DNA from: Nanopusillaceae archaeon
GTDB taxonomy: Archaea > Nanobdellota > Nanobdellia > Nanobdellales > Nanobdellaceae
Direction of reading: 5' to 3'
Assembly (NCBI GenBank): GCA_049974095.1
Contig: JBMFJD010000002.1
Span: 43,508-75,507, forward strand
DNA: 32,000 nt
Shown: positions 1 through 32,000 of the stretch, one piece after another
Layout: every line of letters starts with the position of its first letter
Numbering within the stretch: the stretch's first letter is position 1
Notes under the pieces: generated by a model
The model's database searches: none
What the model was told of the DNA's origin: nothing
What the model saw: the letters and a program-made list of their open reading frames with translations, nothing else
Program-made: the position numbers and the translations under genes

Positions 1-216
1 ATTTTTTATATTTTCATTTAAAACTTGTCCAGCTTTTCCTACAAAAGGTTTTCCTTGTATATCCTCATCTCTTCCTGGTGCTTCACCAATAAATAATATT
101 TTAGAATTTGGATTACCATCTCCAGGTACATAATTTTTCTTAAATTGATATAAAGGACATCTTTTACATTTAAGTATCTCTTCATTTAATTCATTTATTT
201 CCTCATTTTTATTCAT
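1..216 (-). CDS. udg: Uracil-DNA glycosylase, family 4 (first 72 codons; the rest lies beyond the left window edge)
   Basis: Minus-strand ATG at 216-214. Translation MNKNEEINELNEEILKCKRCPLYQFKKNYVPGDGNPNSKILFIGEAPGRDEDIQGKPFVGKAGQVLNENIKN stays open to position 1. CxxC, GEAPG and PFVGxAG are N-terminal hallmarks of family-4 (Fe-S, thermostable type) UDGs. It is absent from the ORF track because the window edge truncates it. Confidence 0.8.
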   Translation of the reverse strand, partial: MNKNEEINELNEEILKCKRCPLYQFKKNYVPGDGNPNSKILFIGEAPGRDEDIQGKPFVGKAGQVLNENIKN

Positions 217-251
217 TGATAATATATAAAAATAATTTTTATTTTATTTTA

Positions 252-1073
252 ATGTTTGCTCATGCACAAGGAGAATTTGAAAAATCAAAATGGATAATTG
301 TAGGAATTCCATCAGAAATCGGTAGTTTATCTCATATAAAAAACTATTTAGAAGGACCTGAAGCAATTAGAGATGCTTCATATAGAATTTTTTCTCCAAT
401 ATTTGGAAAAATAAATATGGAAGAAATATATGATTATGGAGATATAGATTTAGAAGATATAAAAGATTTAAGTAAAGTTTATGAGAAAATATATAATGAA
501 GTAAAGAAAATATATAGGAAAGATAAAAAATATATTTTTTTAGGAGGAGATCATTCAATTACATATCCAATATTAAAAATAATAAAAGAAAATTGGGAAG
601 ATTTTTATTTATTATATTTTGATGCTCATCCAGATATCCATCCAGATCCATATCCAAATTATCAAAGTTTTATTTATCATTTAATTAAAGAAGGATATTT
701 GGATCCAAAGAAAATAATATATGTAGGAATATCAAATTTATCATTTGAAGAAAGAAATATAATTGAAGAATGGAAAATAAAATATTATAATCCATTAAAT
801 ACTTGGGATAATATAAAAGAAATATCAAAAGAAATATCTGAAATTTTATATAATAAAAATGTTTATATTTCAATTGATATTGATGTATTTGAAAATGGAT
901 GTGGACATTGGTTAGAAGGTTTTGGAATAAGACCATATCATTATTTTAAAATTATTAGTGAATTAAATATTAATTTAATTGGATTTGATTTATTAGAATT
1001 ATTCTCTAATGAAGTATGTGACAATTTAGCTGCAAAAATTATAATAGAAACAATATCTATTTTTAATAAATAG
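252..1073 (+). CDS. speB: Agmatinase-like ureohydrolase (arginase/agmatinase family)
   Basis: The ORF track gives 216..1073. I prefer the ATG at 252 (MFAHAQGEF...) because a start at 216 would abut the divergent UDG start and leave no promoter space. Ureohydrolase metal-site motifs GGDHSITYP, FDAHPD and SIDIDV are present, though the region after the third motif is divergent. Agmatinase rather than arginase is inferred from pdaD in the same window. Confidence 0.72.
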   Translation: MFAHAQGEFEKSKWIIVGIPSEIGSLSHIKNYLEGPEAIRDASYRIFSPIFGKINMEEIYDYGDIDLEDIKDLSKVYEKIYNEVKKIYRKDKKYIFLGGDHSITYPILKIIKENWEDFYLLYFDAHPDIHPDPYPNYQSFIYHLIKEGYLDPKKIIYVGISNLSFEERNIIEEWKIKYYNPLNTWDNIKEISKEISEILYNKNVYISIDIDVFENGCGHWLEGFGIRPYHYFKIISELNINLIGFDLLELFSNEVCDNLAAKIIIETISIFNK

Positions 1074-2106
1074 TATTTCCATATGTAATATGTAAACATA
1101 ATATAGATAGACCAAGAATTCCAAATATTAATAAATTAATTGTAAAAATTTGAATGGAGAGAATTATATTTGTTGTATAATAAAAGAAAATAAAATTAAG
1201 AAAAGAAATAAATAAAATAAATATACCCGAAATTATACCCAGATTTATTTTATTTTTATCTGGAAAATTATGATATAGATAAGAATGGATAGCAATAAAA
1301 AATAAGAAAATAAAGAAATTAATATTTTGGAGTAAATATATTATTGAATTTTTTATAATAAATAAAAGTACAGTAAAAAATATATATAAAATAAGAAATA
1401 AAAATGGAAAATACATTGTAAAATTCTCTTTTTTATTTTCAAATACTTCTTTAATTATAATTATTATAGGAATTTCTAAAAAAGAGAATAATCCTGCTAT
1501 CATAATAAAAAATATATTAATAGAGAAGATAGATAAAATAAATTGGAGAGAAATTAAGAAAAAAATTAATAGAAAAATATAATCTTTATATTTTTCAATA
1601 GAATTTAATTTATATAAATAATAAATTTTCTTATCATTTAAATTAAGCAAAAAGATTAATATAGATAATAAAAATAAGGAAAAAAGATTGATATATTTTA
1701 AATAAAAAATAATTGTTGAATAAAAATAGATTATGAATAAAAAAATTATCTGTTTTCTATTTATAGATAGTTTATTTTCTCCAAAGAAATTTCCAATAAA
1801 ATAAAATAAAAGAAAAAATGATAGAACATAGGAAAAATATTTAAATAATATATTATTAAAATTTAGAAAAAATAATTGGATTATTATTATAATGTATGAG
1901 ATTTTTATCATATTTATTTTAGTATAATTAATAAAAAAGTATAAAATAATAGAATAAAATATAAAGAAAACTAAATAAAAATAAAAATATGGATTACTAA
2001 TATAGAATGATAAGATAAATATTGATAAAATAATATAAATTATGTATAATTCAATATTGAAATATTTATTTTTATCAATTATCCTCTCTATAAAAGATTC
2101 ATTCAT
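1063..2106 (-). CDS. Polytopic membrane protein, paralog A of an in-window pair (function unknown); last gene of the surface cluster
   Basis: 347 aa, almost entirely hydrophobic (about 10 TM spans by eye), 1 Cys. Full-length paralog of 4026..5189. Shared blocks: YTKxNxIKIxYIxIIxQ, KLNxIxKYKxYIFxLI, (K/R)ENFTxYF, IHxxLYxxxPDxxKxxLGI. The 31-nt upstream spacer has a TATA-like box at 2130..2137, 23 nt from the ATG. Confidence 0.6.
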   Translation of the reverse strand: MNESFIERIIDKNKYFNIELYIIYIILSIFILSFYISNPYFYFYLVFFIFYSIILYFFINYTKINMIKISYIIIIIQLFFLNFNNILFKYFSYVLSFFLLFYFIGNFFGENKLSINRKQIIFLFIIYFYSTIIFYLKYINLFSLFLLSILIFLLNLNDKKIYYLYKLNSIEKYKDYIFLLIFFLISLQFILSIFSINIFFIMIAGLFSFLEIPIIIIIKEVFENKKENFTMYFPFLFLILYIFFTVLLFIIKNSIIYLLQNINFFIFLFFIAIHSYLYHNFPDKNKINLGIISGIFILFISFLNFIFFYYTTNIILSIQIFTINLLIFGILGLSILCLHITYGNTIY

Positions 2107-2137
2107 AATAAATTTATATTTGGATATTAATATAAAA

Positions 2138-2788
2138 TTATGCTATTCTTATTTCATTTTCTCCAACTCTTTCCAAATATACATTTACAGATTTATACAA
2201 TGTAATATTATTTACAAAATAACAAGGTAAAATATTACATATAACTTGTCCATTATAATTTGTTGTACATATTTCATTTCCAGAAATATTCGTTGGAAAT
2301 AGAAATATAAAATATTGATGAGCAAATGTTTGATTTTCTAAACAAAAAATATATACAAAATAATAGAAATCTGAATAGAAGTTTTTGCAAATTATAATAT
2401 TAATATAATTTAATGTAAAATTTATAGATATGGGATAAGATATTTTTTCACAATTTCCGATAAAATTTAATATTCCAAAAGAATAGTTTCCAACATATGC
2501 TCTAAATGGATATGGAAATATTGCACATGTTGGTAAAGAATTTTGGTAAAAAATACTAAAATATTCTAGTTTATCTGTAGTTGTATAATATATAGGATAA
2601 CTTTGATATCCCAAACAATTTGGAGAAAATAGATCATATAATATATCTTGAGAATAAGAAAATGTATTTTTTTGAGCATAATTATATAGATTTATTGAAG
2701 AAAAAATACCAGTAATTATTATTATTCCGACTAAAAATAATACAATTAATATTGTTATAAATGTAATAGAAAATTGATTTTTTATCAT
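2138..2788 (-). CDS. Secreted/pilin-like protein with K-N-Q N-terminus, 8 Cys
   Basis: The ORF track gives 2138..2797 (MQSMIKNQ...). The internal ATG at 2788 forms an ATGA stop/start overlap with the upstream gene (plus-strand tcat 2785..2788), as at four other junctions of this cluster. That start gives MIKNQFSITFITILIVLFLVGIIIITGIF: a basic residue, N-Q, then about 23 hydrophobic residues. There are 8 Cys and several N-x-S/T sequons. Confidence 0.6.
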   Translation of the reverse strand: MIKNQFSITFITILIVLFLVGIIIITGIFSSINLYNYAQKNTFSYSQDILYDLFSPNCLGYQSYPIYYTTTDKLEYFSIFYQNSLPTCAIFPYPFRAYVGNYSFGILNFIGNCEKISYPISINFTLNYINIIICKNFYSDFYYFVYIFCLENQTFAHQYFIFLFPTNISGNEICTTNYNGQVICNILPCYFVNNITLYKSVNVYLERVGENEIRIA

Positions 2789-4026
2789 TGATTGCAATAT
2801 GTATTTACTTGTATTTGAGATGGGCAGATTACTCCTTCAGCACAGTTTAAATTACATCCACACTGAACATTTATCCAACATACATAACATTGTGCTGGTA
2901 TGGATTCATAGTATGTAAATTCTATAGTTTTAGTATTATTTTCTTTGGAAATAATTTGAGATGTTCCACATCCTTCTTGTGAATTACAAGAATTTTGAGC
3001 ATTTGTTAAATTACAAGTTAATGGCAAAGGAGTTATTATTTCATTATTTGTTGTATTAATTTGATATTCGCATTGATATTCACATATTTTATATGCATAT
3101 TGAGTAACATTCTGATAATATACTACAGAACTAATATATATTGATTGTGGTTTTGTTTTTCCTAAAAAATATACATTATATTGCGTATCTTCGCAATATA
3201 ATCCTATAATACAGGCTATACCTTGAGGATATTGGCAAACTGTATTACATGTAGCATATGGTAAATCACATTGATATTTTGTTATACTTTCATTGCATTT
3301 TATATATGGATTATTTGACATTTGTTCAAATATTTGAGCACATGTATTTTGAGGACTTTTTCCTTCTAATGCATTTATACAATCTTGTAAGGAACATTGA
3401 GAAAAAACACCAGAAATAGAAAACGAATAAGATAAGTTATATAAATAAAATGCAGGATTGTTTGTTATATTTACAGAAATATTAAATGGAATATAAGATC
3501 CAGAGCTATTACTTGTTGTTATTATAGTTAATCCATTAGCTTGTATTGGGAAATAATAATTGTATTCTCCTGAATTAATCTCGCTACAATTTCCAATTAT
3601 TGATGCATTATAATTATTTGTAAAATTAACTGTTATACTATATGGATAATAAAAATTTAAAGCTTGTAAATTTGTTAATCCATAAGAAATAACTGATTCA
3701 TAATTTATTGTTAATAGATTATTATAATAATTTAATGCTTGTTGACATGAAGGGGGTAAATTGCATCCCTCTGGTACAGAAGCCCAAAAGGTATCATTCC
3801 ATGAAGTTACTCCAGCAAGATACGAACTACTATATCCTTGTTGAATTAAAGATGTATATAAATAACCTAAAAAATAATTTGAAAGAGTTATTGAAGATGT
3901 ATATCTTACAAAAACCTGGTTTTGTTTGTATTGAAATGAAAGAGAATAAAATGTTAATAATATTACAATTATTATTAAAGCCAAAAATAGAATTGTATAT
4001 ATAATTTCTGCCTGACTTTTCATCAT
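2785..4026 (-). CDS. Large cysteine-rich secreted protein with pilin-like N-terminus (MMKSQ + hydrophobic helix), 24 Cys
   Basis: 413 aa. N-terminus MMKSQAEIIYTILFLALIIIVILLTFYSL. I count 24 Cys, clustered in the C-terminal half (e.g. QCYVCWINVQCGCNLNCAEGVICPSQ), and many N-x-S/T sequons. The start overlaps the upstream stop (TAATG, plus-strand catta 4024..4028). I recognise no family. Confidence 0.65.
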   Translation of the reverse strand: MMKSQAEIIYTILFLALIIIVILLTFYSLSFQYKQNQVFVRYTSSITLSNYFLGYLYTSLIQQGYSSSYLAGVTSWNDTFWASVPEGCNLPPSCQQALNYYNNLLTINYESVISYGLTNLQALNFYYPYSITVNFTNNYNASIIGNCSEINSGEYNYYFPIQANGLTIITTSNSSGSYIPFNISVNITNNPAFYLYNLSYSFSISGVFSQCSLQDCINALEGKSPQNTCAQIFEQMSNNPYIKCNESITKYQCDLPYATCNTVCQYPQGIACIIGLYCEDTQYNVYFLGKTKPQSIYISSVVYYQNVTQYAYKICEYQCEYQINTTNNEIITPLPLTCNLTNAQNSCNSQEGCGTSQIISKENNTKTIEFTYYESIPAQCYVCWINVQCGCNLNCAEGVICPSQIQVNTYCNQ

Positions 4027-5189
4027 TATATTATTGAATGAAAATATAAAAATATTAATATTAAAACTGTCATCACAATACCATGTATTATTGATAAAAT
4101 TAGACTAATATTTGGAATATAAAATAGCGGTACAATAAAACTATCCATATTTGGAGGAATACCAAATATTGCAGATTCTAATAATTCTCCTAAAACTAAT
4201 TGAATAAGAAATATTATACCTATTGTTATTCCTAAAGATTTTTTTAAAGGATCCGGATATTTTTTATATAAACCATAATGAATTCCTGAAAAAAACATAA
4301 ATAAAGAAATTAAAATTCTAGTATGAAAGAAAAATGAATAATAATCTTGAAATAGAAAATAAAACTCTCCAAAAATAATTATTGAAGATAATAAAATAAG
4401 TAAGAAATATATTGTAAAATTTTCTCTTTTATTTTTTATTTTTCTATATATTAGATAGAATATGATGAATTCAAATATAGAAATAAATACTAAAGAAAAA
4501 TCGAGATAGAATTTCCAGTTATTAGAAATTAAAAATATGTGTAAATAATAAAGAGATAAAATAATTTGAATTAATATTATAAAATAGATTAACATGAATA
4601 TGTATTTTTTATATTTATCTATTTCATTTAATTTTATTATACTTAATTCATTTTTATCAATTGCATCTGTATAAAATAAAAGAGGAATTATTAAAAGAAA
4701 AGAAATAAAATAAATTAAAGAAAATAGATAGATATGAGACATTGAGAAATTATATATGTAAGCAATATATCTTGGTATTTTAACATCGATATCTCCATAA
4801 ATCATTTGATAGATTGTTTCAAGAAAATAAACAAAAAAATAATAAATTATTGACGATATATATAATATCAATGATCTTTTTGAGAAATTAAATCTCTTTT
4901 CTACGGAATAATATCCTAAAAGAAAATAGAATATATAAAAATATATATAATTTGTAAATAAGCCTCCTGAAAAATCTTTAAAATAAAATAAACTAAAAAT
5001 CTGGAAAATTATTAAGATATATATTATCTTTATTGTATTACTTTTAGTATACTTTAATAAGAAAAATAAAATAAACAAATATATAGAGCCAAACAAAATA
5101 ATATAATAGTTGAAACTTGATAATATAGAAAATAATAAAAATAAAAGCAAAAATATTGAAAAAAGAACTTTATTTATATTTTTTACCAT
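4026..5189 (-). CDS. Polytopic membrane protein, paralog B of the in-window pair (function unknown)
   Basis: 387 aa, hydrophobic throughout, no Cys. Aligns end to end with 1063..2106 (blocks listed there). Carries an extra roughly 40-aa segment containing YGDIDVKIP that paralog A lacks. Its start overlaps the upstream gene by 7 nt (5183..5189). Confidence 0.6.
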   Translation of the reverse strand: MVKNINKVLFSIFLLLFLLFSILSSFNYYIILFGSIYLFILFFLLKYTKSNTIKIIYILIIFQIFSLFYFKDFSGGLFTNYIYFYIFYFLLGYYSVEKRFNFSKRSLILYISSIIYYFFVYFLETIYQMIYGDIDVKIPRYIAYIYNFSMSHIYLFSLIYFISFLLIIPLLFYTDAIDKNELSIIKLNEIDKYKKYIFMLIYFIILIQIILSLYYLHIFLISNNWKFYLDFSLVFISIFEFIIFYLIYRKIKNKRENFTIYFLLILLSSIIIFGEFYFLFQDYYSFFFHTRILISLFMFFSGIHYGLYKKYPDPLKKSLGITIGIIFLIQLVLGELLESAIFGIPPNMDSFIVPLFYIPNISLILSIIHGIVMTVLILIFLYFHSII

Positions 5190-6727
5190 ACTCTTAATAT
5201 AGCAACAAGATATCCACCAAGAAATCCTGTATCTGTTGGATAATAGAAATCAAATACATATGTATTTACTCCTGGTGGGACTGGATATCCTAAACTAATA
5301 TATTTCCCATTTTCACGAAATAAAAATGCATTTAATTCTAGTTCTTTTCCATCTTTTGTTATACAATAAACTCTAGCCATTGCTATTCCATTGCTTCCAT
5401 AATGAGGATCCCAATATGCAGCAGATATTTTTATATATGGTACATTTGGATCCCTATCATCTATAGCCCATTTTGTTATATTAAATTGATATATTCCCCA
5501 AGAATTTATATTATCTCCTATTAAATATACTAAGGGACATTGTTTTCCAACAATAGTTCCATTTATATTTTCTACATTATCGTATACTCCAGTGGGACAT
5601 GTTACATTACTGTAATTACAATCCGGATCTGCTGCTAAAAATATATAATCTGGTTGTCCTGTTTTGTTTACAAAAGCAATATATAATCTAATTACCTCAT
5701 GCCATGGATAGTCTATAAATAACTGTTGACAATCCGATGGTATATAAACTTTTCCTGTATAAAAAGAACCTACAATAACATATTTATTGTAAACATCATT
5801 AAAACTTATTAATCCTAAATAATATGCTAGTAAATTAATATTTGTTGCAGTTTTATATGTTGGAGGATTTACATAATAGTGTCCTGTATTTTCATTTACG
5901 CATCCATAATTATTGCATCCTTGGAAAAAATAAGGTAAGTTACTACTTGGAGAAACAGTTACCATGGATCCTTCATCTAAATCTTGAAACAGAGGCCATT
6001 CACCATTTGGACAGAATACAGAAGCCGGTGTAAAATTTTCTTGAGGAAATATTTTAGAAAGAGGTTCACATATATCTTTTTGTACTGAAGAATATGTACA
6101 AGTAGCAGGAGAATATAAACCATTTAATCCCCAATCAGGACATGAAAATTGCTGATGAAAAGGAGCAGTGGCATTTACCCATCCAGCTCCAGTTAAATTT
6201 AATATATTTCCATTTGGTGCTATAACAGTTTCTTGATAATTACTTACATAAAAATACGTATAATTCCATTCATACCATTTAAATTCATTATTATCATTTG
6301 GAGGATTTATTTGACAACTATCCCAATCTCCTAAATTTCCTACAAATATAAACATATGAACAATCCATCCTGTTACCGGTGGTACAAAATATACTGTTAA
6401 GTTCCATCTATTTCCATAAATACTCTCAAAATATTGTATAATATCTTGTGATATATTTGTGCAGATATTTTGATTTATACAATATGTATCATTTCCTGAT
6501 GTACTCCAATATGATAATAAGAATGCATAGGATAAATTAACTATAGGATCATTTATATAAGGTAATAAAATTACACTATTTTGTATTGTTGAAGAATATT
6601 GCTCTATTGATGTTATATTTTGCTTTTTTATTGAATAATTATAAGAAATTAAAAAGTATAGAATTAAAGATAAAATTATTATTGCAGAAATAATTATATA
6701 AAAAATAAAATTTATTTGATTTCTCAT
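5183..6727 (-). CDS. Large secreted protein with pilin-like N-terminus (MRNQ + hydrophobic helix), 14 Cys
   Basis: 514 aa. N-terminus MRNQINFIFYIIISAIIILSLILYFLISY. The first codons share an 18-nt string (AATCAAATAAATTTTATT) with the 7717 gene (MKNQINFINF). 14 Cys, many sequons, Trp/Tyr-rich ectodomain. ATGA overlap with the upstream gene at 6724..6727. Confidence 0.65.
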   Translation of the reverse strand: MRNQINFIFYIIISAIIILSLILYFLISYNYSIKKQNITSIEQYSSTIQNSVILLPYINDPIVNLSYAFLLSYWSTSGNDTYCINQNICTNISQDIIQYFESIYGNRWNLTVYFVPPVTGWIVHMFIFVGNLGDWDSCQINPPNDNNEFKWYEWNYTYFYVSNYQETVIAPNGNILNLTGAGWVNATAPFHQQFSCPDWGLNGLYSPATCTYSSVQKDICEPLSKIFPQENFTPASVFCPNGEWPLFQDLDEGSMVTVSPSSNLPYFFQGCNNYGCVNENTGHYYVNPPTYKTATNINLLAYYLGLISFNDVYNKYVIVGSFYTGKVYIPSDCQQLFIDYPWHEVIRLYIAFVNKTGQPDYIFLAADPDCNYSNVTCPTGVYDNVENINGTIVGKQCPLVYLIGDNINSWGIYQFNITKWAIDDRDPNVPYIKISAAYWDPHYGSNGIAMARVYCITKDGKELELNAFLFRENGKYISLGYPVPPGVNTYVFDFYYPTDTGFLGGYLVAILRVW

Positions 6728-7251
6728 TTTAGTATGTATGTTATTAATTCTATTGCTACTATAGAAATTCCAATTATTAAATAATTGCTATAATTATTTT
6801 CATATAATTTTTGCATATTTTTATAATTTGTTAAATTTATTGTTGGAGGAATTGTTAGTGTAATATTAATAACATTTGTAGTATAATTTGCTGAAAATAT
6901 AATATCGTTTAATGCATTTATAGGTATTAAACTATATGGAGAAACAGCAGTTCCATTTGGGTATACACAATAATAAGTTTGGTAAGTAACATTGTGGTAG
7001 ATAGTTAAATTTAGAAAATATGTAGATAAATTAAAATGAGAACAAAAATTATATTGAACAGGAACATTTCCATTATAATAATCTATCGCATTAAATATTT
7101 TTCCATCTACAATACAATATTGTCCAGAAGAATTAACAAAATATGTTCCTCCACTATATTCACAAAATACTGCAAAAGGATTTCTTATTGAATAAATTTT
7201 ACTAAAAAATATTAGTAATAATAAAAATAAAAAATACTTTATTTTTTTCAT
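6724..7251 (-). CDS. DUF333-like 4-Cys surface protein with Sec-type signal peptide and C-terminal TM anchor
   Basis: 175 aa. N-terminus MKKIKYFLFLLLLIFFSKIYS looks like a Sec-type signal peptide. It is followed by IRNPFAVFCEYSGGTYFVNSSGQYCIVDGKIFNAIDYYNG, which matches from memory the DUF333/COG3042 pattern NPAxxYCxxxGGxxxxxxxGxxCxxxDGxxxxxWxxYxG. The C-terminus LIIGISIVAIELITYILK is a TM anchor. Paralog of 7714..8655. Confidence 0.6.
   Translation of the reverse strand: MKKIKYFLFLLLLIFFSKIYSIRNPFAVFCEYSGGTYFVNSSGQYCIVDGKIFNAIDYYNGNVPVQYNFCSHFNLSTYFLNLTIYHNVTYQTYYCVYPNGTAVSPYSLIPINALNDIIFSANYTTNVINITLTIPPTINLTNYKNMQKLYENNYSNYLIIGISIVAIELITYILK
7088..7154. repeat. 67-bp perfect repeat, copy 1 (inside the DUF333-like gene 6724..7251)
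   Basis: Identical to 8393..8459: gcattaaatatttttccatctacaatacaatattgtccagaagaattaacaaaatatgttcctccac. Identity extends a further 15 nt upstream across a single mismatch (7087 c vs 8392 t). Wider homology spans about 7031..7154 vs about 8336..8459. Confidence 0.9.
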
Positions 7252-7285
7252 TAAATTATTTTTCTTTAAAAATATATAAACATTA

Positions 7286-7717
7286 TTAGCCGGCTCCTCC
7301 CATTATATTTTGTATAAATTGCAAAGAAGGAGTTATGTATAAATTATTTCCATATTTTAATATATAAATTTCTGATGGATAGATTAAAAAAGATACATTT
7401 TCTTCATTATTATTTATCAAATATATTGTAGAATTATAAAAAATAACAGTATAATTATTTTCTTGATAATTTATTATTAATTCAGAATTATTTGAATATA
7501 AAATAATATCTTTTGGGACAGATAATTCAATATAGTAATTTCCATAAGATGTATAAATTGTATTTGCTAAGTTCTGTAAGTTTTGTAAAAATATCGTAAA
7601 TTCTTCTCTTTGCTGATTTTTTTGTAAATTCATTGAAAAAGAAAAATATATGCCAATAGCAATTCCAACAATTATTAATATTATTCCAAAATTAATAAAA
7701 TTTATTTGATTCTTCAT
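7286..7717 (-). CDS. Small pilin-like protein (MKNQ + hydrophobic helix), no Cys
   Basis: 143 aa. N-terminus MKNQINFINFGIILIIVGIAIGIYFSF, then a beta-rich, Asn/Tyr-rich domain, ending in GGAG. ATGA overlap with the upstream gene at 7714..7717. Confidence 0.6.
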   Translation of the reverse strand: MKNQINFINFGIILIIVGIAIGIYFSFSMNLQKNQQREEFTIFLQNLQNLANTIYTSYGNYYIELSVPKDIILYSNNSELIINYQENNYTVIFYNSTIYLINNNEENVSFLIYPSEIYILKYGNNLYITPSLQFIQNIMGGAG

Positions 7718-8655
7718 TTTAGATAAAATAACAATATTATTAATCCAATTATCATAACAGAAATTGTTATTATTGCAGGTATTATAAAGTTACTATTATT
7801 CATATTGTTATTTGTTAGATTTTCTTCATTTTTTATTATTTGTTGTACTAATGTATTATTTTGTTGTGTTTGATTTAAATAAATACATTGAAACATTCCA
7901 TAACAATTTACTTCTATTTTATTTGGTGGTGGACATTGTTTTTCAAATTCTTGATATAATTCTTCTAATGAATAATTCTGCGGACATAAGTACCAAGGAC
8001 TAAATGCGTTGCTATTGCATTTTCCGCATCCAACATATTCTCTATAAAATTCTATAGTTTGATTATAAGATCCAATATATAAATTTGGAGGAATATATGG
8101 GGGATTAAAGCATGGATATGGGATATTAGAACATTGAGAAGCTTCCCAAGGAGTACTTGGGCATTGTAATATATTTGAACAATTTGATTGACCAATTTCT
8201 ATAATATTTGAATTACTATTTAGATAATTTTCAAAGATAATATATGGTGAAATTAATGTTCCATTTGGATATTCACAATAGGATTCATATAAAGTAAAGT
8301 TTGATATATTTTCTTGTTTAATTACTAATGTTAAATTAAAATGAGAACAAAAAGAATATTGAGGTGGTACAAAATTATTATAATAATCTATTGCATTAAA
8401 TATTTTTCCATCTACAATACAATATTGTCCAGAAGAATTAACAAAATATGTTCCTCCACCAATTTGGCAATATTCTTTGTATATTTGCTGAGAAAAAGCA
8501 GGAAAAAATAGAAATATTAAAAATATTAAGAAGATTTTTTTAATCATTTTAAGAATAAGTTGCTTCTTGTATTGTAACCATATACTGTGAAAAGTTTTCC
8601 CATAAAGTGTAGGCAATTCATTGTAATATGGTATATATAATAATCCATTTTTCAT
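7714..8655 (-). CDS. DUF333-like, 14-Cys surface protein with C-terminal TM anchor (probable true start at 8547)
   Basis: The ORF is 313 aa. The internal ATG at 8547 gives MIKKIFLIFLIFLFFPAFSQQ, a Sec-type signal peptide parallel to that of the paralog at 6724..7251. It is followed by YCQIGGGTYFVNSSGQYCIVDGKIFNAIDYYNNFVPPQYSFCSHFNLT and then a Pro/Cys-rich extension (NCSNILQCPSTPWEASQCSNIPYPCFNPPYIPP). C-terminal anchor: FIIPAIITISVMIIGLIILLFYLK. Confidence 0.6.
   Translation of the reverse strand: MKNGLLYIPYYNELPTLYGKTFHSIWLQYKKQLILKMIKKIFLIFLIFLFFPAFSQQIYKEYCQIGGGTYFVNSSGQYCIVDGKIFNAIDYYNNFVPPQYSFCSHFNLTLVIKQENISNFTLYESYCEYPNGTLISPYIIFENYLNSNSNIIEIGQSNCSNILQCPSTPWEASQCSNIPYPCFNPPYIPPNLYIGSYNQTIEFYREYVGCGKCNSNAFSPWYLCPQNYSLEELYQEFEKQCPPPNKIEVNCYGMFQCIYLNQTQQNNTLVQQIIKNEENLTNNNMNNSNFIIPAIITISVMIIGLIILLFYLK
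8393..8459. repeat. 67-bp perfect repeat, copy 2 (inside the DUF333-like gene 7714..8655)
   Basis: See copy 1. Encodes GGTYFVNSSGQYCIVDGKIFNA in both paralogs. Confidence 0.9.
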
Positions 8656-8672
8656 ATAATATAGATATTCCT

Positions 8673-9443
8673 CTATATTAATTCATCCTGTATAGTTTCT
8701 CTGCTATTTCCTTCATTATCCTTTGCATTAATTACTATATTATATATACCTGCATTAATAGAGTTTGGTATACTAATTGTAGATGAAATTGTACAAGATG
8801 AAAAAGTTATACAAGATGTTTGATTAAGAGAACATGCAATTCCATTTGGTGATATGCATGAAAATGATATATTATATGGAGTATTTTGAGGTAGATTTTC
8901 TTGCGCAGTTATATATATACTTGTGGATCCTCCAGATTGCAATGTTATTAGAGAATTATTTGGATATAAATAAATAATTCCTTTTATACTATAAGTTTGC
9001 TGATAGTTTAGCTCTCCTAAACTTATTATAATACTGTTTGGAGAATTTTTTTCAATTATTAAAGGTAATACTTCATAATTTTTTCCATAAAATGATGTAT
9101 AATAAATTCCCGAAGTATAATATTGGATTAAATTATTTGTAGTATTTATATAAACTAAGCATGGAAATGAATAATTATAATATGTATTATATATATAACA
9201 TGTAACAGTATTTCCATTTGAAGAAACATAATTTAAATACTTATTTACTTTAAAATTGAGATAAATAGTAGTTCCATTATTTGAATAGCATACTTGTTGA
9301 ATAGTATTAAATAAATTTTGACATTCAGATATTTCAGTATAAATTTCTTCTGTTTGATAATTTATATTAGTAAATTTAAAATATAATAATAAAGATAAGC
9401 TAAAAACAATAATACTTATTATTATCCAAAACCATTTTTCCAT
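8673..9443 (-). CDS. N-terminally anchored surface protein with C-terminal Ig-like/adhesin-like domain, 8 Cys
   Basis: 256 aa. N-terminus MEKWFWIIISIIVFSLSLLLYF. The C-terminal roughly 75 aa (…ISFSCISPNGIACSLNQTSCITFSSCTISSTISIPNSINAGIYNIVINAKDNEGNS) has the xGxYxIxIxAxDxxGNS strand pattern common in Ig-like adhesin/S-layer domains. The upstream 32-nt spacer has a TATA-like box at 9466..9473. Confidence 0.55.
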   Translation of the reverse strand: MEKWFWIIISIIVFSLSLLLYFKFTNINYQTEEIYTEISECQNLFNTIQQVCYSNNGTTIYLNFKVNKYLNYVSSNGNTVTCYIYNTYYNYSFPCLVYINTTNNLIQYYTSGIYYTSFYGKNYEVLPLIIEKNSPNSIIISLGELNYQQTYSIKGIIYLYPNNSLITLQSGGSTSIYITAQENLPQNTPYNISFSCISPNGIACSLNQTSCITFSSCTISSTISIPNSINAGIYNIVINAKDNEGNSRETIQDELI

Positions 9444-9475
9444 ATTTTATCTATAAAATATTATGATATATAAAG

Positions 9476-9883
9476 CTATCCTTGTAATTGGATATATACA
9501 TATTCTCCAGTAGAGTAAACTAATATATAATCTCCAGAATTTATTGTATAATTGCAATTTTGCATAACAACACTAGGATTAATTTGATTTACTAAATTAA
9601 TTAAATCTTGACATGTAAAAGATTTTCCTTGATACGAAATTAGATAACATAATCCATTTTCTTTTTTTTCATAACAAGAAATTATATCCAAAGCTATAGT
9701 ATCAATTGACGATACATTTGTTTCAACAATAGTTTGCGTATTATTGTATTTAGGTAATGTATGATTAATAAAAGATGTTATATTTCCTTTAAAGTAATAT
9801 ATAATTCCAATTATTGTTAAAGTAACAATAATACCTATTATTATTAAAAACGTTAAGCTTACAGGCATTTCCTGATTTTTCAT
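9476..9883 (-). CDS. Small pilin-like protein (MKNQ + hydrophobic helix), 4 Cys
   Basis: 135 aa. N-terminus MKNQEMPVSLTFLIIIGIIVTLTIIGIIYYF. 4 Cys. Size and architecture are typical of a minor pilin. Confidence 0.6.
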   Translation of the reverse strand: MKNQEMPVSLTFLIIIGIIVTLTIIGIIYYFKGNITSFINHTLPKYNNTQTIVETNVSSIDTIALDIISCYEKKENGLCYLISYQGKSFTCQDLINLVNQINPSVVMQNCNYTINSGDYILVYSTGEYVYIQLQG

Positions 9884-9912
9884 ATTTTTATATAGTCCTT
9901 ATTATTTTATAT

Positions 9913-10392
9913 TTATTGCCATAAAATGATATTGCTATTATTATATATAATAAATAAACTATTGTATGGATAAATTATTTCATCATTATTCTTTAAATGG
10001 AATTCTAAATTATTAATATTGAATGTAGAGTAATTTTCAAGATAATTTGTTATATTTGTTAAATTTAAACTAATATTTTCATCTATATAGATATCATAAC
10101 AAATATTAAATAAAGTATTTTTGTCTATATTATTATAATAGCAATTTATTATAAATCCAGAGATATCAGAGATAATTTCATCCTCAGTTTGATTTGTAAA
10201 TATAATACTTATTGCTGATGGGTAATATTTTATACATGAAGGGGAAAATCCACCCTCAGAAATTAATGTTTTGCAGTAATATAATTGAGAATTTGCAAAA
10301 AATTTTGTATATACAATATCTAATATTACAAATACCGATATTATCGCAATAATTATAATAAATGTAGTATCTATTGCTATGTCAGTTTTCAT
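9913..10392 (-). CDS. Small pilin-like protein (MKTD + hydrophobic helix), 4 Cys
   Basis: 159 aa. N-terminus MKTDIAIDTTFIIIIAIISVFVILDIVY. 4 Cys. ATGA overlap with the upstream gene at 10389..10392. Confidence 0.55.
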   Translation of the reverse strand: MKTDIAIDTTFIIIIAIISVFVILDIVYTKFFANSQLYYCKTLISEGGFSPSCIKYYPSAISIIFTNQTEDEIISDISGFIINCYYNNIDKNTLFNICYDIYIDENISLNLTNITNYLENYSTFNINNLEFHLKNNDEIIYPYNSLFIIYNNSNIILWQ

Positions 10393-10676
10393 ATATAACT
10401 AATATTACCTTCATAAATATATATTATTCTATATCCTGCGGGAATTGTTATATTATTGATTGTACAATTTTCTGTTAAATATATTTTTTCATCAATTATT
10501 TTATAATAACTTTCATTATATAATTTATATAATTGATTGCAATTTAATGTTATTACATTATTTTCACCATTTATATTTTTATTAACTTTGTAAATATATG
10601 AAAATGCAAAAATAGATGCTACAACAATTAGTATAAAACTTATTATTGCCCAATAAATATATTGTTGGTTTTTCAT
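10389..10676 (-). CDS. Very small pilin-like protein (MKNQ + hydrophobic helix), 2 Cys
   Basis: 95 aa. N-terminus MKNQQYIYWAIISFILIVVASIFAFSYIY. 2 Cys. ATGA overlap with the platform gene at 10673..10676. Confidence 0.55.
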   Translation of the reverse strand: MKNQQYIYWAIISFILIVVASIFAFSYIYKVNKNINGENNVITLNCNQLYKLYNESYYKIIDEKIYLTENCTINNITIPAGYRIIYIYEGNISYI

Positions 10677-12643
10677 AATTGTATTGTAGTTGGTAAATAT
10701 GGGCCAAATATAGTATATACTAACATTATACCCAATAATGAAAATATTACATAAAATATCGTTCCTGTTATTAAATTTCTTCCTACGTAATATGAAATCA
10801 TTGTACTATCAAATCCATATTTTATTCCTGCAGTCATAAAAGAAGTAATAGCTACATATTCTATAAAAAATATTCCTATTATTGCTTCAAAATATGTTGG
10901 AGGAATAAGGTTATAGAGATTAAATGTATTTACAATAAAATTGTATAAGCTAAATGATCCTCCAATACCCAACGATTGGCTAATCATTTGAAAAAAATAT
11001 GCAATTGCAAATAATATTGATACAATAGCATTATTAAATACTGTTACTAATGAAGAAATAAATGGAATTAGATCTCTAGATGTTATATCTAGCATATTTA
11101 CTATTTCATTCAATATTTTTCTTACATTATATCTTATATTCATAACATTTTCTAAATTATATGATATATTATATGTAATCTGAGACAAAACTTGTGGACC
11201 TTTTGGCAGAGAAAGAACTATTAATTGCATTGTTTCTCCAATTAATTTTGATGGATAATAGTTTAAAGATCCAATTTTTCTATCAAAAATTGATGTGACT
11301 AGATCATATCCCTTTCTTAAATTATATAATGTAATTTTTAGAAATCTTTCCATTACTCCAGATGACTTTATTATTTTATAGTTATCATATGTTTTTTGTA
11401 TTACAGCCTCCATTGGATATCCATCTTCTAATAATGATGCAAATTCATATGTAACAATTGGAAATTCATTTTCTATTTCTTCTATTTGATTTATTCTTTT
11501 TACTTTTTGGAAAGATACTAAATAGTAATATGAACCAATTCCTAATCCCAAACCCAAAGGTAACATTAATGTTAAAAATGAATATATTAATGCTCTATCC
11601 TGATAAACAATATTTAAATAATCACTAAGATCCCCCTGAGGTAAAAACAAGATTTTTAATGATAAAGCAATTAAATGATATATTCCTAATATTGCAATAG
11701 ATCCCAATATAATTGAAACAATTATTGCTGGAATTTCTTTATTTCCAATTTTAAATTTTCCAGGAGAAGGTAAATCTTTAGATAAAGATAAATCTGGAAC
11801 TGAAAATGCAAATGGATTTCTAGATAATAGATTTTGTATAAATAAGAATGTTATTACAGGTAAAATAATTATATAACTAAATGCAATAAAATAAAAACTT
11901 ACAGTATTTAATAGAAATATCGATAATATTGGTAATATTATTAAACTAATTAGCGGCATCATAACTAAAAAAGAAACAATAACTGTAGCAGGTTGCTTTA
12001 ATTCATCTACATAATTTTGAGATCTTTCTAATGATTTCTTTAATATCCAATTTAATATTCTATCTACTAATTTGTTTATTTCTTCAACAGAGTTCTTATA
12101 TTTTATATTTATTAAATGAGTCATTGCATATACAAAATCTGGACTCAAGTAAAACCATCTATATTGATAAAATTGAATTGCAGACTCTATATCTTTAAAC
12201 CTATTTGTTTCTAAATCATAAATTAGTTTTTTGAAATCATCGGCAATTACACCTTTCATATAATATGCAACATATTGTATTGCGCCTTCTAAATTTGGAT
12301 TCCTTTTAATATATAAGGATAAATATAAAATTATCCAAACAATTTCAGAAGTTGCTTGTATTTTTACAATTTGTGTATATAATATTGGATAGTACATTAA
12401 GTATAAATCCAGTATTATTAATGATATTAATAAAGAAAATGCTAGTTGAAAAGAAACAAAGCTTAATATAAAAAATATTACTATAGAAAATATTAATAAT
12501 GTTATTGTGGAGGAAAATATTTTGTTAGGATCTGTATTTAATTTATTTAACCATAAATGAAATGCATATAATTTATATATTGGTTGAGGGGCTCTTAATT
12601 TAATTAATGCAAAATTATTATAAAAATTTTCAAAAAAAGACAT
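10673..12643 (-). CDS. FlaJ/TadC/PilC-like type IV filament membrane platform protein (two T2SSF-like repeats)
   Basis: 656 aa, no Cys. Architecture is TM block, helical cytoplasmic domain (AIQYVAYYMKGVIADDFKKLIYDL…AIQFYQ…), TM block, second cytoplasmic domain (EFPIVTYEFASLLEDGYPMEAVIQK…ITLYNLRKGYDLVTSIF), TM block. This is the duplicated T2SSF arrangement of archaeal FlaJ/TadC proteins. The assignment rests on pattern recognition only; no HMM search was possible. Confidence 0.5.
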   Translation of the reverse strand: MSFFENFYNNFALIKLRAPQPIYKLYAFHLWLNKLNTDPNKIFSSTITLLIFSIVIFFILSFVSFQLAFSLLISLIILDLYLMYYPILYTQIVKIQATSEIVWIILYLSLYIKRNPNLEGAIQYVAYYMKGVIADDFKKLIYDLETNRFKDIESAIQFYQYRWFYLSPDFVYAMTHLINIKYKNSVEEINKLVDRILNWILKKSLERSQNYVDELKQPATVIVSFLVMMPLISLIILPILSIFLLNTVSFYFIAFSYIIILPVITFLFIQNLLSRNPFAFSVPDLSLSKDLPSPGKFKIGNKEIPAIIVSIILGSIAILGIYHLIALSLKILFLPQGDLSDYLNIVYQDRALIYSFLTLMLPLGLGLGIGSYYYLVSFQKVKRINQIEEIENEFPIVTYEFASLLEDGYPMEAVIQKTYDNYKIIKSSGVMERFLKITLYNLRKGYDLVTSIFDRKIGSLNYYPSKLIGETMQLIVLSLPKGPQVLSQITYNISYNLENVMNIRYNVRKILNEIVNMLDITSRDLIPFISSLVTVFNNAIVSILFAIAYFFQMISQSLGIGGSFSLYNFIVNTFNLYNLIPPTYFEAIIGIFFIEYVAITSFMTAGIKYGFDSTMISYYVGRNLITGTIFYVIFSLLGIMLVYTIFGPYLPTTIQL

Positions 12644-12650
12644 TTTAAAT

Positions 12651-13406
12651 TTATGTTAGACCGTTTAGTTGCTGATATGGTATCTGTAGTAGGAATTCAC
12701 ATAGTGGTATTCCTAAGCTATTATTTACTATATTTAATTTTGAGCAATTTCCTGTTACATATAATGTTTGATTTATTACTTGTAAACTTAAATTACATCC
12801 ATTATTTGTATTATAATAATTTAATACTTTTAATAACGCTACAAATACCTGATCTGTAATCCATGTTGGTATCATTCCTGAACATTGTTGTGGTCCTGGA
12901 TATAATATTTGATTTTGAGAAGGTGCAGAGAAATATATATTTGCTGTTTGTGTTTGTACATTAAATGATGTTAATGGAGAGTAATTACCAAATACTAATG
13001 ATGTAGCTTTCTCTGGAGATTTTTGTAAAGTATTAATATAATATTGACATTCAATATACATACAATCTAATGGGGTTACAGGATATCCTTCATATGTACA
13101 TTGATTATTCGATCCCCCATATAATTGCAAAATTACACTACAAGGTACAGAATTTGCACATAAATAATATCCTGGTTGTGGTTCTATAATACCTTGTCCT
13201 ATTGTTTCATATTTTGAGCAAAAAAATGATATACTCTGACATTCACTTATGCAATCGCTCACCGCTTGTTGTATTTCTGTATTAGATATTTTTGAAATAT
13301 TTGAAGATTGTTGCTGGAATAATTTTATTACTATTACTGCTACTACTAACATAATTAATATTACGAAAATCAATTCAACAGCCATTTCTATAGATCTCTT
13401 TTTCAT
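12651..13406 (-). CDS. Pilin-like secreted protein (MKKRS + IEMAVELIFVIL helix), 12 Cys; first gene of the cluster
   Basis: 251 aa. N-terminus MKKRSIEMAVELIFVILIMLVVAVIVIKLF has a basic leader, a small residue, then a hydrophobic helix, as in archaeal class III signal peptides. 12 Cys. TTATAAAT box at 13428..13435 (minus strand), 21 nt upstream of the ATG. Confidence 0.6.
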   Translation of the reverse strand: MKKRSIEMAVELIFVILIMLVVAVIVIKLFQQQSSNISKISNTEIQQAVSDCISECQSISFFCSKYETIGQGIIEPQPGYYLCANSVPCSVILQLYGGSNNQCTYEGYPVTPLDCMYIECQYYINTLQKSPEKATSLVFGNYSPLTSFNVQTQTANIYFSAPSQNQILYPGPQQCSGMIPTWITDQVFVALLKVLNYYNTNNGCNLSLQVINQTLYVTGNCSKLNIVNNSLGIPLCEFLLQIPYQQLNGLT

Positions 13407-13427
13407 AGAATGATAGAATATTTTGAT

Positions 13428-13435
13428 ATTTATAA
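13428..13435 (-). promoter_or_regulatory. TATA box (TTATAAAT) of the surface-cluster promoter; leaderless geometry
   Basis: The minus strand reads TTATAAAT, followed by 21 nt and then the ATG at 13406. It sits in the 31-nt spacer after the DUF371 stop. Confidence 0.45.
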
Positions 13436-13437
13436 GT

Positions 13438-13845
13438 TTAATAATAAATTATAAAAAATAATTCCTTTTCTTCTCTCAATTTCTCAACTATTTTCCTATT
13501 TATATCAATAGCACTTTTATTTGAATAAATAGCAAAAGTTCTATTATCAATATAATTACTTTTCCTAATTACAATACTTTTTTCATCTGTTAGTTTTAAA
13601 TTTTTAGATCCATAAGCAATTAAGTTATCTATTAAATCATCTACTTTTATTTCTATTTTTATTTTTCCTTCATTTAATAAATAATCTTTTAGATCATTTG
13701 GCAAATCTTTAACAGAATGAGTAGAATTTATACCAATAATGCAATCCCCCCTTTCAGTTAAAAAATTTTCTTTAGTAATTTCTAACGTAGATTTATGTGT
13801 TGCCTTTATTAATTTACTTCCTCTAGCCTTTATTACCAACTTCAT
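13438..13845 (-). CDS. DUF371 domain protein
   Basis: 135 aa. KATHKSTLEITKENFLTERGDCIIGINS and SIVIRKSNYIDNRTFAI match my recollection of the conserved archaeal DUF371 signature (H-x-T-x-E-x-T, GDCIIG, VIRKS). Overlaps the upstream ATP-grasp gene by 23 nt. Confidence 0.55.
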   Translation of the reverse strand: MKLVIKARGSKLIKATHKSTLEITKENFLTERGDCIIGINSTHSVKDLPNDLKDYLLNEGKIKIEIKVDDLIDNLIAYGSKNLKLTDEKSIVIRKSNYIDNRTFAIYSNKSAIDINRKIVEKLREEKELFFIIYY

Positions 13846-14677
13846 TTAAGTATTCTAATATTTTTCTAGTTACATTTTTTCCGACATACTTTTCAAATCC
13901 TTCATATTGAAATATATTATGTATATCTATTAAATAATATTCATCATCCTTTATTAATACATCATATGCAAATATTTGTAAATCTGCTTTTTCCATTATT
14001 TTATAACCAATTTCCTTTAATTCTTCATTTAATTCATAAGGTTTTCCATATGCTCCTTGACTTATATTTCCTTTAAAAGATTTTTCATTTATTCTTTGCA
14101 TTCCTCCAAAAGGTTCTCCAACAAAGAGTACTCTTATATCTTTTTCATATGGTATATATTTTTGAAATATTAAGAATCTCAAATTTCCTTTTTTATTTAT
14201 TAAATAATCCTCTAAAAATTTATACAATTCTTCTTCGCTATTTATTTTATATACAAATTCCCCTCTATGAATTAATTGATGCTTTATTACCATAGGAAAT
14301 CCTATTTTCTTTATTATATATTCTATATTATCTAAAGAATAGATCTTTGCAAATTCTGGTATTTTTACATATTTATATAAATAATAATAAAACATAGCTT
14401 TGTACATTATTGCTTCTTTTACATGTATTTTATTTACCACATTTTTTCCATTTTCGTATAAAAATTTTGCAAGCATATGCATATCATATGTAGAAGTAGT
14501 ACCTAAGAAAAAATAATATGTATCATAATCTAAAAATCTACTTTCTTCAAATGGAAAAATTTCTTCCTTGTTCATTTCTATCATATTAATATTATTAAAA
14601 TTCCTAATTTCTTCTGTCATTCTCTTTATTCTATAATCTTCAGCTTTTTCTCTTATTAGTATGGCAATCTTGCTCAT
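13823..14677 (-). CDS. ATP-grasp ligase, RimK-like
   Basis: 284 aa. FLIFQKYIPYEKDIRVLFVGEPFGGMQRINEKSFKGNISQGAYGKPYEL … IFAYDVLIKDDEYYLIDIHN follows the RimK/ATP-grasp core (QxxI…D-x-R-V…R…N…G-G…D…E-x-N). The substrate is unknown. Confidence 0.6.
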   Translation of the reverse strand: MSKIAILIREKAEDYRIKRMTEEIRNFNNINMIEMNKEEIFPFEESRFLDYDTYYFFLGTTSTYDMHMLAKFLYENGKNVVNKIHVKEAIMYKAMFYYYLYKYVKIPEFAKIYSLDNIEYIIKKIGFPMVIKHQLIHRGEFVYKINSEEELYKFLEDYLINKKGNLRFLIFQKYIPYEKDIRVLFVGEPFGGMQRINEKSFKGNISQGAYGKPYELNEELKEIGYKIMEKADLQIFAYDVLIKDDEYYLIDIHNIFQYEGFEKYVGKNVTRKILEYLNEVGNKG

Positions 14678-14694
14678 CTTATTATCTGATATAA

Positions 14695-14712
14695 AAAAGT
14701 TATAAATCTTTT
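14695..14712. promoter_or_regulatory. Shared bidirectional TATA element between the ATP-grasp gene and rpoH
   Basis: AAAAG-TTATAAAT-CTTTT is centred in the 50-bp divergent spacer 14678..14727. The octamer is 20 nt from the rpoH ATG and 22 nt from the ATP-grasp ATG. Complementary purine tracts (BRE-like) flank it on both sides. Confidence 0.5.
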
Positions 14713-14727
14713 AAGTAAAATAGGAAT

Positions 14728-15039
14728 ATGGGTAAGAAATCTTCTAAGTCTGCTAAAAAAACTAAAAAGGAGAAAAAGAATGTTAGAAAATTAAGAGACT
14801 TATCTGAGATAGATATAACAAAACATTATTTTGTTCCAAAACATGAATTATTAACTGAAGAAGAAAAACAAGAATTATTGAAAAAATATAATATTAAACT
14901 ATCAGATTTACCAAGAATAAAATTATCTGATCCAGCAATTAAAAATCTTGGAGCAAAGCCAGGAGATATTGTAAGAATAATTAGAAATTCACCAACAGCA
15001 GGAGTGAGCGCATATTATAGAGTGGTTGTGGAAGATTAG
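14728..15039 (+). CDS. rpoH: DNA-directed RNA polymerase subunit H (Rpo5) with Lys-rich N-terminal extension
   Basis: [69 protein letters not shown] is the canonical RpoH domain. It is preceded by 29 extra residues, [29 protein letters not shown]. Confidence 0.93.
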
Positions 15040-15041
15040 GT

Positions 15042-15049
15042 TTATAAAT
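15042..15049 (+). promoter_or_regulatory. TATA box (TTATAAAT) upstream of rpoB''
   Basis: The exact octamer lies 22 nt upstream of the GTG at 15072, in the 32-nt rpoH-rpoB'' spacer. Confidence 0.45.
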
Positions 15050-15071
15050 ATAATTTGTAAATATTACAGAG

Positions 15072-16589
15072 GTGGACAACTCTAACGATAACTTTATTCT
15101 CTTCTATAAATATTTGGAAGAAAATGATCTTTTAGAGACGCATCTAAGGTCATTTGAATATTTTGCTGATGTAGAAATGACAAAGATTGGAAGGGAACTT
15201 GGAAAGTTTTCTCCAAGAATATTACCTTCTGGATTAAGAGATTTGCAATTTAAGATAGAAAGAATATGGTTAAGTAAGGCAGATTTTATGGAAAAAGAAG
15301 GGGTTTCTAGATTAATTTATCCAAATGAAGCAAGATTAAGAAATATAACATACTCTGGTATGGTCTATATGGAATTTTCTGTATTTGAAAATGAAACATT
15401 TAAGAGTAAATACCAAGTTGGAATAGGAAGATTACCTATTATGGTTAGATCAAAATATTGTAATACATATGGATTATCTGAGGAAGAATTAATTAGAATT
15501 GGAGAGGATCCAACAGATAGAGGCGGATATTTTATTATTAATGGAAGTGAAAGGGTAATTATATTATCTGAAGAGCTTGCTACAAATAGATTTTATGTAC
15601 AAAAAGGTAGCAGTCCTGTAATATATAGTGGATATTTGTTATCTGAATCTTTAACATTACAAAAAGCACATAGAATGGAATTAATGAAGGATGGAATCTT
15701 ATATTTAACATTTGAAAAGTATAAAAGGGTTCCATTAATTCCACTATTAAAAGCATTGGGACTAGAAAAGGATGTTGAAATTGCTCAATTAATTAATGAA
15801 GAAGATAATTTTGAAGAAACATTTATTAATTTATTAGAATTCCAAGATATACAAGATGAGGAATCTGCAATTAAATATCTTTCAGATAGATTAAAATTAA
15901 CAGGATCTCCAGAAGTAAAAAGGGAGAAATTATTAGGAATATTAGATACATCATTATTGCCATATATTGGAACCTCTCCAGAAGATAGATTATGGAAAAC
16001 ATATAGTTTGGCAAAAATGGCAAGGAAAATATTATTATTAGCACATGGAAAAATTGATGAAGATGTAAAAGATCATTTTTCAAATAAAGTTGTTAGAACT
16101 CCTGGAGAATTATTGAGAGAATGGTTCTTAATTACTTTAAGAACATTAATGAATGATGCAATGTATCAATATGAAAGATTAGTTAGAAGAGGAAAGGTTC
16201 CAACATATAACTCAATATTTAGATCAAAGATATTTACTGAAAGATTTGAATCTGCAATGGGAACAGGAAAATGGACTAGAAATAGAACAGGTATTTCACA
16301 GCAATTAGATAGAACAAATAAAATATCTGTATTATCACATTTAACAAGGGTTGTATCTTCTATATCTGAAGAAGCAGAACTATTAGAAGCAAGAATGGTT
16401 CATGGTACTCATTGGGGAAGATTAGATTTAATTGAAACTCCTGAAGGACATGAGACAGGATTAAGAAAAAATCTTACAATATTATCAAAGATAAGTTTTG
16501 AGGAAATAGATAGAAATGAATTATTAGAAAAATTAGAAAATATTGGATTAAGGCCAATAATTAAAAATATATCTTCTAAAAAAGAATAA
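15072..16589 (+). CDS. rpoB2: DNA-directed RNA polymerase subunit B'' (N-terminal half of split Rpo2), GTG start
   Basis: 505 aa with conserved Rpo2 N-terminal blocks (GGYFIINGSERVII, HWGRLDLIETPEG). The GTG start at 15072 is supported by a TTATAAAT box at 15042..15049, 22 nt upstream. Confidence 0.93.
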   Translation: MDNSNDNFILFYKYLEENDLLETHLRSFEYFADVEMTKIGRELGKFSPRILPSGLRDLQFKIERIWLSKADFMEKEGVSRLIYPNEARLRNITYSGMVYMEFSVFENETFKSKYQVGIGRLPIMVRSKYCNTYGLSEEELIRIGEDPTDRGGYFIINGSERVIILSEELATNRFYVQKGSSPVIYSGYLLSESLTLQKAHRMELMKDGILYLTFEKYKRVPLIPLLKALGLEKDVEIAQLINEEDNFEETFINLLEFQDIQDEESAIKYLSDRLKLTGSPEVKREKLLGILDTSLLPYIGTSPEDRLWKTYSLAKMARKILLLAHGKIDEDVKDHFSNKVVRTPGELLREWFLITLRTLMNDAMYQYERLVRRGKVPTYNSIFRSKIFTERFESAMGTGKWTRNRTGISQQLDRTNKISVLSHLTRVVSSISEEAELLEARMVHGTHWGRLDLIETPEGHETGLRKNLTILSKISFEEIDRNELLEKLENIGLRPIIKNISSKKE

Positions 16590-18391
16590 TGGCAACAGAA
16601 GTTTATATTGATAATATCTTTGTAGGATATATAGATGATCCTAAGGAATTTACTGAAAAATTTAAGGAAGAAAGAAGGAAGGGTATAATTCCATATTTTG
16701 TAAATATATACTATGATGAAATAAGAAACGTAATTGAAATAAATACTAGGAAGGGAAGGATATTAAGACCATTGATTGTTGTAAAAAATGGAAAACCATT
16801 ATTAACACAAGAACATATTGAAAAATTAAAGAAAGGAGAACTAAAATGGAGTGATCTAGAAAAGCAAGGAATAATTGAATGGGTAGATCCTGCAGAAGAA
16901 GAAAATTTAAAAATTGCTCTATTTCCTGAAGATATAAGAGAAGATACTACACATTTAGAGTTATCTGCTGTAGCTATATTTGGAATTGCAACATCCTTGG
17001 TTCCATTCTCAAATAAAAATCAATCTGCAAGATTAAATAGAGGTGTTAGACCACAAAGACAGGCTCATGCTACTTATACTTTAAACTTCTTTAACAGGTT
17101 TGATACAGATACTTCTATCCTATATTATCCACAACAGCCAATTGTTAGAACATTTTCTCATAAAATATTTGAAAAAGAAGATTTGATTGGACAAAATGTG
17201 ATTATTGCAGTTATGACACAAGAAGGATATAATATTGAAGATGCCATAATCATGAATAAAGGATCAATTGACAGAGGATTATTTAGATCTGTATATTTTA
17301 GATCTTATGAAACTGAAAGAATGGGATATCCTGGAGGATTAAAAGATGAGATTACAGTTCCAACTCCAGATGTTGAATTATATAGAGGAAGGGATAAATA
17401 TATAAATTTGGAAGAAGATGGTGTTATTGCTGTTGAATCATTTGTTCAATCTGAAGAAGTTCTTGTTGGAAAAGTTTCTCCTCCAAGATTTATTGGATTA
17501 ACATCTGAAAGTATTGCTACAGGATTAAGAAAAAAGGATTCTTCTTTAACAACTGGAGGTGGGGAAGAAGGATGGGTAGATGCAGTTATGTTAACAGAAT
17601 CTTCTGATGGAAATCTATTAATAAAAGTAAGATTAAGAGATTTAAGAATACCAGAATTGGGAGATAAATTTACTGTTAGACATGGACAAAAGGGTGTTTT
17701 GGGAATGATTGTTGAAGAATCTGATATGCCATGGACATCTTCAGGTTTAAAACCAGATATTATATTTTCTCCTGCAAGTATTCCATCTAGAGAGACTGTT
17801 GGTTTATTATTAGAATTACTTGGAGGAAAAGTTGGAAGTTTAAATGGTAGATATGTTGATGGTACTCCTTGGTATGGAGAAAAAGAAGAAGATTTGAGGA
17901 AAGAATTATTATCTTTAGGATTTAGAGAAGATGGAACAGAAACAATGTATAATCCTTTAACTGGAGATGAATTTAAAGCTAAAATATATATTGGAAGTAT
18001 ATATTATCTAAGGTTAAGACATATGGCAAAGAATAAATTACAAGCAAGAGCTACAGGTCCAGTTACATTATTAACAAGACAGCCAACTGAGGGTAAATCA
18101 AAGAAAGGCGGCTTAAGATTTAGTGAAATGGAACATGAAGTTCTTGCTGCTCATGGTGCTTCATATTTATTAAGAGAAATGTATTCATCTGATGATACTG
18201 TTATATTTGTATGTGAAAATTGTGGTTCTCTAGCTGTTGAGGATAATATAAGAAATAGAGTTTATTGTCCCGTTTGTGGTGAAACAGAAAAAATATCTAA
18301 AGTTAAAGTTTCATATGGATTTACATTATTATTAAAAGAATTAATTTCTTTGGGTATTTGGCCAAGATTAAAATTGAAGTATAAGTTTTAA
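16589..18391 (+). CDS. rpoB1: DNA-directed RNA polymerase subunit B' (C-terminal half of split Rpo2)
   Basis: 600 aa with the motifs GYNIEDAIIMNK, GDKFTVRHGQKGV, RFSEMEHEVLAAHGA and a C-terminal Zn ribbon CENCGS…CPVCG. Start overlaps the B'' stop. Confidence 0.95.
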   Translation: MATEVYIDNIFVGYIDDPKEFTEKFKEERRKGIIPYFVNIYYDEIRNVIEINTRKGRILRPLIVVKNGKPLLTQEHIEKLKKGELKWSDLEKQGIIEWVDPAEEENLKIALFPEDIREDTTHLELSAVAIFGIATSLVPFSNKNQSARLNRGVRPQRQAHATYTLNFFNRFDTDTSILYYPQQPIVRTFSHKIFEKEDLIGQNVIIAVMTQEGYNIEDAIIMNKGSIDRGLFRSVYFRSYETERMGYPGGLKDEITVPTPDVELYRGRDKYINLEEDGVIAVESFVQSEEVLVGKVSPPRFIGLTSESIATGLRKKDSSLTTGGGEEGWVDAVMLTESSDGNLLIKVRLRDLRIPELGDKFTVRHGQKGVLGMIVEESDMPWTSSGLKPDIIFSPASIPSRETVGLLLELLGGKVGSLNGRYVDGTPWYGEKEEDLRKELLSLGFREDGTETMYNPLTGDEFKAKIYIGSIYYLRLRHMAKNKLQARATGPVTLLTRQPTEGKSKKGGLRFSEMEHEVLAAHGASYLLREMYSSDDTVIFVCENCGSLAVEDNIRNRVYCPVCGETEKISKVKVSYGFTLLLKELISLGIWPRLKLKYKF

Positions 18392-21060
18392 TGATGACTG
18401 AAATATTTTCCAAAAGAATCTCTGAAATTCAATATTCTTTGTTAAGTCCAGATATAATAAGAAAAATATCTGTAGCAAAAATTATTGTCCCAGAATTATA
18501 TGATGAAGATGGAACTCCTATAAGGGGTGGATTGATGGATTTAAGATTAGGAGTAATAGATCCTGGATATGTATGTGAAACATGTGGAAAAACAGTTGGA
18601 AAATGTCCAGGTCATTTTGGACATATTGAATTAGCTAGACCTGTAATTCATCCAGAATTTTTACCGATAGTAAAGGAATTAGTAAATGTCGTATGTCATA
18701 AGTGTGGTAGAGTAAAATTAACAAAGGAAGAAATTGATTTTGCAATACAAAAAATTGAGAAATATAGGAATCAAAAAAGATGGAATAGATTATATAAGTT
18801 TATTACAAAATTTGTATATTCTAGAGCAAAGAAAAGGACAAAATGTCCACATTGTGGATATGAAAATCCAAGAGTGGAATTTAGAAGACCATATTACTTT
18901 TATATAAAAGATCAAAATGGAGAAAGAAAAATGTATCCTGTTGAAATTAGATCTATATTTGAAAGAATACCAGATGTAGATTTATATTTAATAGGATTTC
19001 ATCCATCATATGCAAGACCAGAATGGATGATATTAACAGTTTTACCGGTTCCTCCTGTAACAATTAGACCTTCTATTGTATTAGAAACTGGAGAAAGGGC
19101 AGAAGATGATTTAACGCATAAACTTGTTGCAATTGTTAGATCAAATCAAAGATTAAAAGAAGCAATTACAACAGGAGCACCTCAAGTAATTGTTGATGAT
19201 TTATATGATTTATTACAATATCATGTAGTTACATATTTTAATAACACATTGCCAAGTGTTCCTAGAGCAGAACATAGATCTGGAAAACCATTAAAATCAC
19301 TGGTAGAGAGAATTTCCGGAAAAGAAGGTGTTATAAGACATGATTTATTGGGAAAAAGATTAAATTATAGTTCAAGAGCAGTTATATCTCCAGATACTAA
19401 GGTTGCTGTAAACGAGATTGGTGTTCCATTATATGTTGCAAAAACATTAACTGTTCCTGAAAGAGTTACTGAATGGAATATTGAAAAAATGAAGGAATAT
19501 GTATTAAATGGTCCAGATAAATACCCAGGAGCAAATTATGTTGTATCTCCAGATGGAAGAAAAAGAATGATTACTGAAGAAAATAAAGAAACATTAGCAT
19601 CTATGTTAGAACCTGGATGGATTGTAGAAAGGCATTTAAAGGATGGAGATATTGTATTATTCTTAAGATATCCATCTTTACATAGATTATCAATGATGGG
19701 ACATTATGTTAGGGTATTACCCGGAAATACATTTAGAATAAATCCTATTGCATGTAGGCCATATAATGCAGATTTTGATGGTGATGAAATGAATATATTT
19801 GTCCCAAGAAGTGAAGAGGCAAGGGCAGAAGCTCAAATGTTAGTAGAAATATCAAATAATTATATTACTCCAAGATACGGAGATTTTATTGTCGGAATGT
19901 TACAAGAAATGATTACAGGATTATATTTGATAACACAAGATAATGTAAATATACCATTTGGTTTAGCATCTCAATTAGTTTATATGTCTAATGCAGATGA
20001 GAAAGATTTGGATAAATTATCAAGATTAATTGAAAAGGCAAGAGAAGAAGGTAGAGATTATTTAACTGGAAAAGAAATAGCTTCAGTATTTTTACCAGAT
20101 GATTTCAATTTAAAAACAGATAAAATAGAGATAAGAAATGGAATAATCATAAATGGATATTTAGATTCAAGTTTAATTAAAGCAGAAAAAGGTAAATTAT
20201 TTGTTATATTATATAATATTTATGGAAAGGATTATGTAACAAAATTATTACAAAAATATGGTTTATTAGGAATTTATTATCAATATATTAATGGATTAAC
20301 AATGTCAATATCAGATTTTGATTTATCTGATGAAGCAAAGGAACAAATAAATAAAATAATTAGAGAAACAGAAAAGAAAGTAGATGAATTATATGAAAAA
20401 TATAAGAATGAAACATTAGAAAAAATACCTGGAAGATCTTTACAAGAAACATACGAATTAAAATCTATACAAACAATATCTGAAAGTGTTACTCAAATAC
20501 AGGATGTATTAAGAAAATACATGAAAAAAGATACTGGTACATATTTAATGTCTATAACAGGTGCAAGAGGTGATTGGCAAAATGCTGTTAGAATGGTTGG
20601 ATCCTTAGGATTTCAAGCATTTAGAGGAAGATTTATTAACTTTGGGTATAGGGGAAGGAATTTATCAATATTTGAAAGAGATATATATCATTCAAAATAT
20701 TATGGATGGGTTGTTAGTTCATATAAAGATGGATTGAAACCTTGGGAAATGTTTTTCCATGCATTACCTGGAAGAGATTCATTAATGGATACTGCTATTA
20801 GAACTGCTCAATCGGGATATTTCTATAGAAGATTGGTATTGAGTTTATATGATTTGCATGTACATGAAGATCTAACATTAAGGGATGCATATGGAAGAAT
20901 TGTTCAATTCCTATATGGAGAAGATGGAATTGCTGTACATAAATCAATGAGCGGAAAATTAAACTTGGATGTACTGGCTCAAATTTTAAAATCTTCTGAA
21001 GATAATAAAGAAAATGGAGTTACCAAAGAAAATAAAAGAAGAAATAGAAAAAAGAAATGA
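18391..21060 (+). CDS. rpoA1: DNA-directed RNA polymerase subunit A' (Rpo1N)
   Basis: 889 aa with Zn-binding CETCGKTVGKCPGHFGH and the catalytic motif YNADFDGDEMNIF. Lys-rich C-terminal tail. Confidence 0.96.
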   Translation: MMTEIFSKRISEIQYSLLSPDIIRKISVAKIIVPELYDEDGTPIRGGLMDLRLGVIDPGYVCETCGKTVGKCPGHFGHIELARPVIHPEFLPIVKELVNVVCHKCGRVKLTKEEIDFAIQKIEKYRNQKRWNRLYKFITKFVYSRAKKRTKCPHCGYENPRVEFRRPYYFYIKDQNGERKMYPVEIRSIFERIPDVDLYLIGFHPSYARPEWMILTVLPVPPVTIRPSIVLETGERAEDDLTHKLVAIVRSNQRLKEAITTGAPQVIVDDLYDLLQYHVVTYFNNTLPSVPRAEHRSGKPLKSLVERISGKEGVIRHDLLGKRLNYSSRAVISPDTKVAVNEIGVPLYVAKTLTVPERVTEWNIEKMKEYVLNGPDKYPGANYVVSPDGRKRMITEENKETLASMLEPGWIVERHLKDGDIVLFLRYPSLHRLSMMGHYVRVLPGNTFRINPIACRPYNADFDGDEMNIFVPRSEEARAEAQMLVEISNNYITPRYGDFIVGMLQEMITGLYLITQDNVNIPFGLASQLVYMSNADEKDLDKLSRLIEKAREEGRDYLTGKEIASVFLPDDFNLKTDKIEIRNGIIINGYLDSSLIKAEKGKLFVILYNIYGKDYVTKLLQKYGLLGIYYQYINGLTMSISDFDLSDEAKEQINKIIRETEKKVDELYEKYKNETLEKIPGRSLQETYELKSIQTISESVTQIQDVLRKYMKKDTGTYLMSITGARGDWQNAVRMVGSLGFQAFRGRFINFGYRGRNLSIFERDIYHSKYYGWVVSSYKDGLKPWEMFFHALPGRDSLMDTAIRTAQSGYFYRRLVLSLYDLHVHEDLTLRDAYGRIVQFLYGEDGIAVHKSMSGKLNLDVLAQILKSSEDNKENGVTKENKRRNRKKK

Positions 21061-22111
21061 TGAAGAATTAAAGAAATTAGCAGAAAAATTCTATGAGAAG
21101 ATGTTAATAGATCCTGGAGAACCAGCGGGTATAGTTGCTGCTCAATCTGTTGCTGAGCCTACAACGCAAATGATATTAAGATCTTTCCACTTTGTTGGTA
21201 TAGCTTCTTCTCAGGTTTCTTTGGGTTTACCAAGAATAATAGAAATTACGGATGCTAGAAAAAAGATAAAACAAAAGTATATGATAATAAGATTATTAGA
21301 TGAATATAAAGATAATTTAGAGGTTGCTCAGAGAGTTGCAAAAGAAATAAAAGAAGTAGTATTGGAAGATTTAATATCAGAAGTTTATTTAGATATATTT
21401 GAAAATAAAATTACAATAGTAATTGATGAAAATAAGCTAAAAACAGAAGAAATAACATTAAATGAATTATTAAGAATATTAAAGAAAAAAGTAAAAAAGT
21501 ATAAAATAGAAAATAATGAAAATGAAATATATATTATTGCAGAAAAAGCAAAACCAAGAGAATTATATTTATTAAAAGAAAATTTGAAAAAAATATTAAT
21601 TAAAGGAATAAAAGGAATAAAAGATGTTACTATACAAAAAGAAGGAGAAGAATATGTTATATATACTACGGGTTCAAATTTATTAGAGATTATGAGAATT
21701 CCAGAAGTAGATTATACAAAAGTTTATACAAATGATATAAGAGAAATTGAAAAAGTATTAGGAATAGAGGCAGCAGGAAATGCTATATTACAAGAATTAG
21801 CAAAATTGTATGAACAACAAGGATTAAATATTGATATAAGGCATTTTATATTAGTTGCAGATGTATTAACATGGCATGGAACATATTTAGGTATAAATAG
21901 ATATGGATTACATGCAGAGAAGGAATCTACATTATCAAAGGCAGCATTTGAAACACCAGTTCCAATATTTATGAGGGCATCTATGATAGGAGAAACTGAT
22001 GAAGTATTATCTGGTATAGATAATGTAACAATTAATCAACCAATATTCCTTGGAACAGGATTATATAATGTATATTATGTAGGAGGGAAGAAAGAAGAAA
22101 ATAAAGAATAA
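21014..22111 (+). CDS. rpoA2: DNA-directed RNA polymerase subunit A'' (Rpo1C)
   Basis: 365 aa with the motifs PGEPAGIVAAQSVAEPTTQM and trigger-loop-region blocks. The ATG at 21014 overlaps the A' tail by 47 nt, so the start is somewhat uncertain. Confidence 0.9.
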   Translation: MELPKKIKEEIEKRNDEELKKLAEKFYEKMLIDPGEPAGIVAAQSVAEPTTQMILRSFHFVGIASSQVSLGLPRIIEITDARKKIKQKYMIIRLLDEYKDNLEVAQRVAKEIKEVVLEDLISEVYLDIFENKITIVIDENKLKTEEITLNELLRILKKKVKKYKIENNENEIYIIAEKAKPRELYLLKENLKKILIKGIKGIKDVTIQKEGEEYVIYTTGSNLLEIMRIPEVDYTKVYTNDIREIEKVLGIEAAGNAILQELAKLYEQQGLNIDIRHFILVADVLTWHGTYLGINRYGLHAEKESTLSKAAFETPVPIFMRASMIGETDEVLSGIDNVTINQPIFLGTGLYNVYYVGGKKEENKE

Positions 22112-22137
22112 AAGTATTTTTTATATTTTTAATATAC

Positions 22138-22413
22138 ATGGTAACATTTGATGATTTAAAAAGGATGATGGGTGAAGAAAAGGCAAGAATAATAGTTGGT
22201 GCTAAAAGAACAATAAAAATGATAAAGAATGGAAAAGTAGAAAAAGTATTTTTAGCAAAAAATATACCTGAAGATATTAAAAATGATATATTATATTATT
22301 CAAAAATAGGTAATTTTGAGGTAGAAATACTGAATTATACAAATGAAGAAATAGGGTTGTTATTAAAAAAGCCATTTAAAATTTCCGTTGTATCTATATT
22401 AAAGAATGGCTAA
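22138..22413 (+). CDS. rpl30e: Ribosomal protein eL30 (L30e)
   Basis: 91 aa. [41 protein letters not shown] fits the L30e/L7Ae fold. It occupies the canonical position after rpoA''. Confidence 0.85.
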
Positions 22414-22834
22414 TGGTTTATTTGCTGCAAGGAAATTAGTAGGAAGAAGGAAGAAGTTTAGATGGAGTAAGAGAGAGTGGAAAAGAAGAATATTAAAATT
22501 AAAGGAAAAATATGATCCATTGGAGGGTTCTCCAATGGCATCTGGAATTGTATTAGAAAAAGTAGAAATTGAAAAAAGACAGCCATATTCAGGAATGATA
22601 AAATGTGTAAAAGTACAATTAAAGAAAAATGGAAAAATTGTTACTGCATTTGCTCCTGGAGATAAGGCAATAAAATATATTGATGAGCACGATGAAGTAT
22701 TAATAGTTGGTATTGGTGGACCTAAAGGAAGAACAATAGGATCAATTCCAGGAGTAAGATATAAAGTAATATTAGTTAATGGACAACCTTTGGAATTGTT
22801 AAGGAAAGGAAAGATAGAAAAAGCTAGGAGATAG
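22406..22834 (+). CDS. rps12: Ribosomal protein uS12
   Basis: 142 aa. [51 protein letters not shown]…IPGVRYKV is an archaeal S12/S23e sequence. Overlaps rpl30e by 8 nt. Confidence 0.95.
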
Positions 22835-22892
22835 TAATTACTTTTTAGTAAGTATAATAATTCTTTATATATATTTTTTATAACTATATTAA

Positions 22893-23702
22893 ATGGCATT
22901 AGATTTTATTGTAGGATTAGCATACTATATTGGTTTTTTGGTAATATCAATATTAGTTGGAGCATTAGTAGGATGGATAGTATATAAGATAGTACAATAT
23001 GTATTAAAAAGATATTTAGATAAAGCATATGAAAAACTAAAAGAAACATTTACAAAAGTGCCATCAATAGATGTAGGGGCATTGGTATCATATACAATTG
23101 GAGCATTAGTAGGAATATATGTATTTGAGGGAGTTATGGGAATGTTACCATCAATAATATCATCAACACAGTTTTCATATATTAATTATTTATATTATTT
23201 AACATTAACTATTGCATCATATATATTATCAATAGCAGCTATTGTTTTAATAATTGCAGCAGGTGTAATATTCTCAATATTCTTTACATCATATCTATAT
23301 ATATTAGTAGAGGGATATAATGAAGATATTGCAAATCTATTGAAAGTATTATTATTCTTAGCATTAGTCTGGTTAATTACAATATATTCATTAAATATAT
23401 TAAACTTAGGACAAACATTATTCGAAAATATAATGGGGGTATTTGTAATATTATCAGTTGGATTAATTGTAATGAGATATATAACAGAAAATGTACATGA
23501 TAATGAATATTATAAGAGTGTAAAACCATTTGTACAAATATTTATAATGTCAATATTCATAATTAGTTCATTATCAATATTATTGCTAGGTTATTCAACA
23601 GTATCAGCAGAATTGCAAAACATATTTGCATGGGGCTTTGTAATATTATTTGTATTAGCTTTGTTACCATTTGTTGTAAAAGCTATAAAAGAATCCCTAT
23701 AG
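22893..23702 (+). CDS. Multi-pass membrane protein of unknown function, inserted between rps12 and rps7
   Basis: 269 aa with about 7 hydrophobic spans. It has its own TATA-like box, TTTATATA at 22864..22871, 21 nt upstream of the ATG. I recognise no family. Confidence 0.6.
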   Translation: MALDFIVGLAYYIGFLVISILVGALVGWIVYKIVQYVLKRYLDKAYEKLKETFTKVPSIDVGALVSYTIGALVGIYVFEGVMGMLPSIISSTQFSYINYLYYLTLTIASYILSIAAIVLIIAAGVIFSIFFTSYLYILVEGYNEDIANLLKVLLFLALVWLITIYSLNILNLGQTLFENIMGVFVILSVGLIVMRYITENVHDNEYYKSVKPFVQIFIMSIFIISSLSILLLGYSTVSAELQNIFAWGFVILFVLALLPFVVKAIKESL

Positions 23703-23734
23703 ATTTTTAAATTATTTTTTAATATTTTATTTTT

Positions 23735-24340
23735 ATGGTTACAGATCTTAATGATTTAAAATTTCTTGGAAGATGGAAATATGAGATAGATGTAGAAGAT
23801 GAGACATTAAAAGCATTTATGAATATAAAACCATATATAATTCCAAGAACAAATGGAAGATATCAAAATAAGAGATTTGGAAAAAGAAATATTCCAATTA
23901 TTGAAAGATTTATTGGAAGAATGATGACTCCAGGTCATTTTGGACATAAACATAAATTTACATCATATTATGCTTCTGGAGAATATTATAAAAATTTGAG
24001 GATATTGATTAAAGCATTTGAAATAATTGAAAAAGAAACAAAGCAAAATCCAATCAAAGTATTAACAAAGGCAATTGAAAATGCAGCTCCAAGAGAAGAA
24101 ATAACAAATATAGAAATGGGTGGTGCAAGATATCCTAAGGCAGTAGATATTGCTCCTTTAAGAAGAATAGATCTTGCAATTAGGCATTTGGTATGGGGAT
24201 CATATCATAATTCTAGGAATAAAAAAGATATGGCAAGCACATTAGCAAAAGAAATAATTGCTGCATATAGAAATTCTACAGATTCTTTTGCTATACAAAA
24301 GAAATTAGAATTGGAAAGATTGGCTTCATCTTCAAGATAG
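23735..24340 (+). CDS. rps7: Ribosomal protein uS7
   Basis: 201 aa. IIERFIGRMMTPGH…KAIENAAPREEITNIEMGGARYPKAVDIAPLRRIDLAIRHL is an archaeal S7/S5e sequence. Confidence 0.95.
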   Translation: MVTDLNDLKFLGRWKYEIDVEDETLKAFMNIKPYIIPRTNGRYQNKRFGKRNIPIIERFIGRMMTPGHFGHKHKFTSYYASGEYYKNLRILIKAFEIIEKETKQNPIKVLTKAIENAAPREEITNIEMGGARYPKAVDIAPLRRIDLAIRHLVWGSYHNSRNKKDMASTLAKEIIAAYRNSTDSFAIQKKLELERLASSSR

Positions 24341-24373
24341 ATTTTTATAATTAAAAATAATTTTATTAAATAT

Positions 24374-24862
24374 ATGAGCGGTCGGAGTCACCTTCCAAGA
24401 AAAGTATTTTTTACAAAAGGAGTAGGAATAGCAGACGATCCTTTATTAAGTTTTGAGTTTGCGTTAAGAGATGCAAAAATTGAGAAATTTAATTTAGTTC
24501 CAGTATCTAGTATTGCTCCACCAAATATAAAGATTGTTGATATAAATGAGGGATTAAAGGAATTAAAAGCAGGAGAAGTAGTTTTTACTGTATTAGGAAG
24601 ATTTACATCAAATGAAGAAGGAAAACTAATATATTCATCTGTTGGGGTTGCAATACCAAAAGATAAAAAATTAAATGGATATTTTACAGAATATCATGGA
24701 TATTATAGCGGAAAGGAAGAAGGATATGCAAAAGATAAAGCATTGTTTATGCTAGAATCATTATATAATAATATTGAAATAGATAAAAACTTTGAAATAT
24801 TTAATAAAGCAGAAGTAGAAAAATATACAACAGTTGTTTCTGCAGTAGTTTTTATTTTTTAA
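24374..24862 (+). CDS. pdaD: Pyruvoyl-dependent arginine decarboxylase proenzyme
   Basis: 162 aa. PRKVFFTKGVGIADDPLLSFEFALRDAKIEKFNLVPVSSIAPP matches PdaD. It includes the Ser-Ser self-cleavage site (S45-S46, nt 24506..24511) that generates the pyruvoyl group. Confidence 0.9.
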   Translation: MSGRSHLPRKVFFTKGVGIADDPLLSFEFALRDAKIEKFNLVPVSSIAPPNIKIVDINEGLKELKAGEVVFTVLGRFTSNEEGKLIYSSVGVAIPKDKKLNGYFTEYHGYYSGKEEGYAKDKALFMLESLYNNIEIDKNFEIFNKAEVEKYTTVVSAVVFIF

Positions 24863-25143
24863 TTAAATTTTATAAAAGCAAGTAATTATATCTATCATAT
24901 GTTGCCAGTTTATGATATAGATAGAATAGTATTTGCATCTATTTCAATTGGAATGTCTTTGCCTTAGGTACATTGGAATTATATAGTATATTGAAAAAAG
25001 ATGAAAAATAAAAGATATTGTAAAAAAGATATTCTACTTTATATTATATTTAGTATAACAACTATTATCTGCAGAATTTCTAATATCTATAAATAATTAT
25101 TATATCAGTACTTAGTATATATTACTCTGAGATAAAAACTATA

Positions 25144-25980
25144 TTAGATTGGTTTTTCAAATATCCTATTATATATTTCTTTTAATTGCGTTGGTACCAC
25201 ATGAGTATATATTTGTGTAATTGCCAATGAACTATGTCCCAGCAATTCTTGTATATATCTAATATCAACACCCTTAGATAATAATATAGTAGCTAAAGAA
25301 TGTCTTAATACGTGTGGTGTAACTCTCTTGTTTATTCCAGCTTTTTTTGCAGTTTCTTTTATTATTCTTTCTACTTGTCTAGTTGATAATGGAAATAATG
25401 TATCTAAATTATTTTTTTCAATATATTCCTTTATTTCATTTAATAAATCATTTGGTACTGGTACTATCCTCTCTTTTCCACCTTTTCCATATACTTTTGC
25501 AAATCCTTCTTCAAATATTATATCATTTTTTCTAATTCTAACTAATTCAGATACTCTTACTCCGGTATAAAATAGAAATTTTATTATTAATTTATCTCTA
25601 TAATTATCTGCAGAATTTAATAGTTTTTGAAATTCCTCTAATGTTATAAATTTTGGTAATCTTTTATCAACTTTTGGTGCTTTAATTTGTTTTGCCAGTG
25701 TTTCATTATCTAAAAATTTTAAGAAAGAAGAGATGGCTCTAACATATAATCTCAAAGAATTTGGATCTAATTTTCTTTTTACTTTAATTTCTGCTAAGAA
25801 TTTAAATATAATATTTTTATCTAAATAAGAATTAAGATTTTTTTGACTAATATCATAAATTCCATTATTCATTAGAAATTCTAAGAATTTTTTAGTTATT
25901 AAAGAATATGTTTTAATTGTACTTTTTGATTTACCTTGTATTTCTAGCCATATTTTATATTCTTCTATAATTTCATCCAT
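25144..25980 (-). CDS. xerA: Tyrosine recombinase, XerA-like
   Basis: 278 aa. It has an N-terminal SAM-like domain (KSKSTIKTYSLITKKFLEFL) and the catalytic residues in TGVRVSELVRI, HVLRHSLAT and LGHSSLAITQIYTHV (R…H-x-x-R…H…Y). Confidence 0.85.
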   Translation of the reverse strand: MDEIIEEYKIWLEIQGKSKSTIKTYSLITKKFLEFLMNNGIYDISQKNLNSYLDKNIIFKFLAEIKVKRKLDPNSLRLYVRAISSFLKFLDNETLAKQIKAPKVDKRLPKFITLEEFQKLLNSADNYRDKLIIKFLFYTGVRVSELVRIRKNDIIFEEGFAKVYGKGGKERIVPVPNDLLNEIKEYIEKNNLDTLFPLSTRQVERIIKETAKKAGINKRVTPHVLRHSLATILLSKGVDIRYIQELLGHSSLAITQIYTHVVPTQLKEIYNRIFEKPI

Positions 25981-26040
25981 ATTTCAACAAGATACTTTGT
26001 TATATAAAAATTTTAGATTTTAAATAAATAATATATTTAT

Positions 26041-26091
26041 CCCTGCCTGTCATGCACTAGGGATAAGATGAACTAGTTCCTCCGGGCAGGG
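26041..26091 (+). ncRNA. GC-rich structured hairpin, possibly an H/ACA-like guide RNA hairpin
   Basis: CCCUGCCUG (26041..26049) pairs with CGGGCAGGG (26083..26091), giving 9 bp including one G-U. An inner ACUAG/CUAGU 5-bp stem flanks a loop containing GAUGA (K-loop-like). Asymmetric internal loops of 6 and 5 nt lie between the stems. The top of the 3' internal loop is 14 nt from the end of the lower stem, where AAGA follows (an ANA box shifted by one nt). It is about 50% G+C in a roughly 25% G+C background. Confidence 0.35.
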
Positions 26092-26097
26092 AAGAAA

Positions 26098-26146
26098 ATG
26101 ATGTAGTTGGCTTGAAACTGAAAAATGATGAATACGGCTACTCTGA
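26098..26146 (+). ncRNA. C/D box sRNA (2'-O-methylation guide)
   Basis: Layout: C box AUGAUGU 26098..26104, 13-nt spacer, D' box CUGA 26118..26121, 3-nt linker, C' box AUGAUGA 26125..26131, 11-nt spacer, D box CUGA 26143..26146, then a T6 run. This is the canonical archaeal C/D layout and size. The reverse strand has no such boxes. Confidence 0.6.
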
Positions 26147-26152
26147 TAAATC

Positions 26153-26158
26153 TTTTTT
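26153..26158 (+). terminator. Oligo-T tract downstream of the C/D sRNA
   Basis: TTTTTT begins 7 nt after the D box. Archaeal RNAP terminates at oligo-T, but T runs are common in this AT-rich DNA. Confidence 0.3.
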
Positions 26159-26159
26159 A

Positions 26160-26779
26160 TTAAATTTCTATTCCTAAATATTCTTCTAGTAGTTCTAATG
26201 CTTTATCTTCATATTTTTTATATTTTTCAGTATAAATATTAAAAATATCTATTAATAATTCTTTATTATACCCTGTTTTTTCTATTATATTTTTAATTTC
26301 TTTTATATCTTCAATATCCTTTTGTTCTCTTCTTCTTAAATATGTAAAAATTTTATCAACAATTAACCATTCAATTTTTGCAACATTTAGTTCAATATAT
26401 TTTCCATTTAATTTAATTTTTATTTTATTATATGGAACATCGTAATCTCTAAATAATATACTTACAGGTAGTTTATTTTTTTCTTCTATTTTAATTCCAT
26501 CATATCTAAACAATTTTCCCTTTGATATTTTTCCTTCCATTGGTTTTCTAAATAGAATACTTTCTAAGTCAGATTGATATTTATTATTTATTGTTAAATC
26601 TATATATCAAAAGTAGATCTATCTTGATAATATTTAGTATTGGATAAATATGAATATATTGCAACAGCAATTCCCCCTATTATAGAATAAGGATAATCAT
26701 CGAATATATCTGATATATCTTCAAGAGTCCTTACAGTGTTTTTGTCTAATAATTTATAGCTACTTACCTGTGGTGACAT
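26160..26779 (-). pseudogene. Nucleotidyltransferase-fold protein (AbiEii/DUF1814-like pattern) disrupted by a 2-nt frameshift
   Basis: The minus-strand ATG at 26779 gives MSPQVSSYKLLDKNTVRTLEDISDIFDDYPYSIIGGIAVAIYSYLSNTKYYQDRSTFDI, then TAG at 26602..26600. The frame of ORF 26160..26540 extends upstream as YIDLTINNKYQSDLESILFRKPMEGK… after a TGA. Removing one TA from the run tatatat (26601..26607) fuses them to …GGIAVAIY…DRSTFDIDLTI…, restoring a GG…R-x-T-x-D-I-D NTase motif in a roughly 205-aa protein. Confidence 0.6.
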
Positions 26780-26825
26780 TAATTAAATATGTATACTCTT
26801 ATTTATAAATCTTACTATTAAAAAA

Positions 26826-27683
26826 TTATAGGTTTGTTTTTTCTTTTAATTTATTTGCAGTAAGGAAAGATCTTTTTAATAATAATTTTGTATTCTCTTT
26901 TGTTGGAATTCCAGATTTTAGCGATAGTTTTATTATATTTTGATAAGTATTCATTAATAATAATTTTATATTCTCTTTTGTTGGGTATCCTATTTGTAAT
27001 GTTAATGCAAAAGCTTTTCTTATTCCAGATTTTAATTGTTCTATATATGTTTCCAATGGTACTGATAATATATCATATGTATATATTATCTTTCCATCAT
27101 ATACTGCAAGTAATTTTACTTTTACAGATATTGGTGTTATATTAAATTTCTGTAATAAGGATACTAGCCCTTCATCTACAGTCTGTCCTTTTTTTGCTAC
27201 AAAAGTATCTTCTGCAATTACAATTTTTCCTCCCTCTACTTTTGTCTTTATATTATATTTCTTTAATTCTGTTAATACAGGACCTGGCGTTAAATTTGTT
27301 GGTCCAGCTTTTATTATAACATCTTCTTCTAAAACATCTCCAACTCTTGCACTTTTATAACTTTTATTTTCTTCTAATATTTTATTTAATAGGAATGGGT
27401 TTATTTCTTCTTTTGGTAAAATTAACATTATAGTTATTCTTTTTTCTTTTTCTAATAAATTTATTATTTCTCTTATTTTTTCATCATTAAATCTTTCTAA
27501 TGTTTTTATCAATAAATTTTTCTTTACAGTTTTCATATAAAATCCCATACTTTTTAATTTTTTCCTTATTTCTTGTAAAGAACTTGTTGGAATATCCATT
27601 ACATTTGCAATTCCAATTATTTTGCTTTTTGATAAAATATCATATAGATCATTTACATAAATTATTTTTTGTTGAGAGACCAT
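26826..27683 (-). CDS. rpl10: Ribosomal stalk protein uL10 (P0), short form lacking the acidic C-terminal tail
   Basis: 285 aa. IIGIANVMDIPTSSLQEIRKKLKSMGFYMKTVKKNLLIKTLE is the uL10 N-domain. Two spine-helix repeats follow, GYPTKENIKLLL and GIPTKENTKLLL. The protein ends …KLKEKTNL with no acidic or GLxxLF tail. Confidence 0.88.
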   Translation of the reverse strand: MVSQQKIIYVNDLYDILSKSKIIGIANVMDIPTSSLQEIRKKLKSMGFYMKTVKKNLLIKTLERFNDEKIREIINLLEKEKRITIMLILPKEEINPFLLNKILEENKSYKSARVGDVLEEDVIIKAGPTNLTPGPVLTELKKYNIKTKVEGGKIVIAEDTFVAKKGQTVDEGLVSLLQKFNITPISVKVKLLAVYDGKIIYTYDILSVPLETYIEQLKSGIRKAFALTLQIGYPTKENIKLLLMNTYQNIIKLSLKSGIPTKENTKLLLKRSFLTANKLKEKTNL

Positions 27684-27684
27684 T

Positions 27685-28338
27685 TTATAATATTCTAATA
27701 GAATCGCTCATTGTTAGCTTTAAATATATACTCTTTATGCTATTTTTTCCTCCAGGTATTCTATTTAATAAGAAATCTACTAATGAATCTGCATTTTCTT
27801 TTATATCTTCATATTTCATATCTTCAGTTCCAATTGGTATTCCAAAGGTTCTATGACTTTTTACTACAATTCTTACATATCTTTGCATCTTTTCATATAA
27901 ATTCTTTAATCCTTCTTGGTTTATGCTATCTGGAAATATCATTCCATATTTTGGACTTGGCATTTTATTTTTTGTAGATAAATATTTACCTAAATATCTT
28001 CCAACATCTGCCATAACAGAAGCTTGTGCAATAAATATATAATATCTTCTTACAATCTTTTTTGCTTCTCTTTTCTTTTCACTCAATTCTTTTAAACTAT
28101 CCTTTACAATTACATAATCAAATATTTCTTTTGCAGGTTTTTCTAATTCAGGTCCTACAATTGCAGCAATTTTTATCTTTTTTTCTCTTCCTTTTGGTAA
28201 TTCAAAATATTCTACAAATTTATTTCCGCTTTTATTTAAATCATATTCTTTCTTTAAATTTACTATTAATTCAACAGTTTGTTTAAATCTTCTTTTCTTA
28301 GATTTTTCTATGAGAGATTGAATAGTTTTAACATCCAT
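27685..28338 (-). CDS. rpl1: Ribosomal protein uL1
   Basis: 217 aa. RRFKQTVELIVNLK…IFIAQASVMADVGRYLGKYLSTKNKMPSP matches uL1. TTTAAATA box (minus strand) at 28359..28366, 20 nt upstream of the ATG. Confidence 0.93.
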   Translation of the reverse strand: MDVKTIQSLIEKSKKRRFKQTVELIVNLKKEYDLNKSGNKFVEYFELPKGREKKIKIAAIVGPELEKPAKEIFDYVIVKDSLKELSEKKREAKKIVRRYYIFIAQASVMADVGRYLGKYLSTKNKMPSPKYGMIFPDSINQEGLKNLYEKMQRYVRIVVKSHRTFGIPIGTEDMKYEDIKENADSLVDFLLNRIPGGKNSIKSIYLKLTMSDSIRIL

Positions 28339-28373
28339 AGAAAGAAAAATTGCAAATATATTTAAAAACCTAA

Positions 28374-28526
28374 TTATTTTCTACTAATCATCTTAATTAT
28401 GTCCTGTAATGTATAATTTTTTGCGACATATTTCTTTATATAATATCTTAATATCAAATATAAAATAAGGATTATAAAAATTATTCCAGTTATAAGTCCT
28501 ATTAAAAAACTAATTAGATCAAGCAT
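28374..28526 (-). CDS. Possible 50-aa single-pass membrane peptide between rpl11 and rpl1
   Basis: Not in the ORF track because it is too short. Sequence: MLDLISFLIGLITGIIFIILILYLILRYYIKKYVAKNYTLQDIIKMISRK. The ATG overlaps the rpl11 stop (AATGCTTGA). It fills an otherwise unexplained 180-nt gap and leaves a 35-nt promoter-sized spacer before rpl1. A 50-codon open frame is non-trivial in DNA this AT-rich, but there is no homology evidence. Confidence 0.3.
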   Translation of the reverse strand: MLDLISFLIGLITGIIFIILILYLILRYYIKKYVAKNYTLQDIIKMISRK

Positions 28527-29007
28527 TACTTAATATATTATCATATTTTCCTTCATTTATTTCTTTTATTATTTCTTTTGGATTTTTACCATCTACAGTT
28601 AACCCTAAAGATAAAGCAGTACCAAGTACCATTTTTACTGCGGAGTTAAAATCTGTTGTATTAAAATCTTTCATTTTCATCTTTGTAACCTTAATTATTT
28701 GTTGAAAGGTTACATTTCCTAATATTTCTGTACCAGTAACTCTTTTTGCTACTTCAATTCCAGCTTCTTTTTTTAGTAATGAAGATGTAGGAGGTAGTCC
28801 TACCTCTATTTCATATTTTCTTGTTTCTGTATCAACAATTATTTTTACAGGAACTTGTAATCCTTTAAATTCCTTTGTTGCTTCATTTATTTTGCTAATT
28901 ACTTCCCCAATATTTAATTTCAGTTGACTTAATTTTGGTCCAATATTTGGTCCAGGTTTAGCATTACCTCCTTCTACAAGTAATTCAATTACCTCCTTTT
29001 TTCCCAT
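28519..29007 (-). CDS. rpl11: Ribosomal protein uL11
   Basis: 162 aa. IELLVEGGNAKPGPNIGPKLSQLKLNIGEVISKINEATKEFKGLQVPVKIIVD matches uL11. Confidence 0.95.
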   Translation of the reverse strand: MGKKEVIELLVEGGNAKPGPNIGPKLSQLKLNIGEVISKINEATKEFKGLQVPVKIIVDTETRKYEIEVGLPPTSSLLKKEAGIEVAKRVTGTEILGNVTFQQIIKVTKMKMKDFNTTDFNSAVKMVLGTALSLGLTVDGKNPKEIIKEINEGKYDNILSNA

Positions 29008-29018
29008 TTACATACAAA

Positions 29019-29038
29019 TTTTAAAATATATTTTAAAA
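29019..29038. promoter_or_regulatory. 20-bp perfect palindrome TTTTAAAATATATTTTAAAA; divergent rpl11/secE promoter core
   Basis: Self-complementary on inspection. Its centre (29028.5) equals the centre of the 42-bp spacer 29008..29049. Each TTTTAAAA half-site lies 23 nt from the start codon it faces away from across the centre. Confidence 0.5.
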
Positions 29039-29049
29039 ACTTAATATTA

Positions 29050-29235
29050 ATGGGTATATCTGATGAAATAAGAGAAATGAAAGAAATATACGAAACTGCT
29101 ACTAAACCAAAATGGGATGAAATTAAAAAATTACTTTATATAACATTATTGTTCTTTATATTAGTTGCAATAATATCTTTGCCCATATTTATAAGTTTAC
29201 AATATAGTATAATGGTATGCCAATATATACCATAG
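29050..29235 (+). CDS. secE: Protein translocase subunit SecE/Sec61-gamma
   Basis: 61 aa. ATKPKWDEIKKLLYITLLFFILVAIISLPIF has the typical amphipathic region plus a single TM. It lies directly upstream of spt5/nusG, as is conserved. Confidence 0.8.
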   Translation: MGISDEIREMKEIYETATKPKWDEIKKLLYITLLFFILVAIISLPIFISLQYSIMVCQYIP

Positions 29236-29654
29236 TTGTAACCTCTGGAAAAGAAGAATTAGTAGCAGATATATTGGCAAGTGAAGCAAAGAAGAGAAAT
29301 TTAGAAATATATTCAATATTACAAATACCCGGAATAAAGGGATATATATTTGTTGAAGCATTAAATTCTTTAGAAGTACAAAGAGCAATAATTGGAATAA
29401 GACATGCTAAGAGGGTTATGCCTCAAGAAATAAATATAGATGAATTACTAAAATACTTTGAAGAAGAGAAAGTTCAACTTAATATTGGAGATATAGTTGA
29501 GGTATTATCTGGAGCATTTAAAGGAACTAGAGGAAAAATATTAAATATAGATGAAAAGAAAAATGAAGCAACAATAGAATTAATTGATGTACCAGTACCT
29601 TTACAATTAAATATACCGGTAAATAATTTAAAATTAATAGAAAAATCTAAATAA
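29217..29654 (+). CDS. spt5: Transcription elongation factor Spt5/NusG
   Basis: 145 aa with an NGN domain (IYTIVVTSGKEELVADIL…GYIFVEA) and a KOW motif (GDIVEVLSGAFKGTRGKILNID). Confidence 0.9.
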   Translation: MPIYTIVVTSGKEELVADILASEAKKRNLEIYSILQIPGIKGYIFVEALNSLEVQRAIIGIRHAKRVMPQEINIDELLKYFEEEKVQLNIGDIVEVLSGAFKGTRGKILNIDEKKNEATIELIDVPVPLQLNIPVNNLKLIEKSK

Positions 29655-30720
29655 CTTCAATACCTAGCTCGTTCTCTAATTTCTTTTGTTCTTCTTGTTT
29701 TACTTCTTGAGTTCCAGATTTTATTCCTAATATAAATGATGGTATATTCTTTAATCTTGTAATTGTTAATGATACTCTAACATAATTCTTTTTATCTTCT
29801 TCAAATGTTATTCCTTGTATTATCTTTGCTTTAGGATCTAATACTGATTTTATTGTATCTAGAATCTTATTTATTTCTGCAGGTGTTACATCTGGAGAAG
29901 CTGAAACTCTAATTAATGCTGCTTTTGCTCCAGTTACATCTACATCAACTAATGGGTTATTTAATGCTCTTTGTGCAGCTTCTTGTGCTTTATTCTCAGA
30001 ATTTGATTCTCCAGTTCCAAATATTCCATATCCTGCTCCTGCGACTATTGATCTAAAATCTGCAAAGTCTACATTTATATATCCTGGTTTTGTTAATAAT
30101 TCTGTTAAATCTTTTAATGCATTTGCTAATAATGAATCTGCAACTTTAAATGCTTGTAATAATGGAATATTTGGATATAGTTGTTGTATTTTATCATTTG
30201 GTATTATTACTAATAAATCAACATTATTTTCTAATCTTTCTAATGAATATAAAGCATTATCCCATATATTTGCACCTTCTACTGAAAATGGCCATGTACA
30301 TATTGCAATAACCAATGTTCCTAATTTTTTAGCAATTTCAGCAATTATTGGAGCAGAACCTCCACCAGTTCCACCTCCAAGACCACAAGTTAAGAATATA
30401 ACATCAGATCCTTCTAGTGCTTTTTTAATTTCTTGTTCAGATTCTTTTGCAGCTTCTTCTCCAACTTTTGGATCCTTTCCTGCACCTAAACCTTTTGTTA
30501 ATTGTTTACCTACTAAAATTTTTTTATGAGCTTTTGTAATCAGTAAATGTCTTACATCTGTATTAACAGCAATCAATTCTGGACCCTCTATACCCATACC
30601 ATATAAAGTAGAAATAGTATTACTTCCACCCCCACCACATCCGATTACTTTTATTCTCTTTGTAGCTTGTGCTAGATACTCTTCTAACTCTTTATCAAAA
30701 ATCTCAACGTTATCTGCCAT
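29647..30720 (-). CDS. ftsZ: Cell division GTPase FtsZ
   Basis: 357 aa with IKVIGCGGGGSNTI, the tubulin signature GLGGGTGGGSAPIIA, and NVDFADFRS. Confidence 0.96.
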   Translation of the reverse strand: MADNVEIFDKELEEYLAQATKRIKVIGCGGGGSNTISTLYGMGIEGPELIAVNTDVRHLLITKAHKKILVGKQLTKGLGAGKDPKVGEEAAKESEQEIKKALEGSDVIFLTCGLGGGTGGGSAPIIAEIAKKLGTLVIAICTWPFSVEGANIWDNALYSLERLENNVDLLVIIPNDKIQQLYPNIPLLQAFKVADSLLANALKDLTELLTKPGYINVDFADFRSIVAGAGYGIFGTGESNSENKAQEAAQRALNNPLVDVDVTGAKAALIRVSASPDVTPAEINKILDTIKSVLDPKAKIIQGITFEEDKKNYVRVSLTITRLKNIPSFILGIKSGTQEVKQEEQKKLENELGIEVI

Positions 30721-30787
30721 TTAATTTTTATGAAAATAAATTTAATAAAATTATCTATTTTGGATAATCGATTTTGTATAATAATTG

Positions 30788-30795
30788 TTATAAAT
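30788..30795 (+). promoter_or_regulatory. TATA box (TTATAAAT) upstream of the FKBP gene
   Basis: The exact octamer lies 22 nt upstream of the ATG at 30818. Confidence 0.45.
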
Positions 30796-30817
30796 TTTAT
30801 CCATACTTTTCTTTTTT

Positions 30818-31396
30818 ATGGTAAAATGGATAGAAATTGAATATACAATATATGATGAAAATGGAAATTTATTGGAAAAAACAAACGAGCCTGTTATTTT
30901 ACCTTTAGGTTATGGAATATTAAATAAAGAAATAGAAGAAAAATTGGCATCATCAGAATATGGAAAAGAATATAATTTTTTATTAAAAAGACCTTTTGGA
31001 GAAAGAAATCCAGATTTAATAAAGATAATACCAATATCTGAATTTTATAAGAGAAATATAAATCCTATACCAGACCTTGTTGTAAATGTTGATGGAATGA
31101 TTGGAATAGTAAGATCTGTAAATAGTGGTAGAGTAATTGTTGATTTTAATCATCCATATGCTGGAAGAGACTTGTTATATGTAATAAAATTAAATAGAGA
31201 AGTTACAGATTTAAAGGAAAAGATTGTTGGAATATTAAGTATAATATATAATTTGTCAAAAAATAATTTTGAGGTGAATATTGATGAAAATAATAAAAAA
31301 ATTATAATAAATGTTAAAGACTTAAATCTTAGTAAGGAACAAAAAGAAATAATAAAAAAATTTATACCAGAAATAAAAGATTATAATATAGAATAG
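30818..31396 (+). CDS. FKBP-type peptidyl-prolyl cis-trans isomerase (SlyD-like, with insert-in-flap domain)
   Basis: 192 aa. IEIEYTIYDENGNLLEKT…PLGYGILNKEIEEKL…VDFNHPYAGRDLLYVIKL is the archaeal FKBP core. TTATAAAT box at 30788..30795, 22 nt upstream of the ATG. Confidence 0.85.
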   Translation: MVKWIEIEYTIYDENGNLLEKTNEPVILPLGYGILNKEIEEKLASSEYGKEYNFLLKRPFGERNPDLIKIIPISEFYKRNINPIPDLVVNVDGMIGIVRSVNSGRVIVDFNHPYAGRDLLYVIKLNREVTDLKEKIVGILSIIYNLSKNNFEVNIDENNKKIIINVKDLNLSKEQKEIIKKFIPEIKDYNIE

Positions 31397-31468
31397 GGCC
31401 CGTAGCTTAGTTGGTAAAGCGTCGGGCTCTTAACCCGAAGATCGGGGGTTCGAGTCCCCCCGGGCCCG
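31396..31468 (+). tRNA. tRNA-Lys (anticodon CUU), no encoded CCA
   Basis: 73-nt cloverleaf folded by hand. Acceptor stem GGGCCCG/CGGGCCC, D stem GCUU/AAGC, anticodon stem UCGGG/CCCGA with loop CU-CUU-AA, 5-nt variable loop, T arm GGGGG-UUCGAGU-CCCCC, discriminator G. The first G is also the last base of the upstream TAG stop codon. Confidence 0.92.
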
Positions 31469-31534
31469 GGTTCTACATGATAATCTTTTATGATTAACAA
31501 ATTCTTATATTGATATATAATTTTTATATGAAAT

Positions 31535-32000
31535 ATGCGAAGGAAAAGAGTTTATATAATAGGAACGCTATTTATTTTGTTTTCTGCATTCTTTAGAATA
31601 CATTCTTTAGAATACTATGCAATAAATATATATAATAATCAAAATATTCCTACTCCTTCTCCATTCCAACAAGATATAGCAATATGTAATGGAACAGCAG
31701 ATCTTGGAAGTGATTTTGCATATATTAATAATGCAACATTATTCGGATTAATAAATCCTAATGGTCAAAATGTATATTTTTCAACAACAAATGGAACTAA
31801 TCCAAATATATATTCATGGTATGAAGGGCAAGAGAATATTAGCGGAGTGTACTGTGATGTATGGTGGATAAAATTATCTAATGGAATACCTGCAAATAGC
31901 TATATAACGACATATATGTATGTAGGTAATCTTTCGCAAAACTTTTATTCTCAATATTATCCATATGTAGGAGCCCCTAGACAAGTATTGGGAACTTCTC
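31535..32000 (+). CDS. DUF2341-like secreted/surface protein (N-terminal 155 codons; continues past the right window edge)
   Basis: ATG at 31535 gives MRRKRVYIIGTLFILFSAFFRIHS (signal/anchor). It continues …YAINIYNNQNIP…LFGLINPNGQNVYFSTTNGTNPNIYSWYEGQENISGVYCDVWWIKLSNGIPANSYITTYMYVGN. This matches from memory the DUF2341 pattern (i-x-I-x-N…g-x-n-i-x-F…L-x-yW-x-E…a-x-vWVK-x-p-x-Ipa…tiymYyGN). Open to position 32000. Confidence 0.55.
   Translation, partial: MRRKRVYIIGTLFILFSAFFRIHSLEYYAINIYNNQNIPTPSPFQQDIAICNGTADLGSDFAYINNATLFGLINPNGQNVYFSTTNGTNPNIYSWYEGQENISGVYCDVWWIKLSNGIPANSYITTYMYVGNLSQNFYSQYYPYVGAPRQVLGTS

Follow-up and report, generated by a model that had tools for sequence, protein, structure and literature searches.

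What a tiny symbiotic archaeon builds with the 12 kb that it spends on a single locus is the question raised by the minus strand of the analysed stretch of Nanopusillaceae DNA (32,000 nucleotides, hereafter the window), where 14 co-directional genes (g01 to g14) occupy positions 1063-13406 (Table 1). They had been grouped as one cluster in a first-pass annotation, and every ORF is indeed present where it had been placed. The explanation that we favour, with moderate confidence, is a highly divergent archaeal type IV pilus (T4P)-like system that is specific to the Nanopusillaceae and has its membrane and extracellular half encoded here. This view builds on the organisation and synteny of the locus, the transitive family membership of its platform protein, the N-terminal signatures of its pilin-like proteins and the extracellular traits of the exported ones.

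Table 1. Features of the locus by position in the window (arrow, predicted cleavage position)
Feature	Position	Strand	Length (aa)	Cys	Description
TATA-like box	13428..13435	-			TTATAAAT; 22-29 nt upstream of g01 ATG
g01	12651..13406	-	251	12	Most canonical pilin-like protein; N-terminus MKKRS↓IEMAVELIFVILIMLVVAVIVIKLF
g02	10673..12643	-	656	0	Polytopic T2SSF (PilC/GspF/TadC/FlaJ) platform, by transitive homology
g03	10389..10676	-	95	2	Small pilin-like, MKNQQYIYWAIISFILIVVA; start overlaps g02 stop (ATGA)
g04	9913..10392	-	159	4	Small pilin-like, MKTDIAIDTTFIIIIAIISVF; start overlaps g03 stop
g05	9476..9883	-	135	4	Small pilin-like, MKNQEMPVSLTFLIIIGIIV; IMG name "UPF0333 family"
g06	8673..9443	-	256	8	Hydrophobic N-terminal module and Ig-like C-terminal region
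Protease relic	8584..8664	-			C-terminal relic of papain protease (YN1 residues 543-569); frame differs from g06
g07	7714..8547	-	277	14	12 sequons; corrected start
g08	7286..7717	-	143	0	Pilin-like module, MKNQINFINFGIILIIVG
g09	6724..7251	-	175	4	DUF333-like, shorter than its paralogue g07; 9 sequons
g10	5183..6727	-	514	14	Large exported protein, pilin-like, MRNQINFIFYIIISAIIIL; 15 sequons
g11	4026..5189	-	387	0	Polytopic, about 12 helices; lineage-restricted orphan family
g12	2785..4026	-	413	24	Large exported protein, pilin-like, MMKSQAEIIYTILFLALIII; 13 sequons
g13	2138..2788	-	216 (from ATG at 2788)	8	Pilin-like exported protein, MIKNQFSITFITILIV
g14	1063..2106	-	347		Polytopic; g11 paralogue (34% identity)

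The genes are tightly packed, with eight junctions that overlap or span at most 7 nt (7 nt between g01 and the platform gene). The overlaps described earlier turned out to be exact, both the ATGA overlaps (2785-2788, 6724-6727, 7714-7717, 10389-10392 and 10673-10676) and, read on the minus strand, TAATG at 4024-4028 and the 7-nt ATGGTAA at 5183-5189. Five other junctions had been called promoter-sized spacers, which agrees with their length (29-34 nt) and with the TTTATA-like box that each of them contains, about 22-31 nt ahead of the ATG. The box upstream of g01 recurs in the form TTTATAAA/TTTATATA, at equal distance from g01, in all nine genomes compared; it is probably the promoter of the first transcription unit, and the mRNA starting from it would probably be leaderless or near-leaderless.

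Comparison of gene order shows that it is kept in eight other Nanopusillaceae genomes, with constant flanks (rpoH/RimK/DUF371 on one side, arginase on the other), while the arrangement of the mid-locus genes differs between genera. The proteins of the locus are 38-70% identical across genera, compared to 81-91% for the flanking housekeeping genes. The full locus was seen only in Nanopusillaceae, the cultured members of which are, to our knowledge, all obligate ectosymbionts; this restriction, rather than a spread into free-living archaea, agrees with the role in host attachment or contact that had been proposed, and the locus may serve such a role.

The protein that ties the locus to type IV filament systems is g02, which appears to be a very divergent member of the T2SSF/FlaJ/TadC family, seen as such only transitively. 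Scanned directly against Pfam and NCBIfam it gave zero matches; its homologues were found at E ~1e-57, and PF00482 (cut-off 25.2 bits) is matched by 6 of the 17 that were aligned, the best being P0012 (E 2.6e-10, 40.8 bits), which lies above the cut-off in two stretches, with P0009 at 24.2 bits. Projected onto g02, these matches cover residues 106-236 and 399-512, i.e. both expected repeats. The top PDB match of the family profile is the cytoplasmic domain of GspF (2vma, E 0.07), and the internal repeat of g02 itself gives a marginal signal (hhalign E 0.084). Distant homologues lie directly downstream of the gene for a T2SSE ATPase of 758-760 aa, surrounded by pilin genes with canonical KKG↓Q or KKG↓E sites. 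The earlier assignment of the 656-aa protein to the T2SSF platforms is thus supported by the PF00482 matches of its homologues and by their adjacency to a T2SSE ATPase. Its YN1 orthologue (YN1_4460) is annotated "hypothetical". The canonical partners had been described as missing, and neither a PilB/FlaI-type ATPase nor an A24 peptidase is indeed encoded in the window itself or the 10 kb past its start. Nanoarchaeal genomes have been reported to contain ATPases of the PilB/GspE/FlaI family, and two of them to be without A24 peptidases (PMC4858521).

The remaining composition of the locus is also as first described: nine proteins combine a basic N-terminus with a hydrophobic helix of ~20 residues (g01, g03-g06, g08, g10, g12 and g13), next to the DUF333-like g07 and g09 with a C-terminal transmembrane helix (TM) and the polytopic paralogues g11 and g14. 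Class III signal peptides are defined by a short charged n-region, K/R at position -2, G/A/S at -1 (thought to be required for cleavage by prepilin peptidase) and a hydrophobic helix of ~20 residues, and in the window all of these features come together in g01 (KRS↓I) and g12 (KS↓Q) only. K-N-Q is found in g03, g05, g08, g10 and g13 and K-T-D in g04, while the N-terminus of g06 has no recognisable class III cleavage site. Gln follows K-x in six of the nine proteins, the Gly at -1 being replaced; among orthologues the -1 residue is G, A, S, N, L, E, Y or V, and the orthologue of g03 in L009 keeps a canonical MKG↓EIDLYF N-terminus. Because the -1 residue mostly falls outside G/A/S, processing of most of these N-termini is only putative, and cleavage of the K-x-Q signals is inferred from the sequence. 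In seven of the nine families the first 32 residues are at least as conserved as the remainder (69% versus 60% in g04); in g07, conservation is lower in the Sec signal than over the mature protein.

The strongest pilin-like signature is that of g01. Its orthologues share MK[KR]R[G/A/S]↓[IVL]DMAVQLIF, and residues 8-33 (26 residues) are near-invariant over 22 sequences. IMG names the protein "type II secretory pathway pseudopilin PulG", and UPF0333, the IMG name of g05, presumably denotes the family of archaeal proteins with a class III signal peptide. AF2 models g01 (pLDDT 74.6) with an N-terminal helix of 36 residues (2-37) and an alpha/beta head; the helix-rich head matched no solved pilin, with nothing at E<1 in the PDB by Foldseek and no PDB match by profile. 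None of the pilin-like proteins matched the pilin models of Pfam and NCBIfam, a search with little power, since a canonical Woesearchaeal KKG↓Q protein is also unmatched. The pilin-like reading therefore stands in part: the canonical site of g01 and the IMG names of g01 and g05 favour it, whereas most of the -1 residues and the unmatched head fold of g01 do not. We regard g01 as a candidate for the major filament subunit. As for the larger proteins, g06 has a DUF4625-like match (E 2.3e-4, under threshold), while g10, present in nine of nine genomes (46-69% identity) and without a match to Pfam, NCBIfam or PDB profiles, is a candidate adhesin or effector.

That the exported proteins are secreted, disulfide-rich and sequon-rich, as had been claimed, is borne out by their Cys counts, which are even in all ten that contain Cys, and by an excess of sequons (85 observed versus 43 expected from their own composition), with a density of 3.2 per 100 aa, about six times the 0.48 of the 13 cytoplasmic proteins in the window. 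In g07, a Sec-type signal is followed by a DUF333-like Cys motif, a Cys-rich domain and a C-terminal TM anchor; g09 likewise has a Sec-type signal and a C-terminal TM, and the two genes share a 145-nt patch with 87% nucleotide identity. Their DUF333-like character was upheld only partially, as the best PF03891 match, that of g09 (E 1.3e-4), has 22.6 bits, below the 25 of Pfam, and the DUF333 matches at E<=0.01 in 4 of the 11 family members are all sub-threshold. The family of g11 and g14 has no match in Pfam or NCBIfam; g11 retrieves 12 matches among 1.84 billion representatives, and g14, besides the window genome, was found only in YN1 and in a single Nanopusillus MAG. The AF2 model of g11 (pLDDT 61.6, pTM 0.65) gave nothing at E<1 against the PDB (Foldseek). 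As A24 peptidases (two Asp, GxGD) these proteins can be rejected, as the nine members share no invariant Asp and have two invariant His.

Of the known systems, the Epd pili of Methanococcus maripaludis (EpdA-E, EpdJ/K/L, EppA) likewise combine several small pilins with a TadC/PilC-like platform and have N-glycosylated subunits (here predicted from the sequons), and their processing sites, KGQ[VIL] with an obligatory Gln at +1, closely resemble the M-K-x-Q-[IFVA] N-termini of the locus (PMC4371748). Unlike Epd, the locus mostly has Asn instead of Gly at -1, is without EppA, another A24 peptidase or an ATPase, and contains Cys-rich pilin-like proteins of up to 514 aa, as well as polytopic orphans and DUF333-like anchored proteins; outside the platform family no sequence homology to Epd was detected. 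In DPANN loci of the Woesearchaeota type (L007 and L008) the platform is homologous to g02 over its full length (25-28% identity, E ~1e-57) and its gene is also ringed by those of small proteins with a hydrophobic N-terminus, but in contrast to the window these loci have an adjacent T2SSE ATPase, canonical KKG↓Q or KKG↓E sites and, in L007, an A24 peptidase gene 9 kb off, while the other 13 proteins have no detectable homologue there. The bacterial minor-pilin and tip-adhesin sets (GspH-K; PilVWX-PilY1) follow the same concept, in which small minor subunits prime the filament and large ones are displayed at its tip; however, no homology to them was found (NCBIfam matches of g01 to the N-termini of ComGF and GspK are insignificant, E 0.05-0.1), and the locus lies in an archaeal monoderm context without a secretin. 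Although FlaJ of the archaellum and g02 belong to one superfamily, an archaellum is rejected, because FlaH, FlaI, FlaF and FlaG, as well as archaellins, are absent from the 14 products and the flanks, and the archaellum genes of YN1 (FlaBDEHIJF) are encoded separately (PMC11420986). Still, calling the system uncharacterised overstated its novelty, since FlaJ/TadC homologues and "type IV pili genes" are known from Nanoarchaeota (PMC6142677, PMC4858521, 10.64898/2026.06.04.730037); nanoarchaeal TadC homologues were known earlier, their cognate pilins being reported as unidentifiable.

A different outcome is suggested by the Sulfolobus bindosome (Bas), which, compared from the literature only, also has large surface proteins with pilin signals, a PilC-like platform and small pilin-like proteins (PMC4371748). 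By this precedent, g02 and some of the small pilin-like proteins would form a short pseudopilus that inserts or arranges large class-III-signal glycoproteins in a fixed envelope structure; in this lineage, that structure might be the attachment organelle's layered cone or portal. At 216-514 aa, five of the nine pilin-like proteins look more cargo-like than filament subunits, the anchored g07 and g09 and polytopic g11 and g14 would suit a membrane-fixed assembly, and PibD processes class III signals on substrate-binding proteins of Sulfolobales (PMC4371748). In YN1 and YN4, moreover, the cone consists of a repeating monomer that has not been assigned to a protein (PMC11420986; 10.64898/2026.06.04.730037). 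Yet none of the locus products was identified as the cone subunit, nothing homologous to Bas or substrate-binding proteins and no substrate-binding domain was found, and a helix as strongly conserved as that of g01 is more typically seen in subunits that polymerise, so that we consider such a fixed assembly rather unlikely.

It is less probable still that the genes do not form one machine at all, but a syntenic island of signal-anchored and Sec-secreted surface glycoproteins beside a TadC-like gene, with the K-x-Q N-termini acting as uncleaved membrane anchors and nothing being polymerised. The -1 residues would fit this, as would the A24 peptidase that is not nearby and is reported absent in nanoarchaea (PMC4858521), the lack of any match to a pilin family or fold, and the several internal promoter-like spacers, which suggest separate transcription units. 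On the other hand, start/stop overlaps tie the platform to g03-g04, and g09 through g13 together, gene order has been held across genera despite the divergence of the proteins relative to their flanks, the near-invariance of the g01 helix is unexpected for simple anchors, and distant platform homologues sit inside canonical pilin operons.

The most informative component of the locus, overlooked in the first-pass annotation, is a papain-like protease fused to a pilin-like module, which is present in all relatives and deleted here. The fusion carries PF00112 (papain family C1) in eight of eight relatives (E 4.6e-11 to 7.6e-25), and the catalytic motifs QGxCGxCWA, H and NxWG (Gln/Cys/His/Asn) are conserved in all eight. 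In YN1 it is a 579-aa protein, of which g06 is the truncated counterpart: g06 aligns with residues 1-243 (62.5% identity), whereas residues 244-542 are deleted (about 900 bp), leaving the window genome without the C1 domain. The relic downstream of g06 is 59% identical to the YN1 protease over 27 aa (tblastn, E 4e-5). In Nanopusillus, L009 and L010 it is the g08-type module that forms the N-terminus of the papain protease protein. The relic also corrects g07, for which the 313-aa ORF at 7714-8655 taken earlier is too long; its first 36 codons are protease relic, and the true start at 8547 matches the NCBI and JGI gene calls. The fusion in every relative and the loss of the domain in the window genome are new here. 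That the system works in relatives and is decaying in the window genome, where it may build no working structure, is very improbable, for although the lost domain, its out-of-frame relic and the rearranged mid-locus might suggest decay, none of the 14 ORFs is disrupted and their lengths and Cys patterns are conserved, the core genes g01-g05 share 62-86% identity with their YN1 orthologues and carry no frameshifts, and the contig arrangement is identical in the NCBI and JGI versions (the assemblies probably not being independent).

In the T4P-like system that we favour, the hydrophobic helix at the N-terminus would take the exported proteins into the membrane, leaving their heads, glycosylated and disulfide-bonded, on the outside. 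The platform g02, presumably powered by an ATPase of the PilB/FlaI family whose gene lies elsewhere in the genome, would extract the subunits and polymerise them, by way of their conserved N-terminal helices, into a filament on the surface or a short pseudopilus. The main subunit would likely be g01, given its canonical class III site, its helix, which is the most conserved one, its conserved promoter and the distance of 7 nt to the platform gene. The small, well-conserved g03-g05, whose translation is coupled to that of the platform, probably act as minor or priming pilins, and the large, fast-evolving g06, g08, g10, g12 and g13 are probably modules that the filament displays or that are displayed along with it. 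In relatives these modules include an intact papain-family protease, the domain that the window genome has lost. In this arrangement g07 and g09 would be C-terminally anchored accessory surface proteins, and g11 and g14 lineage-specific membrane components.

For the biology of these symbionts, the locus is a concrete candidate for the filament that the cells push into their hosts. A more specific and unlikely, though not negligible, reading is that it supplies the Nanobdellota "attachment organelle" with its filament-and-portal part. If so, its product would be the intercellular filament of 6.6-8 nm that is pushed through the cone into the host, and the subunits, with their lineage-specific K-N-Q signal, would be processed or handled in the absence of a canonical A24 peptidase, perhaps by the orphan g11 and g14. 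In most members, one pilin-like subunit would then bring a papain-type protease to the tip, opening the host S-layer, and the window genome would represent a natural protease-less variant.

The 656-aa product of g02, the second gene of the locus (identical to ACP5GJ_01000, on a 75.5-kb contig), finds no match in Pfam or NCBIfam when scanned directly, even at E ≤ 1, which by the first-pass annotation's own reasoning could have undone its claim of a FlaJ/TadC-like platform. The claim nevertheless stands, since 6 of the 17 aligned members of the g02 family match PF00482 (T2SSF), the best of them at E 2.6e-10, its 40.8 bits exceeding the gathering score. The two matched stretches project onto g02 residues 106-236 and 399-512, each ahead of hydrophobic segments, a predicted layout that is the two-repeat arrangement usual for the T2SSF family. 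Full-length homologues (25-28% identity, E about 1e-57) occur in Woesearchaeota-type DPANN archaea, while the best PDB match of the family profile, to the cytoplasmic domain of GspF/EpsF, is marginal (E 0.07), as is the internal repeat found by hhalign (E 0.084). In two of these distant loci (L007 and L008) the g02 homologue lies directly downstream of a 758-760 aa T2SSE ATPase, and the small genes around it encode canonical class III signals, e.g. MNNKKG↓QSLSMNTIIIAIL (the arrow marks the cleavage site). Judged by its sequence family, g02 can thus be regarded as a T2SSF-family platform with high confidence. It is not the FlaJ of an archaellum: YN1 carries FlaBDEHIJF elsewhere in its genome (PMC11420986), and its g02 orthologue, YN1_4460, is annotated as hypothetical. 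The small genes near the L007 and L008 platform homologues number ~10, some with KKG↓Q/E/L/F signals and three being paralogues with a common N-terminal motif (VLPFLLVFT..FA.LEKT); their products match no family model.

The canonical partners reported as missing are indeed absent from the window, which has no gene for a T2SSE ATPase or an A24 peptidase, nor do the 10 kb beyond its start; close to its other end, the contig stops ~0.7 kb after the FtsZ gene. In a 2016 survey of type IV pili across the archaea, ATPases turned up in nanoarchaea but their cognate pilins were not identifiable, and in two nanoarchaea no prepilin peptidase was recognised (PMC4858521). A 269-aa polytopic membrane protein, encoded between the genes for ribosomal proteins S12 and S7 downstream of the RNA polymerase operon, has neither a GxGD motif nor a Pfam match and is not an obvious A24 peptidase.

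The polytopic proteins g11 and g14 are paralogues, as had been claimed (34% identical), with no more than 12 relatives in a set of 1.84 billion representative proteins. The AF2 model (of g11) has ~12 helices at moderate confidence (pLDDT 61.6, pTM 0.65) and gave only noise against the PDB by Foldseek, with no fold match. Because two His but no Asp are invariant, the family is rejected by motif as the missing A24 peptidase, and no motif supports a CPBP/Rce1-like, archaeosortase-like or DsbB/VKOR-like identity either (g11 being without Cys). Public gene calls shorten g11 to 259 aa and g14 to 195 aa; the full N-termini (of 387 and 347 aa proteins, respectively) are conserved among orthologues of other genomes.

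Nine products start with a short basic stretch followed by a hydrophobic helix of ~20 residues, in line with the approximate number first proposed. Orthologues of g01 have a canonical site (MK[KR]R[G/A/S]↓[IVL]DMAVQLIFVIIIMLVVAVIVIKLF), and residues 8-33 are near-invariant across 22 sequences. The AlphaFold2 model of g01 (22 homologues, pLDDT 74.6) has an N-terminal helix of 36 residues followed by an alpha/beta head, for which neither a fold search with the model nor a profile search of the PDB matched a solved structure or a pilin. Most of the other N-termini read M-K-x-Q-[IFVA] and closely resemble the sites in the Methanococcus substrates of EppA (KGQ[VIL], with an obligatory Gln at +1; PMC4371748), but differ from them at the -1 position, which is mostly Asn in the locus (orthologues also have S, A, G, L, E, Y or V). 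As no prepilin peptidase known is considered able to do without G/A/S at -1 (PMC4371748), cleavage is only putative for most of the pilin-like proteins. The g03 of one divergent relative retains MKG↓EIDLYF, which suggests that the atypical signals may derive from canonical sites. In 7 of the 9 families the N-terminal 32 residues are conserved at least as well as the rest of the protein (80% vs 68% in g01), whereas in the DUF333-like g07 conservation is lower in the Sec signal than in the mature part. Independently, IMG assigns g05 to the 'UPF0333 family', the archaeal class III signal peptide family, and names g01 'type II secretory pathway pseudopilin PulG'.

In the profile scans of all 14 products that had been proposed as a check, nothing scored above threshold against Pfam and NCBIfam. 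The pilin-like proteins matched none of the pilin models in these databases, but such a scan has little power and cannot exclude pilins, because a canonical Woesearchaeal KKG↓Q pilin was missed as well. The large pilin-like g10 and g12 likewise have no relatives of known function in Pfam, NCBIfam or profile searches of PDB sequences.

On the most likely reading, which is somewhat probable, the locus encodes that half of a divergent type IV filament system which lies in the membrane and outside the cell. Powered by an ATPase encoded in trans, the g02 platform would polymerise the subunits, mainly g01, with g03-g05 in a minor or priming role and the large pilin-like proteins as displayed modules (including, in relatives, a protease). 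The main rival is a bindosome-like assembly system that would build a fixed envelope structure instead of a long pilus; this is rather unlikely, though it is the strongest of the alternatives. Two further readings, an island of anchored glycoproteins unrelated to such a machine and a system in decay in the window genome, are less likely still.

The exported products have an extracellular character. Cys counts are even in all ten Cys-containing ones (12, 2, 4, 4, 8, 14, 4, 14, 24 and 8), the platform and g11 having none and g14 one, and N-x-S/T sequons number 85 where 43 would be expected from the proteins' own composition, a density of 3.2 per 100 aa compared to 0.48 for 13 cytoplasmic proteins encoded in the window. 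The DUF333-like g07 and g09 have a Sec-type signal, the motif NP.AVYCEY.GG.Y and a C-terminal TM; the motif matches DUF333 at a sub-threshold score (best 22.6 bits, 4 of 11 members matching). Although only 43% identical as proteins, they have a 145-nt patch in common with 87% nucleotide identity, and the DUF333-like paralogues of YN1 have the same patch in common at the protein level, which suggests that gene conversion may have occurred within each genome.

All 14 minus-strand ORFs originally proposed are present, with junctions exact on that strand (five ATGA overlaps, one TAATG overlap and one 7-nt ATGGTAA overlap) and five promoter-sized spacers of 29-34 nt; the gap from g01 to the platform gene is 7 nt. 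In the window (G+C ~22%), every 29-34 nt spacer holds a TTTATA-like box ~22-31 nt ahead of the start codon, and the box ahead of g01 is kept at equal distance in 9 of 9 genomes compared. The latter is probably the archaeal TATA box of a leaderless or near-leaderless transcript, and read in this way it supports position 13406 as the true upstream boundary of the locus.

Features of the locus, its surroundings and related loci (window positions unless a locus is named)
Feature	Position	Strand	Remark
Arginase/agmatinase-family gene	216-1073	+	ordinary flanking gene
DUF371 gene and RimK-like ATP-grasp gene	upstream of locus	same as locus	ordinary flanking genes
rpoH-rpoB-rpoA operon	flank	divergent from locus	ordinary genes
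g14	1063-2106	-	polytopic paralogue
g11	4026-5189	-	polytopic paralogue
Start regions of g10 and g08	6690-6732; 7680-7722	-	compared over 43 nt
Patch common to g09 and g07	7027-7171; 8332-8476	-	145 nt
g07 as first called	7714-8655	-	313 aa
g07 true start	8547	-	277 aa
Protease relic	8584-8664	-	out of frame
269-aa membrane protein gene	22893-23702	+	
Pyruvoyl-dependent arginine decarboxylase gene	24374-24862	+	
Tyrosine recombinase gene	25144-25980	-	
AbiEii-like fragment	26160-26540	-	
tRNA-Lys	31396-31468		sole Rfam/tRNA match in window
Small genes near platform homologues	L007:12261-17923; L008:46-1888		
1426-aa protein gene	L011:14751-19031		~4 kb beyond window start, same contig

Elsewhere in the window, a tyrosine recombinase (Phage_integrase with SAM-like N-terminal domains, possibly XerA-type) adjoins a weak AbiEii-like nucleotidyltransferase toxin fragment, both between the PvlArgDC and the L10/L1/L11 genes, and may be the remnant of a mobile element or toxin-antitoxin module. 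The arginase/agmatinase-family and arginine decarboxylase genes, both kept in a very reduced genome, suggest a polyamine (putrescine) route. Beyond the window start, the 1426-aa protein has no Pfam match and is encoded next to a Lon-type protease gene.

Gene order, whose conservation the first-pass annotation had named as a check, is the same between RimK/DUF371 and arginase in 8 related genomes (four Nanopusillus MAGs, Nanobsidianus stetteri Nst1, the complete genome of the cultured strain YN1, and the more divergent L009 and L010). Locus proteins are 38-86% identical to those of the window compared to 81-91% for flanking housekeeping proteins, so the locus is evolving faster than its surroundings. 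The g01-g05 core is the most stable part, g06-g09 are rearranged between genera, and g14 is found in only some genomes. The full locus was seen only in Nanopusillaceae, among which the human-associated Ca. Nanopusillus massiliensis has a partial homologue of g01.

In all 8 relatives the variable middle encodes an intact fusion protein of 436-579 aa, with a pilin-like module at the N-terminus and a papain-family cysteine protease behind it (PF00112, E 4.6e-11 to 7.6e-25). Its QGxCGxCWA, His and NxWG motifs align with the papain catalytic residues, the papain landmark sequence serving for orientation only. In YN1 the protease is joined to the g06 module, in Nanopusillus, L009 and L010 to that of g08. 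The papain domain is missing from the window genome: its g06 matches YN1 residues 1-243, and a relic of YN1 residues 543-569 persists out of frame. This relic forms the first 36 codons of the ORF first called as g07, which is therefore present but was given the wrong start (NCBI and JGI calls agree on the shorter form). No mention of papain-type proteases together with these lineages was found in a literature search. The start regions of g10 (MRNQINFI) and g08 (MKNQINFI) share 81% DNA identity, overlapped upstream stop included, which hints that N-terminal modules may have been duplicated or exchanged and fits a protease fused to differing modules between genera.

FlaJ/TadC homologues of Nanoarchaeota with high non-synonymous diversity were already reported in single-cell genomes (PMC6142677), so the existence of the system is not new. 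For the locus itself, its subunits with the atypical K-x-Q signal, the fusion of pilin and protease or the orphan membrane proteins, a literature search found no description. A surface-protein survey of Nanobdella aerobiophila explicitly left out proteins with unrecognised signal peptides (10.1101/2023.10.27.564410). Host attachment in the cultured Nanobdellota YN1, YN4 and N. aerobiophila involves a cone, a portal and an intercellular filament whose protein identity is explicitly given as unknown (PMC11420986, PMC11104419, 10.64898/2026.06.04.730037), the filament measuring 6.6-8 nm (PMC11420986, PMC11104419). Since these organelles include a filament and a cone, and the full locus was found only in Nanopusillaceae, a link between the locus and host contact is plausible. 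The locus provides ~10 conserved candidate subunits, whose atypical signal would probably escape standard predictors, as well as a pilin-tethered papain-like protease (in relatives) and two orphan membrane proteins. The composition of the filament can now be tested against these proteins in existing co-cultures, as can the evolution of class III-like signals after the apparent loss of the canonical peptidase.

Follow-up and report, generated by a model that had tools for sequence, protein, structure and literature searches.

Candidate type IV pilin-like N-termini with minimal leaders in a lineage-specific platform locus of Nanopusillaceae archaea

Do the recurrent Met-Lys/Arg-x-Gln N-termini encoded in one operon of a Nanopusillaceae archaeon act as ultra-short class III signal peptides, and which residues of the motif would matter? 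The window, the whole stretch of DNA that we analysed, covers 32,000 nt of a Nanopusillaceae MAG (GCA_049974095.1 JBMFJD010000002.1:43508-75507). Nanopusillaceae are tiny symbiotic archaea of hot springs. The genes of interest form a translationally coupled operon with ATGA overlaps (Table 1). Its products are a membrane platform for pilus assembly and some ten secreted proteins, most of which start with Met-Lys/Arg-x-Gln and continue into a long hydrophobic helix. Nine related genomes, YN1 and Nst1 (locus L008) among them, keep the operon in synteny, and the locus is lineage-specific to Nanopusillaceae and Nanobdellales relatives; no ATPase gene lies within it. The cluster proteins are extracellular in character: N-glycosylation sequons number 3.2 per 100 aa in them and 0.5 in the rest of the window, and Cys makes up 3.6% of their residues compared with 0.3%.

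Table 1. Genes of the conserved block, with positions counted from the first letter of the window; a slash marks a predicted cleavage site.
Coordinates	Strand	Start	N-terminus	Product
12651..13406	-	13406	MKKRS/IEMAVELIF...	Family A, 251-aa Cys-rich pilin-like protein; first operon gene; canonical short class III signal
10673..12643	-			656-aa polytopic platform protein, TadC/PilC/FlaJ-like, two T2SSF-like halves
10389..10676	-	10676	MKNQ	Family B, 95-aa pilin-like protein; ATGA overlap with platform gene
9913..10392	-	10392	MKTD-IAID	Family C, 159-aa pilin-like protein
9476..9883	-	9883	MKNQ	Family D, 135-aa pilin-like protein
8673..9443	-		MEKWFW...	Family E, 256 aa; hydrophobic N-terminus without leader
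7714..8655	-			Secreted Cys-rich DUF333-like protein; Sec-type signal, C-terminal TM anchor
7286..7717	-	7717	MKNQ	Family F, 143-aa pilin-like protein
6724..7251	-			Second DUF333-like secreted protein; C-terminal TM anchor
5183..6727	-	6727	MRNQ	Family G, 514-aa pilin-like protein with large head
4026..5189	-			387-aa orphan membrane protein, ~12 TM helices
2785..4026	-	4026	MMKSQ	Family H, 413-aa Cys-rich (24 Cys) pilin-like protein
2138..2788	-	2788	MIKNQ	Family I, 216-aa pilin-like protein
1063..2106	-			347-aa paralogue of the orphan membrane protein; last gene of the conserved block

The initial annotation of this DNA had proposed an M-[KR]-[NS]-Q signal at six starts and had listed two more, MKTD-IAID and MKKRS-IEMAVE, beside them. 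All eight are present on the minus strand in the ORF listing, and a strongly hydrophobic stretch comes after each (Kyte-Doolittle mean of 2.0-2.7 over residues 5-25). A [KR][NS]Q start leading into 20-25 hydrophobic residues was found in 6 of the 13 cluster genes and in 0 of the 22 remaining window genes. Because the listing gives the first start codon after a stop, the MKNQ and MRNQ starts are without an in-frame start codon farther upstream, and the leaders of the motif proteins are truly 3-4 residues long. The gene starting at 2788 has an alternative TTG upstream, at 2797, which would give a 5-residue leader; the ATG at 2788 is backed by the ATGA in which it overlaps the stop codon of the preceding gene, and by the orthologue starts of Family I, MKNQ and MKEQ.

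Could these be ordinary signal anchors or Sec (SPase I) signal peptides, the motif being a by-product of AT-rich codons and ATGA-coupled starts? The ATGA overlap does require an A as the first base of the second codon, which favours K, R or N, and no match to a pilin family HMM or fold was found. However, the amino-acid composition of the window gives [KR][NS]Q at positions 2-4 a probability of only 4.4e-4 per protein, against six occurrences in 13 cluster genes (binomial P = 2.6e-11 when the four strict cases are counted, or 9e-15 with all six and three permitted offsets), so that for the window genes the AT-driven Lys/Asn bias raised earlier does not account for the motif. Further, the overlaps leave Q at position 4 unexplained, the hydrophobic segments far exceed the Sec signals of the same cluster in length (e.g., MKKIKYFLFLLLLIFFSKIYS/IRNP), and the operon includes a T2SSF-like platform whose relatives come with canonical class III sites in register. 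This reading is already disfavoured, and we consider it very improbable.

An 18-nt string shared by the 6727 and 7717 genes had been taken as the mark of a duplicated signal module. It occurs in exactly two copies in the window (6704-6721 and 7694-7711; 0.01 expected). The identity continues upstream over the gene junction (CTAAAATGA...), and since the genes upstream of both copies are paralogues, the string marks a duplicated two-gene module; the sharing and the duplication stand, but what was duplicated is a gene junction and not a free-standing signal module. The 6724..7251 gene belongs to this module. Its product matches PF03891 with an E-value of 1.3e-4 that does not reach the family cut-off, and is 65% identical over 78 aa to the paralogous protein of the 7714..8655 gene. 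The true start of the latter gene is probably the ATG at 8547; the first 24 residues of the long ORF (1-24) correspond to the C-terminal end of a 579-aa YN1 protein. Family E is a truncated relative of a Peptidase_C1 fusion, represented in YN1 by this 579-aa orthologue with PF00112, and Nanopusillus, L006 and L004 have the N-terminus of Family F joined to a Peptidase_C1 domain.

At the centre of the operon stands the platform protein. The 656-aa protein of the window itself has no Pfam match. Its relatives are about 27% identical (E about 1e-57), 6 of 16 aligned members carry PF00482 (T2SSF; best E 2.6e-10), the homology follows a two-halves pattern, and the top match of the family profile against the PDB is the GspF cytoplasmic domain (E 0.07). 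By transitive homology, it would belong with the T2SSF proteins (PF00482), polytopic membrane proteins that usually have two copies of the domain. Distant homologues of the platform sit directly after T2SSE ATPases, and small proteins encoded downstream of them have canonical class III leaders of 3-6 residues (MKG/G, MRKG/L and KKG/Q). In a search of a small database, the Family A profile aligned in register (E 7e-4) with a KKG/Q protein, a candidate pilin from a distant DPANN locus. A pilin-like reading of the window proteins is supported by these platform relatives, because they carry PF00482, adjoin T2SSE ATPases and precede canonical class III leaders.

Searches with the pilin-like proteins themselves bore out the expectation that standard rules and HMMs miss them. 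The sole match to the PF04021 HMM was Family A, at E 1.2 and 9.6 bits against a cut-off of 23.7. The QxSxExxxL motif is partly present: Q is conserved, Family I alone has S at +3, and none has E at +5. In the AF2 model of Family D (pLDDT 78 overall and ~90 in the head), a 35-residue helix (residues 8-42) precedes an alpha/beta head; the linker between them is of low confidence, which a tethered, non-filament protein could show as well. A Foldseek search of this head against the PDB returned nothing below E 0.98 and matched no solved pilin fold, and profile searches of Families A, D and G against PDB sequences gave no match. JGI labels two members of the Family D cluster 'UPF0333 family'.

Orthologues from the nine genomes indicate which positions of the N-terminus are held. 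K or R stands at -2 in all members of Families A-D and F-I, and the class III layout as defined by FlaFind/PilFind, with a charged leader of 3-5 residues directly before 20-25 hydrophobic residues, is present. In six paralogous families Q is essentially invariant and the neighbouring residues vary; in the K-x-Q families the -1 residue can be N, S, T, A, G, V, L, I, E or Y. A determining role for [NS], as first proposed, falls with this nearly free -1 position. What holds up is the reading of the locus as one of the type-IV-filament kind and of these N-termini as type IV pilin-like (class III), with the equivalent of -2 at K/R and of +1 at Q, since canonical [KR][GAS] sites align there in orthologues and distant loci. 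Orthologues of the MKNQ proteins have MKG/E, MRA/Q, MKRS/D and MAMRS/I at the aligned position. The orthologue starts are MKSQ, MKLQ, MKNQ and MKGE in Family B; MKND, MKRS/D and MKS/I in Family C, which places D at +1 and T, N or S at -1; MKNQ, MKKNQ, MKRYQ and MNRSQ in Family F; and MKNQ, MRNQ and MRVQ in Family H. The 23 homologues of Family D have leaders MAIKS, MAMRT, MAMRI and MKN followed by an invariant Q-E, and seven orthologues of Family G keep M1, Q4, I5 and N6 invariant, with N, S or A at -1.

According to PMC4371748, a type IV prepilin is never processed without G, A or S at -1. Within the cluster only Family A follows this rule, and the K-x-Q families break it. Family A orthologues follow M[KR][KR]R[GAS]/[ILV][DE]MA[VI][EQ]L, with small residues only at -1, and their -1 codons (GGT, GCT/GCA, AGT and TCT) imply at least three codon changes. 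The locus could be in a mixed state, in which a conventional A24-type peptidase cuts only the members with G, A or S (perhaps also N or T) at -1 and leaves those with L, I, Y, E or V as uncleaved, non-filament accessories. G, A or S does occupy -1 in Family A and many orthologues, and in this 23% GC genome a single AGT-to-AAT transition turns S into N. We nevertheless think a mixed state improbable: the -1 residue switches inside single orthologous families (S/I in Family D, N/E in I, N/Y in F, N/S/G to L in B) with the rest of the N-terminus unchanged, which argues that its identity is without functional consequence.

Our preferred reading, in which we place about even confidence, is that the M-[KR]-x-Q N-termini are type IV pilin-like modules of a diverged filament locus, with a cut likely before Q. 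The subunits and accessory proteins would insert N-in/C-out via the Sec pathway, with Lys/Arg on the cytoplasmic face and the heavily glycosylated, disulfide-rich heads pointing outward. The 656-aa TadC/PilC-like platform and an ATPase encoded elsewhere in the genome would then extract and assemble them by their N-terminal helices. M-(x)-K/R-x would be a minimal leader of 3-5 residues, positionally homologous to the DPANN leaders MKG, MRKG and KKG, and Q would take the +1 place that it has in EppA-type (DUF361) pilins. Recognition by the enzyme would depend on K/R at -2 and Q at +1, whatever residue stood at -1. Filament assembly, cleavage, the position of the cut and the identity of the peptidase are steps that we infer. 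The conservation of Q and K/R matches the charge that archaeal prepilins need at -2 and the Q that EppA needs at +1 (PMC4371748). We hold removal of the leader just before Q to be somewhat more probable than its retention.

The predicted cleavage is called into question by the free -1 position, the leaderless Family E and the reported lack of an A24 peptidase in Nst1, whose genome has the same cluster. A less probable but serious alternative is that a prepilin peptidase was lost or is unused, and that M-K/R-x is a vestigial, uncleaved leader kept solely as positive-inside charge. The tripeptide-bearing proteins would then assemble as such or act as tethered components similar to ArlF/ArlG, and Q would be conserved for a structural contact, not for cleavage. 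The -1 codon drifts among mutational neighbours of AAT (TAT, ATT, AGT and ACT, and also GAA, TTA and GTA), the pattern expected if the small-residue constraint was released. The uniformly minimal leaders and the low-confidence linker in the Family D model are also consistent with this alternative. Family E has lost its leader in eight of the nine genomes (a TAA stop lies two codons upstream of its ATG; the L004 orthologue starts MRNQVEKFLW), and thus the leader is not essential, at least for this family. Makarova et al. (2016) reported no A24 peptidase in two nanoarchaeal genomes, one of them apparently Nst1 (PMC4858521), the published archaellum gene lists of YN1 and MJ1 contain none (PMC11420986; 10.1101/2023.10.27.564410), and we found no A24-like ORF in the ~200 kb of loci examined. 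Yet a vestigial leader leaves unexplained the near-invariant Q of six families and the retention of G, A or S in Family A, and a Lys buried in the filament core would be unfavourable. To our knowledge, archaella require an A24 peptidase in every archaeon studied. Functional archaella are made by the organisms in question (PMC11104419), so some A24-type enzyme probably exists.

The 387-aa and 347-aa membrane proteins were considered as Peptidase A24 enzymes (PibD/FlaK/EppA), which have two conserved catalytic Asp, the second in a GxGD motif, and were rejected because they have no conserved Asp. Their invariant residues are F33, G92, F258, F300, H304, G320, G324 and H384, and neither protein has a Pfam or NCBIfam match. 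The 387-aa protein has only 11 relatives among 1.84 billion representatives, and its AF2 model reached a pLDDT of only 58, which made a fold search uninformative; the 347-aa protein is 30-35% identical to it and is present in YN1 and Nanopusillus. We regard it as doubtful that the subunits of a type-IV-filament-like structure in Nanobdellales, which would then be a lineage in which no prepilin peptidase can be recognised, keep their leader for good or lose it to a non-A24 enzyme. The orphan 12-TM, His-bearing proteins would in that case be candidate accessory or processing factors. The locus could, if so, encode one of two as yet unassigned structures in cryo-ET images of N. aerobiophila, YN1 and YN4, either a 7-8 nm filament or tube belonging to the host-attachment organelle or a second appendage.

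Among known systems, the EppA pilins of Methanococcus maripaludis (Epd; PF04021/DUF361/UPF0333) resemble the cluster proteins in their conserved K/R at -2 and Gln at +1, in the long hydrophobic helix after the leader and in having many paralogous minor subunits in a single operon with a platform gene. Their sites are RA/QI, KG/QV and KG/QL (PMC4371748), and the L004 orthologue MRA/QI resembles the first. In contrast, their leaders have ~10 or more residues (3-5 here) and -1 is limited to G or A (unrestricted here), whereas no EppA-like 9-TM A24 peptidase is found in or near the Nanopusillaceae locus. Ultra-short leaders are not in themselves a novelty: PibD cleaves leaders down to three residues (Ng 2009, as summarised in PMC10117864), and the extremely short class III leaders of Sulfolobales PibD substrates are a point of likeness. 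Those substrates differ in keeping G or A at -1 and in having no preference for Q at +1; PibD is an A24 enzyme, and none has been identified for the Nanopusillaceae cluster. ArlF/ArlG (FlaF/FlaG), the model for an uncleaved leader, similarly combine a hydrophobic, pilin-like helix at the N-terminus with an extracellular domain rich in beta structure. As far as we know, they are thought not to be processed by prepilin peptidase. They are single-copy archaellum parts, compared with at least six paralogues with a conserved K-x-Q here, and no sequence or fold similarity to the cluster proteins was detected. FlaF has been described as a monotopic membrane protein (PMC4425475). The DPANN loci used for comparison (L013, GCA_018652475.1; L014, Woesearchaeota GCA_047603045.1; L015, JGI 3300031732) have a homologous platform (24-28% identity, E 1e-39 to 1e-57) and, downstream of it, a run of small proteins with 3-6-residue leaders, one of which aligns with Family A. 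They differ in having G at -1 in nine of ten proteins and A in the other, a 750-aa T2SSE ATPase directly upstream of the platform and, in L013, an A24 peptidase 9 kb away, and they are without DUF333-like proteins, C1 peptidase and 12-TM orphan proteins. Against this background, the new feature of the Nanopusillaceae locus is its unconstrained -1 position, in a lineage reported to be without an A24 peptidase.

Every start position quoted for the recurrent N-terminal motif in the initial annotation is present in the window. Six of the 13 cluster genes encode proteins that start with M(1-2 extra residues)[KR][NS]Q and continue with 20-25 hydrophobic residues, and none of the 22 other window genes does. 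Given the amino-acid composition of the window itself, the motif has a chance probability of about 4e-4 per gene, and the resulting P of 1e-11 to 1e-14 excludes the Lys/Asn bias that had been entertained as its cause. The start used is in each case the first in-frame start codon past the upstream stop, thus excluding longer leaders; for the Family I gene (start 2788), an ATG is favored over an upstream TTG by an ATGA overlap and by the orthologues. The motif is therefore a real, non-random and conserved feature of these N-termini.

The motif genes lie in a tight array (13406 to 1063, minus strand) with five ATGA start/stop overlaps and junction gaps of 35 nt or less, except for one of 128 nt. 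The array adjoins genes for DUF371, a RimK-like ATP-grasp protein and the RNA polymerase operon in a window of about 23% GC whose right end is close to the contig end and that encodes a protein 100% identical to one from the Nanopusillaceae archaeon MAG (ACP5GJ_01000). Nanobdellales archaeon YN1 (a complete genome), Nanobsidianus stetteri Nst1, four Nanopusillus MAGs and two lineages of greater divergence share this array and its neighborhood. The YN1 orthologues are YN1_4370-4470. The non-polytopic cluster proteins carry 3.2 N-x-S/T sequons per 100 aa vs. 0.5 in the rest of the window (about six times more) and 3.6% Cys vs. 0.3% (about twelve times more), with up to 24 Cys in one protein; they are extracellular in character. 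Three observations concern the surroundings. Inserted between the genes for ribosomal proteins S12 and S7 is one for a polytopic membrane protein of 269 aa, which matches no family and is called in JGI's version of the contig as well. The PvlArgDC and ribosomal L10 genes flank a tyrosine integrase gene (PF00589) and a weak AbiEii-like gene, which may constitute a small integrated element. RpoB is split in two genes abutting with a one-base overlap and RpoA' and RpoA'' overlap by 47 nt, an arrangement identical in all related loci.

Features of the gene array, its surroundings and related loci (window positions unless a locus is named; cluster genes are on the minus strand)
Feature	Positions	N-termini across genomes	Remarks
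Family A, pilin-like	12651-13406	M[KR][KR]R[G/A/S] then [ILV][DE]MA[VI][EQ]L	residue before putative cut always small (codons GGT, GCT/GCA, AGT, TCT)
656-aa polytopic protein	10673-12643		predicted platform
Family B, pilin-like	10389-10676	MKNQ, MKSQ, MKLQ, MKGE	
Family C, pilin-like	9913-10392	MKTD, MKND, MKRSD, MKSI	
Family D, pilin-like	9476-9883	MKNQ, MKSQ, MAIKSQ, MAMRTQ, MAMRIQ, MAMRSI	
Family E, leaderless	8673-9443	MEKWFW; MRNQVEKFLW in related genome L004	256 aa; stop two codons upstream of MEKWFW
DUF333-like gene	7714-8655		long ORF; start probably ATG 8547
Family F, pilin-like	7286-7717	MKNQ, MKKNQ, MKRYQ, MNRSQ	
DUF333-like gene	6724-7251		
Family G, pilin-like	5183-6727	MRNQ, MKSQ, MKNQ, MRAQ	
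Orphan polytopic protein	4026-5189		387 aa
Family H, pilin-like	2785-4026	MMKSQ, MKNQ, MRNQ, MRVQ	
Family I, pilin-like	2138-2788	MIKNQ, MKNQ, MKEQ	
Orphan polytopic protein	1063-2106		347 aa
Duplicated two-gene module	5183-8655; YN1 (L001) 14937-18270		
RNA polymerase genes	15072-18391; 18391-22111		
269-aa membrane protein	22893-23702		
Integrase region	25144-26800		
Upstream small proteins, distant DPANN loci	L013 4701-6565; L014 46-1888; L015 5146-6262		

Between the conserved K/R and Q, orthologues have N, S, T, A, G, V, L, I, E or Y. The register first proposed (K/R at -2, Q at +1) is fixed by canonical orthologue variants (MKG↓E, MRA↓Q and MKRS↓D, the arrow marking the cut site), with +1 being Q (or D/E). 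The [NS] pair taken as the -1 determinant turned out to be a snapshot of one genome: the position is nearly free and is centered on AAT and its one-step mutational neighbors. Family E has lost its leader in eight of nine genomes.

An 18-nt string common to the Family G and Family F genes (starts 6727 and 7717) had been read as a duplicated signal module. The identity itself stands (2 matches vs. 0.01 expected), but what is duplicated is a two-gene junction: the string is part of a conserved junction extending over the end of the upstream gene (CTAAAATGA...), and the genes upstream of the two copies encode paralogous DUF333-like proteins. The module, in tandem in the window and in YN1, pairs a DUF333-like Cys-rich secreted protein bearing a C-terminal TM anchor with a pilin-like gene; other lineages have a single copy, in which Peptidase_C1 is joined to the Family F N-terminus, so pilin-like N-terminal domains appear to be shuffled between heads. 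In the window/YN1 lineage, the module is duplicated and these domains are reshuffled relative to the Peptidase_C1 domain. Furthermore, the Family E gene is a truncated form of a 579-aa YN1 protein with a papain-like Peptidase_C1 domain, the C-terminus of which matches the first 24 residues of the longer DUF333-like ORF; from these matches, the protease domain seems to have been deleted in this MAG.

The 656-aa polytopic protein encoded in the array has no Pfam match of its own. Its relatives (24-28% identity, E 1e-39 to 1e-57) include a homologue directly after a T2SSE ATPase of about 750 aa (PF00437) in three distant DPANN genomes. Of the 16 aligned family members, six match PF00482 (T2SSF; best E 2.6e-10), and the family profile finds the GspF cytoplasmic domain as its best PDB match (E 0.07). 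Downstream of the DPANN platforms, a series of small proteins has the N-termini MNNKKG↓Q, MNKKG↓F, MVGKKG↓L, MRKG↓L, MKG↓G, MSKG↓V, MKSRNG↓M and MNRRA↓E. The ATPase and canonical small proteins beside the distant homologues, together with the PF00482 matches in relatives, argue that the window protein is a predicted TadC/PilC/FlaJ-type platform, and the class III signals of the ancestral system would have been canonical ones whose leaders were very short. The three distant loci also share, upstream, a conserved set of small proteins (160-200 aa) in which a hydrophobic motif (...F[DE]xxLPFLLVF...) lies internally, and, on the opposite strand, two proteins of cytoplasmic appearance; the Nanopusillaceae operon has no counterpart of any of these.

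Scanned whole and as their first 50 residues, none of the cluster proteins gave a significant Pfam or NCBIfam match, and no pilin or class III HMM reached significance (PF04021 E 1.2, Family A only; Flp1_like E 0.026, Family D); 'UPF0333 family' is a JGI label on two Family D clusters. Profile searches of Families A, D and G against PDB sequences gave no match. In an AF2 model of Family D built from 23 sequences (pLDDT 78 overall, about 90 in the head), a helix (8-42) is joined through a linker of low confidence to a compact alpha/beta head; Foldseek found no PDB match for the model. That the N-termini are an unrelated signal anchor is very improbable. The profile of Family A, the first operon gene, and the KKG↓Q protein from a distant DPANN locus align in register (E 7e-4, small database). 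The cluster N-termini very likely belong to a diverged type-IV-filament system as its type IV pilin-like modules, and the motif is a modified form of the class III/type IV pilin signal, not a signal of a new kind.

It is about as likely as not that the leader is removed just before Q by an enzyme tolerant at -1. The register with canonical sites, a nearly invariant Gln like that of EppA substrates, the G, A or S retained by Family A and the working archaella of these organisms all point to cleavage. Counting against it are L, I, Y, E and V at -1, switching inside orthologous families without other change, the leaderless Family E, the flexible helix-head linker in the Family D model and the failure to find a peptidase at the loci examined. 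These would suit an uncleaved, vestigial tripeptide leader, which we consider appreciably less probable than cleavage; a mixed state of processing is improbable.

A phmmer search of every ORF in the Nanopusillaceae loci examined, with a DPANN A24 fragment as query, found no A24 ORF, and the YN1 and YN4 paper supplements annotate only the host's FlaK and no nanoarchaeal prepilin peptidase; a Peptidase_A24 gene lies 9 kb from the platform in one of the three distant DPANN loci. Makarova et al. detected no A24 prepilin peptidase in two nanoarchaeal genomes (PMC4858521). One of the two appears to be that of Nst1, which the paper names in another place and in which the window's cluster is present. 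A complete absence of prepilin peptidase activity is hard to accept because archaella propel N. aerobiophila (PMC11104419). The two orphan polytopic proteins were rejected as the missing A24 peptidase, having no conserved Asp. Their family has only 11 relatives among 1.84 billion representative proteins (a word-based homologue search with the 387-aa protein gave three proteins only) and invariant His304 and His384. The two proteins are paralogues, are conserved in the operon and have about 12 TM helices; the longer paralogue has two more His in neighboring helices, and the His spacing is reminiscent of bis-His cofactor ligation. The AF2 model of the 387-aa protein is too poor to interpret (pLDDT 58), and its Foldseek matches to rhodopsins, at a TM of about 0.2, are meaningless.

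For one secretion ATPase clade found in nanoarchaea, Makarova, Koonin and Albers (2016, PMC4858521) were unable to identify cognate pilins there; the operon provides a concrete set of candidate subunits. The cultured relatives MJ1, YN1 and YN4 bear an attachment organelle whose filament and proteins have not yet been identified (PMC11420986, PMC11104419, 10.64898/2026.06.04.730037), so this conserved, secreted, glycosylated pilin-like gene set is a natural candidate list. The interest of the signal lies in its free -1, in a cognate peptidase being apparently absent and in a possible link to the unidentified appendages of Nanobdellales and their attachment-organelle filament. The free -1 raises the question of whether A24-type specificity is relaxed, another enzyme is in charge or pilin-like subunits function unprocessed.

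Processing of all type IV prepilins apparently requires G, A or S at -1 (Pohlschroder and Esquivel, PMC4371748), and the archaeal enzymes additionally need a charge at -2 (PMC4371748). The Q at +1 has precedent because EppA needs Gln there (sites RA↓QI, KG↓QV and KG↓QL; PMC4371748). The ultra-short leader, initially regarded as non-canonical, has precedent too, because PibD cleaves leaders down to three residues (Jarrell/Albers review PMC10117864, citing Ng et al. 2009). What is without precedent is the unconstrained -1, and this free position explains why predictors built on the standard [KR][GA(S)] rule miss these proteins, as had been anticipated. To our knowledge, -1 is the most constrained position in every known prepilin.
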